A stretch of 64,000 nt of DNA, taken from contig OZ255836.1 in assembly GCA_965277715.1 (NCBI GenBank), positions 320,001 through 384,000 of the forward strand. The letters are read 5' to 3'. Of the stretch, positions 1 to 64,000 are shown one piece after another; the first letter of the stretch is position 1, and each line of letters starts with the position of its first letter. The notes under the pieces are model-generated. The model searched no databases. It was given only the letters and a program-made list of their open reading frames with translations, and was not told the origin of the DNA. A program made the position numbers and the translations under genes. The DNA is from Gammaproteobacteria bacterium (GTDB taxonomy: Bacteria > Pseudomonadota > Gammaproteobacteria > JBCCGL01).

Positions 1-393
1 ATCCGCGTACAGGGTGGCGACTTTCCCCAGCGGTTGGGGAATATTTTTGCCCGCATTCGCGAGGTTATTATCGAGTGGCAACCACAGGAGTGCGCGGTGG
101 AATCGGTATTTATGAGTAATAACGCCCTGTCTGCACTCAAGCTGGGACAGGCACGCGGCGCGGCGATCAGTGCGGTGGTCGATGCGGGTGTCGATGTCAG
201 CGAATACATGCCACGGCGGATTAAACAAAGCGTGACGGGCACCGGCGGTGCCACTAAAGAACAGGTGCAACACATGGTGGGCGTATTGCTAAACATACGC
301 AATAGCCTGCAGGCCGATGCGGCTGACGGGCTGGCGGTGGCTTTGTGCCATGCCCACTCGCGTGGCCTCAAATCAGTGGGAGTAAAAAAATGA
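1..393 (+). CDS. ruvC: Holliday junction resolvase RuvC (5' end outside window)
   Basis: AVESVFM..SALKLGQARGAAI..IKQSVTGTGGATKEQV..DAADGLAVALCH motifs; lies upstream of ruvA. Confidence 0.95.
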   Translation: MRVQGGDFPQRLGNIFARIREVIIEWQPQECAVESVFMSNNALSALKLGQARGAAISAVVDAGVDVSEYMPRRIKQSVTGTGGATKEQVQHMVGVLLNIRNSLQADAADGLAVALCHAHSRGLKSVGVKK

Positions 394-995
394 TTGGCAG
401 ACTCACCGGCCTGCTGTTGGAAAAGCGGCCACCGCAACTGTTGCTCGATGTCAACGGGGTTGGCTACGAAATTGAAGCGCCGATGTCGACGTTTTACGCG
501 TTACCTGAGCTGGAACAGCGCGTTGCACTGCACACACACCTGGTGGTACGTGACGATGCGCATTTGCTCTTTGGCTTTGCCAGCGAGGCTGAACGCGGCC
601 TGTTTCGCGCCCTGATTAAGGTGAACGGTGTGGGTGCCAAGGTGGCGCTGGCGATTCTCTCGGGGATTAGCGCCAGTGATTTCGCCCTCAGTATCAATAG
701 CGGTGACGTCGCCACCCTGACGCGCCTGCCTGGCATTGGCAAGAAAACCGCCGAACGCCTGATTGTGGAAATGCGCGACAAACTCAACGAGCAACTATTG
801 GGCATGGTGCCTGGCGCCCGTATTGATGGTGCTGGCCATGAAATACTGGGAGATGCCGCATCGCAGGCGGGTCAAGCCCTGGTCTCGCTGGGATACAAAC
901 CGGCAGATGCCGCAAAAATGGTAAAATCGGTGGCCAGGGAAAACGCCAGCACCGAAGACATTATTCGCCTCGCACTGCAATCCCTACAGAGCTAA
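390..995 (+). CDS. ruvA: Holliday junction branch migration protein RuvA
   Basis: MIGRLTG..LDVNGVGYEI..HhH motifs GVGAK/GIGKK; ATG at 390 overlaps the ruvC stop (ATGA). Confidence 0.96.
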   Translation: MIGRLTGLLLEKRPPQLLLDVNGVGYEIEAPMSTFYALPELEQRVALHTHLVVRDDAHLLFGFASEAERGLFRALIKVNGVGAKVALAILSGISASDFALSINSGDVATLTRLPGIGKKTAERLIVEMRDKLNEQLLGMVPGARIDGAGHEILGDAASQAGQALVSLGYKPADAAKMVKSVARENASTEDIIRLALQSLQS

Positions 996-1022
996 CCCTG
1001 CTCCCTACGCCAGTCCAATGCA

Positions 1023-2060
1023 ATGAGTGAAGAAGACCGCATAATCGCCGCTAAAGAGCAATCTGAAGACGATGCGCACGAGCGCGCTCTACGGCCCAAA
1101 TCACTGGCTGACTACCGGGGGCAACCGGCGGTTAACGAACAAATGGGCGTGTTTATCCCCGCTGCGCGGGCACGCCATGAGCCACTCGACCATGTGTTGA
1201 TATTTGGCCCGCCGGGGCTGGGTAAAACCACTTTGGCGAATATCATTGGCTACGAGATGGAGGTCAACGTTCGCCACACTTCTGGCCCGGTACTTGAAAA
1301 AGCGGGTGATCTAGCGGCTTTATTGACAAACCTGGAACCGCGTGATGTGCTGTTTATCGATGAAATCCATCGGCTCAGCCCGGTGGTTGAAGAAGTACTG
1401 TACCCGGCAATGGAGGATTACCAACTCGATATCGTTATTGGCGAAGGCCCTGCCGCTCGTGCCATCAAGCTCGACTTGCCACCGTTTACACTGGTTGGTG
1501 CGACAACCCGTGCCGGGCTGCTGACCTCGCCGCTGCGGGATCGGTTTGGCATCGTACAGCGCCTGGAGTTTTACAACACGCGTGACCTGGCCAATATCGT
1601 TCAGCGTTCAGCACGCATTCTAGACACCCCGATGGACGACCAGGGTGCCAATGAAATCGCCCGCCGTTCACGGGGTACACCGCGTATTGCCAATCGCCTG
1701 CTGCGCCGCGTGCGCGACTACGCTCAGGTCAAGGCAGATGGCACGGTGACTATCGATATTGCCGACCGCGCGCTAAATATGCTGCATGTCGATGCCCAGG
1801 GGCTGGATGGTATGGATCACAAACTGCTGCGTGCGGTTATCGATAAATTCTCAGGTGGCCCGGTGGGTGTGGATAATCTGGGTGCGGCGATTGGCGAGGA
1901 GAGCGGCACGATTGAAGATGTTATCGAGCCGTATTTGATTCAGCAGGGGCTATTGATGCGCACACCGCGTGGTCGTGTTGCGACAGCCAACACCTACCGG
2001 TTGTTTGGTTTGGCGTATGAAGGCGCCACTGGGGGTAGCACCCCCGATTTGTTTACATGA
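1023..2060 (+). CDS. ruvB: Holliday junction branch migration helicase RuvB
   Basis: ALRPKSL, Walker [10 protein letters not shown], Walker [26 protein letters not shown]. Confidence 0.98.
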
Positions 2061-2554
2061 GCGGTAATGCACCCCACACACTACCGATTCGCGTTTACTA
2101 TGAAGACACCGATGTGGGTGGTGTGGTTTATTACGCCAACTACTTGAAGTTTATGGAGCGCGGTCGCACTGAGTTTTTGCGCTGCCTGGGTTTTCACCAA
2201 CGTCTGTTGCAGAGTGAAACACACTGTCAATTTGTGGTGCGTTCAGTGGCGATGGATTTGCACCGGCCCGCGCACCTCGATGACCTACTGCAACTCGAAA
2301 CCGAGGTGGTACATTGCGGTCGGGCAAGCCTGCGTTTTCACCAACGCGTCATGCGCCATAATACCGCCCAAGGTAATGTGGTTTCGGATAAAACGATTCA
2401 GGCGCCTGTATTGTTGTGTGCCGCCACTATCAGGATAGCGTGTGTCGATACGCTATCATTTCGACCCATTGCTATGCCGGCTATTCTGGCGGCCCAATTG
2501 GTCGATATCGCCGGGGCCGCTACTGCGGCCAACCCAGCCACTGTGAGAAAATAA
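2057..2554 (+). CDS. ybgC: Tol-Pal-associated acyl-CoA thioesterase YbgC
   Basis: [28 protein letters not shown]; position between ruvB and tolQ. Confidence 0.92.
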
Positions 2555-2557
2555 ATT

Positions 2558-3235
2558 GTGAATGCCGATCTCTCCTATATACAGCTAATTTATAACGCCA
2601 GCCTACTGGTGCAACTGGTGATGTTGGCGCTATTGCTGACATCGGTGTTGTCCTGGTCAGTCATCTATAAGAAGTACAGACAATTTACTCAGGCAAAACG
2701 CGCCGCCACACGTTTTGAGACCCTGTTCTGGTCGGGGGGGGATGTCAACGCCATCTACAAAGCCCTGACTTCGCGCCGTGCCAGTCTGCACGGTCTGGAG
2801 CGTATATTCGAGGCGGGCTTTTCAGAGTATGGCCGTCTGCACAAACAGACCAACAATGGTGAGCAGATCCTTGAGGGCGCGCAGCGTGCGATGAAAGTGG
2901 CCTTATCACGCGAAACAGACGAGATAGAATCCAGCCTGCCATTTCTCGCCACCGTCGGCTCGACCAGCCCTTACATTGGTCTGTTTGGCACGGTGTGGGG
3001 GATTATGAACGCCTTTCGTGGGCTCGGTGGTGTACAACAGGCGACCTTGGCAATGGTCGCACCTGGTATCGCCGAGGCGCTGATTGCCACCGCGATGGGC
3101 CTGTTTGCTGCAATACCCGCAGTGATTGCCTACAACCGCTTCGTCAACACAGTCGATCGGCTACTGAACCGCTACGATAACTTTCTCGAAGAGTTCTCCA
3201 CCCTGCTGCAGCGCCAGGTCTATTCACGCCAGTGA
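2558..3235 (+). CDS. tolQ: Tol-Pal protein TolQ
   Basis: LATVGSTSPYIGLFGTVWGIM..VAPGIAEALIATAMGLFAAIPAV. Confidence 0.96.
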   Translation: MNADLSYIQLIYNASLLVQLVMLALLLTSVLSWSVIYKKYRQFTQAKRAATRFETLFWSGGDVNAIYKALTSRRASLHGLERIFEAGFSEYGRLHKQTNNGEQILEGAQRAMKVALSRETDEIESSLPFLATVGSTSPYIGLFGTVWGIMNAFRGLGGVQQATLAMVAPGIAEALIATAMGLFAAIPAVIAYNRFVNTVDRLLNRYDNFLEEFSTLLQRQVYSRQ

Positions 3236-3279
3236 GGAAACAGCAGAGAAACGGGGAGTAAAATGCCTATTTTTACGGG

Positions 3280-3717
3280 GTGGCAGTAATGACAAGACAC
3301 ACTAAACAGCGCAAACGCCCGATGGGTGAAATTAACGTAGTACCGTATATCGACGTTATGCTGGTGCTATTGGTGATCTTCATGATTACCGCGCCGTTGC
3401 TAAAAACCGGCGTTGATGTGGAACTGCCCAAAGCGGCATCCAGCCCCTTGGCGAATGATCAACAGGACGAACCCTTAATATTGACCGTACAAAAAGACGG
3501 TGCCTTTTTACTCGGTGATGAACCGATGGAAAACGATGAACAGGTGAGGTTGAAAGTGTCTGCGATACTGCGCCTGGCAAACCAAAACGGCAGGCAGCCT
3601 GAAGTATTGGTGGCGGGTGATGCCGGTGTCAATTATGGCCGTGTTGTACAGGGCATGGCGCTGTTGCAGGCTGCAGGTGTCCCTCAGGTTGGTCTGATTA
3701 CCGAACCGGCGCAGTGA
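3280..3717 (+). CDS. tolR: Tol-Pal protein TolR (start may be ATG 3289)
   Basis: EINVVPYIDVMLVLLVIFMITAP. Confidence 0.95.
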   Translation: MAVMTRHTKQRKRPMGEINVVPYIDVMLVLLVIFMITAPLLKTGVDVELPKAASSPLANDQQDEPLILTVQKDGAFLLGDEPMENDEQVRLKVSAILRLANQNGRQPEVLVAGDAGVNYGRVVQGMALLQAAGVPQVGLITEPAQ

Positions 3718-3721
3718 CCTA

Positions 3722-4642
3722 ATGTGGGAGCTGGTCAAACATCATCCACAGTCGTTGTGTATTTCCGTGATCGGGCATGCGCTGTTGTTAGGTGTGCTGG
3801 TTTACGGTATCGATTTCGATGCGCTGAAAAAAGATGATCAGGGGCACGCTCAAATAGACCGGATCAAAGCGGTTGCTGTCGATCAAAAGCTGATCCAGGA
3901 TGAAGTCGGAAAACTCAAAAAAGCCAATGAAGTAGAAGCTAAGAGGCAAAAAGAAGCGGAGATTAAAAAACAAAAGGAAGCGGAGGCCAGGAGGCAAAAA
4001 GAGATAGAGGTTAAAAAGCAAAAGGAGGCCGAAACCAAGAGGCAAAAAGAAGCGGAGGCCAAAAAACAGAAAGAGGCCGAAGCCAGACGGCAAAAAGCGG
4101 CTGAGGCCAAAAAACAAAAGGAGATTGAAGCCAAAAAGCAAAAAGAAGCTGAGGCTAAAAAACAAAAAGCGGCCGAGGCAAAGCGCCAACAGCAGGAGCG
4201 CGAGCGTATTGCGGCCCTGGAGGTGGAACGCAAGCGCGAAGAGGAGCGCATTGCCGCCCTGGAAGCCGAACGCAAACGCGAAGAGCAGCGTATCGCCGCA
4301 ATCGAGGCGGAGCGCCAGAGCGCCTTGCAAGCTGAGCGCTCGCGCAAACAACAGCGGCGATTGGCGGGTTTACTCGCTGAGTATCAGGCCGCCATCAAAC
4401 AAAAAGTGCGGCGCAAATGGATCAAACCGGGCAGTGCCAATCAAAGCCACCAGTGCACAGTACGGGCGGTACAAATACCCTCGGGAGAAGTGATTGATGT
4501 GAACGTCTTGTCATGCACTGGCGGTGGCGATGCCCTGGCACGCTCGGTAGAATTGGCTGTGCGCAAGGCCTCGCCTTTGCCATTGCCCAAAGATATGGCA
4601 CTGTTTTCCCGTCAACTGGAATTTACATTCAGGCCGGAATAG
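3722..4642 (+). CDS. tolA: Tol-Pal protein TolA
   Basis: N-terminal TM with S..H motif, KKQKEAEA 8-aa helical repeats, C-terminal TonB_C-like domain (AVRKASPLPLP); operon position. Confidence 0.9.
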   Translation: MWELVKHHPQSLCISVIGHALLLGVLVYGIDFDALKKDDQGHAQIDRIKAVAVDQKLIQDEVGKLKKANEVEAKRQKEAEIKKQKEAEARRQKEIEVKKQKEAETKRQKEAEAKKQKEAEARRQKAAEAKKQKEIEAKKQKEAEAKKQKAAEAKRQQQERERIAALEVERKREEERIAALEAERKREEQRIAAIEAERQSALQAERSRKQQRRLAGLLAEYQAAIKQKVRRKWIKPGSANQSHQCTVRAVQIPSGEVIDVNVLSCTGGGDALARSVELAVRKASPLPLPKDMALFSRQLEFTFRPE

Positions 4643-4708
4643 GTCATTCTGGTGCCGGTTGCCCACACTTAAAATTAAACCAGATACAGATACATTGCGA
4701 ACAACACC

Positions 4709-6016
4709 ATGCGCCTGATCCGATCATTACTCTTCTTTATGTTCGCCTTCCATGCTTTGATGCTCAATGCCGCCGATGACATACTGCATATTGAAGTGAC
4801 CGGTGGTACTGAAGGGGCCTTACCTATTGCGATAGTCCCTTTTACCTGGGAGGGGGCGGGTGCACCACCCCAAGACCTGGCACACATTGTCAGCGCAGAC
4901 CTGGCGCGCAGTGGTCAGTTTGCACCGCTGCCTGTCGGTGATCTACTGGCACGGCCAAAAAGTGGTGCCGAAGTAACCTTTGCCAACTGGAAAACGGGCG
5001 GCATTGAAAACCTGGTTATCGGCAAACTCAAACAGGTGGATAACGGTGGCTATGTTGCACAGTTTCAGTTGTTCGATGTGTTTAACGAAAAACAAATGCT
5101 CGGCTACAGCTTTCCGGTGCAGGCCACGCAGCTCCGCCAGGTGGCACACGAAATCAGCGATATTATTTTTGAAAAACTCACTGGGCTGCGCGGTGCGTTT
5201 AATACACAGGTCGCCTACGTCTCGGTAGTGAACACGGCTGATGGCAAGCGCAGCCATATCTTGAAAATTGCCGATTCGGACGGGTTTGACCCACAGACCA
5301 TTCTCTCGTCAAAATTGCCGCTGATGTCACCATCCTGGTCACCAGATGGCCAACAAATTGCCTACGTCTCCTTTGAAAACCGCCGCACATCCGCCATCTA
5401 TATACAATCGGTCAATACCGGCAAACGCCAAAAGATATCCTCTGTACAAGGCATTAACGGCGCCCCGGTATGGTCACCAGACGGCAGTAAGCTGGCCCTG
5501 ACCCTGTCGCACCAGGGCAACCCTGACATCTATCTGCTCGATGTGGCATCGGGCCGTTTGACACAGCTAACGCGCAATCGGGCCATCGATACCGAGGCCA
5601 CCTGGGATCCCTCCGGCGACAGCCTGATTTTTACCTCTGATCGCAGCAGTGGCGTGCAGTTGTACGAGATACCGGTTACCGGTGGGCGGGCGCAACGTTT
5701 AACTTTTGAAGGTCGTTACAATGCCAGCCCATCGGTCTCGCCTGATGGCCAGTTGATCGCGTTCGTATACGGTGATCAGGGGCGTTTTCGTATCGCGGTG
5801 CTCAATCGGCAGACCGCTGAGCTGCGTATTCTCACTGATGGTCGTCTCGACGAATCCCCCAGCTTTGCACCCAATGGTAGTATGATTATCTACGCGGCGG
5901 CTGGCAGTCCTCGGGGGGTATTGGGTGCCGTCTCGGCTGATGGTCGGATCAAGCAACGTTTTACCCTGAGCGAAGGGGATGTGCGCGAGCCAGCCTGGTC
6001 GCCCTTTTTAAAATAG
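4709..6016 (+). CDS. tolB: Tol-Pal beta-propeller protein TolB
   Basis: Signal peptide, PIAIVPF, repeated PxWSPDG (PD40) motifs, ends EPAWSPF. Confidence 0.96.
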   Translation: MRLIRSLLFFMFAFHALMLNAADDILHIEVTGGTEGALPIAIVPFTWEGAGAPPQDLAHIVSADLARSGQFAPLPVGDLLARPKSGAEVTFANWKTGGIENLVIGKLKQVDNGGYVAQFQLFDVFNEKQMLGYSFPVQATQLRQVAHEISDIIFEKLTGLRGAFNTQVAYVSVVNTADGKRSHILKIADSDGFDPQTILSSKLPLMSPSWSPDGQQIAYVSFENRRTSAIYIQSVNTGKRQKISSVQGINGAPVWSPDGSKLALTLSHQGNPDIYLLDVASGRLTQLTRNRAIDTEATWDPSGDSLIFTSDRSSGVQLYEIPVTGGRAQRLTFEGRYNASPSVSPDGQLIAFVYGDQGRFRIAVLNRQTAELRILTDGRLDESPSFAPNGSMIIYAAAGSPRGVLGAVSADGRIKQRFTLSEGDVREPAWSPFLK

Positions 6017-6104
6017 CATTTACAATAGGCACTCTGTTTATCGGGAGAGCCGCAATACGATGAACATAAACCGATTAACCAAGGCATAGGTGCCATAGGA
6101 GTAT

Positions 6105-6668
6105 TTGATGATAAAAATGTTAGTTAAAGTAGTGTTTGTATCCCTGTTTCTTGGTGGGTTGATAAGTTGTAGTACAACCACTGAAAAGCCTCCAGAAGTC
6201 ACTGTCGATACGAGTGATAAAAGTGCAGCCACTGATTCAGGTGATGATGCCGGAAACGACACGGGGGCGACCACCAGTGGCACTGAAATAGCGGCTACAT
6301 TTGCGCGTAACGCAATCAGTGATCCAAGCAGCCCGCTCAACCAAAAAGTCATCTATTTCGATTACGACAAGAGTGCTGTATTGGCCGAGTATATGGGGGT
6401 GGTCGACAACCACGCCAGATACCTGACTGATTACCCGGACGTGAGAATACGCCTGGAAGGCCATACCGATGAGCGCGCCTCACGGGAGTACAATATTGCC
6501 CTGGGTGAACGCCGTGCTGCCACTGTGCGTCGCTTATTGTTATTGCAGGGCGTGTCTGCTGATCAGGTCAGTATCCTCAGTTACGGTGAAGAGCTGCCCG
6601 CCGCGCTGGGGCACGATGAATCTGCCTGGGCGCAAAACCGCCGCGTCGAATTTGTCTATGAGCCTTAA
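6105..6668 (+). CDS. pal: Peptidoglycan-associated lipoprotein Pal
   Basis: Lipobox LISC; OmpA-C motifs IYFDYDKS, EGHTDER..YNIALGERRA, NRRVE. Confidence 0.95.
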   Translation: MMIKMLVKVVFVSLFLGGLISCSTTTEKPPEVTVDTSDKSAATDSGDDAGNDTGATTSGTEIAATFARNAISDPSSPLNQKVIYFDYDKSAVLAEYMGVVDNHARYLTDYPDVRIRLEGHTDERASREYNIALGERRAATVRRLLLLQGVSADQVSILSYGEELPAALGHDESAWAQNRRVEFVYEP

Positions 6669-6771
6669 TCTTTCCACGAGTACCTAAACCTGATAGAAGG
6701 TGTTGGAAGTGTTGTGAGTGCAGCAGTTTTTCGGCACCTTCAATAGGTATTTAATCCAGGAATATAACGGT

Positions 6772-7629
6772 ATGTTCAAAACTGCCTCTGTTGCGTTAGT
6801 TGCCCTGACAGGGTTTGTGTGTGTGGGAGAGGCCTTAGCGGCTACCTCTGTGACCAGCACCACGGCTGAATCAGCGGCTACCAGTACCTCCCTTGCCGGT
6901 GTCAATCAGCGACTCAAACGTATTGAGCGCGTACTCGAAAACCAGGTAATGCTGGAAATGTTGCAGCGTATCGAAAGCCTGCAGATAGAAGTGCGCGAAC
7001 TGCGTGGGGAAATTGAAAGCCAGGGGTTTGAGCTACAATCGATGCGTAAACAACAACGCGATCTGTACCTCGATACAGACCGGCGTTTACGTGACCTTGA
7101 GCTGGTTGGCAGCGCCCCTAACAGCCAATCCTCTGGAGTAACCATTGAACCGACGGAGACAGCTCCATCAGGTGGTGATGCGACAGCGGCTCTTAACACT
7201 GCCGGTACAAATAGTACTGGGACTATAGCCTCTTTCGACCCGGCCCAGGAAAAGGCTGCTTATACCGATGCCTTCAATTATCTTAAAGAAGGACGCTATG
7301 AAGGCGCTATCAAGGCGTTTGGCCAGTTTTTACAGAATTACCCTAATGGTAACTATGCCGATAATGCACAGTACTGGCTGGGCGAAGCCAATTACGTATC
7401 ACGTTTTTATGATGTCGCGATTAAAGAATTTAAGACCGTTGTCAGTAAATACCCCGCCAGCCCAAAGATAGCTGATGCGCGTTTGAAGATAGGGTATGTG
7501 CACTATGAACTTAAAAACTGGCAAGCTGCACGTGATGCCCTCACCGCACTGGAAAGTGACTTCCCCGGCACTTCTGTTGCCCGCTTGGCTAATAAGCGAT
7601 TGGCGCGGATGCGCGATGAAGGTCACTGA
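6772..7629 (+). CDS. cpoB: Tol-Pal protein CpoB/YbgF
   Basis: Coiled coil followed by TPRs (NAQYWLGEANY, YPASPKIADA); follows pal. Confidence 0.92.
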   Translation: MFKTASVALVALTGFVCVGEALAATSVTSTTAESAATSTSLAGVNQRLKRIERVLENQVMLEMLQRIESLQIEVRELRGEIESQGFELQSMRKQQRDLYLDTDRRLRDLELVGSAPNSQSSGVTIEPTETAPSGGDATAALNTAGTNSTGTIASFDPAQEKAAYTDAFNYLKEGRYEGAIKAFGQFLQNYPNGNYADNAQYWLGEANYVSRFYDVAIKEFKTVVSKYPASPKIADARLKIGYVHYELKNWQAARDALTALESDFPGTSVARLANKRLARMRDEGH

Positions 7630-7729
7630 TAATCAGTGATTGTCAGGGGTATGCATTTGGCACGCGTTTATAAACAGGAAACGCTTTAAAATGGTTTGTG
7701 ACTCCTGTATTATGCCCCGCTTTCTTCCA

Positions 7730-7805
7730 GGGCCGTTAGCTCAGTCGGTAGAGCATCTGACTTTTAATCAGGTGGTCGAAGGTTCGAATCCTTCACGGCC
7801 CACCA
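7730..7805 (+). tRNA. tRNA-Lys (TTT)
   Basis: GGGCCGTTAGCTCAG..anticodon loop CT-TTT-AA..GGTTCGAATCC..CCA; 76 nt. Confidence 0.97.
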
Positions 7806-7908
7806 TTTTTTCAGCTTTTGCTTATAAGTTAATGAATTATAAGTAAATAGTTTGGTCGAGATTCGATCAAGTCTCATTAATGTTGTGAGGAAGGTAAGCC
7901 CCCTCTTT

Positions 7909-7943
7909 CTAAGGCCTGCACCGTGAATGCGGGCCTTAGTTTT
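7909..7943 (+). terminator. Probable intrinsic terminator downstream of tRNA-Lys
   Basis: CTAAGGCCTGCA/TGCGGGCCTTAG stem followed by TTTT. Confidence 0.55.
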
Positions 7944-7977
7944 ATATGAGGTTCTCTACCATCTACTATCAGAATCA

Positions 7978-9276
7978 TCAGTGTTTCAAAATTCCTGGCT
8001 GTCGAGGTTTTAAATGCCTCACTAAGCTATGCATAATAGTTCTAAGGGACTTTCTTGTCATTATTGCATTTTGCAGAGAGCGGATGGTGAATGAGCATAT
8101 ACGGGTAATTCTAGCGTAAAAAAACAATGGATTAACAAAGCCGCCTTTTTTCTGGGCAATTTGTTGTCTCTTATCAAGCATTTTAGTGTATTTTTTATCA
8201 GATGGATGAATACATTCCAGGTTTTTTGTTTTTGATGTTTCTTCAAAAATACGCATGATATTATAGGCCATAGCAGTAAAACGCATTTGACTGTTCAGCG
8301 CATTCAGGTTTGACGACCAGGCTTTTCTTTCGGTGAAATCACTTTTACTATTGTTGAATGATTTTTCTATCGTCCAACGCTTGTAATAGAGCATAGCAAT
8401 AGTGCCTGGGTTAATTGACTCTGGTAGCGTTGAAATAAATTGATGTAATTGACCTGTTTCTGGGTCGCGGTATTTAACAATATGAAATTGGGCCTTTTTA
8501 TTTTTATATACACTATAGCCTTCAACCCCTGTATTAATTTCACTACCCTGGTCATAGGGTGTAGAGTTGACAAAAGTTGCAACTGCATTTTCTTTGAGTA
8601 CTGAAATCATAAAATTCTGATGCTGTTTTTGCTTTTCCCACCATGCATAATCAGTCACCGCCTTATCGTATATATAGAGATGCTTTTGCCAAGTCTCTTT
8701 TTCGCCACAACGTTGTTCAATATAAGAACGTAACGCGGGTATTTCCTGGTGCCGTTCAGTACCGTTAGTCACGACACAAAGTGGTCTTAGAAGTCCATTT
8801 CTGAGGTTCAAGGCATGAATAAAGCCTGCTGCGAAGACGTTGCCCTGACGATTTTTCTCTGTGTGACAAGCATGCTGTATAAAATGACCATCAGCTGCTT
8901 CTACTCGATATTCTTCAAGTTCAGGAAATTGTTTTAAATAATCAATGTCCAAAGAAGATAATTTCTCACTTTGCAGTTGATAGCTTTGCTTTTCCATGGC
9001 TTGCATCATCTTCATCCGTCTTGTCGACTTCAATGCGTTAAAATAGCTTGAATGACAAATTGTCTCGTCGTATATTTCATCCGTAACCTGTAGATAGTGA
9101 CGACCACTATGTACAAGACTTATACAGCGAAGTAACCCATGGCGAGAAAAAGCTACGTCATCAATGGCATCGCATGATCTTTTCCATAAAGGGAAGCGTT
9201 CAGCAGCAATTGCTTTTTACATACTTATTTTACAGTGTTCGGTGATATATTCTTCAACGGTCATTATTTCGTTCAT
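7978..9276 (-). pseudogene. IS4-family DDE transposase with an early nonsense codon
   Basis: AADGH, YIYDKA and LYYKRWTIEKSFNNSK (YREK-like) motifs. The frame extends to ATG 9276 but has an in-frame TAA at 9217-9219. Confidence 0.7.
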
Positions 9277-9511
9277 ATTAAATTTTCCCATTTAATCAGA
9301 TACTAAATGGGTATTTTAAAAAAAATTCTGCTGGTGAATGCAAGTGTTTTTTTGGATAATTTTATTTATTTTATGAATTATAAAGCGTGTTATCGGTTTA
9401 TAAAAAAACAGTACAAATTTTATAAAAAATACTATTTGTAGCTTATGGCGGCTCTTTTCAGGTGTTATTCATTGCGTTATTAGCTTCCTGGTAGGATTCT
9501 AGTGGTACACC

Positions 9512-9723
9512 CATGAATGGGATAGTATTTTTCCCGACAGTATGATGACCGTGGCTGCCGTTGACAGGCTCATTCACCATGCCGCCATTGTCGAAATGAA
9601 CGGCGACAGCTATCGGAAAAAACAACAAATTAATAGTTTGAAAACACAGGGGAAAACAACCTCCCTTTTGTGACAACTAACCGGACAACTTAATTGACGC
9701 CTATCGGACAAAATAATTGACAC
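9512..9723 (+). mobile_element. IS21-family remnant: istB 3' end and right end
   Basis: Translates WDSIFPDSMMTVAAVDRLIHHAAIVEMNGDSYRKK* (IstB C-terminus), followed by repeated CGGACAA..TAATTGAC boxes ending in CA. Confidence 0.8.
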
Positions 9724-9727
9724 TTAA

Positions 9728-9917
9728 CAAGCGTACCTTGTGCAATGCCTTCTTCCTTGGCTAACCGGGAAATTGTCTGATTGTTCGGCGGCAGCATCTT
9801 CTTTAAAACAGCGGCCTTTCTTTCTACTGGATAACACATACCACTCTCTCTTTGCCTCCTGTAAAAACTTATTGAATCCCAATTTAGGGAGGGGGACAAA
9901 TACCCTGACACAGGGGG
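9728..9917 (-). mobile_element. IS3-family left-end remnant, same element as 17432-19108
   Basis: Reverse complement matches the left end and orfA start (ERKAAVLKKMLPPNNQTISRLAKEEG) of the full copy. Confidence 0.88.
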
Positions 9918-10032
9918 CATTATCCGTAACGACAACCGCGCTATCTTTAAAGCCGCTGCACAGGCGCAGAAGGCCCATGAGTGGATTACTCAGGCTTATG
10001 AAGCCAATCAAATTCACACCAAGGCAGCGTAG
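9918..10032 (+). pseudogene. C-terminal remnant of an ArdC-family antirestriction protein
   Basis: Translates IIRNDNRAIFKAAAQAQKAHEWI..*, similar to the ArdC C-terminal helix; cut by the IS3 end. Confidence 0.6.
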
Positions 10033-10051
10033 ATATACAAACCACTAACAC

Positions 10052-10073
10052 CACGGGGCATTTGCCCCGTGGC
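10052..10073. terminator. GC-rich hairpin after the ArdC remnant
   Basis: CCACGGGGCA-TT-TGCCCCGTGG perfect inverted repeat. Confidence 0.45.
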
Positions 10074-10120
10074 CTACACTCTACTTTGAATAACCTAGTA
10101 AGTAATCGTTGTATATCAAA

Positions 10121-10150
10121 ATAAGTACAAGTACAATAATAAGTACAAAT
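10121..10150 (+). promoter_or_regulatory. Probable autoregulatory operator of the yefM-yoeB operon
   Basis: Three AAGTACAA/GTACAA units just upstream of yefM, resembling the TGTACA cores of yefM-yoeB operators. Confidence 0.5.
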
Positions 10151-10168
10151 AAAGAGAGATGTCAAATT

Positions 10169-10423
10169 ATGAACACAATGAGCTATTCAGCTTTTCGAAC
10201 TCAACTGGCAGGTACTCTGGATAAGGTAAACGAAGATCAAAAGCCATTATTAATCACTCGACAGAATGGTAAGCCTGCTGTCGTGATGAGCCTGGTGGAA
10301 TTTCACTCCTATGAAGAAACAGCCTACTTGATGGCCAATCCTCGTAATGCGGCTCGTCTAGCGGAGTCTATTGCCCAAATTGAGTCAGGTGATGTTGTTG
10401 AAAATGGTCTAATCGAAGAATGA
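10169..10423 (+). CDS. yefM: YefM/Phd-family antitoxin
   Basis: MNTMSYSAFRTQL..PLLITRQNGKPAVVMSL..SYEETAYLM..PRNAARL. Confidence 0.92.
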   Translation: MNTMSYSAFRTQLAGTLDKVNEDQKPLLITRQNGKPAVVMSLVEFHSYEETAYLMANPRNAARLAESIAQIESGDVVENGLIEE

Positions 10424-10674
10424 GGCTCACTTGGTCGCTAAATGCTTGGGAAGATTATTTGTACTGGCAACAAATCGATAAAAAGCTGTTAAAACGCATT
10501 AATAAACTGATCAAAGATATTATGCGCAATCCGTTTGACGGTATTGGAGACCCTGAACCTTTAAAGCATAGCTGGTCTGGTTATTGGTCTCGACGTATCA
10601 ACAGGGAGCACAGGCTTGTTTATAAAATTGAAGGTTCGACAGTGATTATTGCTCAGTGTCGATACCATTATTAA
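10420..10674 (+). CDS. yoeB: YoeB/Txe-family mRNA interferase toxin
   Basis: AWEDYLYWQ..GIGDPEPLKH..GYWSRRINREHRLVY..CRYHY; ATGA overlap with yefM. Confidence 0.94.
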   Translation: MRLTWSLNAWEDYLYWQQIDKKLLKRINKLIKDIMRNPFDGIGDPEPLKHSWSGYWSRRINREHRLVYKIEGSTVIIAQCRYHY

Positions 10675-10892
10675 ACGGAAGGAATTAGGTATGTTGGATT
10701 CAAATGTAATTTCATTAGAGGGAAAACTGGTTGAAAAATACAGAATTTTTTCAGTTAAAGATCTCCATCTTTAAACATTTTATAAACGAATATCTATTAT
10801 AAACTAGTAGGTATAAAAACCTTACCCGATATAATCAGAAAAACAGGAGAGGCAGCAATGCTTATATGGTTTGCGGTGAACTGGTTTCAAAT

Positions 10893-11072
10893 CACTTATT
10901 AGGGCTGATCGAAAATTTATGTGACCGGCTGATCGCCAACGCTTGATACTGATACTCCAACGCCTCATCGTGTCGGCCTAACTCACCCAGGGTACTCCCC
11001 ACATTATCCACACTGATTGGCTGATCGCCAATGCTTGCTGTTGGTACTCCAGTGCCTCATCATAATAGCCGT
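10893..11072 (-). pseudogene. Relic of a tetratricopeptide-repeat (TPR_12-like) gene
   Basis: Two out-of-frame repeat fragments: GYYDEALEYQQQALAIS and DNVGSTLGELGRHDEALEYQYQALAIS. Confidence 0.6.
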
Positions 11073-11133
11073 CTAAGCCGGTAACATGACCTAACAAGCT
11101 GTAATAAACTCCCCCTTCCTGGTTATGCGGTAT

Positions 11134-11232
11134 GCCACCCGATATGATAAGTTGAAGCGGAATTATCGGAGCATGTTCGCCTTGGCATGCTCCTTTCTTT
11201 GGTTACCCATGTGAAACGCCAATAGGCCCTAG
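11134..11232 (+). mobile_element. IS5-family right-end remnant
   Basis: Near-identical to 21357-21455 (ATRYDKLKRNYRSM.., ends AGGCC-CTAG). Confidence 0.88.
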
Positions 11233-11402
11233 GTTCTGAGTTCTCTTTGGCAGAAGTTATTGTCGTATTCATCATCTTATTCCGTCATCTATATTCAATA
11301 GTATAGGCGCTTTCATTGTCTTTTCAATGGCTGAAAAAGAGGGGGTTTTCTTGTGGTATGTAACAAGGAAAAATCGGCGAAAAATTTTTTGTGCGCAGGC
11401 TT

Positions 11403-11789
11403 TTAGGCATCCAATAACCCACCAAGCTCGGCCTTCAGCCTTGTTTCTATATCGTCGTTGAAGATATCACGTATCGCGATATACTGAATACCGGCATTCT
11501 CAAGGGCGATTTTTTTAATACCGTCACGAAAGCCCGATGTGTCGTTATCGTGGCCTGAACCATTAACTTCAATGATAGCTATGGGCAAGTACTTTCGGTC
11601 GGTGATACAAATATCAACACGTTTGCTATTGATAAACCGATAACCTTCTTCGTTATCACACGACAATACCTCACCAAGATTAACCTGGCCAAAAATGTGG
11701 TAGCGCTTTGGTGCATACTGAGTAATGAAGTGATTGCACCACAAATGCATCAAACTCATCTGAATCATCAGGCATAGGCTATTCTCCAC
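11403..11789 (-). pseudogene. DUF2726-domain protein, N-terminus probably degraded
   Basis: IFGQVNLGEVL..INSKRVDICI..PIAIIEVNGSGH..RDGIKKIALENAGI; the 5' part is not coherent and abuts an IS4 end. Confidence 0.65.
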
Positions 11790-11905
11790 GAGGCTACGTA
11801 ACTAACTTTCTTGAGGCAACATAATGGGAGTAACGGAACTTCCGTACGGCTGCAATAGTAAATAGTGTTGTCGGTATATCGTGCGCGGTAAAGTGCATCA
11901 TAGTG

Positions 11906-13085
11906 CAATGGCACTAAGTTAAGCGGTTTTAGTGGGTAAAATAAACGAAAAAATAACTGTAATAGACCCAATAAAACAGGCTGAAATGTTATAATTTTGT
12001 ATGAAAAATACAACCTTATTTCTACCCGGATTTAACATCCAAACACTACGCAAAACACCCCGTTCAGCCATTCAAATCTTGCACGATAAGATAGCAAAAA
12101 TACGTCACAAATCACTGAGTGAACTATCTGTTTTTCTTGGCGATATCATACCCACGAATATTCTTAAACCGAATGATTGTGGTGTGAATAGTCGTCGACG
12201 TATTTTCAGTAAAGAAAATACTTTCTGGTTGTTTTTTTCACAAATAATAAACGCCGATGGTGGCTGTAAAGAAGTCGTTAGACAATTGCAAAATGTCGCC
12301 CACAACCAAGGCATTCCCATACCTTCATCATCCACCTCCGCCTATTGCCAAGCACGTAAAAAACTACCCATGGACGATCTTAAAAACGTATTTTCAGGGA
12401 CGTGTCGATTATCGCCACCTCAACCCAAAGCGCTCCAAGGTCGACCGGTTATCGTTGCCGATGGGACAGGCCTATCCATGCCCGATACGCCCGCGAATCA
12501 ACAAACTTACCCACAACCGAAATCACAAAAACAGGGATGCGGATTTCCTCAAGCACGGCTTTTAGCTTGTTTTAATCTTTATAGCGGTTTAATTCTGAGA
12601 TATGCACTAGGAAATAAAAAAAGTCATGAGCTAAGACTTTTAGAAGAACAATGGGATACCTTCAATGAAGGTGACATTTTCTTAGGTGATAAAGGTTTTT
12701 GCAGCTTCTACGATATTGACTGCCTCTCTCGACGAACGGTTGACAGTGTCGTTACATTGGCGCGGAGAACGCCCAGCACTGCCTCCCAGGCCAAAAAGAA
12801 GATAGCCGATAATGACCTTCATATTGAATGGCAAAAACCTAAACACACAAAAGCGACCCGTTACACAAAAGAGCAGCATAGCGACCTTCCAAAGACCTTA
12901 ACTTTACGACAAATACACGTCAGTATTGTACGAAAAGGATTTAGGACGAGCCATTTTTATATCATCACGACACTACTTGATGCTCAGCAATATCCCGCTA
13001 TAGAAATTATCGACCTCTATGCACAGCGCTGAAATGTGGAACTGTATTTTCGCGATATTAAAACCACCATGGGTATGGATATATT
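11906..13085 (+). mobile_element. Truncated IS4-family element (transposase from 12001, nonsense TGA at 13030-13032, cut by IS66)
   Basis: IS4-type end CAATGGCACTAAGTTAAG; ADGTGLSMPDT, GDKGF and YAQR*NVELYFRDIK (TGG>TGA in the YREK motif). Confidence 0.88.
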
Positions 13086-13172
13086 GTAAGCGCCAAAGAA
13101 TAGACGTCTAGCAATTACTCGGGTTGGTCCTCACACTGCACCACAGCAACCCAATACCCGCATAGGTGTAAT

Positions 13173-13490
13173 ATGAGTAATAAAGAACGTGCGTTGTACT
13201 GGCGCAATCAAATTGAACAATGGCAAGCATCCGGTTTGAGTGGTGCGCAGTTTTGCCAGGATAACGGCATCAACTTGAAGCAGTTTTACTATTGGAACCG
13301 AAAATGTTCTCGTAAAACTATTCAATCAAGACAGAATAAAACCCCTTTGGCAGGCTTTGCTAATATCGTAGTGGCCGACACCCAAAGGGCTGATCCGGGT
13401 TTGTGTTTTAAGCTGGCCAATGGCTGTGCCATTTCTGGCATTACCGCCGCTAACGTGACGTTAGTTGGCGCGTTACTGGCGCAGTTATGA
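13173..13490 (+). CDS. tnpA: IS66 TnpA accessory protein
   Basis: W..IEQWQASGLSGAQFC..G....FYYW. Confidence 0.88.
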   Translation: MSNKERALYWRNQIEQWQASGLSGAQFCQDNGINLKQFYYWNRKCSRKTIQSRQNKTPLAGFANIVVADTQRADPGLCFKLANGCAISGITAANVTLVGALLAQL

Positions 13491-13855
13491 CGGCCCGTTA
13501 TTTACGGCCATCGCTCGATATTCCAAAGGTGTTTTTATACCGAGAGGCGGTGGACTTTCGTAAGCAAAGCAATGGCCTTGCGGCCATTGTTGAGCGAGAG
13601 CTGGGTCACAACCTGTTTGAGGGTGGCTTATACGTGTTCACCAACCGCCACCGCAACAAAATCAAGTGTCTGATGTGGGAGGACAACGGCTTTGTACTGT
13701 ATTACAAAGCCTTGGCCGAAGAGCAGTTTAAGTGGCCTGACCTCGATGAGGAAATCATTTCACTGACCGGCACACAAATAAATTGGTTGCTTGATGGCTA
13801 TGATTTAGCCGCAATGAAAGGCCACAAAGTATTGCATTACGAATCTGTTTTTTAG
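13487..13855 (+). CDS. tnpB: IS66 TnpB accessory protein
   Basis: VDFRK..GL..LYVFTNRHRNKIKCLMWEDNGFVLYYK. Confidence 0.92.
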   Translation: MTARYLRPSLDIPKVFLYREAVDFRKQSNGLAAIVERELGHNLFEGGLYVFTNRHRNKIKCLMWEDNGFVLYYKALAEEQFKWPDLDEEIISLTGTQINWLLDGYDLAAMKGHKVLHYESVF

Positions 13856-13922
13856 CCTGCTAAAGGGTGAAAAAGTGTTTAATTTTAATGATCTTTAGAC
13901 AGCTATTTGGTATTATTACGCG

Positions 13923-15551
13923 ATGGTTTTGGCATCGGAAATTCAACAAAAACAACACGATTACATCGGCTTAACGGCTGCTGAATTAGTGACCGTGCTG
14001 GCAGAAAAAGAAGCCGAATTAGCGCACCATAACCAAATTATTCAACGTCATAAAAACACTATTCGACGTCACACAAATACCATTAAAAACCGCGATCACT
14101 ACATTCGTTTGCTGGAAGAACGGTTGCGTCTTTCCAAGGTTCAGAGGTTCGGTGCTAACAGCGAAAAGCTTGCCTTTCAGATCGATTTGTTTGATGAAGC
14201 AGAGCTCGAACAAGCCATTGTCGACATTGATAGCCAGCTACCGGATGAGTTGCTACCTCAGCCTACGACCACGAACAAGAAAAAACGTCAACGCGGCTTC
14301 TCCAACCGTTTACCCCGTGTGCGCGTTGAGCTGGCCTTAAGCGATGAGGAAAAAGCAGGTGCTACACGTACTTTCTTCGTTAAAGTCAAAGAAGAACTCC
14401 AATACATTCCCGCACAACTCAACGTTTTGGAGTACTGGCAAGAAAAGGCCGTCTTCAGCTACGCAGGTGATGACCACATCATCGCCGCGCAACGACCCAT
14501 ACACCCTTTAGGTAAGTGCTTTGCCAGCACGGCCTTGCTCGCCAACATCATGGTGTCCAAATACGCCGATGGGTTGCCCTTGTATCGCCAGGAAAGCATT
14601 TTAAAGCGTTATGGACATGCCGTGAGCCGCACCAACATGGCCAACTGGATGATTCGCCTGGAAGCGGTTTTTAAACCCCTGATGACCTTGCTGCGGGAAA
14701 GTCAAAATGACGGTGATTATGTGCAAATGGACGAAACACGTATCCAGGTACTCAAAGAAAATGGCAAAACCGCCCAATCCGATAAATGGATGTGGCTAAC
14801 GCGGAGTGGCCCTCCAGACCAGCCCAGTGTGTTGTTTGAATACGACCCCTCTCGTTCGGGTGAAGTGCCGCAACGCTTACTGGAAGGTTTTCAAGGCATT
14901 CTGCAAGTCGATGGCTATGCGGGTTACCAGCCGGTGTGCGAACAGCAAAACCTAACACGTATCGGTTGCTGGGATCATGTGCGCCGAAAATTCATTGATG
15001 CCATTAAAGCCGCCGATAAAGCAAACACGAAAAACCCCCGTGCCTCGAAAGCCGATGTCGCCATCGGTAAAATCCGCAAGCTTTATCTCATTGAGAAAAA
15101 GATACAAGCGCTTGAACCCGCAGAAAAACAAAGGTTTCGCCAAGCACTTAGCCAACCGGTGTTGGAAGACTTCAAACAATGGCTGGATAAGCATATTACT
15201 AAGGTGGCTAAAAAGTCCCTTACTCGTAACGCCATGGACTATGCACTGAATCAATGGCATACCCTCACAGGCTACTGTGATGATGGACGGTTACACATCA
15301 GCAACGTGCTGGCTGAAAATGCCATTAGGCCTTTTGCCGTGGGTAGAAAAGCCTGGTTGTTTGCCGATTCAACCCGTGGCGCCCATGCCAGTGCCACATG
15401 TTACTCATTGATCGAAACGGCCAAAGCTAATGGGCTTGAACCCTATGCGTACATACTATACGTCCTTAACCATATCGGTGACGCCGATACTTTAGAGAAG
15501 ATAGAGACCTTGCTGCCTTGGAATGTCGTTTTGGACATTACGGGGGAATAG
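13923..15551 (+). CDS. tnpC: IS66 transposase TnpC
   Basis: SKYADGLPLYRQ, MDET, VDGY, CWDHVRRKF, SNVLAENAIRP, LLPWN. Confidence 0.93.
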   Translation: MVLASEIQQKQHDYIGLTAAELVTVLAEKEAELAHHNQIIQRHKNTIRRHTNTIKNRDHYIRLLEERLRLSKVQRFGANSEKLAFQIDLFDEAELEQAIVDIDSQLPDELLPQPTTTNKKKRQRGFSNRLPRVRVELALSDEEKAGATRTFFVKVKEELQYIPAQLNVLEYWQEKAVFSYAGDDHIIAAQRPIHPLGKCFASTALLANIMVSKYADGLPLYRQESILKRYGHAVSRTNMANWMIRLEAVFKPLMTLLRESQNDGDYVQMDETRIQVLKENGKTAQSDKWMWLTRSGPPDQPSVLFEYDPSRSGEVPQRLLEGFQGILQVDGYAGYQPVCEQQNLTRIGCWDHVRRKFIDAIKAADKANTKNPRASKADVAIGKIRKLYLIEKKIQALEPAEKQRFRQALSQPVLEDFKQWLDKHITKVAKKSLTRNAMDYALNQWHTLTGYCDDGRLHISNVLAENAIRPFAVGRKAWLFADSTRGAHASATCYSLIETAKANGLEPYAYILYVLNHIGDADTLEKIETLLPWNVVLDITGE

Positions 15552-15573
15552 AGGCTGGTTTAAGGGCGCTTAC

Positions 15574-15842
15574 AAACAATGGCTGGATAAGCATATTACT
15601 AAGGTGGCTAAAAAGTCCCTTACTCGTAACGCCATGGACTATGCACTGAATCAATGGCATACCCCCACAAGCTACTGTGATGATGGACGGTTACACATCA
15701 GCAACGTGCTGGCTGAAAATGCCATTAGGCCTTTTGCCGTGGGTAGAAAAGCCTGGTTGTTTGCCGATTCAACCCGTGGCGCCCATGCCAGTGCCACATG
15801 TTACTCATTGATCGAAACGGCCAAAGCTAATGGGCTTGAACC
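15574..15842 (+). pseudogene. Internal fragment of another IS66 tnpC copy
   Basis: Near-exact repeat of 15175-15443, lying between the IS66 right end and an IS4 end. Confidence 0.88.
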
Positions 15843-17371
15843 CAATACCGCTACCTCAGGTTTAACCCAATGAATCTTTTAGTCTCTGAGAGGCCTTGAT
15901 ACGAGGTTCAGTTAACCGTGGGTAGGCTTTTGGTCGTCGTTTAATTGCCCTTGGTTGGGGTGATCGTTTTCTCCTGCCAATTAACGTTGAAGCGATCATT
16001 TTTAATAAGGAAGTGTACGCTTTTTGTATCATACTGGATGTTGAATGGATGAATTTAATATGAGCAATACCCAGTAGCTGTACCGTTGCCTTAAAACTTA
16101 TTTGACGTGCTATTTCACCCTCTGTTTTTGCTGACTCTGCCATGCTACCCCGAATCAGGTTATAAGCCATAAAGGTTGTTGCTATTTCTTTTTCAACCAT
16201 CTCGGGTGAATGGCATCGCAACATATCCATTTTCAAATCTGTTTTAATTGTACGAAAATCCAATTCAACTTTCCAACGTTCCTTATACAGTGTTGAAAGC
16301 TCTTTCTTAGGGTAAGTATCAACCTCCAACAAAGTGCTAACATAGACTGTCCCATCCACTGAAAATTCTCGAACTGTCAGTGTTTTCGGCAATAGATCAA
16401 AGTCTGATTGCGACATCCAAACCGGTTTTCTTTTAGGTTTTTCCCACTCGATAAGATGATCTTTTGCACCAAGCGTTAACCCTGTTTTGTAATCCGCTTT
16501 CTTTTGTGCGTGATTCATTGAGACGAATGCAACCCCTTTCGATTGTAGAGCCGCTAAGACAGCATAAGTACAGTAATAGCGGTCTGCCAGTAACAGATCA
16601 TTGGCGGTTAATGACGTCATCAGGGTACTGAATAATGACATTTCCCCTGTTCCCTTTCCTTGATACTCTCCCATCGCATAATCAATAATAGCACCAGAAC
16701 TTAAAGAAATGAGTCCGACTATTCGAGCAATAGGAAAACCTAAACCCGGTTTTTGAGTCTGTTGCTGGGGGTATTTATGTTGATTTTTCTGGGTATCAGG
16801 CATGAGAACAGTGGTTCCATCCACAAGCACCACATTATACCCTTTCCATGTCCAAATTTTACCTGCTCTGGCATGTAACGTTGAACCGATTGAACGTACC
16901 TCCTGAAGTACCCACGACAGAGATAAACGTTGACGGGCTTTACAGTAAGGACCGCTATTAAAAGAACTTGGAAGCAGGTTTTCCTGTAAACGATCAACTA
17001 GCAGACGGGCGACTGTTTCTTTACAACTGCCATTATCACTTAACACCTGCCAGAGAAATAAACGCAGTGTAACAAGTGGGGTGAATACCCGGTCTCGATA
17101 GCTGCCCGATAGTTCGCTTAGGTCGTTTAGACGCTTGGAACAGAGTAAATTATTAAAGTCTCCTGTGTCTAACTGAAAAAAAACACGTTTGATCGTTTTA
17201 ATTTGCTGTCGGATAGTGAATTTCATAGAATAGGTCAGCGTTAGGTTTTTTGGCGAAGTACTTGTGTGTTTTGTCGCTTACAAGGATACTTCAAAAGGAA
17301 ACCTAACGTTACCCATCTATATGACTTTTAACGTTATTTTAGTTCTTCACCAAGCTGAGGTAGCGGTATTG
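15843..17371 (-). mobile_element. IS4-family element, copy 1 (intact transposase 15862-17226)
   Basis: IRs CAATACCGCTACCTCAG at both ends; VDGTT, LADRYY and LYKERWKVELDFRTIK motifs. Confidence 0.93.
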
Positions 17372-17382
17372 GGGTCTGAGCA

Positions 17383-20300
17383 CAATACCGCTACCTCAGG
17401 TTTAACCCAATGAATCTTTTAGCCTCTGAGACCCCCTGTGTCAGGCTAGTTGTCCCCCTCCCTAAATTGGGATTCAATAAGTTATTACAGGAGGCAAAGA
17501 GAGAGATATGGGTTATCCAATAGAAAGAAAGGCCGCTGTTTTAAAGAAGATGCTGCCGCCGAACAATCAGACAATTTCCCGGTTAGCCAAAGAAGAAGGC
17601 ATTGCACAAGGTACGCTTTATAGTTGGCGAGCCCAAGCAAGAGCGAAAGGCGAACTCATGCCAGATGGCGATTTGACACCAGCAGGTTGGGGTTCTTCGG
17701 ATAAGTTTGCAGCGGTTCTGGAAAGTGCGTCATTAAGCGAAACAGACCTTTCAGCTTATTGCCGTCATCGTGGTTTGTACCCTGATCAGATTAAGGCATG
17801 GCGAATGGCTTGTGAACAAGCCAATGACTGGGATCGCGCCCAAACGAAACGTTTACAAACCAGTCGTAGAGAAGCGGATAAACGTATTAAACGTCTCGAA
17901 CAAGACCTGCACCGAAAGGAGAAAGCGTTAGCCGAAACAGCCGCTTTGCTGGTGCTTAGAAAAAAGGCCCAAGCGATCTGGGGGGAGGTAGAGGACGAAT
18001 GACCTGCCATTCAGATCGCCAAAATAGTATCCGTTTAATCAAAGAGGCCGTTGTCGCTGGCGCTACATTAAGCAAAGCGTGCAAAGTGCTTGAGTGACAC
18101 CCTAAGACGTACCGACGCTGGGCAAACGCGGGTACTGTCCGTGCTGATGGCAGACCCACTGCCCATCGACAGGCGCCTAGTAATAAGTTCACAACAGAAG
18201 AGCGGGCATTGATCGTCACCACTTGTAATGAAGCGAAATACCAAGCGCTACCCCCCTCGCAAATTGTGCCCAAATTGGCGGATGAAGGTGTGTATATTGG
18301 GTCAGAGTCAAGCTTCTATCGGGTGTTAAAGTCGGAAAACCAACTGCAGCGGCGAGGTAAGGCGGCGGCGCCTAAAAAACGGCACAAACCTAACAGCTAC
18401 CTGGCATCAAGGCCAAACGAGGTGTGGTCTTGGGATATTACCTTTTTGAAATCGAACATAACCGGGTGGTTTTACCGGCTTTACATGATGATGGATATTT
18501 ACAGTCGTAAAATTGTTGCCTGGGAAGTGCATGACAGTGAATCGGCTGATCTGGCAGCGGCGCTGATCCAGCGTGCCTGTTTAGCGGAGGGGTGCAGCCA
18601 AAGTCAATTGGTATTACACGCGGATAATGGTGGCCCGATGAAAGGTGCTACCATGTTAGCAAAACTGCAATGGTTGGGTGTGATACCTTCGTTTAGCAGG
18701 CCATCGGTAAGCGATGATAATCCTTATTCAGAAAGTCTGTTTAGAACCTTAAAATACACGCCTGCCTATCCGTCAAAGCCATTTGATAGTTTAGCCTCTG
18801 CCCGAAACTGGGTGCATGGATTTGTGCAATGGTACAACGGCTCTCATTGCCATAGCGGCATTGGGTTTGTGACACCAACCTCACGTCATAAAGGCGAAGA
18901 CCACGCGATACTGGCAGCCAGAAAAGCAGTTTATGAACAAGCAAAGGCCAAACACCCTGAACGCTGGAGTCAGGATATTAAACACCTCGAACCGGTATCG
19001 GGGGTGTGGTTAAACCCGGAAAAGGAAGGCTTGACCATGAGACAAAAGCACAATGGAATTGAAAAGCAAGTAGCATAGTAAAACGGACAACTACCTTGAC
19101 AAACACCGGAGAGGCCTTGATACGAGGTTCAGTTAACAGTGGGTAGGCTTTTGGTCGTCGTTTAATTGCCCTTGGTTGGGGTGATCGTTTTCTCCTGCCA
19201 ATTAACGTTGAAGCGATTATCCTTAATAAGGAAGTGTACGCTTTTTGTATCATACTGGATGTTGAATGGATGAATTTAATATGAGCAATACCCAGTAGCT
19301 GTACCGTTGCCTTAAAACTTATTTGACGTGCTACTTCACCCTCTGTTTTTGCTGACTCTGCCATACTACCCCGAATCAGGTTATAAGCCATAAAGGTTGT
19401 TGCTATTTCTTTTTCAACCATCTCGGGTGAATGGCATCGCAACATATCCATTTTCAAATCTGTTTTAATTGTACGAAAATCCAATTCAACTTTCCAACGT
19501 TCCTTATACAGTGTTGAAAGCTCTTTCTTAGGGTAAGTATCAACCTCCAACAAAGTGCTAACATAGACTGTCCCATCCACTGAAAATTCTCGAACTGTCA
19601 GTGTTTTCGGCAATAGATCAAAGTCTGATTGCGACATCCAAACCGGTTTTCTTTTAGGTTTTTTCCACTCGATAAGATGATCTTTTGCACCAAGCGTTAA
19701 CCCTGTTTTGTAATCCGCTTTCTTTTGTGCGTGATTCATTGAGACGAATGCAACCCCTTTCGATTGTAGAGCCGCTAAGACAGCATAAGTACAGTAATAG
19801 CGGTCTGCCAGTAACAGATCATTGGCGGTTAATGACGTCATCAGGGTACTGAATAATGACATTTCCCCTGTTCCCTTTCCTTGATACTCTCCCATCGCAT
19901 AATCAATAATAGCACCAGAACTTAAAGAAATGAGTCCGACTATTCGAGCAATAGGAAAACCTAAACCCGGTTTTTGAGTCTGTTGCTGGGGGTATTTATG
20001 TTGATTTTTCTGGGTATCAGGCATGAGAACAGTGGTTCCATCCACAAGCACCACATTATACCCTTTCCATGTCCAAATTTTACCTGCTCTGGCATGTAAC
20101 GTTGAACCGATTGAACGTACCTCCTGAAGTACCCACGACAGAGATAAACGTTGACGGGCTTTACAGTAAGGACCGCTATTAAAAGAACTTGGAAGCAGGT
20201 TTTCCTGTAAACGATCAACTAGCAGACGGGCGACTGTTTCTTTACAACTGCCATTATCACTTAACACCTGCCAGAGAAATAAACGCAGTGTAACAAGTGG

Positions 20301-20592
20301 GGTGAATACCCGGTCTCGATAGCTGCCCGATAGTTCGCTTAGGTCGTTTAGACGCTTGGAACAGAGTAAATTATTAAAGTCTCCTGTGTCTAACTGAAAA
20401 AAAACACGTTTGATCGTTTTAATTTGCTGTCGGATAGTGAATTTCATAGAATAGGTCAGCGTTAGGTTTTTTGGCGAAGTACTTGTGTGTTTTGTCGCTT
20501 ACAAGGATACTTCAAAAGGAAACCTAACGTTACCCATCTATATGACTTTTAACGTTATTTTAGTTCTTCACCAGGCTGAGGTAGCGGTATTG
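17383..20592 (-). mobile_element. IS4-family element, copy 2, interrupted near the transposase 3' end by IS3 (ORF 18978-20447 has a chimeric C-terminus)
   Basis: Same IRs; near-identical to copy 1; separated from it by 11 bp. Confidence 0.92.
17432..19108 (+). mobile_element. IS3-family element (orfA 17508-18002; orfB ~17999-19078 with TGA at 18095-18097)
   Basis: Imperfect IRs TGTCAGGCTAGTTGTCC / GGACAACTACCTTGACA; A6G slippery site near 17960; rve motifs WSWDIT, HADNG, DNPYSESLF; flanked by GAGA on both sides. Confidence 0.9.
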
Positions 20593-20599
20593 GTGCTAG

Positions 20600-21451
20600 G
20601 GCCTGTTGACGTTTGGCTATAAGCTTTTGAAACAAAAGGCAAACTCGTATCATTGGATGTGATAAAAACAACAAATACGAGTTTGCCATGCCCCGATTAT
20701 TGCTCAACGATGAGTATTGGTCGAAGCTACGGAGTATCATGCTTAAAGAAGGCATTTATGACAAGCCGAAGTTACGGTTAGTCGTTGAAGGAATTCTTTA
20801 TCGATTGCGTGTGGGGTGTCCGTGGCGAGATTTACCGGCGTCATTTGGTGACTGGAATAGCGTTTATAAACGCTTCAATGACTGGTCATCAAAAGGCAAG
20901 TTAATGAACATTTTCCATGTGCTTGTCGAAGAACCCGATCAAGAATGGGCATTTATTGATGGAAGTATTGTGAAGGCACACCAACATAGCGCAGGGGCTA
21001 GAGGGCATGAAAATCAAGCCATTGGCAACAGTCGAGGCGGGAAAACAACGAAAACACACATGATTGTAGATGGGTTTGGGTTGCCCGTATTATTTGACAT
21101 CACTGCTGGGCAGGTTAATGACTCCACAGCGGCTCCTGAATTGATTGATGCCTTGCCAAAAAGCGAGTATGTGGTGGCTGACAAAGGGTATGACAGCGAG
21201 GCGTTACGCCATCAGATCAGACAGAAAAAATCAGTTCCGGTTATTCCACGGCGAAGCAACTCAAAAATAGGCAATGAGGATATCGACTGGTGTTTATACA
21301 AATACCGACACCTGGTTGAAAATGTGTTTGCTCAATTGAAGCATTTTCGATCGATTGCCACCCGATATGATAAGTTGAAGCGGAATTATCGGAGCATGCT
21401 CGCCTTGGCATGCTCCTTTCTTTGGTTATCCATGTGAAACGTCAACAGGCC
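20600..21451 (+). mobile_element. IS5-family element with intact transposase (20688-21437)
   Basis: 15-bp IRs GGCCTGTTGACGTTT, CTAG on both flanks; GCPWRDLP, IDGSIVKAHQH, ADKGYD, YKYRHLVEN. Confidence 0.93.
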
Positions 21452-21547
21452 CTAGGTCTTGTCGTGAAACTTAGACAACTTGAAAGAGGTTTATCTTTAC
21501 ATTTATTCCTTTTATTTCAATGCTTTAATTTATTTTTGTCCTGTACA

Positions 21548-22139
21548 GAGCAAGATTCGTCAGGTCTTCCTCTAAAAGCAACCGTACTCTTTCAATTTGC
21601 CTGGTTAACGCCGACACCAGCTCCAGGGCTAAAGTGGTAAACCTGTGTTTGCGGCCCTTGCCATTCCAGATACGAAGCTGTAACAAATCCATATCAACAT
21701 CATGTACACGTAAACGTACAGATTCCATGCGACGTAACCCAGACCCATATAGGATACCGATTATTAGTTTGTATTTAGGGTCAACATGTTTAAGTAGACG
21801 GCTGACTTCACTTTGTGTACGCACCACGGGTAGTTTTGCCTGGCGACTTGCACGTTTAAATTCCACCATTTCTCCCAAAGGCTGTTCGAGAAAGCGGTTG
21901 TACAAAAATACCAGCGCATTCAGCGCCACCTGCTGCGTGGCAATAGCAATCGTGCGGTTGATGGCCAAGCGCGACAAAAAACGGACGACATCTTGCTCTC
22001 CCATTTCCTGAGGGTGTCGGTTGTGGTGGAAACGAATATAGGAACGAATCCAGGTGATATAAGCCGAGATTGTGCGCTTACTGTAATGCCGCACCAACAT
22101 GAACTCGTAAAGAGACTACAAAAAGGGCGACTTGTACAC
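21548..22139 (-). pseudogene. intI: Integron integrase IntI, inactivated
   Basis: YSKRT..Y..WIR.YIRFH..RHP.EMG, ATQQVALNALVFLY, KLPVV, LYGSGLR..E..RLRV.DVD, GKG.K.R. In-frame TAG at codon 8 from GTG 22139. Truncated after EEDL, losing the IntI-specific insertion and the H-x-x-R/Y catalytic residues. Divergent from the cassette array. Confidence 0.92.
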
Positions 22140-22342
22140 GTATAAATCCTTGTAAAGCAGAGAGTGTTATATGATAATCCAAAACCAAAGGTTTAGGGAG
22201 TCGTTCCAGCATTTTTTTGTCTGTTATTTGCGATTTTCGTAGGGTTTTGTCATGTTAATTAATACTTTAGTGTGTCTTTATGAACTCAGTCTCGCGAAAT
22301 TATCGCGATTCCACATAATATTGTTATCGAGGATTCGTTCCT

Positions 22343-22361
22343 CGATAACAGGCTGTTAGCA
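22343..22361 (+). promoter_or_regulatory. attI recombination site (simple site)
   Basis: CGATAAC-AGGCT-GTTAGCA: inverted L/R boxes with a 5-bp spacer. TTAGCATC is complementary to GATGCTAAC at the end of cassette 1. Confidence 0.75.
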
Positions 22362-22368
22362 TCAATAA

Positions 22369-23058
22369 ATGGCAGACAACGCGATGGCAGAAGGTACAAA
22401 TGGGAAGCTGTGGGCAGTCATTCTGACCGGTGCATTCGCTCTTGCGGGTACAGTAGTAGGTGGATGGCTAGAAGCACAATCCAAAATAAGCCTTGAAAGG
22501 ACAAAATTAGATTCAAGCATTATTTCTCTTGCCTTGTCCCAAAAAACAAAACAAGAACGCCAAGACTTTTTAGAGTTTCTAGTGGATACAAATTTAATCA
22601 AAGATGATGCCACTAAAGAAGGCCTAAGGGGCTATTTTGGAGGGCCAGAAGCAAAATCGCCTCCTTTTTTAGCGCCTGAAACCAACACTCCTCTTACTAA
22701 GCGAACTTCAGAAAACACTCAAAACACGGATATAGATTTCTTTGTCTGCGCAAAAGACCTCGAGAATCCCGACATTATCAATCTAGCAAGAAAGTCGCAT
22801 GCTGCAATTTCAAGCGCCGGTGATTTCGGTGAAAGTATCTACAAAGAATGGGGAGGAGATCTTTATAAAGAAGTTGCAGAGGGTGAATTAAAAGGGAAAG
22901 TAACTGTAATAATGGACTTCGACCATCCGGAATATGGTGAGAGGCAAAAAATTGAAAAACGCTTAAAAAGCGTTTCTAACCAATTGCCTGTATTTTTCCT
23001 GGACAATAGGGTAGAACTTAGCCCCTGGAGAGTCAGCGTAGTTTTTTGTGCGAGCTAA
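22369..23058 (+). CDS. Cassette 1: hypothetical protein with an N-terminal TM helix
   Basis: 229-aa ORF filling the interval from attI to attC1. Confidence 0.75.
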   Translation: MADNAMAEGTNGKLWAVILTGAFALAGTVVGGWLEAQSKISLERTKLDSSIISLALSQKTKQERQDFLEFLVDTNLIKDDATKEGLRGYFGGPEAKSPPFLAPETNTPLTKRTSENTQNTDIDFFVCAKDLENPDIINLARKSHAAISSAGDFGESIYKEWGGDLYKEVAEGELKGKVTVIMDFDHPEYGERQKIEKRLKSVSNQLPVFFLDNRVELSPWRVSVVFCAS

Positions 23059-23061
23059 AGA

Positions 23062-23134
23062 TGCTAACAATCACATCCAGCCGACCCGAAAACCGCTGCG
23101 CGGTTTTCGGGTCGGCTGATGTGAAGCGTTAGGT
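23062..23134 (+). repeat. attC1 (73 bp)
   Basis: TGCTAAC..long imperfect palindrome..GTTAGGT. Confidence 0.92.
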
Positions 23135-23152
23135 GAAACTTAGGCTATTCCC

Positions 23153-23539
23153 ATGAAATTAAAATTTTTCATCGTCATGCTTTGTTTGTCCAGTAATGTC
23201 TATGGCCTTGAGCTTTCTAAAGAAATACCAAAGAATTTCCACGGGAGGTGGGCAGATCATCCAGATAACTGCGCATTTATCGAGATGATTGGATCATATC
23301 ATCCCAATTCCATGAAGATTGACTCTAATTCAATTACCTATTTTGAAAGTGGTGGGAAAGCTGCTGCAATTGTTTCTCGAAAAAGAAATGAGGTCGCAAT
23401 GATTTTCGATTTCCATAGTGAAGCAGATAAGTTTATTTACTTTAAACACTTTTCGCTGTCTGAAGACGGTAACAAGCTTTATGATTATTCCAAATATGAA
23501 TCAAGCAAAGAAATTTATTTTCGGTGTGCAAAGGAATGA
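23153..23539 (+). CDS. Cassette 2: exported hypothetical protein
   Basis: Signal peptide; IP..FHGRWA...C motif. Confidence 0.75.
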   Translation: MKLKFFIVMLCLSSNVYGLELSKEIPKNFHGRWADHPDNCAFIEMIGSYHPNSMKIDSNSITYFESGGKAAAIVSRKRNEVAMIFDFHSEADKFIYFKHFSLSEDGNKLYDYSKYESSKEIYFRCAKE

Positions 23540-23546
23540 AGGACTC

Positions 23547-23621
23547 ACCTAACAAGGGCATGCAGCCGGATCAAAATGCCCGCTACGCGCTCATTTTGAC
23601 CGCTGATGCCAAGCGTTATAT
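23547..23621 (+). repeat. attC2 (75 bp)
   Basis: ACCTAAC..GTTATAT palindrome; close relative of attC4. Confidence 0.92.
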
Positions 23622-23634
23622 TTTAGGAGTATTC

Positions 23635-24018
23635 ATGAGGTTTTTACTATTTTCAGTTCTTGCTCTAGTTGTTTCAACAGGAGCGTTTGCAAACGAAGCA
23701 GCTGACCTTCGCCTTAAAGGTGTACAAGCTGCATCAACCGGAGATTATACAACCGCTCAAAAGCATCTCCGTCAAAGTGCTGAGTTGGGCTACTACACCG
23801 CCCAAGTAGAGTATGCTTACCTTCTTGAATCTAGCCCTGAAAATATTCAAAACAAGCTTGAATCTTACGCTTGGTATAATGTAGTTATCACACAAAAAGG
23901 TACGGATACAGTATTTGCTAAAGAGGGTTTGGCTCGTTTATCTAAACTCATGTCAGTATCCGAGATTGAGCATGCAAAACAATTAACTGCAAAGTATATT
24001 GAGCAATATGCTAAGTAA
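23635..24018 (+). CDS. Cassette 3: exported Sel1-like repeat protein
   Basis: RBS AGGAG; signal peptide; SAELGYYTAQ..SYAWY motif. Confidence 0.7.
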   Translation: MRFLLFSVLALVVSTGAFANEAADLRLKGVQAASTGDYTTAQKHLRQSAELGYYTAQVEYAYLLESSPENIQNKLESYAWYNVVITQKGTDTVFAKEGLARLSKLMSVSEIEHAKQLTAKYIEQYAK

Positions 24019-24020
24019 AA

Positions 24021-24135
24021 ATATAACAATTTGCTCCAGTTGGCGCAGCGGTCTACGCGATTTTTGTGTATTCGCTGCGCTCAATAATCACACAAAAACA
24101 CTACAACCGCTGCGCAACTGAGCAAGGCGTTATGT
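24021..24135 (+). repeat. attC3 (115 bp)
   Basis: ATATAAC..GTTATGT palindrome. Confidence 0.9.
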
Positions 24136-24148
24136 GGCCCGAGCAACA

Positions 24149-24643
24149 ATGAATAACTTCATTGTCCTAGTCTCATTATTGTTAACTTTGAGCGGATGCG
24201 TCTCTGTAGAACAGCAACGAGTGAACATCGAAAGTAATATTGCTGAAGTTTATACGGTTCACTATAGCGAGGAAATCCAACAGTTCTTTATTGAGGAGGC
24301 TATCAATGCTGGTGTAAGAACTATCCGAGCGATGAAACCATCTGAGAAACGTCAAAGCTCTAATAAAAACGAAATCGTCGGTTGTGCTTATGCAGACATT
24401 TGGAGAAAGCTCATTTTAATCGAAGTTAACCAGCCACTGTGCACAAAACTATCGCACTTGGCTCATGAAATCGCCCATATTGGTTCAAACTGCGGTGCTC
24501 ACGATAGCGTGTTTTATAAGTACAACTTTGCAATAGCAAAGCGATATGAAGCGGAGTTTCCTAATGCAGCCACAAGAAAATGGTTCGCACCAGTACAGAG
24601 TGTCGCAAACGTTGAGGCAATATATAGAAATGGGAGTTGTTAA
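24149..24643 (+). CDS. Cassette 4: lipoprotein with an HExxH zincin motif
   Basis: Lipobox LSGC; LAHEIAHIG....AHDSVF. Confidence 0.7.
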   Translation: MNNFIVLVSLLLTLSGCVSVEQQRVNIESNIAEVYTVHYSEEIQQFFIEEAINAGVRTIRAMKPSEKRQSSNKNEIVGCAYADIWRKLILIEVNQPLCTKLSHLAHEIAHIGSNCGAHDSVFYKYNFAIAKRYEAEFPNAATRKWFAPVQSVANVEAIYRNGSC

Positions 24644-24675
24644 TTTTTCGTGACCCAGGATGAAACCCAATTGCC

Positions 24676-24750
24676 ACATAACAAACGTATGCAGTCGGAT
24701 CAAAATGTTCGCTACGCTCTCATTTTGCCCGCTGATGCGAGGCGTTAAGC
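24676..24750 (+). repeat. attC4 (75 bp)
   Basis: ACATAAC..GTTAAGC palindrome. Confidence 0.92.
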
Positions 24751-24775
24751 TTCAAAACATATAAATAGAGAGTGT

Positions 24776-25432
24776 ATGTTGAAAATAGTCGTTTTATCTT
24801 TGATCATATTTGTAACAGGCTGCGCGACAAATTCGCTTGCCCCAACCCCTGTAACTCAATCAGATTTGAGTGCGACCCAAGGAATTCTAGTTGGAAGTTT
24901 TTCTAGAGACCCAAGTGGGCCAAACTATTACAGCCAAACTTTCCGTTTCAAGAATGTCTTAACCGATGAAGATCATCGAATAACCTCTCAACCAACCTTC
25001 AATATGTTTACCGGCAAGACTCCCGACGACTTTAGGACACCAAATAGTAACGGTGGTGTGTTTGTATTTTCATTACCTGCAGGAGAATACATTTTTCACA
25101 ATTTTCGTTTATATCAATCAAACGGTTACTTTGAGCAAAACTGGACTTCTAAAGAACCATATGCGATTCCATTCGTTGTTCAGCCGAATAAAGTAAATTA
25201 CGTTGGGGAAATAAAACTCATACCTCATACAGGAAAAAACTTTTTTGGGATGCAAATACATGCTGGAGGAATATGGGTGATAAACGAACAATGGGATAGA
25301 GATATAGAGGTCCTATCAAGAAAGCACCCAGAAATTCCATTAGAGGAAATCGTTAATGTTATTCCAAACAAAAAAGATATTTTTACTCCACTAGTAGTTC
25401 TTCCTTCAGAAACAGAAGAGTTTAACAAGTAA
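24776..25432 (+). CDS. Cassette 5: beta-rich lipoprotein
   Basis: Lipobox VTGC; FVFSLPAGEY..F.V.PNKVNYVGEI; the stop codon lies inside attC5. Confidence 0.72.
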   Translation: MLKIVVLSLIIFVTGCATNSLAPTPVTQSDLSATQGILVGSFSRDPSGPNYYSQTFRFKNVLTDEDHRITSQPTFNMFTGKTPDDFRTPNSNGGVFVFSLPAGEYIFHNFRLYQSNGYFEQNWTSKEPYAIPFVVQPNKVNYVGEIKLIPHTGKNFFGMQIHAGGIWVINEQWDRDIEVLSRKHPEIPLEEIVNVIPNKKDIFTPLVVLPSETEEFNK

Positions 25433-25489
25433 GTCGTGCGGGACATTTCACCGCTGCGCGCCTCATGCCCCACACCCTAAGCGTTATGC
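25420..25489 (+). repeat. attC5 (70 bp, somewhat degenerate)
   Basis: GTTTAAC..GTTATGC with imperfect pairing. Confidence 0.8.
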
Positions 25490-25533
25490 AAAATAAGTTG
25501 TGAATCGTACTAATAATTGAATTGGAGAAATGA

Positions 25534-26436
25534 ATGAAGAAAATTTATATGCTTTCAATGTTAGTGGCTGGGTTGCTAATTTCGACATTAGCCACTGCAG
25601 CTCCTAAATTTCCGATACAAGAGCCCATGGGCGGGAAGGCCTTTGGTCATAGCGTAAAAAACATTGGTAATGGGTTGTATGTATTTCGCTGGTGGGTTTA
25701 TCGAAATATTTTTCTTGTCACTGATGAGGGAGTTATTGTTACCGACCCAATGAACCCCAAGGCGGCAAAATTATTACGAAACGAGATTCGTAAGGTAACA
25801 GACAAGCCGGTGAAATATGTTGTTTATAGCCATAATCATCATGATCATATTTCAGGTGGGAATGTTTTTGAGGCAGAGGGTGCAAAATTTGTGGGCCATG
25901 AGAACCTGCTAAAGGAATTGGGCGATCATCCGAGTCCAGTAATACCATTGCCAAGTATCACATTTTCAGACAAGCACACATTGACACTGGGTGGTAGAAC
26001 TTTGGAATTATCCTACTTCGGGCCAAACCATGGTGAAAGCTTGGTTGTTATGCGGCTTCCGAAAGAGAAGATATTATTTACGGTAGATATTGTCACGCCG
26101 CGTAGAGTGGCCTTTCGTGGCATGCCCGATTTTTGGCCTGATGAGTGGGTAAGGTCACTGAAAGAAATAGAGCAGATGGATTTTGACTATGTCATCTCGG
26201 GCCACGGGCCAGAAAATCAACCTGCAATAGATCCTGCCTCAATTGTTGCAGAGCAACGCATATATTTAGAAGATTTGATGGCAGCTGTAAAAAAAGCAAT
26301 GGATTCAGGAACTCACAGCCCTGATGCATTAAGAAAAACCGTTAAGCTTCCTAAGTATGAAAACTGGCAATACTACAAAGAATGGCTCCCAATGAATATT
26401 GAGCGCATATGGACTTATTATCATATGGGATGGTGA
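25534..26436 (+). CDS. Cassette 6: exported metallo-beta-lactamase-fold hydrolase
   Basis: Signal peptide; YSHNHHDH, PNHG, TVD and ISGHG metal-ligand motifs. Confidence 0.88.
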   Translation: MKKIYMLSMLVAGLLISTLATAAPKFPIQEPMGGKAFGHSVKNIGNGLYVFRWWVYRNIFLVTDEGVIVTDPMNPKAAKLLRNEIRKVTDKPVKYVVYSHNHHDHISGGNVFEAEGAKFVGHENLLKELGDHPSPVIPLPSITFSDKHTLTLGGRTLELSYFGPNHGESLVVMRLPKEKILFTVDIVTPRRVAFRGMPDFWPDEWVRSLKEIEQMDFDYVISGHGPENQPAIDPASIVAEQRIYLEDLMAAVKKAMDSGTHSPDALRKTVKLPKYENWQYYKEWLPMNIERIWTYYHMGW

Positions 26437-26445
26437 TAGCCAATG

Positions 26446-26494
26446 GCATAACAATGCATTGCACCGGGCTTCGCCGGTGAATGCGGCGTTATGC
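26446..26494 (+). repeat. attC6 (49 bp, unusually short)
   Basis: GCATAAC-AATGC-ATTGCACC-GGGCTTCGCC-GGTGAAT-GCGGC-GTTATGC. Confidence 0.85.
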
Positions 26495-26512
26495 GACCTC
26501 AAGAATCAAAAT

Positions 26513-26896
26513 ATGATTAAAAAATTATTTACAGTAGATCTTTACATTAAAATCAGAAAAAATAGATTCGAAGCCAAGAACTTATCGTCTAACAGCATTT
26601 GGGAAACTATTCATTCGGAGCTACCGTTTACAACCGAGAGGTTACTGGTTGGTACTTTTTCGGCTGCCGAGCCAGCTTTAACTAAGCTGATGAAAGATAT
26701 TATTCCTAATGGTCTATTTAAAAAGAATCCTCAAGTAGTGGTTCAGCCAATGGAGTTAGTTCACGGCGGGTTATCGGAGGTCGAGGAGCGCACATTTAAA
26801 GAGCTAGCACTTGGCTCAGGTGCTTTTAAAGTAGTGTTACACACTGGCCCTGAGCTAACTGACAGTAAGGCAGTAAAATTAATACACAGCACATAA
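26513..26896 (+). CDS. Cassette 7: YjaA-like (MreB-related fragment) protein
   Basis: LYIKI..N.F, PFTTERLLVGTF, QPME...GGLS.VE.R...ELALGSGA. Confidence 0.7.
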   Translation: MIKKLFTVDLYIKIRKNRFEAKNLSSNSIWETIHSELPFTTERLLVGTFSAAEPALTKLMKDIIPNGLFKKNPQVVVQPMELVHGGLSEVEERTFKELALGSGAFKVVLHTGPELTDSKAVKLIHST

Positions 26897-26978
26897 CAAA
26901 GCCAAGCACAATCGTACAATGCAAAAAACGCATTGCACTGGACCTCGCTTTGTTCGGCCTGTGTTGGCGGCGTTATAC
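26891..26978 (+). repeat. attC7 (88 bp)
   Basis: ACATAAC..GTTATAC; branched centre. Confidence 0.88.
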
Positions 26979-27010
26979 GTACTTTAATTCAGGTTACAAC
27001 TGGAAGAATA

Positions 27011-27322
27011 GTGGAAATAATAAGAAGTAAAGAATTCAGATCTGATCGTGCTTGGGGCGCAAAAAATATCTCCAATATGAATGGAATTACGACTAAGTTG
27101 CATTGGACGGACCAGCCTTATAAATGGCACATTAACGATGGCGAAGAAGTATTTGTTGTTTTAGATGGTATCGTTGTGATGCTTTATAAAGAGAATGGTA
27201 TCGAAAAATCTACCACACTAAATGCGGGAGATATATTTTTTGCATCGGTAGGTACTGAACACGTGGCTCGCCCAAAGGGGGAGGCTAGAATTCTAGTTGT
27301 AGAGTCAGAGGGTAGCGTATAA
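27011..27322 (+). CDS. Cassette 8: cupin-domain protein
   Basis: YKWHINDGEEVFVVLDG..GDIFFASVGTEHVA; GTG start after an RBS. Confidence 0.85.
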   Translation: MEIIRSKEFRSDRAWGAKNISNMNGITTKLHWTDQPYKWHINDGEEVFVVLDGIVVMLYKENGIEKSTTLNAGDIFFASVGTEHVARPKGEARILVVESEGSV

Positions 27323-27430
27323 CAAAGCTATCGTAGGGACTTTTGTTGCTGCGCTTCGTTTTGGGGTGGCTTCGCCACTGTACCCCAAAACTACACTACA
27401 CAACAAAAGCCCCACATAGCGGCGTTATGC
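27317..27430 (+). repeat. attC8 (114 bp)
   Basis: GTATAAC..GTTATGC long palindrome. Confidence 0.9.
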
Positions 27431-27807
27431 AGAAGGGTAACTATGAATTTAATTGCGTACTTTTTTTTGGTTTCGCAGCAATGTCCTTTCTAGGGATATT
27501 TGTAATGCCTGGAGGTTTTGGCGTTTCAATATTCTATATTTTTATGGTCGGGCTTTGGTACCAAACAGGTGCAAGTTTTCTTAAGAGAAAAAAGTGGGCA
27601 TGGTGGGTATCGCTAATATTGATATTACTCATCTGCGTGGGTAGTTTTGCTTCTGTATGGTCAACTATTATTGAGCCTCTTTTCAACTCTAGTGTTAAGG
27701 GTGTAGGTTTTGGTCGTTGGCTTTCGCTAGCAATCCTTTGTTTAGCTGAGTACTTAATAGTTTTATTGTTTAACACGAGTACTAGGCAGGCTTTTAAAAA
27801 TGCATAA
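27427..27807 (+). CDS. Cassette 9: small multi-pass membrane protein (start uncertain)
   Basis: About four hydrophobic segments; KKWAWW motif; the alternative start at 27443 is out of frame at a T8 run. Confidence 0.65.
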   Translation: MQKGNYEFNCVLFFGFAAMSFLGIFVMPGGFGVSIFYIFMVGLWYQTGASFLKRKKWAWWVSLILILLICVGSFASVWSTIIEPLFNSSVKGVGFGRWLSLAILCLAEYLIVLLFNTSTRQAFKNA

Positions 27808-27858
27808 CAATACGGTCAAGGGGACGCAAAAAACGCGCCGCTTACCTCGGCGTTAGGC
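27802..27858 (+). repeat. attC9 (57 bp)
   Basis: GCATAAC..GTTAGGC. Confidence 0.88.
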
Positions 27859-27892
27859 AGGCACACACAGAGATGACCATAAGAGTTTCAAG

Positions 27893-28095
27893 TAATGGAC
27901 GATTATTACAGGCGTTTCAGTTGAAACACTCCCCCGCTCTAACGCGGAGCAGTCGACCAACACATCGGGATAATAGTAGTTGTTTTCTACCTGTACTTTC
28001 ATATTCGATGAAAATGGCTGGCAGGGACCATTTTTCACATGATTTCTTATTTCTCCAAAAACATTTCCGGTTATTTGGTTATGCTCCAGCTTGGC
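27893..28095 (-). pseudogene. Internal fragment of a Uma2 (DUF820) endonuclease inside disrupted cassette 10
   Basis: AKLEHNQITGNVFGEIRNH..PCQPFSSNMKV....YYYPDVLVDC......PVIIV; lacks both ends. Confidence 0.75.
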
Positions 28096-29484
28096 AGGGT
28101 ATGACCTTAATTTAATGTTATGGAGATATTCAGTATAATATGATTGTGATCAATTAGAGTGTTTTAGAGATGAATGCTAGCATAGTAGAACAAAACGATA
28201 CGCATTTTACCGTACAAGTTAAAATTGCTTATAGTAGCAGCATGCTAGATTTTGAAGAGGCAATACAGACAGGAGTTAATGAGGTAGGAGCAGTATCTAC
28301 CCAGGAGGCCTTGTCACAATTTGACGCAGATGGTTCACCTATAATAGTGGGCAGCACTAAATTTACCAGCAAGGGTAAAGAATCAAAAATATATCAAACG
28401 CCTTATGGAGCAGTAGATATACAACGCCATGTTTATCAAGGTTCAAAAGGGGGAAAGACGTATTGCCCTGTTGATGCCAATGCCCGTATTATCATTTCCT
28501 CGACCCCCAAATTTGCCAAGATGGTCTCTTCAAAATATGCCGACCTTGGTGCATCGCGTGTTAGAGCTGACCTTGAAGAAAACCATAGTAGAAAAGTGGC
28601 ACGTTGTTTTATACAAGATATCGCTGAGGCGGTGAGTGCGGTGGTTACGGCTAAGGAAGCACAGTGGAACGATGAGCTGCCCAAGATGGCCTATCCGGTG
28701 AAAACGGTATCGATAGGGATGGATGGTACTTGTATGCTGCTTTGCAATGAAGGCTATCGTGAAGCAATGGTGGGCACCATTGCTTTTTATGACAAAAAGG
28801 GTGATAGACAACATATTACCTATATGGCGGCTACGCCTGAGTATGGCAAGGAGACCTTTTTGGGGCGTTTTGAACAGGCGATCATCAAAGTAAAGAAGTA
28901 CTACCCTGATGCCCACTATGTAGGAATTGCTGATGGTGCGAAATGTAATTGGCCTTTTTTAAAGCGACATACTCATACCCAAACAATCGACTTTTGGCAT
29001 GTGAGCGAATACCTTGGAAAAGCCGCTCATGTGATGTTTCATGGAAAAAGAAACGCGTTAGATAGGAGTGAATGGCTTGATCAATCTTGCCATAAGCTAA
29101 AGCACTGTGTGGGTTCGGCAACGCGGTTACTGAACGAAATGGTGGCTTTTGGCAATAACAGTGATCTATCGAAAGAGAAACGAAATGCCCTTAATTCTGT
29201 TATCACCTATTTTACAAACAACAAAGATAAGATGAAATATGCTCATAATGTAAAAAATAGCTTACCCATTGGTTCGGGTGTAACGGAAGCGGCTTGCAAG
29301 GTGATTGTGAAACAACGGTTATGTGGTTGTGCAATGAAGTGGAAAGAAAAAGGGGCGGCAGCCGTGTTAGGTTTACGCTGCATAAACTATAGTACTGGTA
29401 GATGGCAGCAGTTTTGGCAAAAGGTCGGTCAATTTGGTTTGCCTATCGCCGCTTAAATACAACATCAAATTAAGGTCATACCCT
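28096..29484 (+). mobile_element. ISKra4-family element (transposase 28170-29456)
   Basis: IRs AGGGTATGACCTTAATTT; GMDG, IADGA, IDFWH..EYL and PIGSGVTEAACK.IVKQRL motifs; no target duplication. Confidence 0.88.
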
Positions 29485-29488
29485 CTGT

Positions 29489-29593
29489 TCCTAACGAGGC
29501 CAGCAAATCTGACCTCCGTAAACTGTCTTCTTTTTTGCAAAAACACGCAAAAAAGCAGCCAATTCACTCCGGCAGTTTCTGGCGGCGTTAAAT
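29489..29593 (+). repeat. attC10 (105 bp)
   Basis: TCCTAAC..GTTAAAT; CCTAAC matches the GTTAGG start of cassette 10. Confidence 0.85.
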
Positions 29594-29603
29594 GGCAATT
29601 CGG

Positions 29604-29882
29604 ATGAGTAAGGTAGTCTTAATTTCAGAGGGTGGATATAGCTCGGAATATGATGAATTGTTATTGTCATTTCTAGATCACAAGTTCGAGCTATTTTGCG
29701 CCGTAGGTAAAGATTGTGAACTTTGGGAGGATGTAATGGATGAATTGGCTGTTGGTAATGGCGAAAACCCTAGATTCATTACAACTACTAGTCATCCCGA
29801 TGAATCAATTGAAAACGTAATAGAGTTTGCCAAAATGTTTACCACAAAAACAAAAGGCGAGGTTCAAGTTGTTCGCATTTAA
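29604..29882 (+). CDS. Cassette 11: small acidic hypothetical protein (start 29592 or 29604)
   Basis: ORF fills the cassette; LFCAVG.DCE.WED..DE..ITTTSHPDES. Confidence 0.7.
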   Translation: MSKVVLISEGGYSSEYDELLLSFLDHKFELFCAVGKDCELWEDVMDELAVGNGENPRFITTTSHPDESIENVIEFAKMFTTKTKGEVQVVRI

Positions 29883-29972
29883 CAAAGCAATCTTGCCTCG
29901 TTCGCTGCGCTCACTGGACCTCCGTTTCGGTGCTTCGCACCTACACTACGGCCGCAAATTGCGGCGTTATGT
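29877..29972 (+). repeat. attC11 (96 bp)
   Basis: ATTTAAC..GTTATGT; branched centre. Confidence 0.88.
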
Positions 29973-29980
29973 GTAAAAAC

Positions 29981-30310
29981 ATGGATGCGAAGCAGATACA
30001 AAAAAAACTAGATGACCTCGGTATCGAGGAGAGACTAAATCTGCTGATAGGTTACGGTCACCAACTGACGATAATGTGCCGAGATGCTTACGAATTTCAA
30101 GGCCCTGGTGTTACGGATCCCCGTTTGCTTAGGGACGCAAATGAAATTCAACATAGAGTTTATCAAGCTATTCGTGAGCTGACCCAAGGTGAAAGCAATG
30201 GGTTTTCAGTAAATGGTATTTCTAATTGGATTTCTGCGAAAGAAAGAAATGAAAAAATTCAAAGTGCAAGTATTGAAGCATTCAAATGGGCGATCCAGAA
30301 ATACACATAA
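29981..30310 (+). CDS. Cassette 12: helical hypothetical protein
   Basis: 109-aa ORF filling the cassette. Confidence 0.68.
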   Translation: MDAKQIQKKLDDLGIEERLNLLIGYGHQLTIMCRDAYEFQGPGVTDPRLLRDANEIQHRVYQAIRELTQGESNGFSVNGISNWISAKERNEKIQSASIEAFKWAIQKYT

Positions 30311-30376
30311 TAAGCGCATGCAACGGACTGCCAAACCGCTACGCGCTTTGTCAGCCGCTGATGCGAGGCGTTATGC
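30305..30376 (+). repeat. attC12 (72 bp; AAT in place of AAC)
   Basis: ACATAAT..GTTATGC; arms similar to attC2 and attC4. Confidence 0.85.
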
Positions 30377-30427
30377 TTCCCAAACTTTAAGTCTGTGCTG
30401 TTGAAAGGAAACTGATATTATTCACCT

Positions 30428-31285
30428 ATGAAAACTTCACTTGACCACCTGCCGGAACAGAAACAGCAGGAACTACAGCGAGCTGTGGAAATTATCCGTG
30501 AAGAGATCAATCCCGATATGCTCATTTTGTTTGGTAGTTATGCGCGTGGTGATTGGGTGGAGGATATAGACCTGGAAACCCTGCACTACCGTTATCAAAG
30601 TGACTTTGATCTATTGGTTGTTACAGAAACCCGGAAAGAAGCTAGTAAAATTGAGCAAAATAATCAACTCAATCAGCGTTTGATAAAAACCATCCACCGA
30701 ACTCCAATCAGCCTGATCGCGGAAGATATCCAATTTATTAACCGACGCTTAAGAAAGAGCCAGTACTTTTATATTGATATCAAGCGTGAAGGAATTGTGT
30801 TGTATAACTCAGGAGCATTTGAGTTAGTCGAGCCAAAGGAAATATCGCCAAGTGAGCGAAAAAAACTGGCAGAAGAGGATTTTGAATATTGGTTTATAAG
30901 TGCTAAAGAATATTTTCTCGATTTTAACGCACCATTTGATAGGAGTAACTATAATAATGCTGCATTTTTACTCCACCAAGTCACAGAGCGCCTTTACGGT
31001 ACAATTCTTTTAGTTTTTACCCGTTATAAACCTAGCACACATGATTTAGTAAAATTGGGTCAACGTGTAAGCAGCATTGAACCACAGTTTCTTACTGTAT
31101 TTCCACAAAGTACAGAAGAAGAAAAAAACCGCTTTAAAATTTTACGCAAGGCATATGTGGATGCTCGCTATAAACCCAGCTACATAATTACAAAAGAGGA
31201 GCTAAAATGGTTAGCAGAGCGGGTACAAAAATTACAAGTTTTAACAGAAAAACTGTGCAAAGAAAAAATTACAAGCTTTATATAG
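30428..31285 (+). CDS. Cassette 13: fused minimal nucleotidyltransferase-HEPN protein
   Basis: ILFGSYARGDW..SDFDLLV (MNT); AAFLLHQ..E..THDL..AYVDARY (HEPN). Confidence 0.9.
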   Translation: MKTSLDHLPEQKQQELQRAVEIIREEINPDMLILFGSYARGDWVEDIDLETLHYRYQSDFDLLVVTETRKEASKIEQNNQLNQRLIKTIHRTPISLIAEDIQFINRRLRKSQYFYIDIKREGIVLYNSGAFELVEPKEISPSERKKLAEEDFEYWFISAKEYFLDFNAPFDRSNYNNAAFLLHQVTERLYGTILLVFTRYKPSTHDLVKLGQRVSSIEPQFLTVFPQSTEEEKNRFKILRKAYVDARYKPSYIITKEELKWLAERVQKLQVLTEKLCKEKITSFI

Positions 31286-31300
31286 TCATGAAGCAAATAG

Positions 31301-31364
31301 GCATAACAATAGCTTCGTGTGGAACGCTCCGCGTTGCTGCGCGCCGCACAAGCAAGCGTTAGCA
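31301..31364 (+). repeat. attC13 (64 bp)
   Basis: GCATAAC..GTTAGCA. Confidence 0.88.
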
Positions 31365-31375
31365 CGATGAAAGAA

Positions 31376-31897
31376 ATGAAGAAAATTCTCACCTTAGTAT
31401 TAATGCTTGTTCCTCTTGTTTTATCTGCCGCTGAGTATCCGTCACTACTCAAAGTTCCGGTAGGCGAAAGATTTTCCCACCCTCAAGGGATGCAAAACAA
31501 AGATAAAGGTGGGCCTACAACTCAATTCCGAGTCCCAAATCATGGTAACATTTCATCTATTTTTCCTGAGTATTCAATTGCCTATTTAAATGCAACAGGT
31601 CACGTGGTAATAGTAACAGCAGAAAAGGCAGTTAAAAATTGGGAAGAATGTGAGAGCCTGGAAGAGAAGGCATCGCTGCTAATCAGTCAAGCATTTCCTA
31701 ACTATAAGAGTTCACCCGTTTCCAATAGTCAGCTTGGCGCTCCCGGCGAGTTTTCGTTAGAATCAGCAGATACTTACTACGTGCTTCGGTGTAAAGGTTC
31801 GTATGGCCCGTTTGCATACCTTCATTTTCAAATTCGCAGCAAGAGCCAAGATATAGAGTTAAAAAATGCATGGGATGAATACTTCAAAAAGCAATAG
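31376..31897 (+). CDS. Cassette 14: exported hypothetical protein
   Basis: Signal peptide MKKILTLVLMLVPLVLSA; two Cys. Confidence 0.72.
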   Translation: MKKILTLVLMLVPLVLSAAEYPSLLKVPVGERFSHPQGMQNKDKGGPTTQFRVPNHGNISSIFPEYSIAYLNATGHVVIVTAEKAVKNWEECESLEEKASLLISQAFPNYKSSPVSNSQLGAPGEFSLESADTYYVLRCKGSYGPFAYLHFQIRSKSQDIELKNAWDEYFKKQ

Positions 31898-31978
31898 TGC
31901 TAACAAGGCGCTCAAAATCGCCCACAAAAAGCGTGGGCTGGGACGCGCTAACGCGCGCCCTTTAGTGCGACGTTAACT
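31898..31978 (+). repeat. attC14 (81 bp)
   Basis: TGCTAAC..GTTAACT; two internal hairpins. Confidence 0.88.
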
Positions 31979-31997
31979 GCCTACGAATGGAGAATCA

Positions 31998-32218
31998 ATG
32001 AACGCGAAAGAAATTGGACGTAAAGCAGGCAGGATACTCGAATTCCATTTACCTGATCACTGGATATTTAGATCACAAGAAGATCAAGAGGATTACGGTA
32101 TAGATGGTGAAATTGAACTTGCTAATGAATCTGACAATGCAACCGGTTTTATCTTTAAAGCTCAAATAAAAGGTCAGAAAGCAGTTTCCATAATCGAAAA
32201 TGGAACCATTGCATATTT
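31998..32218 (+). pseudogene. Cassette 15: DUF4365-domain (PD-(D/E)xK-like) protein truncated by ISL3
   Basis: WIFR....EDYGIDGEIE......TG.IFKAQIKG; the ISL3 IR starts at 32219. Confidence 0.8.
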
Positions 32219-33536
32219 GGTTCCTCCCCGGTTTGTGTGAGGTTATAGTATTTCCTCCCCCTTTGCTATTGAGAGACTCCGGTGCTATCGAGCCTTGAAG
32301 AACACTACAGCCAGCTCCTGGGCCTGACAGATGACTGGTCAGTGACATCAGTTGATTTAGACCCTTCAGGGTTAAAAGTATCCATTTCGTTGGCGTTTAG
32401 CGGCAACCACGGCCCTTGCTCGCACTGTGGAGAAGTGAGTCCGTTCTATGATCACCGTTCACAAGAGCGATCCTGGAGACACCTGGATATTATGCAGTTT
32501 GAAACGCGCCTACACAGTCGCATTCCCCGAGTAAATTGTCTGGAGCATGGTGTTAAAAGTATGATGTTACCCTGGGCAAGCAAGAGCAGTCGTTTTACGT
32601 TGTTGTTTGAATTATTTTCCATCAGGGTGTTGCAAGCCTCACGTAGCGTCGAAGAGGCGCGTAAGTTACTGGGACTTAGCTGGAACGCAGTGGAAGCCAT
32701 CAAAGCCCGCGCTGTCGAACGGGGACTTTCGCGTCGGGAATTGGTGACAATTGAGTACCTGGGTATTGATGAGAAGTCCCACCGTAAAGGGCATGACTAT
32801 GTGACGCTCATCAATGATATCGATGGAGGGCGAGTATTGGATGGAGTGAAAGATCGCACCCAGGCAGCGTGTGAGGAGGCGTTGGAGGTTGCGCTGACGG
32901 ATAACCAGCGAGAACAGGTGAAAGCTGTCGCTATTGATATGTGGCCTGCGTTCATTAATGCCGTTGAGGTAAAACTGTCAGACAGTGCGATTGTTCACGA
33001 CCGTTTTCATATTAGCCAACACCTGAATAAGGCGGTGGATCAGGTCCGTCGTGACGAACATAGAGACCTTTTGTCACAGGGTGATACTCGATTGAAAAAG
33101 AGTCGTTATCACTGGTTAAAAAATGAAGAAAATTTGTCTAACAAAGCAGCCGAGCACTTTGAGTCACTCAAGCATGATCAGTTATTGACAGCCCGAGCCT
33201 GGGCGATAAAAGAACTGTTTCGTGATTTTTGGACGTATAAGACAGCGGGTTGGGCAAAGCGTTTCTTTAGCGCATGGTATGCGTGGGCAATTCGGTGCCG
33301 ATTGGACAGCATAAAGAAAGTGGCCAAGATGATAAAAACGCACATGCCGAACATATTGACATGGTTTAAGCACACAATAAGTAATGCCGTGTCAGAGGGT
33401 TTGAATTCAAAAATTCAGACAGTCAAATCGAATGCAAGAGGGTTTCGTTCGTTTGAAAGTTACCGGCGGAGTATTTTGTTTTACTGTGGAAAGCTGGATA
33501 GGGAACCAGTGGCTTCACAATAATCGGGGAAGAACC
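32219..33536 (+). mobile_element. ISL3-family element (transposase 32282-33523)
   Basis: IRs GGTTCCTCCCCG / CGGGGAAGAACC; zinc finger CxxC..CxxH, GIDE, IDMW, DRFH, SNAVSEGLNSKIQ. Confidence 0.93.
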
Positions 33537-33707
33537 GGTTTTTTAGTAGAATCGATGAGTCAAAAAGGCAATGCTGAACCCGCCAACACAAGTTAGGCGG
33601 TGTACTAAGTAGAACAAAGTAACCCTACAGGCGCGTTAAGTGCTTGCACACTATCCAATGAAGCTTGTAAGATACTGATATATAGTGGGAATAAGGACTT
33701 AATAAGT

Positions 33708-34256
33708 ATGTTTACGATAAAAAAAGTATTATTCAGCAGCGCGGTTGTTGTGGCGTTGGTCGGTGTCTACGCACTGGTAACCAGCGGCATTATTACCCAT
33801 AGTAATAATATTCCCGCCACGGCTGTGTTCAAACCGGAAGTCCTGTCCCAGGATTACCTATCGAAGAATCTTCTCCAGAAAACACCTGAACCCACTGTTA
33901 TAGAACAAAGTGCTGATGGACGCGGTGTTATAAAAGGTGCTTTGCCGCCTGAGCTGGTGCCAGTAAAAGCATCGCTTGATCAGCTTGATGCCACTGTCAT
34001 CCAGGCAAAACAAACACTTGAGCAACAAGCCGTCGATGCAGAAGGTTATCAACAGTTTCAGCGTGCTGACAGCACCGTCGATAATATGCAGGCACTGATC
34101 GCCGGTATTATTACCCGTGAAGGTATCGATGCCGCCGCACTCAGCCGCGCCGATCAAGAACAAAACAGGGTCTATCCCAAAACGGCTGAAGCACAGGCGC
34201 TTCTAGACGATCTGGCGAGCACTAAACAAAAACTGGAAAATATCGGTAAACCCTAA
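33708..34256 (+). CDS. Hypothetical membrane-anchored helical protein upstream of the Rhs gene
   Basis: RBS AAGGA, N-terminal hydrophobic segment; 182 aa. Confidence 0.7.
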   Translation: MFTIKKVLFSSAVVVALVGVYALVTSGIITHSNNIPATAVFKPEVLSQDYLSKNLLQKTPEPTVIEQSADGRGVIKGALPPELVPVKASLDQLDATVIQAKQTLEQQAVDAEGYQQFQRADSTVDNMQALIAGIITREGIDAAALSRADQEQNRVYPKTAEAQALLDDLASTKQKLENIGKP

Positions 34257-34348
34257 GATTCGCTCAAGCAACTAAAAATCATCGGTACGCTCGGTTGCGC
34301 AAAGCACCGATACGGTAGCCGGGAAATACAACGACAGGAATACAAGGC

Positions 34349-37300
34349 ATGTATAGTTTTATTAAGATCATAGCTAAAACCCTTCTGACATTCGCCGCAC
34401 TGTTGGTGATACAAATCACCCCATCGCTTGCTGAAGAGCAACTGTTAGTTGGCAAGCTCAGTGGTGATGCTGAAGTGCGACAGGGTATGCTTAGCTACAG
34501 TCTGCCGCTGGAATTACCGGCTGGAGTCCATGATATGCGCCCGGCGTTGTCACTCAATTACCAGCAGGGAGCCAGCAACGGTGTTTTCGGCCTTGGCTTT
34601 GCACTCGGTGGTGTCTCTTCTATTCAGCGCTGCGCGGCGGATGAGGACAACGACGGTTTTCAGGGTGCGATTCGTTTCGATAGCAATGATCGCTATTGTC
34701 TCAACGGCCAGCGATTGATAGTGGTTGCCGGTACTGACGGTGGTAATGGCAGCGAATACCGTCTGCGCTACTCGCCCGGTACCAAGGTCACTGCACATGG
34801 TCAGCAGGCATCGGGGCCTGAGTACTGGGAAGTAAGATCGGCAGATGGTTTTATCCACCGCTATGGGCAAGGTGGCGACAGCATTAAACTTATCGCTGGC
34901 AAAGCCCAGCAGTGGTATCTACGCGAACAGCGTGATCGATTTGACAACACGCTTACCTATACCTATCAGAATCAAAATGGACTAATACAACTAAAGGACA
35001 TAGAGTACTCCAGTTACACCGTCGAGTTCGTCTACCAACAGCGTCCCGATGTGATGACCTCCTATCAGCTCGGTGAGGCTACTACACAGGATAACCGTCT
35101 AAGTCGTTTGCAGGTAAAACGCCAGAGTCAATTGATCTACGAATACCGTTTCGGTTACTCGGATAGCCCTGATGATGCATTCATTCCACCGGGTATAGCA
35201 CGCGACAACAGCCAGACGAAACTGGAGCACGTAGCTCGGTTGCGCGTTCAGGCAGACAGTATCGATGAGCTCATTGAGGAACGACGTAGCGAGCGTGCTC
35301 AGCATACCGATCAACTCGATGAATACAGTGCACAAAGTGCTGATCTGGAAGAAAAAATTCAGAATGCCGAGGATGATGCCACTAATAAACAGAATGCCGC
35401 GACGCTATACCGCAGCAATGCACTGCAATTGCAGCAGGAGGCTATGCAGATATACCAGCAGCACACCACGACGACCACTGAAGCCTACCCAAATCCGGTG
35501 CCTATTTCGGTTGGCGATATTATGTTTTTTGTCCACGAACACACCAACACCACCTTCAATAGTTCTTTCTGGGAAACTGCCCATGAGGATAAACTGGCGC
35601 AGTCAAATAGTTACATGCGATTGGCTAGTAGCCACGAAGATCTCGCACAAGCCAGTACTGAAAGCGCTCAGGGCTATAGCGAGGCGATAGCGGAAATCGA
35701 GGCTGCGCGCACTCTGCCACAACACGCCGCCGAACTGGCCAACGCAAGTATCAGCAAACTCGAAGCCTCGGCTGCCAGCCTGCGCCAACAGGCGGACACC
35801 CTTGAGGATGATGTGGCCACCACTCTCAACCAGCAGGTACAGACCAACACCACTTCGACAGCCAGCGAGTCGCGCTACAGTCGCCTGTCGAAAGTAACGC
35901 GCTGCGATGCGCAAGGCAACTGCCTTGCCCCATTGCAGTTCGACTACCACTCAGAACCTGCGGAAATTAGCGCCCCCAGCGCTATTCAGCAGGTGTTACT
36001 TGCCGCCTCGGATGAACCTCTTACCTATGTTGTTGGCGATCTGAATAAGGATGGTAACAATGACCTCTGCTACTATGAGGATGGTCTGTACTGCTCACTG
36101 AATGCAGGTGACGGTAACTTCTCCACGGCCACTAAGTGGACAACCGCGTTGGATCCGGGTGCTGGCGGTGAAAACTGGACCAACTCCAACGACGATGACC
36201 GTGGCGAAGAAGAAAAACTCATTACCTTGAGTTTGATTGATATCAACCGTGACGCACAACCTGATTATTGCCTGCTCGGTGACAACGGCATTTTCTGTGG
36301 TATCAACGAAAACGGCGAGCGCTTTGTTGATAGCAGTTATAAGGTGAGTGACCTCACTATCGACAATGCCGTACGCTTTATTGATATAGACCGTGATCGG
36401 TGGGTGGATTTTTGCGCCTTTAAAGAGGACGGCCTGTACTGTGCACGCAACCTGGAAGGCACGTCAGTGACTGAGACCGTCAAAGTGCCCGGTACTGATT
36501 TTGGCTTTTTGCTGGAGCATGCCGTCAGCAAAACCACTACTACCATACATAAGACTAAAGGCGATGACCGTATTGAAACCAGCACCACAACCGAAACCAG
36601 CACCACAACCGAAACCAGCAAAACCCCCCAGCCCTCCCGCATGGATGTCAATGGCGATGGCTATGCGGATATCTGTGGTCTGAAACGCGATCCAGATTCA
36701 TCTGATCTGGACTATCAGTGCGCCCTGGGCCACGGTTATGCCAGCGTAGATGGAGTTGAATACCCTGAGTTTGGTAGTCCTGAGGTATGGGCCGCTAGTT
36801 TGCCAGCACTCAGTACCACACAGGAATTTATCGAAACAAGAGTCCTGAACCGCACGTTTCGCCACGCTGATATCAACGCCGATGGTTTGGCTGATCTCTG
36901 CTACCGGCGTGGTGGTGACTATATGTGCCGAATCAACACTGGGGCAGGTTTTAACGCTGAGACGAGTTGGTTTACTTTTAGCGGGGCAGACTGGGCCGAG
37001 AGTGTATGGTTGCCGGTCATTGAGGCCTCAATCAGCCTGACCGACAGGAATGGTGATCAGCTGGCAGATTTCTGCACCCTGGTTGCCGACGAACAAAAAT
37101 GCGCCTATAGCGACGGTGGGGCGTTTACCAATTATGCCGCCAGGATGCCAGTATTGGCCGACTATGAGATTGAAGATAAGAGCGAATCACTCTACCTGCA
37201 CTCGCTAAAAAGACTATTTGGGCTAAAAACCCATATCCACACAGTCATCATGCGTGCCGCCTATGGCCCCTTCAAGCAAGTGTCGGATATTGACGGTGAC

Positions 37301-40300
37301 GGCTACCCGGATGATTGCTACCGTAGCCACGACGGCATTAGCTGTGGTATCGCCGTCTACCAACCACTGGCGCGCTTGGTGTCAGTTACCGACGGCTATG
37401 GTTTGCGCACGGACTTCAACTATTCCAATCTCGCCAGCCCCGCAGTCTACACCCCAGAAAGTGATGCGGTGTCACCACTGCTTGATATCACACCGGCAAC
37501 ACTGGTGATTAACAGCATTGTCTCGGACAACGCTATAGGTGGTAAAAACACGCTGGAATTCCACTACCAGGGCTATAAAACCCACCGTGAAGATGGTGCT
37601 GTTGGTTACCACAAGATAGAGAAACGCAATCTCACCAGCGGCCTCACTACCTTGACCGAGTACAGCACCGATGAGCTGCTAAAAGGCACGCCAGTGCGCG
37701 TGACCCAGCATTCTAACGGCCAGCTGATAAGCGAAACCGCCTCCACTCACGAAGAAATAACCGACCCACTTACCGGTCGGGAGCGCGCTCGTGTTAGCTA
37801 TTCTGTAGAGCACGATTACGCACTCGACGGCAGCCTGATAAAAACCGAGGAAACCCACTACCACGCATACAACGCTTTCGACCAGCTGCTGCGCTTGGAA
37901 ACGGTTACCCGTGGTGCCGATGGTATCGAGTATCGTCAACTTACTGAGAGTAATTACCTCAACGATGAGGCCGAGTGGGTACTGGCCAAACCCTTAACAA
38001 TAGAAGTTACCCACTCTGTGCCAGGTGATACCAAAAAACGCGCCACCGCGTTCAGCTACTACCCCAACGGCGCCCTGCGTACTGAAACCATACAGCCCGG
38101 TCATCCATTGGCCCTGGAAAGTACCTTTAGCTATAACACCGAAGGTAATCTCACACAGACCTTCATCAAGGGCGTTGAGAGTAGCGAAACGCGTACTAGC
38201 AGCCTGGGTGAATACGACGTCGATGGCCGCCCTGGGCTTGCCACTAATGCACTGGGGCATACCAACCGCACGCAGTACCATGCACTGTGCGGGCTGCCGG
38301 TGGCACAAACCGATGCCAATGGCCTGAGTGTCTTGTGGGAGTACGATGGTGCCTGTCGAAAAATCAAGGAAACCCTGCCAGATGGCCAGGTGACCGAGTG
38401 GTTTTACCAGTGGAGTGACGGCGCCGACGCAGGGCTGGATTACCAGTCCCTGGGGCTGCCGCTGGGGGATCGCAGCGTGTATATGATTACCGAGCGCAAC
38501 AACACGACCGGTGCCTGGTCACGCATATACTACGATGCCCTGGATCGCGAAGTGCGCACTATGCACCTGGACGGCAATTACAAATACGTGATTACCGATA
38601 AGGTATACAACCACCGTGGTCAAATTGCCGCTGCCACCCTGCCGTATTTTGAAGGTCATTTCCCCGGTGATAACACTTTCTGGTCGACCATTGAGTATGA
38701 CCAACTGGGCCGACAACTGGCGCAACATATGCCATCCAGTGATGGCCCTATTACCACCCGCTATGAATACCAGGGGCTGACTACTACCGTTATTGAACCC
38801 AATGATTATCGTAAGGTCACGGTAAGCGATGTGCGCGATAACCCTGTTTCCATTGATGAAAATGGTGCGTCCACGGTCAGCTATCAGTACGATGCCTTGG
38901 GTAACGCTATTCAAACCAATAGTAACGGCTATATCACCACGCTGGAGTACGACCAGCTGGGCAATAAAATAGCGATGAGCGACCCCTCGATGGGGCGTTG
39001 GGAATACCGCTACAATGCCTTCGGCGAGCTGATTTACCAAAAGGATGCCAAGGGCCAGGAAGTTGTATTGCAATACGATGTGCTGGGCCGTAAAACGGCC
39101 AGCCAACAGGTCGATGGAAACTACCATTGGCGTTACGACAGTGCCGAAAACGGCCTGGGCCAGCTCAGCGAGCGCGAAGGGCCGGAATCGCTGCGTCGCT
39201 ACACCTATGATGATCTCGCCAGACCAGACAGCGAAACCCTGAATATCGATGGTCGCCGCTTTACCACGCGCAACAGTTACGACCAAGCCAGCCGTATCGA
39301 TAAGGTTGAACATGCCGACGGCGTTGTGCTTGAGCACGACTACACATTGGATGGCAATCTCAAGCGGGTCAGCATCCCCAAAAGCGTTATCTGGGACTAT
39401 GACTACCTACAAATTGAAGATGCCTTTAGAGCGATTCTGCAGCGCATAGCCGGGTTGGAAAGCATCGCCACTGAATATGAAAGTCGAGCCGGTCACTATG
39501 CAGGTCAGCTGGAGAAATTTCGCACACTGGCCAACCAGCTCTACGCACAACAGGCTACCACCTTAACTGAAACCCAGCAGATACAAGCGGGTATCGCCGA
39601 GCTGGAAGCCGCGTTGCGCCACGCTCAGGATCGCGCCAGCAATTATCGCACAACGGCGGACGTAGCCTGGCAGGCCTTCGGCAGCAATTACCTCGAATAC
39701 CAGCGCACTACCAACGGTTACCACCTCTACAGCAATACCGAGTGTACCAATAGTAACTGGAAAAGGCATTGCAAGAATCGCAACAGTTTCCACCAATGGA
39801 TAGAGGCCAACCTGATTCAGGATACCGATAATTGCACTAGCTACGTTCGCAGACTCGGCAAGAGTCAGGATTTTGCGGAGATCACTGTTACCCACTGTGT
39901 ATGGGGGCCAAAATCGCGTATTAATGTATCAGAAGTGTATCTGCAAGCGGCCAGCCAATGGCAGTCAGAAGCGGATGCAATAGCTGAACAACTCGACGAT
40001 TCCAATGCGCAGCTTGCCCATTTTGATGGCGTTGCCGATGAATATGGTGCACTGGCCAGTAACTATATGGCGCTGGCAACGATTTATGCGGACATGGCGC
40101 GCCGTCAAACCGATATGCTTGCGGCTATTAGCACAGAGTTGGAAGATCTGAGAAATGCCGCGCAGGAACTGGAAACAGTATTGGGTGACGATACTCAGGA
40201 TGATAAAACAGTATTGTTATGGGCGTCGACCAGCCGTGATGCGGCGGGCCGTTTGCAGGGCGAATTGTATGGCAATGGCCTGCTGACTCGGCGCGAGTTT

Positions 40301-42349
40301 GATCGTAACACCGGGTGGTTGAACAGCATCAAAACTGGTATCGGCAACGATTTGCTGCGCAACCTGAGCTACAGCTACGACAAACGTTATAACGTCACCA
40401 GCCGACACGATACGCTGGCAGGTGTAAGTGAGCACTACGGCTACGATAGCCTGGATCGCCTGCAAAGCTGGCAATATAGCGATCCACAGCGGCAGTTGGC
40501 GCGCAGCTACAGCTACGATAGCCGAGGCAACATCACCCACAAGAGCGACGCGGGTTCGATGAGTTACGCGGCCAACAATCGTCTGCAAAGTCGGGTAGAC
40601 CCAACCGGAGCTAATCATACCTATCTTTACGACGCCAATGGCAATATGCAGTCGGGTGACGGCAGAAGTTACACCTGGACCAGTTTTAACAAAGTGGCAC
40701 GCGTCAGCCAGTCGGGCCACCAGGTCGATTACCGTTACGACAGCGAACAAAACCGCGTATCGCGTCAGGCTAATGGGCAGACCACCTACTACATCACCCC
40801 CGGTTTGGAGCTTGTGACCGAAACGGATGCCAACGGCGAGGTGATAAACCGTGCCAGACACAATATTTTTGTTGATGGTCAGGTCGTGGCTACCTACGAG
40901 AAGACGCTGGTGGGCACGACCGAAACGCCCGATAAGGTGGCCTATATTCACCGTGACGCCTTGGGTAGCGTCGATACGGTAACCGACAGCCACGGTAATG
41001 TGGTGATGCGCAATCAGTTTGCACCGTATGGTGAAAACCTGAGTGCGAACAAACCAAGCCCGGCGTTTAAACGACACGAGCTACGTGGTTACACCGGGCA
41101 CGAATCGGTAGCGGAAACTGGCTTAATTAATATGAATGCGCGTCTGTATGATCCGGTAATTGGGCGGTTTATCAGTGCCGACAGCGTGGTGCCTGAACCG
41201 GGTATGGGGATGGCGTATAACCGCTATATGTATGTGGTGGGGAATCCGCTGAAGTACAGTGACCCTACCGGGCACTGGTGGCACTTTGTCGTTGCGGCGG
41301 TGCTTTATGTTATCGGGTCCACTACGGATGACCCAACGATTCGCACGGTGAGTTTTGCTGTGGCCAGTGCGTTGTTGATAGCCAATCCTGTATTTTCGGC
41401 AAATACTGTTGTCAGTACGACCATAATAGAACCGGGCCTGGCAATCTCAACGACGTTAGGTGCGACTGGAGCAGCGGTAGCCAATGGTGCTTTGGTGGGG
41501 TTTGTGAACGGCTATTTCGCCAGCGGTGGTGATTTTGGTGCGGCGCTTCAGGGAGGGATTATTGGTGGTGTGAGTGGAGGGGTTACGGATCAAATAGGTC
41601 ATGGTGGCATTTTTACTGGAGAGAATGCGTGGTTTTCGCAGGCGTTGGCGCATGGGGTTTTTCAGGGATTGATTAGTGAAATTCAGGGAGGGGAGTTTCA
41701 GGCGGGGCTTGCCAGTGGGTTTGTTGCGAAGGTTGGGGGGCATTATTTAGAAGGTACAGCGCTGGATAATATAGCGGGTATATCTATTTTGGGTGGTTTG
41801 GCGAGTAAGGCGGCTGGAGGGGATTTTTTGCAGGGGGCAATTCAGGCGGCTTTTGTTTATATGTATAATGACAAGAATGCACAGAAGAGACCGAGTTATT
41901 CGAAAATGGAAAAGAACTATCCTAGTGGTGACGCGGAAGATGTCTTTGGTGCAGTTGGAGGTAAAGTAGCCATCAATGGAAAGATACCAGCTGATCAAGG
42001 TGGTTGGGAGAATTCCTGTACGGTTAGGATTTCCGTTTGCATGAATGCTAGTGGTGCTGATATTCCTTTTATGAAGGGAGAGACAAGTTCAGGGGCAAAT
42101 GGCAAATGGCATATTTATAGGGTTAAAACACTGGAAAGATATTTGACTGATATGTGGGGGGCTCCAGATATATTGAGTACGAATAAGGCCGATTTCTTTG
42201 GACATAAAGGCATAATTATTTTCGATACTATGGGGACTTGGGTCAATGCATCTGGTCATGCGACTCTATGGCATGGTTCAGGGACGGTTGATGGTAGCAA
42301 TTATTTTGATGAGTCTAGTCGAATTATGTTATGGGCTTTACCGGACTAG
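34349..42349 (+). CDS. Rhs/YD-repeat polymorphic toxin with SpvB-like N-terminus, FG-GAP repeats and a Tae4-like amidase C-terminus
   Basis: Signal peptide; YSLPLELPAG...MRPALSLNY (SpvB/TcB-like); DxNxDG repeats; YD repeats; GYTGHE..MNARLYDPVIGRF..YNRYMY..NPL.YSDPTG; tip NSCTVRIS..GIIIF....W..ASGHATLW. Confidence 0.9.
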   Translation: MYSFIKIIAKTLLTFAALLVIQITPSLAEEQLLVGKLSGDAEVRQGMLSYSLPLELPAGVHDMRPALSLNYQQGASNGVFGLGFALGGVSSIQRCAADEDNDGFQGAIRFDSNDRYCLNGQRLIVVAGTDGGNGSEYRLRYSPGTKVTAHGQQASGPEYWEVRSADGFIHRYGQGGDSIKLIAGKAQQWYLREQRDRFDNTLTYTYQNQNGLIQLKDIEYSSYTVEFVYQQRPDVMTSYQLGEATTQDNRLSRLQVKRQSQLIYEYRFGYSDSPDDAFIPPGIARDNSQTKLEHVARLRVQADSIDELIEERRSERAQHTDQLDEYSAQSADLEEKIQNAEDDATNKQNAATLYRSNALQLQQEAMQIYQQHTTTTTEAYPNPVPISVGDIMFFVHEHTNTTFNSSFWETAHEDKLAQSNSYMRLASSHEDLAQASTESAQGYSEAIAEIEAARTLPQHAAELANASISKLEASAASLRQQADTLEDDVATTLNQQVQTNTTSTASESRYSRLSKVTRCDAQGNCLAPLQFDYHSEPAEISAPSAIQQVLLAASDEPLTYVVGDLNKDGNNDLCYYEDGLYCSLNAGDGNFSTATKWTTALDPGAGGENWTNSNDDDRGEEEKLITLSLIDINRDAQPDYCLLGDNGIFCGINENGERFVDSSYKVSDLTIDNAVRFIDIDRDRWVDFCAFKEDGLYCARNLEGTSVTETVKVPGTDFGFLLEHAVSKTTTTIHKTKGDDRIETSTTTETSTTTETSKTPQPSRMDVNGDGYADICGLKRDPDSSDLDYQCALGHGYASVDGVEYPEFGSPEVWAASLPALSTTQEFIETRVLNRTFRHADINADGLADLCYRRGGDYMCRINTGAGFNAETSWFTFSGADWAESVWLPVIEASISLTDRNGDQLADFCTLVADEQKCAYSDGGAFTNYAARMPVLADYEIEDKSESLYLHSLKRLFGLKTHIHTVIMRAAYGPFKQVSDIDGDGYPDDCYRSHDGISCGIAVYQPLARLVSVTDGYGLRTDFNYSNLASPAVYTPESDAVSPLLDITPATLVINSIVSDNAIGGKNTLEFHYQGYKTHREDGAVGYHKIEKRNLTSGLTTLTEYSTDELLKGTPVRVTQHSNGQLISETASTHEEITDPLTGRERARVSYSVEHDYALDGSLIKTEETHYHAYNAFDQLLRLETVTRGADGIEYRQLTESNYLNDEAEWVLAKPLTIEVTHSVPGDTKKRATAFSYYPNGALRTETIQPGHPLALESTFSYNTEGNLTQTFIKGVESSETRTSSLGEYDVDGRPGLATNALGHTNRTQYHALCGLPVAQTDANGLSVLWEYDGACRKIKETLPDGQVTEWFYQWSDGADAGLDYQSLGLPLGDRSVYMITERNNTTGAWSRIYYDALDREVRTMHLDGNYKYVITDKVYNHRGQIAAATLPYFEGHFPGDNTFWSTIEYDQLGRQLAQHMPSSDGPITTRYEYQGLTTTVIEPNDYRKVTVSDVRDNPVSIDENGASTVSYQYDALGNAIQTNSNGYITTLEYDQLGNKIAMSDPSMGRWEYRYNAFGELIYQKDAKGQEVVLQYDVLGRKTASQQVDGNYHWRYDSAENGLGQLSEREGPESLRRYTYDDLARPDSETLNIDGRRFTTRNSYDQASRIDKVEHADGVVLEHDYTLDGNLKRVSIPKSVIWDYDYLQIEDAFRAILQRIAGLESIATEYESRAGHYAGQLEKFRTLANQLYAQQATTLTETQQIQAGIAELEAALRHAQDRASNYRTTADVAWQAFGSNYLEYQRTTNGYHLYSNTECTNSNWKRHCKNRNSFHQWIEANLIQDTDNCTSYVRRLGKSQDFAEITVTHCVWGPKSRINVSEVYLQAASQWQSEADAIAEQLDDSNAQLAHFDGVADEYGALASNYMALATIYADMARRQTDMLAAISTELEDLRNAAQELETVLGDDTQDDKTVLLWASTSRDAAGRLQGELYGNGLLTRREFDRNTGWLNSIKTGIGNDLLRNLSYSYDKRYNVTSRHDTLAGVSEHYGYDSLDRLQSWQYSDPQRQLARSYSYDSRGNITHKSDAGSMSYAANNRLQSRVDPTGANHTYLYDANGNMQSGDGRSYTWTSFNKVARVSQSGHQVDYRYDSEQNRVSRQANGQTTYYITPGLELVTETDANGEVINRARHNIFVDGQVVATYEKTLVGTTETPDKVAYIHRDALGSVDTVTDSHGNVVMRNQFAPYGENLSANKPSPAFKRHELRGYTGHESVAETGLINMNARLYDPVIGRFISADSVVPEPGMGMAYNRYMYVVGNPLKYSDPTGHWWHFVVAAVLYVIGSTTDDPTIRTVSFAVASALLIANPVFSANTVVSTTIIEPGLAISTTLGATGAAVANGALVGFVNGYFASGGDFGAALQGGIIGGVSGGVTDQIGHGGIFTGENAWFSQALAHGVFQGLISEIQGGEFQAGLASGFVAKVGGHYLEGTALDNIAGISILGGLASKAAGGDFLQGAIQAAFVYMYNDKNAQKRPSYSKMEKNYPSGDAEDVFGAVGGKVAINGKIPADQGGWENSCTVRISVCMNASGADIPFMKGETSSGANGKWHIYRVKTLERYLTDMWGAPDILSTNKADFFGHKGIIIFDTMGTWVNASGHATLWHGSGTVDGSNYFDESSRIMLWALPD
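36575..36620 (+). repeat. In-frame 18-bp tandem repeat (ETSTTT x2.5) in the Rhs gene
   Basis: GAAACCAGCACCACAACC repeated exactly. Confidence 0.85.
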
Positions 42350-42354
42350 TAAGT

Positions 42355-43002
42355 ATGGTTTTTTTTAAAGAGGTAAAAAGGAAGCTGATCGCTGTGCTGT
42401 TATTTCTTTTTTTGAGTTCTATAGGCGCTGTGCTCCATGCAGAGGTAGAAAAGGAGTACATTGAAGAGCTTGGGCAGACTCACTATAGCTACAAAAAAGG
42501 TAACTGTTTTTTTAAACTTATTTCTTTTGATTCTAGTTCGATTAATTCTAATATTTTAAATGTACGACGTTCTTGTTCATTTGGAGCTGTAGAGCAAGCG
42601 GGTTTGTTTGGTGTATTATTTTCTGAGATGAAACTGGATGGAAAGGTTGATCTAATTAATAGGATATCTTGGGGGAAAGTATCAAATTATGAAATAATAA
42701 AAAGACTGGCTGTGTCGGCAGTTAATTCATCGAGCTGGCGTGTTATTACTGGAAATAATACAAAGAAAATACTTGCTAAAAATATTCCAGAGGTGGCTAA
42801 TATTTTAAACAACTCATTGGTTTTTCGAGAGTTGGTTAATATATCAAGAGCACTCGGTTTTCAATTAAGTGTGAAATCAACCGAAGGTATTTTGGTTGCT
42901 AGAGTGGAAGAGATTGATGAATTTTCTGAGTTGATTTTACCTAAAGAATCTATAGTGCCATTTTCTGTAAATGTCTGGTTTTCCATTAGTGTTCTTGAAT
43001 AA
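42355..43002 (+). CDS. Putative immunity protein (exported)
   Basis: Starts 5 bp after the toxin stop; AT-rich; signal peptide ending VLHA; two Cys. Confidence 0.6.
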   Translation: MVFFKEVKRKLIAVLLFLFLSSIGAVLHAEVEKEYIEELGQTHYSYKKGNCFFKLISFDSSSINSNILNVRRSCSFGAVEQAGLFGVLFSEMKLDGKVDLINRISWGKVSNYEIIKRLAVSAVNSSSWRVITGNNTKKILAKNIPEVANILNNSLVFRELVNISRALGFQLSVKSTEGILVARVEEIDEFSELILPKESIVPFSVNVWFSISVLE

Positions 43003-43172
43003 AAAAATTTAAGCCATTGGCGAAGAAAGATAGGACAGATACTGTATTAATTGTAGCGTGCCATTTTCTGATCGTATAAATTCCCAAATCATTTATCATG
43101 ATGTTTTTCATTTTTCCGACATTTTTGCCACACTCTGATCATAACAAAAAATATTTTTACCATATTAAAACC

Positions 43173-43257
43173 GGTTCCTCCCCGGTTTGTGTGAGGTTAT
43201 AGTATTTCATCCCCCTTTGCTATTGAGAGGCTCCGGTGCTATCGAGCCTTGAAGAAC
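43173..43257 (+). mobile_element. ISL3 left-end remnant cut by IS66
   Basis: Near-identical to 32219-32303. Confidence 0.9.
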
Positions 43258-45409
43258 GTAAGCGCCAAAGAATAGGCGTCTACCAAATAGTCTGATCCTC
43301 CTTCACACTGCACCACAGCAATCCAATACCCGCTAGGTGTAATATGAGTAATAAAGAACGTGCGTTGTACTGGCGCAATCAAATTGAACAATGGCAAGCA
43401 TCCGGTTTGAGTGGTGCGCAGTTTTGCCAGGATAACGGCATCAACTTGAAGCAGTTTTACTATTGGAGCCGTAAATGTTCGCGTAAAACTATTCAAGCAG
43501 TGCAGAGTAACATGCCTGTAGCAGGCTTTACCCAAGTGATGGTGGCTGATAGGCAAAGGGCTGATCCGGGTTTGTGTTTTACGCTGGCCAATGGCTGTGC
43601 CATTTCTGGCATTACCGCCGCTAATGTGACGTTAGTTAGCGCGTTACTGGCGCAGTTATGACGGCCCGTTATTTGCGGCCATCGCTCGATGTTCCAAAGG
43701 TGTTTTTATACCGAGAGGCGGTGGACTTTCGTAAGCAAAGCAATGGCCTTGTGGCCATTGTTGAGCGAGAACTTGGCCACAACCTGTTTGATGGTGGCCT
43801 ATATGTGTTCACCAACAGGCACCGCAACAAAATCAAATGTCTGATGTGGGAGGACAACGGTTTTGTACTGTATTACAAAGCCTTGGCCGAAGAGCAATTT
43901 AAGTGGCCTGATCTCGATGAGGAAATCATTTCACTGACCGGCACAAAAATAAATTGGTTGCTTGATGGCTATGATTTAGCCGCAATGAAAGGCCACAAAG
44001 TATTGCATTACGAATCTGTTTTTTAGCCTGCTAAAGGGTGAAAAAGTGTTTGATTTTAATGATCTTTAGACAGCTATTTGGTATTATTACGCGATGGTTT
44101 TGGCATCGGAAATTCAACAAAAACAACGCAATTACACCGGCTTAACGGCTGCTGAATTAGTGACCGTGCTGGCAGAAAAAGAAGCCGAATTAGCGCACCA
44201 TAACCAAATTATTCAACGTCATAAAAACACTATTCGACGTCACACAAACAGCATTAAAAACCGCGATCACTACATTCGTTTGCTGGAAGAACGGTTGCGT
44301 CTTTCCAAGGTTCAGAGGTTCGGTGCTAACAGCGAAAAGCTTGCCTTCCAGATTGACTTGTTTGATGAAGCGGAACTCGAACAAGCCATTGTCGACATTG
44401 ATAGCCAGCTACCGGATGAGTTGCTACCTCAGCCTACGGTCACGAACAAGAAAAAACGTCAACGCGGCTTCTCCAACCACTTACCCCGTGTGCGCGTTGA
44501 GCTGGCCTTAAGCGATGAGGAAAAAGCAGGTGCTACACGTACTTTCTTCGTTAAAGTCAAAGAAGAACTCCAATACATTCCCGCACAACTCAACGTTTTA
44601 GAGTACTGGCAAGAAAAGGCCGTCTTCAGCTACGCAGGTGATGACCACATCATCGCCGCACAACGCCCCATACACCCTTTGGGTAAGTGCTTTGCCAGCA
44701 CGGCCTTGCTCGCCAACATCATGGTGTCCAAATACGCCGATGGGTTGCCCTTGTAGGGTATAACGGGGTGTGCGAGCAGCAAAATCTGACACGTATCGGT
44801 TGCTGGGATCATGTGCGCCGAAAATTCATTGATGCCATTAAAGCCGCCGATAAAGCAAACACGAAAAAACCCCGTGCCTCGAAAGCCGATGTCGCCATCG
44901 GTAAAATCCGCAAGCTCTATCTCATTGAGAAAAAGATACAAGCGCTTGAACCCGCAGAAAAACAAACACTTCGCCAAGCACTCAGCCAACCGGTGTTGGA
45001 AGACTTCAAACAATGGCTGGATAAGCATATTACTAAGGTGGCTAAAAAGTCCCTTACGCGTAACGCCATGGACTATGCACTGAATCAATGGCATACCCTC
45101 ACAGGCTACTGTGATGATGGACGGTTACACATCAGCAACGTGCTGGCTGAAAATGCCATTAGGCCTTTTGCCGTGGGTAGAAAAGCCTGGTTGTTTGCCG
45201 ATTCAACCCGTGGCGCCCATGCCAGTGCCACATGTTACTCATTGATCGAAACGGCCAAAGCTAATGGTCTTGAACCCTATGCGTACATACTGCACGTCCT
45301 TAATCATATCGGTAGTGCCGATACTCTTGAAAAGATAGAGGCCTTGCTACCTTGGCATGTCGTTTTGGACATTACCTTGGAATAAAGGCTGTGATTTAAG
45401 GGCGCTTAC
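43258..45409 (+). mobile_element. IS66 copy 2 (tnpA 43344-43661, tnpB 43658-44026, tnpC 44094-45385 broken by an internal deletion at ~44755)
   Basis: Same IRs as copy 1; the segment equivalent to ~14586-14920 (including MDET and VDGY) is missing. Confidence 0.92.
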
Positions 45410-45528
45410 GTTGAATCGTAGCGAGGGCATCTTCAGTGCATTAGGTGCTCACAAAAGCAGTGAAGCTAATACGATCAGAATGTGGTGGAAAAACGACGGT
45501 CTGAGGAAGGAATCGAGGCATCAAATAA

Positions 45529-45605
45529 TGGCGCCCCGAAGAGGATTCGAACCTCTGACCTTCCGCTTAGGAGGCGGACGCTCTATCCAGCTGAGCTACC
45601 GGGGC
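45529..45605 (-). tRNA. tRNA-Arg (CCT)
   Basis: Reverse complement GCCCCGGTAGCTCAGCTGGATAGAGC..CT-CCT-AA..GGTTCGAATCC..GCCA; 77 nt. Confidence 0.96.
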
Positions 45606-45705
45606 TTTAGGTGTTTGTAGTGTAGACGATCATGGTTTGTGTTGGTACTACTTCAGGTGTTGTGTTGAAGTACGCCTGCTAAACTGACCGTTAGCCCAGT
45701 GATGC

Positions 45706-46563
45706 CTATGCTCGCCGCCAACCAAAACTAACCCGCTCTAATTTTTGCAAATCGCGTTGAGACTGCACGCCGATAAACCCCTGTTGTTGGAATATCGCCC
45801 TAACCGTTCTTCCTTGATTAAAGCTGTGCTCGACGGCCAATACTCCCTTGTTCGCCAGAAAAGGCATGGCGTTGACGACAATATGGCGAATGGCGTCCAG
45901 GCCATCGTGGCCACTAACCAATGCATTGCGCGGTTCATGCATTACGTCACCAGCATCCAGGTGTCTGTCTCCCTGGGCGATATACGGCGGGTTGCTGAGG
46001 ATGATGTCGAAACGATCATCGGCCAGTGCGCTGAACCAATCACTGAGTAAAAAACGCACATTACTGATACCGAGCGACTGGGCATTTTGCCGGGCGATGA
46101 ACAGGGCCTCTGCTGAGTTATCACAGGCGCAGATGTTGGTTTGTGGGCACTCTGTGGCAATGGCCAGTGCAATAGCGCCACTACCTGTGCCGAGATCAAG
46201 AATGCGCCGGGTTGACTGTACGCCCGGTTGTGCCTGTAGGTGGTTTAGCGCAACCGCTACCAATAGCTCGGTTTCCGGGCGTGGGATTAGGGTGTCCTGC
46301 GATACCTGTAGAGGCAGCGACCAGAACTCTTGTTTGCCGATCAGGTAGGCGATTGGCTGGCCTTTTTTGCGCTGCGCAATGAGCGTATCAAAGTGGTGCT
46401 GTTGTTCGGTGTTGAGTGTTTTTTCAGGCCATGCAAACAGGTGGCTGCGCGGTTTATCGAGCACATGCGCAAGCAGAATTTCTGCCTCCAGGCGCGGGTT
46501 GTCGCTGCCGAGTGTGGTAGTCGCCGTTTGCAGGGCAACGGCGATGCAGTGTAAATCAATCAC
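45706..46563 (-). CDS. prmC: Release factor glutamine methyltransferase PrmC (HemK)
   Basis: [28 protein letters not shown]. Confidence 0.96.
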
Positions 46564-47638
46564 CCAGTTCGGCGAGCAGGTCGGCCTGGTGTTCGGTGAC
46601 CAGGGGGGATACTACCTGGTCGAGGCCACCGAGCATAATCTCGTCCAGCTTATAGAGGGTTAAGTTGATGCGGTGGTCGGTAAGGCGGCCCTGGGGATAG
46701 TTGTAAGTACGGATGCGCTCCGAGCGGTCACCTGAACCGACTTGTAGGCGGCGCGATTCTGATTGTTCGGCTTGTTGCCGGGACACCTCGACATCGAGCA
46801 GGCGCGCCTGCAATAAGGACATGGCGCGTGCGCGGTTCTTGTGTTGACTGCGTTCGTCCTGGCACTCGACTACTATGCCGCTGGGTGTGTGGGTAATACG
46901 GATGGCCGAATCGGTTTTATTGACGTGCTGACCCCCCGCACCGGAAGCGCGAAATGTATTGATACGCAGATCCGCAGGGTTGAGGTCGATTGCCTCAACA
47001 TCTTCAACTTCAGGCAAAATTGCAACGGTGGCCGCTGAGGTGTGCACACGACCCTGTGACTCTGTTTCGGGTACACGCTGTACGCGGTGCGCGCCGGATT
47101 CAAACTTTAACTTTGAGTAAGCCCCCTGGCCGATTAGCCGTGCAATCACTTCTTTATAACCACCGTGGTCACCTTCGCGCTCATTGAGTAATTCGACTTT
47201 CCAGCCAAGGCTTTCTGCATAGCGGGTGTACATACGCATCAGATCGCCGGCAAAAATTGCCGCTTCATCACCGCCTGTACCGGCGCGAATTTCCAGAAAT
47301 ACATTGTTATCATCGCGTGGGTCCCTAGGTAATAGCAGTTTTTGCAGCGCTTGCTCAAGCGATTCTATTGTGTGCTTTGCACTGTCTATTTCCTCTTCTG
47401 CCATGGCGCGCATATCTGTGTCACTGTCCTGTGCCATTTCCCGTGCCGCTTCGAGATCGGCCTCGGCGGCGCGAAATTTTTGGTAGTTATCGACCGCTGG
47501 CTCCAGGTGCGCGTACTCGCGTGATAAATCGCGAAACTGGTTTTGGTTGGCGATAACCTCAGCCTGCCCAAGCAGCATCGCGATTTCTTCGTGGCGTGCA
47601 CTGACGTTTTCAAGTTTTTGACGAATTGAATCTTTCAC
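46556..47638 (-). CDS. prfA: Peptide chain release factor 1
   Basis: GGQ motif, PET motif, hemA-prfA-prmC operon. Confidence 0.97.
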
Positions 47639-47657
47639 TTACAGAGTCTTTACCCGG

Positions 47658-48917
47658 TTAGGTCGTAAATTTAAACAGCGTTCGCGCAGCCGTCAGTATG
47701 GTTTCGTCACCCTCTTCAGCGGCTGTGCGCAATTGCGTAGAAGGGCCGTGCAGCAATTTATTACTTAGCCTGTGCGCCAACGCATCAATAACCGCCTCGG
47801 GTGGCTTGCCTGCGAGAAGGGCTTTTTTGGCTTTTTCGATTTCTGTTTGTTTTATACCATCGGCGTAGTGGCGATAGTTGCGAATAATATCGGCTGATGC
47901 GAGCGAACGCGTCTGGCGCATAAACACATCGACCTGTGAGTCGATAATCTGCTCTGCCTGAGCGGCGGCATCAAGCCGTTTTTGCTGACCTTCCAGCACG
48001 ACCTTGTGCAAATCGTCAACTGCGTATAAAAAGACATCTTCCAACTCACCAACCTGCGGCTCAATATCACGGGGCACGGCGAGGTCAATCATGAAAATCA
48101 TACGGTGTTTGCGTGCCTTGAGTGCCTGCTCGACAGCACCTTTACCTAAAATAGGTAGCTGGCTGGCGGTTGACGATACCACGATATCGGCGTGCTCAAG
48201 CAATGCGGGTATCTGTTTGATCTCGACGGCACTGGCGGCGAACTGCTTGGCCAGTGTGGTGGCGCGGTCAATACTGCGGTTGGCAATAATCATTTTGCCA
48301 ATACCCTGTGCCCGTAAATGGCGGGCGGTCAGTTCAATGGTTTCGCCCGCGCCGATTAGCAAGGCTGTCCGGTCATCCAGTTTACTGAAAATTTGCCTGG
48401 CCAGGGTGACCGCTGCAAAGGCGACAGATACCGGGCTGCTGCCGATGGCGGTGTCGGTGCGCACTTGCTTGGCGACGCGAAAAGCGTGCTGAAATAGTTG
48501 TGTTAAGCGGTTGCCCAGCGTGCCGAGACGGCTGGCTTCGGTAAATGCCTGTTTGATCTGGCCGAGGATTTGTGGCTCGCCCAGTACCATTGAATCCAGC
48601 CCGCAGGATACTCTTAGCAGATGGTGAACTGCGTCACGATTTTCTCTCTGGACAAGGTACGGTGCGAAGTGACTGGGGGGGCGTCGATGGTAGTTGTGAA
48701 ACCATTGTGCGATCTTGTGCTCAGAACCACTCTCCAGCCCGCAGTATATTTCCGTTCGGTTGCAGGTAGAAACAATCGCCGCCTCGTGGACGCCGTCGAC
48801 CAATTTGAGCTCGCTGAGTGGCTCATACAACGACTCACCGACAAACGCGACTTGCTCGCGCACGTCGACAGGGGCAGTATTGTGGTTGAGTCCAAGAGCG
48901 ATAATAGGCATAACCAT
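47658..48917 (-). CDS. hemA: Glutamyl-tRNA reductase
   Basis: STCNRTEIY, GLDSMVLGEPQILGQ, IGAGE, DLAVPRDI. Confidence 0.97.
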   Translation of the reverse strand: MVMPIIALGLNHNTAPVDVREQVAFVGESLYEPLSELKLVDGVHEAAIVSTCNRTEIYCGLESGSEHKIAQWFHNYHRRPPSHFAPYLVQRENRDAVHHLLRVSCGLDSMVLGEPQILGQIKQAFTEASRLGTLGNRLTQLFQHAFRVAKQVRTDTAIGSSPVSVAFAAVTLARQIFSKLDDRTALLIGAGETIELTARHLRAQGIGKMIIANRSIDRATTLAKQFAASAVEIKQIPALLEHADIVVSSTASQLPILGKGAVEQALKARKHRMIFMIDLAVPRDIEPQVGELEDVFLYAVDDLHKVVLEGQQKRLDAAAQAEQIIDSQVDVFMRQTRSLASADIIRNYRHYADGIKQTEIEKAKKALLAGKPPEAVIDALAHRLSNKLLHGPSTQLRTAAEEGDETILTAARTLFKFTT

Positions 48918-49125
48918 TTATTTTATCAGAACATTGCGCAGTATTTTTATTTTACGGTTTTATGGTGTTGGTATCTTGGCAATGGCGGCTAATGCGCCTA
49001 GAGTTGTGATCAGTAGCTTGTGATTAATGCAGACAGAATTACGATACTGAAACAGCGCGGTGGTGTAATCTGTGAATAATGAAGTGGCAATTTGCTGTTT
49101 AGAAGATAACGTTTAAGAGATTGGA

Positions 49126-50895
49126 ATGATGCGTATCACTATATTACCGGCATTACTGTTTGGGCTGACCGTTACTGCATGTAGCGCGCCCGGCACATTG
49201 TCTGATAAATCGACATTGCCAACACAGGCCAAGCGTGATGCGGGCAGCCAAAGTCAATCGAATCAAGGTACGCAAACAATACGACCGATCCAACCGGGTA
49301 GTGGTGATAACAACTTTGACTTGATGTACTACATGCTGGTAGCTGAATTGGCGGCGCGGCGCGGCGCACTCGATATGGCCTATCAAAATTACCTTGACGC
49401 CTCAGCATTATCCGACGATCCGCAATTACCTGAAAGGGCAGCGCGTATCGCTGTGTTTGCCAAGGCCTGGAACAAGGCCGTCGTCGCGGGTAAAAAGTGG
49501 TTGGCGCTTGACCCCACCAATATCGGCGTGCGCCATATTCTCGCCAGTAGTTATATGCGTTTAAAAAACAAGGCGGCGGCAGTTGAGCAGTTTATGGCCA
49601 TCATCGAGAGCCACCCAGGTGGCATCGACCAGGGCGCATCAGTCAGTTATGCACTGCTCAGGCACGAAGCTAATCAGCCGCTGACCCACGCTATCGCACA
49701 AACACTTGCCAATCGATTTACAGATAGCGCTGTGGCGTACTTTACGCTCGCCCGCCTAAGTGCTGCGATGGGTGATAAAACCACGACAATCGACGCATTG
49801 AACAACACACTGATCCTACAGCCAGATCACCCCGAAGCAATTCTGCTACAGGCGCAAACACAGATAGAAATGGGCGAGGGTGAACAGGCGTTTACCCATC
49901 TGCGGCAGGCACTGCAACGGTTGCCGGATAATATTGCGCTCAACTCTGGGTATGCGCGGTTGTTGGTGCAGTCGGGCCACCACAATCAGGCAATTGAGGC
50001 GATGGAAAAAACATTCAAACTACAACCCAACAACGCCACGGTTGTGCTCAACTTGGGGCTGATGGCACTCCAGGCGCGGCGTTTAAACGAAGCTAAAGCG
50101 TACCTCAATCGTGTTGTCTCACTTAAACAGCGCGTTTCTGAAGCCAATTATTACCTGGGGCGAATTGCAGACAGTCAGCGTGAATACCAGGTGGCGATCA
50201 AACACTACGCAAAAGTGGCTGATAACAACCTACAGCTCGACGCACAGACGCGCATTGTTGAATTACTGGCGTTACTGGGGCATGTTGACCAGGCGCGCTT
50301 TCGACTGCAACGCTTGCGCGAGCTCAATACCGAAGAGGCGCAGCAAATTCATTTTATTTTGGTTGAAAATAAAATTTTGCGTGAAACCGGTCAGCACCAG
50401 GAGGCATTGGATGTACTGACTGCCGCGATGGCACGTTATCCGCAAAACGTCGATATTTTATATGCGCGTGCGCTGGCGGCAGAAAAAATGGGGCACGAGG
50501 ATGTATTCGAGCAACATTTGCGTAGCGTGTTACAAATCGAACCCAAGAATGCGCGTGCCCTCAATGCGCTGGGTTACTACCTGGTCGATCGCTCGCGTGA
50601 GCTTGATGAAGCGGAGCGTTATATAAAACAAGCCATCGAAATTATGCCGACAGACCCCGCCATAATCGACAGCCTCGGTTGGCTGAGTTACCGGCGTGGC
50701 AACTACACCGAAGCGCTACAGTTATTGCGCAAAGCTTACCAGTTATTGTTCGACCCTGAAATTGCAGCGCATTTGGGTGAGGTGTTGTGGGTGTCTGGTG
50801 ATCGACAGAGTGCCAATGAAATTTGGGATGATGCGCTTAAACAGCGTCCAGGCGATGCATTGTTGAAACGCGTTATCAAACGTTTTCGCCCATGA
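49126..50895 (+). CDS. TPR-repeat lipoprotein (conserved upstream of lolB)
   Basis: Lipobox VTAC; many TPRs; ALNALGY..IIDSLGW..EIAAHLGEVLW. Confidence 0.88.
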   Translation: MMRITILPALLFGLTVTACSAPGTLSDKSTLPTQAKRDAGSQSQSNQGTQTIRPIQPGSGDNNFDLMYYMLVAELAARRGALDMAYQNYLDASALSDDPQLPERAARIAVFAKAWNKAVVAGKKWLALDPTNIGVRHILASSYMRLKNKAAAVEQFMAIIESHPGGIDQGASVSYALLRHEANQPLTHAIAQTLANRFTDSAVAYFTLARLSAAMGDKTTTIDALNNTLILQPDHPEAILLQAQTQIEMGEGEQAFTHLRQALQRLPDNIALNSGYARLLVQSGHHNQAIEAMEKTFKLQPNNATVVLNLGLMALQARRLNEAKAYLNRVVSLKQRVSEANYYLGRIADSQREYQVAIKHYAKVADNNLQLDAQTRIVELLALLGHVDQARFRLQRLRELNTEEAQQIHFILVENKILRETGQHQEALDVLTAAMARYPQNVDILYARALAAEKMGHEDVFEQHLRSVLQIEPKNARALNALGYYLVDRSRELDEAERYIKQAIEIMPTDPAIIDSLGWLSYRRGNYTEALQLLRKAYQLLFDPEIAAHLGEVLWVSGDRQSANEIWDDALKQRPGDALLKRVIKRFRP

Positions 50896-51530
50896 GGGCG
50901 TATTTTTTATGCATTATCGTAACACTACTGACCGCTTGCTCGACGTTACCATTAGATGAACAACAGGCACAGCGCCGGGCGCTCTGGGAAACGCACCTTG
51001 CTTCGCTGGATGGTTTTACGCACTGGCGTGCCAGTGGACGTATGGCGGTTAGCACAGCGCACGATGGGGGAAGCGCCCGGTTACTTTGGGCACAGCGTGG
51101 CGATAACTTTACATTGCGGCTCAACGCCGGTCTTGGCCAGGGCACGTTGCAGCTCAGTAGGAACGCCTGGGGCGCCCGGTTGATCCCCCCCTCTGGTGAG
51201 GTGTTGGTCGGCAGGCATGCAGATGCATTGTTATATCGCCACCTCGGCTGGCATGTGCCTATCGACCAACTGCGCCAGTGGCTCACTGGTCGGCCTGGTA
51301 GCGCCAGCGATTATATTATCGGTAGTCAGGGCCTGTTAGAGCGCATTCAGTTTGAAGGTTGGGTGGTTGTGTTTGAAAAGTACCGGGATGATATATATCC
51401 CGCCCTGCCATCGAAGGTATCGCTCAAGAAAGCGGATATTAAAGTGCGTGTCATCATTGATGGCTGGAGTCACAGCAAGCAAACCATTACCTCAAAACGC
51501 ATTGCCCTGCCAGCAGCAACACCGGAATGA
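50892..51530 (+). CDS. lolB: Outer-membrane lipoprotein receptor LolB
   Basis: Lipobox LTAC; W..SGR, LGW.VP...L..WL.G.P; synteny with ispE. Confidence 0.9.
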   Translation: MRAYFLCIIVTLLTACSTLPLDEQQAQRRALWETHLASLDGFTHWRASGRMAVSTAHDGGSARLLWAQRGDNFTLRLNAGLGQGTLQLSRNAWGARLIPPSGEVLVGRHADALLYRHLGWHVPIDQLRQWLTGRPGSASDYIIGSQGLLERIQFEGWVVVFEKYRDDIYPALPSKVSLKKADIKVRVIIDGWSHSKQTITSKRIALPAATPE

Positions 51531-52417
51531 CCCCATTTGATAATACCGGTTTGCCGCGTTTTTGGCCGGCACCGGCAAAGCTCAACTTGATGTTGCGCGT
51601 TACCGCACGCCGGGCAGACGGCTACCACCTGTTACAAACCGTATTCCAGTTACTGGATATTGGTGATGAGCTCATCATTAACCCATTGAGCTCAGGGGAA
51701 ATTAAAAGGGTTAACCCGATTGCCGGTGTGGATGAGCAGGATGACCTCACCTTGCGGGCGGCAAAACAACTGAAACAAGTGACCGGCTCATCAATGGGCG
51801 TTGTGCTCTCTGTGAGGAAACGCCTGCCGATGGGGGCAGGGCTGGGTGGTGGCAGCTCTAACGCGGCCACAGTGTTATATGCACTGAATCATTTGTGGCA
51901 GACGGGATTGAGCGTTGACGAGCTGGCCACTATTGGTTTGACATTAGGTGCGGATGTCCCTGTCTTTGTTAAAGGGGCGTCGGCCTGGGCCGAAGGTGTC
52001 GGTGAACAATTGGTTCCCATTGCGTTGCCGGATCGATGGTTTTTGGTGCTACTTCCAGGGGTTCATGTCACCACAGCAGAAGTCTTTAGCGATCCCACGT
52101 TGACACGCAATAGCGCAGCAATCACAATACGCGCCTTTCTGGACAAGCAGCTTGATGGCGTTGTACAAAACGACTGTCAGGCAGTGGTTGTTAAGCGTTA
52201 TCCAGAGATAGGCAAGGCACTTAATTGGCTTGAAGCCAACGCTGTTTCACGCTCTATTGGCATGACGGGAACAGGCAGTAGTTTATTTGCCGTATTTATC
52301 GATGAGTGCTCAGCACGTGATGTGCTTGAGAAAATACCTACACCCTGGACGGGCTTTGTCGCCAGAGGTGTCAATACGTCGCCACTGCATACAATGTTTG
52401 GCGTTGAAAACAGTTAA
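51527..52417 (+). CDS. ispE: 4-diphosphocytidyl-2-C-methyl-D-erythritol kinase
   Basis: PAPAKLNL, GYHLLQT, PMGAGLGGGSSNAA, LGADVPVF. Confidence 0.96.
   Translation: MTPFDNTGLPRFWPAPAKLNLMLRVTARRADGYHLLQTVFQLLDIGDELIINPLSSGEIKRVNPIAGVDEQDDLTLRAAKQLKQVTGSSMGVVLSVRKRLPMGAGLGGGSSNAATVLYALNHLWQTGLSVDELATIGLTLGADVPVFVKGASAWAEGVGEQLVPIALPDRWFLVLLPGVHVTTAEVFSDPTLTRNSAAITIRAFLDKQLDGVVQNDCQAVVVKRYPEIGKALNWLEANAVSRSIGMTGTGSSLFAVFIDECSARDVLEKIPTPWTGFVARGVNTSPLHTMFGVENS
52100..52135 (+). promoter_or_regulatory. Sigma70 promoter inside ispE, probably for tRNA-Gln/prs
   Basis: TTGACA-17 bp-CACAAT followed by a GC-rich discriminator. Confidence 0.6.
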
Positions 52418-52424
52418 CGATAAT

Positions 52425-52499
52425 TGGGCCGTCGCCAAGCGGTAAGGCACCAGGTTTTGATCCTGGCATGCGCAGGTTCGAATCCTGCCGGCCCAGCCA
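52425..52499 (+). tRNA. tRNA-Gln (TTG)
   Basis: TGGGCCGTCGCCAAGCGGTAAGGC..TT-TTG-AT..GGTTCGAATCC..GCCA; 75 nt. Confidence 0.96.
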
Positions 52500-52579
52500 T
52501 TAACTTAGAACATATTGACCAACACATGCCAAAGACCACTCGTATGATCGATCGCCACAGTAACCCACCCTCTGAAAAA

Positions 52580-53518
52580 ATGATGGTTTTCGCCGGTAGC
52601 GCGAATACTGATCTGGCCAAACGGGTCTGCGATCACCTGAATTTGCCACTGGGGAAAGCGCAGCTCGACACTTTCAGTGATGGTGAACACAGCGTAGAGA
52701 TACTCGAAAATGTGCGTGGCCGTGACGTTTATATAATCCAGTCGACCTGTGCACCTACCGACAGTAACCTGATGCAATTGCTGGTAATGGCCGATGCATT
52801 AAAGCGTGCCTCGGTGGGCCGGGTTACCGCTGTAATACCCTATTTTGGCTATGCGCGCCAGGATCGCCGGGTGCGCTCACAGCGTGTGCCGGTAACCGCC
52901 AAGCTGGTGGCAAACTTATTGTCGACAGCCGGTGTCGATAGTGTGTTGACCATTGATTTGCACGCCGATCAAATTCAGGGTTTTTTCGATATGCCCGTCG
53001 ATAATGTCTATGGCTCACCCCTGTTGCTGGGCGATATTTGGCGGCAGAAATACCCCGATTTGATTGTGGTATCACCCGATGTTGGTGGCGTTGTGCGCGC
53101 ACGTGCGGTAGCCAAACGTCTCGATGATGCCGATCTGGCGATTATCGATAAGCGTCGCCCACAGGCAAACCAGTCTGAAGTGATGCATATTATTGGTTCG
53201 GTTGAAGGTAAAACCTGTGTGCTGGTCGATGATATGGTGGATACGGCGGGTACACTGTGCGCCGCCGCCAGTGCCCTGAAAGAGCATGGCGCAAAAAAAG
53301 TGGTCGCCTATGCAACACACCCCGTGTTGTCAGGGCCCGCTATTCAGCGGATTAGCGATTCTGCCATTGACGAGCTGGTCGTCACCGACACAATCCCATT
53401 GAATGAAGCGGCAAATGCCAGTGGGATAATTCGCCAGCTTAGTGTCGCCAGCATATTGGCAGAGACATTGCGGCGCATGCAAAACAACGAGTCGGTCAGT
53501 ACCCTCTACATGGACTAA
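52580..53518 (+). CDS. prs: Ribose-phosphate pyrophosphokinase (start may be 52544)
   Basis: [37 protein letters not shown]. Confidence 0.96.
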
Positions 53519-53585
53519 TCCTTAGTTTAACCTGGCAGTAGTTTATTCTGCCCACGCAGTAAAAATCTGATAGAATCCGCCGCTT

Positions 53586-53613
53586 TTGCCCGTCTTGGTC
53601 GCGATTCGGGCGT
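53586..53613 (+). promoter_or_regulatory. Probable L25 autoregulatory leader hairpin
   Basis: GCCCG..TGGTCGCG..CGGGC stem-loop between a TAGAAT -10 box and the rplY RBS. Confidence 0.5.
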
Positions 53614-53636
53614 CCACTCTCAATTGGAGAACCTAT

Positions 53637-54266
53637 ATGAGCGTTTCATTTACCGTTAGCGCGGAACCGCGTGCTGACCAGGGGAAAGGTGCGAGCCGCC
53701 GCCTGCGTCGTGCGAATATGGTGCCCGCCGTTGTCTATGGTGCTGGCCGTGAGCCAGAATCGATCATGCTTAAGCACAATGAAGTGCTCAAGCACCTCGA
53801 TCACGAAGCCTTTTACTCGCATATTCTCATTTTGAGTATCGGCAAAAAAAGCCAACAGGTTATTTTGCGCGACATTCAACGCCACCCGCATAAATTACTC
53901 GTAATGCATATGGATTTCCTGCGCATTGAATCAGACCATTCGATTCAGGTACATGTGCCGCTGCATTTTATTGGCGAGGAAGACTGCGTTGGCGTTAAAC
54001 AAGGTGGCGGTATTATTGGCCACATCGAGTCAGAGGTGTTTGTCGATTGCCTGCCTGGCAACCTGCCCGAGTATATCGAAGTTGATGTGACCAACCTTGA
54101 GCTGGGCGCCTCGATACACCTCTCTGAAATCACACTGCCTGAGGGTGTTCGCTCTGTGGACTTATCCCACGGTGAAGACCATGACCGTGCAGTCGTTTCG
54201 GTGCACGCATCGCGTGCATCGAAAGCAGATGATGACGAGAGTGCAGAAGCCACACCAGAAGAATAA
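53637..54266 (+). CDS. rplY: 50S ribosomal protein L25 (long Ctc form)
   Basis: GKGASRRLRR..VPAVVYG..QRHP....HMDF. Confidence 0.96.
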   Translation: MSVSFTVSAEPRADQGKGASRRLRRANMVPAVVYGAGREPESIMLKHNEVLKHLDHEAFYSHILILSIGKKSQQVILRDIQRHPHKLLVMHMDFLRIESDHSIQVHVPLHFIGEEDCVGVKQGGGIIGHIESEVFVDCLPGNLPEYIEVDVTNLELGASIHLSEITLPEGVRSVDLSHGEDHDRAVVSVHASRASKADDDESAEATPEE

Positions 54267-54302
54267 CCCTTCGCAATACTTTAACGTGCAGAGAGCGTGC
54301 CG

Positions 54303-54920
54303 GTGGCATCAGTCAGTGCACAAATTGACCTTATTGTCGGGCTGGGTAACCCTGGCCCTGACTATTCAGAAACCCGCCATAATGCGGGTTTTTGGTTTCT
54401 GCAGCATATCGCTGAGGCACAAGGCAAATCCTTTTCGGTCGAGCCACGGTTTTTTGGTGAGGTAGCCAGCGTGGTGATTGATGGCCACACGGTGCGGTTA
54501 CTGAAGCCCACGACATTTATGAACCGCAGTGGCCAATCGGTGGCAGCGTTAGCGCGTTACTTTAAAATTCCGCATGAAAACATCCTGGTTGTACACGATG
54601 AGCTCGACCTGCCAACCGGTGATGCCCGTATCAAATTCGCGGGTGGGCACGGCGGGCACAATGGATTGCGGGATATCATCAGCCATTTTGGTGATGCGAA
54701 TTTTTGGCGGGTTCGCTTGGGCATAGGCCATCCTGGTAAACAATCTCAAGTCGTGGATTACGTGTTGAAACGCGCCACAAAAAATGAACAGGATTTGATC
54801 GGCGAGGCGATGGCCTCCGTGCTCACTGTATTGTCATGGCTTGTTAATGGCGATATACAAAAAGCCACCAATAAAGTGCATTCGCGTCGCCCCAAGAAAA
54901 CACCGATCAACGATAATTGA
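54303..54920 (+). CDS. pth: Peptidyl-tRNA hydrolase
   Basis: [29 protein letters not shown]. Confidence 0.96.
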
Positions 54921-54939
54921 TAACATTTCAGAGAACATC

Positions 54940-56031
54940 ATGGGATTTAAATGTGGAATAGTAGGTATGCCAAATGTGGGCAAATCGACTTTATTTAATG
55001 CGTTGACACAGGCTGAAATAGCCGCTGAAAACTACCCGTTTTGTACAATCGAACCGAATGTTGGCATGGTGCCAGTACCCGATCCGCGTTTGCAGGCGCT
55101 GGCAGATATTGTTTCGCCTGAGCGGATATTGCCCACTACAATGGAATTTGTCGATATTGCCGGTTTGGTTTCCGGTGCCTCGAAAGGTGAAGGGTTGGGC
55201 AATCAGTTCCTTGCGCATATCCGCGAAACGGATGCCATTGCGCATGTAGTGCGCTGTTTTGACGATGATGATGTCGTCCACATCAACGGGCGGGTTAACC
55301 CACTCGATGATGCAGAGGTGATCAACACAGAACTGTTATTAGCCGATGTCGATACCGTCGACAGAGCGGTTCAGCGCATTAGCAAAACAGCTAAATCGGG
55401 CAATAAGCCTGCTATTGCAGAAAAAGCCTTTTTGGAACGATTATCAGAACACCTTGATGGTGGTAGTCCGGCGCGCACTATTGACGTCACCGATAGTGAA
55501 AAAGACCTTTTGAAACATTTGCACCTGCTGACCAGTAAACCGACGATGTACATTGCCAATGTCGATGACAGTGGTTTTACCGATAACCCCATGCTGGATG
55601 CACTGCAAGCACATGCGGCGACTGAATCTGCCAACGTAGTGCCGGTGTGCGCTGCAATTGAGGCTGAAATTGCCTTGCTGGATGATTCTGAAAAAGCAGA
55701 GTTTCTGGAAGACCTGGGTTTACAGGAGCCGGGTCTGGATCGTGTAATTCGTGCGGGCTATGCGCTCTTGGCATTGCAGACATTTTTTACTGCGGGTGTA
55801 AAGGAAGTGCGCGCCTGGACAGTGCGTAAAGCGGCGACTGCGCCACAGGGCGCTGGTCGTATCCACACTGATTTTGAGAAAGGCTTTATACGCGCTGAAG
55901 TCATTGCCTATGGCGATTTTATCCATTACAACGGCGAGCAGGGTGCAAAGGAAGCGGGTAAGTGGCGGCTGGAGGGAAAAGACTATCTGCTGAAAGAAGG
56001 CGACGTTGTACATTTTCGGTTTAATGTTTAA
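54940..56031 (+). CDS. ychF: Redox-regulated ATPase YchF
   Basis: [29 protein letters not shown]-terminal TGS domain ending FRFNV. Confidence 0.97.
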
Positions 56032-56063
56032 TTTATTGCCTGTTGGCCTCGTTTGGCCCGCCC

Positions 56064-56100
56064 TTGACAGCGTTGAAACAAGCCGTCAAAATCGCGCCCC
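56064..56100 (+). promoter_or_regulatory. Stable-RNA-type promoter of tRNA-Met
   Basis: TTGACA-17 bp-CAAAAT-CGCGCCCC. Confidence 0.65.
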
Positions 56101-56110
56101 TTATTTCTAT

Positions 56111-56187
56111 GGCTATGTAGCTCAGTTGGTTAGAGCACAGCATTCATAATGCTGGGGTCCCTGGTTCAAGTCCAGGCATAGCCACCA
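56111..56187 (+). tRNA. tRNA-Met (CAT), elongator type
   Basis: GGCTATGTAGCTCAGTTGGTTAGAGC..TT-CAT-AA..GGTTCAAGTCC..ACCA; G1-C72 paired. Confidence 0.93.
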
Positions 56188-56199
56188 TTTCTCCATTCT

Positions 56200-56645
56200 T
56201 TAACGTCAATAGTTGTAGACCCAATGTAGCTTGTTTAAATTTGGGCTGATTACCTTTTACTGCCAGCAAATAAAATAGTCGGCTTTTTTACCTACTATTG
56301 TCTCTGCAATTGCTTTTTGGCAGCCCATTGCATCAACTGTAATCAAACACCTTTCTAAAATCAGCGATTGGAACAGCTCGGGAATCGCTGTAATTTCATT
56401 GGATTTCGCTGACGTTTTTACTTGACCTGGCACCAAACCGCTTGCCGTTGCCCAAGCACTTACTCTATAGATGGCGGCTTTATTGGCCTCATTAGGCAGC
56501 AATCAGAATGTCGATGAGTTCGTTCCGTTTATTGGCATTGTCTCGCCTATAATCTTCAATTTCTTCAAAATAATCAAAAATACTGCTCTGGTATTTTTCC
56601 ATTTGTGCACTTCTGTCGTGGTCGAATCGCAAAAGTAAGACCCTG
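56200..56645 (-). mobile_element. ISAs1-family remnant with an internal deletion (left boundary approximate)
   Basis: End CAGGGTC at 56645; fragments FEEIEDYR..ELIDIL and VSAWA..GQ....KSNEITAIPEL..ITVDAMGCQK. Confidence 0.85.
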
Positions 56646-56709
56646 TACACAATACAGCGTATTGGTATGGATGTTGCTGCCAACGACTAAGTTTTACCAG
56701 GAGAGCATA

Positions 56710-59700
56710 ATGACCACGCTTTACCCTCGTACCCTTTGGTTTTTTTTACTGCCATGTCTACTCTGCGCCTGTGATTTCGGTGCCTCATCATCACCATCGG
56801 CGCCATCAAGCCGGGTAATTTTGGGGCCGATTGTCGGAGCACAAATAACGGCTGTACGAGCCAGTAGTGTGTCCACCGCGATTGAGACCACCACCACCCT
56901 GGTATCCAATGACCTGAATACGGCTGGTGGTTTTACCTTGTCATTACCCGGTGTTGCTGACTCGGAGTTCATACTGGTAACGGTGATCGGTGGTCGTGAT
57001 ATTGATGCCGATGGCGACGGAACGCTGGATGCAACCCCCACACCCAACAACGGTGTTATCCGCGCCCTGGCGACCGCAGCAGACTGGAGGGCGGGAGTGC
57101 ATGTTACCGTCTTCACTGAAATACAGGTGCAACAACTGATCGGCAACAATTTGCAAGCGTTGCAAAACCTCACCTCTACAGCCATTACCCAGAGCCTGGA
57201 CACAACGGCTCAACGATTATTGCATTCAGATGCGGATGTTAATGGAGACGGTCAAACCAACTATCGGGATACACTCCAGTTTACCCCCACCAACAATAGT
57301 TTCCCCCTGTCGGTATCCCGGAATCAGATCAATCAAATCGCCCAACGTATCAGGCAGGGCGAAAGCGCAGATGCCAGCCAGTTGATTGATAATCTTATCT
57401 CATTGAATGTTGCTGCCGGAGCAGACCAGACCGTAGAACCCGGTAACACCGTCACCCTGAACGGAAGCGCCCAGAGCAGTCGCACTGGCGCAATTCTTAG
57501 CTATGCCTGGACACAAACCGGCGGCACCACATTAACACTCAACAATGCAAATAGTGCTGATGCCAGTTTTACCGTCCCCAGTGTTTCCACCACACAAACC
57601 CTGATTTTTTTGCTGACCGTCGCCGATGGCCTCGGCATCACAGCCACCGATAGTGTGCGCATCCAGGTAGACCAGCAACCGGTGCCCAACGCACACCCCA
57701 GCGTTGCTGCCGGTGCTGACCAGACCGTGACAGAGGGAGCCAGTGTCAGCCTGAGCGGTACCGCTACTGATAGTGATGGCACGATAGCGCGGGTTCAGTG
57801 GTCGCAAACCACCGGTCCCAGTGTTACGCTGAACACTGCTGAGAGTATAAATGCCAGTTTCACAGCCCCCCAGGTAGACACATCAGGTGTTTCGTTGAGC
57901 TTTACTGTCACCGCAACTGATGATAACGGAGCCAGCAGCAGTGACAGCATTACTGTCACCGTCAACGATATCCCCCCGCCAGCGAATATAATACCGGTGG
58001 CCACAGCGCAAGCTCTCAGTGTTGATGAGGATGGCAGCGTGAGTGTAACCCTGAGTGGCACGGATGCAGACGGCAGCGTAACAGGGTTTGCTATCAGTGC
58101 CGCACCAGCCAATGGCAGCCTTAGCGGCACTGCGCCCAATCTCAGCTATACCCCCAATGCCAACTTCAACGGCAGTGATCAATTCACCTTTACCGTCACC
58201 GATAATCAAATGGCTGTCTCCAGCCCGGCTATGGTCAGCATTACAGTCAACTCTGTTAACGATTTGCCCACTGCAAACGCAGGCCCCGATCAAGCTGTAG
58301 GCGAACAGACCATCGTAGCACTCACGGCAACCGCCAGCAGCGATAGTGACGGCACCATTGCCAGCTACGCCTGGGTGGAAACCAGCGGCAGCGGCATAAC
58401 ATTAAGCAATGCAGCCACTGCCACCGCCAGTTTTACCGCCCCGACCTTTGCCACCGATACAGCGCTGACCTTCCGGTTAACGGTAACGGATAACCAAGGT
58501 GGTGTATCGACCGACGATATTGCAGTCACCGTACAGGATGTTAACAATCAGGCGCCTGTTATTACCAGCGCCAATAGCGCCAGCGTCGCCGAAAATACCA
58601 CAGTGGTACTGACGCTGACCGCTACCGACGCCGATACCACCGGCGAGGCCACGGTTTTCACTCTGGGCGGTGATGATGCCAGTCTGTTTACCGTTACTGG
58701 CAGTGCATTGGCATTTACTGCCGCACCGGATTTTGATACCCCGGTTTGCGGTGGCGATAATGCCTGTACTATCACCGCCACACCCAGCGATGGCATCAAT
58801 ACCGGTGTGGCGCAGGCTATTACCATAACGGTGACCGATCTTAACGATACCGCCCCGGTAATAACCAGCGCCAATAGCGCCAGCGTAGCGGAGAACAGCA
58901 CTATCGTACTGACGCTGGTGGCGACTGACGCCGATACCACCGGCGAGGCCACGGTTTTCACTTTGGGCGGTGATGATGCCAGTCTGTTTACCGTTACTGG
59001 CAGTGTATTGGCATTTACTGTCGCACCGGATTTTGAAACCCCGGTTTGCGGTGGCGATAATGCCTGTACTATCACCGCCACACCCAGCGATGGCATCAAT
59101 ACCGGTGTGGCACAGGCCATTACCATAACGGTGACCGATCTTAACGATACCGCCCCGGTAATAACCAGCGCCAATAGCGCCAGCGTCGCCGAAAATACCA
59201 CAGTGGTACTGACGCTGACTGCTACCGACGCCGATACCACCGGCGAGGCCACGGTTTTCACTCTGGGCGGTGATGATGCCGGTCTGTTTACCGTTACTGG
59301 CAGTGCATTGGCGTTTACTGCCGCACCGGATTTTGAAACCCCGGTTTGCGGTGGCGATAATGTCTGTACTATCACCGCCACACCCAGCGATGGCATCAAT
59401 ACCGGTGTGGCACAGGCCATTACCATAACGGTGACCGATCTTAACGATACCGCTCCGGTAATAACCAGCGCCAATAGCGCCAGCGTCGCCGAAAATACCA
59501 CAGTGGTACTGACGCTGACCGCTACCGACGCCGATACCACCGGCGAAGCCACGGTTTTCACCCTGGGCGGTGATGATGCCAGTCTGTTTACCGTTACTGG
59601 CAGTGTATTGGCATTTACTGCCGCACCGGATTTTGAAACCCCGGTTTGCGGTGGCGATAATGTCTGTACTATCACCGCGACACCCAGCGATAGCGTCAAT

Positions 59701-61083
59701 ACCGGTGTGGCACAGGCCATTACCATAACGGTGACCGATCTTAACGATACCGCCCCGGTAATAACCAGCGCCAATAGCGCCAGCGTAGCGGAGAACAGCA
59801 CCATCGTATTGACGCTGGTGGCGACTGATGCCGATACCACCGGCGAGGCCACGGTTTTCATCCTGGGCGGTGATGATGCCAGTCTGTTTACCGTTACTGG
59901 CAGTGTATTGGCGTTTACTGCCGCACCGGATTTTGAAACCCCGGTTTGCGGTGGCGATAATGTCTGTACTATCACCGCCACGCCCGGTGATAGCGTCAAT
60001 ACCGGGGTGGCGCAGGCGATCACGATAACGGTGACCGGTCTGCCCACACTTACCCTTGTCGACGCCAGCACTCCAGAGGGAGATACCGGTACCAGCACTG
60101 CGAATATCACTGTCACCCTGGCACAATTTGACCAAAGTGCCGATGTGAGCTTTACCGTGACCGATGGCACGGCCACCTTGACGGACAACGACTACAGCGC
60201 CACCGCCAGCGGCACCTTGAGCTTTACCGGCGGTGCTACCACGGCGACTATTCCCATTACCGTAAATGGTGATACACGCATAGAAACGGATGAAACGGTG
60301 ACGATCACCCTCAGCAACCCGGTCAATGCCGAGCTGGCAGTCGATACCATGGCGACACTCACCATCACCAACGATGACTTCGCCGCCCTCAACGACACCG
60401 GTATTCAATTTGCCGGGGTTTTCCCCAATGGGAACAACAGCAATTGTAGCGATAACCCCGCCACCAACACCGTGCTGGCGCAGCAAGACTGTACCAATGG
60501 CAGAGACGCACAAGCGACAGCGGGCACACTGATAAAAGTCGGCGGTGGTCAAGCCGGTTTTGACTTTACTAAGCTGGGGGGCGACGGCACCCCGCTGACG
60601 ATTCAAAATGCCACCTACAGCGATACTGGCAATGAGGCGAACGGCACCATGTGGTCATGCGTGAGGGATAATCGCACTGGTTTGGTCTGGGAGGTAAAAA
60701 CTGCCGCCAATCGAAACACCACCTACCGTTGGGGTGGCTTGACGGCGGTGGGCCGCACAAGCCTTGATCGCCAAGGCAGCTATTTTGACGACTGGAATAC
60801 TCTGGTAAACACGGCTAACGCCAATACCGGTCTGTGCGGTTTCACCGATTGGCGCGTGCCGAAGCTGTATACCCTGCAAACTATCGTAAATAAAGGCAGG
60901 TTTAACCTCGCTATAGACAGTAGCTATTTTCCCAACATCGGGAGCGGTAGTTTTTATTGGTCTTCTTCCCCGCTGGCCCGGCTTAGTAACAGTGTCTGGT
61001 TTATCGATTTCAATAATGGCAATGATTTTAACTTCAACCGCGATAGCGCCCTAAGGGTTCGATTGGTTCGCGGCGGACAGTAG
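56710..61083 (+). CDS. Giant lipoprotein adhesin: PKD/Ig-like, cadherin-like x5, Calx-beta and C-terminal DUF1566 (Lcl/C-type-lectin-like) domains
   Basis: RBS AGGAG; lipobox LCAC; AGADQTV..SYAW.QT.G, PNANFNGSDQFTF, APVITS..APDFE, GDTRIETDET; LNDTGI..QDC..GRD..GFDFTKL..WSCVRDN.TGL.WE..CGFTDWR.P..YWSSS..VRLVR. Confidence 0.88.
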   Translation: MTTLYPRTLWFFLLPCLLCACDFGASSSPSAPSSRVILGPIVGAQITAVRASSVSTAIETTTTLVSNDLNTAGGFTLSLPGVADSEFILVTVIGGRDIDADGDGTLDATPTPNNGVIRALATAADWRAGVHVTVFTEIQVQQLIGNNLQALQNLTSTAITQSLDTTAQRLLHSDADVNGDGQTNYRDTLQFTPTNNSFPLSVSRNQINQIAQRIRQGESADASQLIDNLISLNVAAGADQTVEPGNTVTLNGSAQSSRTGAILSYAWTQTGGTTLTLNNANSADASFTVPSVSTTQTLIFLLTVADGLGITATDSVRIQVDQQPVPNAHPSVAAGADQTVTEGASVSLSGTATDSDGTIARVQWSQTTGPSVTLNTAESINASFTAPQVDTSGVSLSFTVTATDDNGASSSDSITVTVNDIPPPANIIPVATAQALSVDEDGSVSVTLSGTDADGSVTGFAISAAPANGSLSGTAPNLSYTPNANFNGSDQFTFTVTDNQMAVSSPAMVSITVNSVNDLPTANAGPDQAVGEQTIVALTATASSDSDGTIASYAWVETSGSGITLSNAATATASFTAPTFATDTALTFRLTVTDNQGGVSTDDIAVTVQDVNNQAPVITSANSASVAENTTVVLTLTATDADTTGEATVFTLGGDDASLFTVTGSALAFTAAPDFDTPVCGGDNACTITATPSDGINTGVAQAITITVTDLNDTAPVITSANSASVAENSTIVLTLVATDADTTGEATVFTLGGDDASLFTVTGSVLAFTVAPDFETPVCGGDNACTITATPSDGINTGVAQAITITVTDLNDTAPVITSANSASVAENTTVVLTLTATDADTTGEATVFTLGGDDAGLFTVTGSALAFTAAPDFETPVCGGDNVCTITATPSDGINTGVAQAITITVTDLNDTAPVITSANSASVAENTTVVLTLTATDADTTGEATVFTLGGDDASLFTVTGSVLAFTAAPDFETPVCGGDNVCTITATPSDSVNTGVAQAITITVTDLNDTAPVITSANSASVAENSTIVLTLVATDADTTGEATVFILGGDDASLFTVTGSVLAFTAAPDFETPVCGGDNVCTITATPGDSVNTGVAQAITITVTGLPTLTLVDASTPEGDTGTSTANITVTLAQFDQSADVSFTVTDGTATLTDNDYSATASGTLSFTGGATTATIPITVNGDTRIETDETVTITLSNPVNAELAVDTMATLTITNDDFAALNDTGIQFAGVFPNGNNSNCSDNPATNTVLAQQDCTNGRDAQATAGTLIKVGGGQAGFDFTKLGGDGTPLTIQNATYSDTGNEANGTMWSCVRDNRTGLVWEVKTAANRNTTYRWGGLTAVGRTSLDRQGSYFDDWNTLVNTANANTGLCGFTDWRVPKLYTLQTIVNKGRFNLAIDSSYFPNIGSGSFYWSSSPLARLSNSVWFIDFNNGNDFNFNRDSALRVRLVRGGQ
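58552..60038 (+). repeat. Five near-identical 300-bp tandem repeats (100-aa cadherin-like domains)
   Basis: Units start at 58552, 58852, 59152, 59452 and 59752. Confidence 0.95.
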
Positions 61084-61166
61084 TTTTTATTTTTCTTATG
61101 AGTATTTACTTGAGTTGAAAGCAATGCCAGTTGCGTGAATTATTGATTATAAAGTGAGAGAGCACC

Positions 61167-61691
61167 ATGAAAAAAACCCTGTTAACCCCTGTTTTAGTTT
61201 TACTGATTGGCCTTTTTGCGCTGCACCAGGCCGCCATGGCACAAACCATCGTCAGTTATATTGACGATGACTGGCCAAATAGCCGCTATAGCGTGCAAAC
61301 GAATGGCACGGTGATCGATACCGTGACGGGGCTACAGTGGATACAATGCAGCGAAGGAACCAGTGGGAGTGACTGTGCCACCGGCTCGGCAGCAGGCTTA
61401 AATTGGCAGGCCGCGTTGCAACGTGCGCAAAACAGCAATTTCGCAGGTTTTACTGATTGGCGTCTACCGAATGTGGAGGAGTTGCGTTCGATAGCGGCGC
61501 TTAACCGCTTTAACCCCAGTATTAATGCCACGGCTTTTCCTAATACGCTGAGTATATTTTATTGGTCTTCTTCCCCACTGGCCCGCTTTACTGGCGATGT
61601 CTGGGTTATCGATTTCTCTGATGGCAATGATGGCGACAGCGGTTTTCGCATTAGCAGCTTTAGGGTTCGACTGGTGCGCGGCGGACAGTAG
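61167..61691 (+). CDS. Exported DUF1566 (Lcl C-terminal-like) protein
   Basis: Signal peptide; NGTVID..TGL.W..C..G, AGFTDWRLPNVEELRSI, FYWSSSP, VRLVRGGQ. Confidence 0.9.
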   Translation: MKKTLLTPVLVLLIGLFALHQAAMAQTIVSYIDDDWPNSRYSVQTNGTVIDTVTGLQWIQCSEGTSGSDCATGSAAGLNWQAALQRAQNSNFAGFTDWRLPNVEELRSIAALNRFNPSINATAFPNTLSIFYWSSSPLARFTGDVWVIDFSDGNDGDSGFRISSFRVRLVRGGQ

Positions 61692-62070
61692 TTTTTTTCT
61701 TTTTTTAACGACGATACCGGGGCGAAGGCGCTGAGGTTGAAGAACGACAATAGAACAGTATCCAATGGTCTAAAGGGATTGGCCACACAGCAGGCAAGGG
61801 AGGGTGTTACAGGAACTTAACCAGCGTGGCGACTACAGCGCCCTGGGCCAGTAGTAAGCCTGCCATCCACTTGATGAGGTCCAAACTTAATGGTCTCTAT
61901 CTTTGCGCCTATTGAGGAATTTAGGTTCAAGCGTAGCCAGTGAAGCTGTGACTCTTAGTGGTTCTCTTTGACGAAACAGGGCCAAATCGTCTTTTCCGCA
62001 GTAGAGTAGACCCACAAGCCAAGGAAGAGAACCGGCTGTATGAAATGCTGTCGCTTGAATGAGAAACACC

Positions 62071-62105
62071 TTGTTACCCAGTGCGTCAGTGGTAGAATAC
62101 GCGCT
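62071..62105 (+). promoter_or_regulatory. Probable rpsO promoter
   Basis: TTGTTA..TGG-TAGAAT-ACGCGC (extended -10 and GC-rich discriminator). Confidence 0.5.
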
Positions 62106-62139
62106 CCAAAATTCAGCTCGTTTTAGAGGAACATTGTTA

Positions 62140-62412
62140 ATGTCATGTTTAAGCGCCGCGCAAACGGCAGAGATTATCGACGAATATAAAACCGACTCTA
62201 CGGACACAGGGTCTCCAGAAGTTCAGGTTGCATTGCTGTCCGCCCGTATTACCCACCTGACCGAACACTTCAAACTACATACCCATGACCACCACTCGCG
62301 TCGGGGTTTGATACGCATGGTCAACCAGCGTCGCAAGTTGCTGGATTATCTGAAACGGAAAAATCAGGATCGCTATCAAGACCTGATTAAACGTCTCGGC
62401 CTGCGCCGTTAA
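62140..62412 (+). CDS. rpsO: 30S ribosomal protein S15
   Basis: [34 protein letters not shown]. Confidence 0.97.
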
Positions 62413-62436
62413 GCGCGCCAACAGTAGGGAATTCCA

Positions 62437-64000
62437 GTGACTATACATACTAAAACTTTTCAATACGGTGACCACGAGGTCACGATCAAAACCGGCGAAA
62501 TTGCCAGGCAGGCCACTGCCTCTATTGTTGTCAGCATGTCTGATACAGTGGTACTGGTAACTGCAGTGGGGAGAAAGAATGCGGAACCAGGGCGCGATTT
62601 TTTCCCACTCACCATCAACTATCAAGAACGTACTTATGCCGCCGGGAAAATACCCGGCGGTTTTTTTAAGCGCGAAGGTCGGCCAAGTGAGGCTGAAACA
62701 CTGACCTCACGCCTGATCGACCGGCCACTGCGCCCGCTATTTCCCAAGGGTTTCAAAAACGAAGTGCAGATTATCGCGACAGTGATGTCGTTGGATGCTG
62801 AAGTCGATCCCGATATCGTCTCGTTGCTGGGAGCCTCTGCGGCATTGGCCATTTCCGGTTTACCGTTCCAGGGGCCGATTGGTGCAGCACGCGTTGGCTA
62901 TAGCAACGGCGCCTATCAGCTCAACCCAACGCGCAGTGCGCTGGTCAGCTCTGATCTCGATCTGGTGGTTGCAGGTACTGATCAAGCGGTATTAATGGTT
63001 GAGTCGCAAGCGAATATTCTCTCTGAAGAAGTGATGCTCGGTGCGGTTATGTACGGTCATGAGCAGATGCAGGTGGCAATTAATGCCATCAAAGAACTGG
63101 CGGCGGAAGTGAATACGCCTCTGTGGGATTGGCAGGCGGTTGAAGCCAATCAGGTATTGGCAGATGCCGTTGCCAGCGCAATCGGTGACGGCTTACAACA
63201 AGCCTATACCACAGCCGATAAGATGGAGCGCCAGGGTCAGGTGGGCGAGCTGCGCAACCAGGTCGTCGCCGCACTGGCAAACGAAGACAGCGAATGGTCA
63301 GAGGAGGATGTACGCGGTGCATTCTCCAAACTGGAAAAATCACTGGTGCGCAGCCGTGTGCTCGATGGTCACTCGCGTATTGATGGTCGTGATACCAGCA
63401 GTGTACGCCCAATTAGTGTGCAAACCGGTTTGCTGCCACGCACCCACGGTTCAGCGCTGTTTACCCGTGGCGAAACCCAGGCGATTGTCGCCACGACTCT
63501 GGGCACAGGGCGCGATGGCCAGATTATTGATGCGCTGGAAGGCGAGCGTCGTGACAATTTTATGTTGCACTACAACTTCCCCCCTTACTGTGTCGGTGAA
63601 ACCGGTTTTGTCGGTTCACCCAAGCGCCGGGAAATTGGCCATGGAAAACTGGCCAAGCGCGGGGTACAGGCGGTTATGCCTGCTGAAGAGGATTTTCCCT
63701 ATGTTATCCGTGTCGTTTCTGAGATTACTGAATCAAACGGTTCCAGCTCAATGGCCAGTGTTTGTGGTAGCAGCTTATCGATGATGGATGCCGGTGTGCC
63801 TTTGAAAGCACCGGTTGCCGGTATTGCGATGGGTTTGATCAAAGAAGGTGATAAATTTGCCGTATTGTCTGACATTCTGGGTGATGAAGATCACCTCGGT
63901 GATATGGACTTTAAAGTGGCAGGCACCAATGAAGGTATCACCGCCCTGCAGATGGATATCAAAATTGATGGCATTACCGGTGAAATTATGCAGACCGCGC
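62437..64000 (+). CDS. pnp: Polyribonucleotide nucleotidyltransferase (3' end outside window; absent from the ORF track)
   Basis: GTG 62437; [60 protein letters not shown]. Confidence 0.97.

Follow-up and report, generated by a model that had tools for sequence, protein, structure and literature searches.

Two adjacent genes encoding proteins with an Lcl_C (DUF1566) domain end in 3' blocks that share a nucleotide scaffold and differ mostly at the first and second positions of codons. Diversity-generating retroelements (DGRs) are known bacterial systems that randomise selected codons. This signature and its rarity among control genes were observed, as were its resemblance to proven DGR targets and the fold of the domain, and from them we infer a DGR origin. 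Judged on the sequence, both blocks are probably DGR variable regions that belong to the known DUF1566/CLec2 target class.

Two adjacent Lcl_C genes and their 3' blocks

The genes and their blocks lie at the following positions in the window, by which we mean the whole 64-kb stretch of DNA that was analysed.

56710..61083, + strand: adhesin gene, 1457 amino acids from the ATG at 56710 (open reading frame list)
60952..61083, + strand: variable-region-like block 1, last 43 codons of the adhesin gene plus stop (codon alignment)
61167..61691, + strand: gene for a small secreted stand-alone Lcl_C (DUF1566) protein, 174 amino acids (Pfam)
61557..61691, + strand: variable-region-like block 2, last 44 codons of the small gene plus stop (codon alignment)
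61063..61080 (block 1) and 61671-61688 (block 2), + strand: candidate IMH-like homing end, G+C-rich CGCGGCGGACAG before the stop codon

The adhesin is composed of PKD, Big_9, cadherin-like and Calx-beta repeats (Pfam; K319L-like_PKD, 2.8e-48; Big_9, 3.2e-27) and carries its Lcl_C domain at the C-terminus (1.7e-22, 80.3 bits, residues 1352-1489 in the numbering of the GTG-start form). The protein on record for the 4,294,796-base contig is exactly the form that begins at ATG 56710, and an AGGAG-like site is present immediately 5' of the adhesin start. Judged by eye, a lipoprotein or signal sequence appears to be present at the N-terminus. The Lcl_C domain of the small protein (Pfam; 5e-32, 111.1 bits, residues 47-171) and that of the adhesin both score above the curated Pfam cut-off of 34.9 bits for PF07603. 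The small protein has 104 homologues, the closest non-self match being 56% identical; no close relative was found in the genome contigs, where the best is 42% identical. An ISAs1 transposase fragment lies directly 5' of the adhesin gene, insertion sequences are abundant in the window, and rpsO and pnp are located downstream of the gene pair.

An AlphaFold model of the small protein (pLDDT 89.6) gave the C-terminal domain of Legionella Lcl (8q4e) as its best match among solved folds, with an E value of 4.8e-5. Other top matches were the C-terminal domain of Bd2740, C-type-lectin-like proteins and, weakly, Mtd (rank 9, E 0.067). The modelled Lcl_C fold is thus of the C-type-lectin type, and the blocks are the 3' ends of such genes.

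The first-pass annotation had claimed that the last 44-45 codons of the two genes share a nucleotide scaffold; its coordinates (60952-61083 and 61557-61691), reading frames and counts are correct. Each block is read in frame as far as the stop codon, block 2 is one codon longer, and block 1 is Asn-rich, containing six AAY codons. The variable codons span about 60982-61056 in block 1 and 61587-61664 in block 2. At the DNA level the blocks are identical at 103 of 132 bases (78%) with one codon gap, and their differences at codon positions 1/2/3 number 14/9/6; in the same domain 5' of the blocks, 93 aligned codons show 45.5% DNA identity and differences of 46/42/64. Where the two proteins have an identical residue, the codon is also identical at 24 of 28 positions within the block versus 11 of 30 upstream (p=1.4e-4). 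BLASTN similarity spans 60947-61097 and 61552-61705, and therefore continues about 14 bases beyond each stop codon.

Amino-acid-changing codon differences between the blocks number 14, in addition to the one extra codon in the small gene. As had been noted earlier, the third base is kept in 11 of these 14 codons, versus 14 of 60 upstream (Fisher p=1.9e-4); about two to three third-base changes (C/T) occur within variable codons, and nine of the 14 carry at least two base changes. Variable codons end in C or T (NNY) in 28 of 29 cases, compared with a baseline of 65.7% for both genes (p=8e-5). Codon alignment likewise confirmed the four synonymous differences (CCG/CCA, CGG/CGC, TTG/CTG and GTT/GTG), two of which fall in the 3' RVRLVR stretch, and the one-codon indel. 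The block pattern is real and not due to chance.

In the mechanism that we propose, a DGR reverse transcriptase would copy a template repeat into cDNA, misreading adenines, and the cDNA would then replace the end of the target gene. AAY (or other A-containing) codons of the template would become random NNY codons, and non-adenine bases would be copied faithfully. Such adenine-specific rewriting from a template would give distant paralogues a near-identical scaffold, including silent sites, with differences at positions 1 and 2. The randomised residues would be located on strands and loops at the C-terminal end of the C-type-lectin-like Lcl_C fold, one variable copy at the tip of the giant repeat adhesin and the other on the small secreted protein. 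Among 61 homologues, K, E, Q, M and W occupy 4.3% of the cells in 21 variable block columns versus 17.5% in 21 variable N-terminal columns, a result that is non-specific because selection for binding sites also yields a composition rich in Y, S, N, D and G.

Control genes and proven DGR loci

A strongly conserved C-terminal DUF1566 motif, together with shared codon usage, might give ordinary diverging paralogues similar 3' ends. The protein motif FxWSSSP...AW.V.F..G...RVRLVRGGQ is in fact family-wide, and R168, L169, V170 and R171 do not vary among 62 sequences. However, other adjacent Lcl_C pairs have the same motif and show normal third-position drift: in six such pair comparisons from four genomes, used as a negative control, block identity was 46-56%, and third positions were the most variable in five of the six. 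When 28 Lcl_C gene ends from five other genomes were each compared with others of the same genome, the 87 comparisons had a mean identity of 48.6% (sd 7.8), with 86 at or below 70% and one outlier pair alone showing a pattern like that of the window. Shared codon usage would also have to explain why identical residues upstream in the same two genes share codons in just 11 of 30 cases. We consider ordinary paralogue divergence extremely improbable.

For a positive control we used viral loci with Lcl_C relatives, 6 of 22 of which contain cassettes in the order target, Avd, template repeat and reverse transcriptase. We followed up, and treat as proven, the six loci that show an unambiguous second copy; L031, L032, L033, L044 and L045, in which other repeats are present, were left out. 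In eight viral pairs of template and variable region, 115 of 123 mismatches were A-to-N. RVT_1 was detected in all six proven loci and bAvd in all five tested, and in all six the cassette lies within ~0.7 kb downstream of the target. Two of these loci have two adjacent Lcl_C targets with 58% identity upstream. Their paired variable regions are 91% and 88% identical, with differences of 7/4/0 and 8/5/1 at codon positions 1/2/3, and use the same codon in 30 of 30 and 24 of 24 cases.

The proven two-target pairs have neither synonymous scaffold differences nor a codon indel. Given its four synonymous differences, third-base changes and codon indel, the window pair looks older or less canonical. 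An old event or two templates, as had been suggested, would be a reasonable explanation, but the features do not force it since known DGRs show indels and non-adenine differences as well (PMC5758913). In the survey by Wu et al. (2018; PMC5758913), 14 of 372 DGRs carry indels in multiples of three bases beside AAC, ~7% (25/372) have an indel of some length, and 23% show non-adenine differences.

In a comparison with six real templates, all 14 variable columns that have an aligned template coincided with codons in which most of the templates carry an adenine at the first or second position, versus 13 of 29 invariant columns (p=2.6e-4). The extra codon of block 2 falls in an AAC-repeat stretch.

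An explanation that needs no retroelement is gene conversion, or partial duplication of ~150 bases, between the paralogues, followed by strong diversifying selection. It would fit two adjacent genes in the same orientation and the sharp borders of the blocks, and the few silent differences would then have arisen by ordinary drift after the two copies had become alike. However, conversion cannot homogenise scaffold codons and yet skip the single codons interleaved with them. Base-by-base selection, in turn, would not give two or three changes in 9 of 14 changed codons with silent changes in only 4 of 28 conserved codons, nor would it leave the third base untouched in 11 of the 14 or make 28 of 29 variable codons NNY. 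Another argument against it is that all 14 changed columns fall at adenines in the templates of real DGRs. Finally, in orthologous pairs across other species scaffold codons are kept in 25 of 26 cases, versus 41 of 68 upstream, and the variable codons differ, a combination that requires a shared template rather than local conversion. We regard conversion followed by selection as quite improbable. DGR-type diversification, which the first-pass annotation had proposed, is favoured by the controls, the template-adenine columns and the fold, although the window yielded neither of the two defining features of a DGR, a template repeat that differs only at adenines and a DGR reverse transcriptase.

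Search for a template and reverse transcriptase

The 64-kb window contained no third copy of the block by word-7 BLASTN. No RVT_1 or bAvd was detected among 49 scanned open reading frames of at least 120 amino acids; these were picked from 74 listed, those left out being mostly overlapping or antisense frames. Similarly, tblastn of the window with six DGR reverse transcriptases and five Avd proteins gave no reverse transcriptase or Avd match, and the template-repeat parts of two reverse transcriptase queries (RT_L026 and RT_L027) matched the two blocks. The earlier statement that no retroelement is present therefore stands with the window as its scope.

No copy of the scaffold was found by exact pattern in metagenome and viral contigs or by BLASTN in plasmids and phages. 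When block residues 131-174 were searched against the called proteins of a 15-billion-protein collection, one of 10 candidates from a 'longer' search was a match, the adhesin itself, and a 'shorter' search gave no match. Because only the adhesin carries the scaffold words of the block, no in-frame template inside a called open reading frame was seen. By coordinates, the template lies inside the called reverse transcriptase frame in four of six viral loci, and that frame in L027 has an Lcl_C match.

We rejected one block as the template for the other, given that by eye the differing sites are not adenine-specific in either direction. An A is present at just 11 of the 29 differing sites in block 1 and 5 of the 29 in block 2 (counted by eye), and thus neither block templates the other. 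Antisense reading frames at 60954-61124 and 61559-61786 were likewise rejected as genes, as they are merely the reverse reading of the conserved block. At nine genome loci that contain relatives, the 3' ends were not found a second time, and no template for the Lcl_C genes of G001, G003 and G004 was present at the reverse transcriptase loci of those genomes. One of these reverse transcriptase loci, L014, has an Asn-rich RGGSW-type stretch, which may resemble a template of the sulfatase-lectin kind.

The final 12 bases before the stop codon are identical between the two blocks. The candidate homing end CGCGGCGGACAG of both is close to CGTGGCGGACAG, with which the variable regions end in a proven chromosomal DGR, G104:C9; the template of that DGR has GGAAAG at this place. 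An IMH at the 3' end of a variable region often has a GC-rich hairpin after it. No hairpin was predicted 3' of block 1 or block 2; when proven loci were folded, a clear hairpin was seen in one of four (L026, both variable regions). A weak 5-bp stem with a T-run was called at 61066-61078 in block 1 only. With no more than this weak stem in block 1 and none in block 2, a terminator hairpin was rejected as the cause of the 3' conservation.

Several draft Burkholderiales genomes likewise contain look-alike adjacent Lcl_C pairs for which no template could be found, among them G001:C130, G104:C2 and G072:C10/C58; the G104:C2 pair uses the same codon in 26 of 26 cases. Across species, 25 of 26 scaffold codons of the look-alike pairs are kept. 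No matching template was found by whole-block BLAST in G001, G104 and G072, and a scaffold pattern of 18 bases gave none in G078 or G094. The reverse transcriptase loci of G072 and G104:C19 had no match to the orphan pairs, and the Burkholderiales scaffold had 0 matches in viral contigs. The template of G104:C9 shows 68-72 mismatches in 135 bases to the window or to the G104 orphan pair, indicating that it is the template for neither.

The template, Avd and reverse transcriptase may be located elsewhere in the 4.3-Mb chromosome or on a mobile element, either of which would make this a remote trans-acting DGR, a known arrangement, or they may have been lost. It seems doubtful that the template and reverse transcriptase are non-resident, such that the window and Burkholderiales pairs are host surface-lectin genes rewritten by a DGR brought in on a phage, plasmid or integrative element, or from a template unlike its targets. 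Since phage-borne DGRs should lack remote chromosomal targets, as argued by Wu et al. (PMC5758913), a visiting DGR would be a new arrangement.

Loss of the DGR is a sub-case of the variable-region reading: the blocks would be frozen relics, written by a DGR whose cassette was deleted or whose mobile element departed, and would now evolve as ordinary DNA, so that the two readings differ just in present activity. We hold such loss to be possible, though only tentatively. The scaffold has drifted more than that of any proven pair (24/28 plus an indel versus 30/30, 24/24 and, for G104:C2, 26/26), and no cassette lies beside the pair, versus one within ~0.7 kb downstream in all six proven viral loci. 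The ISAs1 fragment 5' of the adhesin gene and the richness of the window in insertion sequences also fit a loss. In addition, the sequence of the small protein is the same on three contigs (NCBI, ENA and Logan), which suggests stasis if those contigs are independent. On the other hand, the same survey documents reverse transcriptases whose targets are millions of bases away, as well as non-adenine differences and 3-base indels in DGRs taken as active (PMC5758913). Furthermore, by eye, all 29 of the 29 substitutions could sit at template adenines if the template has some third-position A.

Significance and relation to known DGR systems

If a DGR serves both genes, the binding face of the giant adhesin and that of the small lectin would be variable and the rest of each protein constant. 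In this way the bacterium could plausibly keep pace with ligands that change on a host, on neighbours or on phages. The window would then add a chromosomal pair of large and small DUF1566 proteins to the known remote DGR targets, and would not represent a new mechanism; the wider interest is that pairs of this kind, lacking a findable template, recur across several draft genomes.

DUF1566 targets belong to class 'd'/CLec2 and account for 14% of DGRs in the survey of Wu et al. (PMC5758913). About half of class 'd' consists of short DUF1566-only proteins and the rest have adhesion-type extensions (PMC5758913); the small protein and the adhesin correspond to these two forms. The Legionella pneumophila DGR target LdtA, also of class 'd' (CLec2: DUF1566/DUF823/Fib_succ_major), has its variable region at the C-terminus of a surface or secreted protein with a DUF1566-type lectin fold, as proposed for the window pair. 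Its cassette, with template and reverse transcriptase, is on an integrative element, whereas the window pair has no cassette in 64 kb.

Remote targets have precedents. Non-adjacent targets are given for 45 of 372 DGRs, with targets more than 100 kb away in 10, and non-phage DGRs such as that of Treponema denticola have remote targets, up to seven for Treponema; 3-base indels and non-adenine differences are found in the related lineage as well (all PMC5758913). In T. denticola and other remote-target DGRs the template is known, whereas for the window pair none was found in 64 kb. Treponema targets belong to the FGE-sulfatase lectin type.

Bordetella phage BPP-1 Mtd has, as proposed for the window genes, a C-terminal variable region in a lectin fold, although the fold match is weak. 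Mtd is a phage receptor-binding protein of the CLec1 class with a local cassette, whereas the window genes would be of the CLec2 class. In the draft Burkholderiales genome, the bacterial chromosomal DGR G104:C9 has the order Lcl_C target, bAvd, template, reverse transcriptase and second Lcl_C target; its variable regions end in ...ARLVRGGQ, near the ...RVRLVRGGQ of the window, but its scaffold is different. The IMG/VR phage loci L026 and L041 resemble the window in having adjacent Lcl_C genes with diverged domains (58% DNA) and a 3' block that varies at codon positions 1 and 2. In these loci Avd, template and reverse transcriptase directly follow the genes and the scaffolds are identical at all silent sites, whereas in the window rpsO and pnp lie downstream and the scaffold has drifted.

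The lectin gene pair and its surroundings

The two genes under study end in the blocks 60952-61083 (block 1) and 61557-61691 (block 2). The features around them are:

54841-56031: ychF, upstream of the gene pair, towards the 3' end of the window
56257-56502, minus strand: 81-aa fragment of an ISAs1-family transposase (model positions 92-165 of 314), between ychF and the adhesin gene
56710-61083, same strand as the small gene: adhesin gene, 1457 aa from ATG
61167-61691, same strand as the adhesin gene: small gene, encoding a 174-aa stand-alone Lcl_C protein with an N-terminal hydrophobic helix

Downstream of the pair lie rpsO and pnp. Because the ISAs1 fragment sits between ychF and the adhesin gene, the pair adjoins a scar of mobile DNA. 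Pfam assigns to the adhesin PKD, Big_9, cadherin-like and Calx-beta repeats followed by a C-terminal Lcl_C domain (DUF1566, PF07603), and a protein identical to the ATG-start form is on record, carried by a 4,294,796-base contig. A 300-bp tandem repeat (58564-60041; 4.9 copies, 93% matches) encodes near-identical cadherin-like modules; the promoter-like and terminator-like predictions that recur every 300 bp in this gene are echoes of it.

The small protein is identical in sequence on three public-source contigs, which may not be independent. Its AlphaFold model, with 62 homologues as input, is confident (pLDDT 89.6), and among solved structures it matches the Legionella Lcl C-terminal domain best (8q4e, E 4.8e-5), a domain also reached by sequence profile (E 0.0098). 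Lower-ranked fold matches include the Bdellovibrio Bd2740 C-terminal domain, C-type-lectin-like proteins, and the phage protein Mtd.

Elsewhere in the window, insertion sequences with IS4-type, IS66, IS3 and IS5-type transposases are densely clustered at 7978-21437 and 43658-45385. Among them are two IS66 copies, at 13487-15551 and 43658-45385, the latter with its transposase in two frames (44094-44756 and 44687-45385). A truncated integron integrase of 191 aa lies at 21525-22100 on the minus strand (TIGR02249, 215.9 bits, below the cut-off of 265; model positions 9-190 of 315), and thirteen ORFs run in the opposite orientation at 22369-31897 (plus strand). With Pfam at E<=1e-5, ten of the thirteen go unmatched; the other three encode a metallo-beta-lactamase fold, a cupin, and a HEPN/nucleotidyltransferase protein. 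The region 21525-31897 may be an integron cassette array. The gene at 34349-42349 (plus strand) encodes an Rhs/SpvB/FG-GAP protein of 2666 aa whose C-terminal domain is Tae4, a type VI amidase effector; the next ORF, 42331-43002 (plus strand, 223 aa, no family match), could be its immunity gene.

A codon-position signature in the two gene ends

The first-pass annotation had described a nucleotide scaffold common to the last 44 and 45 codons of the two genes, and the alignment bears this out, with 103/132 bases in common and one codon gap. The differences fall 14/9/6 at codon positions 1/2/3, in line with the proposed bias towards positions 1 and 2, and comprise 14 changed codons and four silent differences, just as had been noted; the codon gap reflects an additional codon carried by the small gene. 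The third base is kept in 11/14 changed block codons, as had been claimed, compared with 14/60 upstream (p=1.9e-4). Over 93 aligned codons, the upstream domain is only 45.5% identical in DNA and has a normal third-position excess (46/42/64). Identical residues use the same codon at 24/28 sites in the block versus 11/30 upstream (p=1.4e-4), and 28/29 variable codons end in C or T versus 65.7% elsewhere in both genes (p=8e-5). Two or three bases are changed in 9 of the 14 changed codons. Similarity sets in sharply about 5 bases ahead of the block and extends about 14 bases beyond the stop codons.

The small protein was aligned with 61 homologues (39-54% identity). S, Y, N, G, D and F dominate the 21 variable block columns of this alignment; K, E, Q, M and W occupy 55/1278 cells there versus 218/1245 in 21 variable N-terminal columns. 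This scarcity would agree with NNY recoding, although binding sites generally can show such a composition.

Could the family's protein motif alone have made the blocks alike? This explanation was rejected: the motif is family-wide, yet control pairs, one outlier apart, lack the signature. In six comparisons of adjacent Lcl_C genes from four other genomes, block identity was 46-56%, and third positions were the most variable in five. A wider control of 28 Lcl_C gene ends from five genomes (87 within-genome comparisons) gave a mean block identity of 48.6% (sd 7.8), with the fewest differences at the third position in 5/87. The single outlier, at 80% identity, was a pair in a draft genome of a Burkholderiales family (G001:C130).

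Template searches and look-alike pairs

The absence of a retroelement, which the first-pass annotation had asserted, holds across the 64-kb window. There is no third copy of the block, no RVT_1 or bAvd match among 49 ORFs of at least 120 aa (chosen from 74 listed), and no RT or Avd match by tblastn with six reverse transcriptases (RTs) and five Avds of diversity-generating retroelements (DGRs). The only tblastn matches fell on the two blocks and came from the template portions of two of the RT ORFs. No copy of the scaffold was found in the metagenome contigs, viral contigs, plasmids and phages searched, and in a protein collection the adhesin was the only called protein that carried the block words.

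The G001:C130 outlier (locus L084, 577-2887) consists of adjacent genes for 402-aa and 175-aa Lcl_C proteins. Its differences are 10/12/4 with no indel; the same codon is used at 26/28 sites, the third base is kept in 11/13 changed codons, and 24/26 variable codons are NNY. A 24-letter 3' motif from its ends was found in 13/326 genomes of the family, mostly as pairs 0.8-1.9 kb apart (23 matches versus 5 for the reversed control). A cleaner pair than that of G001 occurs at G104:C2 (L124, 2842-5931), with 84% block identity, differences of 8/12/1, the same codon at 26/26 sites, and the third base kept in 13/14; the G072 pair, on two contigs (C10 and C58), has 78% block identity and the same codon at 21/25. 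As to gene arrangement, Lcl_C genes in genomes G001-G005 very often form tight same-strand pairs, the larger protein followed by the small one (six pairs in G001, or 12 of its 20 matches); the variable-block signature is missing from most of them.

Across species, orthologues keep scaffold codons better than upstream codons and differ at variable codons. Between G001 and G094, 25/26 scaffold codons are kept compared with 41/68 upstream, with block differences of 9/12/3. Conservation of the scaffold alongside divergent variable codons suggests that the orthologues had a template in common, one that worked after their species had diverged. No matching template was detected in G001, G104 or G072 by whole-block search or against RT loci. 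In G078 and G094, which were searched only by an 18-base scaffold pattern, none turned up either, and the G001 and G104 pairs have no cassette next to them. Draft assemblies often lack mobile elements, so template absence in these five drafts is weak evidence. Because pairs for which no template was found recur across draft genomes, we retain the case of a non-resident retroelement that rewrites such pairs, but consider it unlikely.

A complete DGR does occur in one of these drafts. G104:C9 holds it on the chromosome (L123, 1446-6696, minus strand), consisting of:

a 376-aa Lcl_C target
a bAvd-like ORF
a template repeat
an RVT_1 gene
a 798-aa protein, whose internal Lcl_C domain bears a second variable region

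Mismatches in this locus are A-to-N from the common TCCTACGCT onward, and its scaffold differs from that of the orphan pair in the same genome at 68-72/135 bases. In G001:C144, an Asn-rich stretch (..RGGSW.NN..) begins at about 2582 in the same 3.6-kb locus (L014) as an RVT_1 gene. We take it to resemble a template repeat of the sulfatase-lectin (CLec1) kind; if it is one, G001 has a DGR of another target class.

Comparison with proven retroelement targets

When viral contigs were scanned with the family alignment, 22 Lcl_C loci emerged, six of which carry a second, imperfect 3'-end copy 0.4-0.7 kb downstream; these six were followed, and other repeats in five further loci were left out. In eight template-target pairs from the six loci, the mismatches were almost all from template A to N (13/13, 11/12, 12/14, 20/21, 17/18, 15/15, 14/16 and 13/14). 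Neighboring ORFs were bAvd-like in 5/5 tested and RVT_1 in 6/6. These six loci are canonical DGR cassettes. When the window blocks were aligned to their templates, every variable column that had a template counterpart (14/14) fell where most of the templates have A at codon position 1 or 2, as against only 13/29 invariant columns (p=2.6e-4), and the extra codon of the small gene fell within an AAC-repeat stretch. A hairpin was predicted after neither block 1 nor block 2; among four proven loci folded, it was clear in only one (the viral locus L026, both variable regions).

The proposal that a DGR diversified the two ends has in its favor the signature, its rarity in controls, and the likeness to proven targets; against it stands the template and RT not found in the window. 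We think it probable that a DGR wrote both blocks. Given such writing, whether the system is live or frozen is roughly an even call. A literature search, judged by titles and the starts of abstracts, returned no paper on a DGR in a sponge symbiont.

In the viral loci L026 and L041, one template feeds two adjacent Lcl_C targets, whose upstream domains are 58% identical. Their target-target blocks are 91% and 88% identical, with differences of 7/4/0 and 8/5/1, the same codon at 30/30 and 24/24 sites, and a common third base in 8/8 and 11/12 changed codons. The window pair has the same shape but is more worn: silent scaffold differences number four here and none in the proven pairs, and the window pair also has C/T third-base changes in two or three variable codons and an indel. 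According to excerpts of Wu et al. (2018; PMC5758913), 23% of DGRs have non-adenine differences and about 7% length differences, mostly multiples of three and mostly adjoining AAC; both are concentrated in a non-phage lineage, the one with remote targets. The same excerpts give non-adjacent targets in 45/372 DGRs, ten with targets more than 100 kb away. Because such differences occur in known DGRs, the drift in the window pair is compatible with a live remote DGR, although it leans towards an older writing event. The blocks behave like, and in all likelihood are, DGR variable regions of the DUF1566/CLec2 target class, at a site with no local cassette. This class is already known, and in the excerpted data DUF1566-type targets (class 'd'/CLec2) make up 14% of DGRs (PMC5758913).
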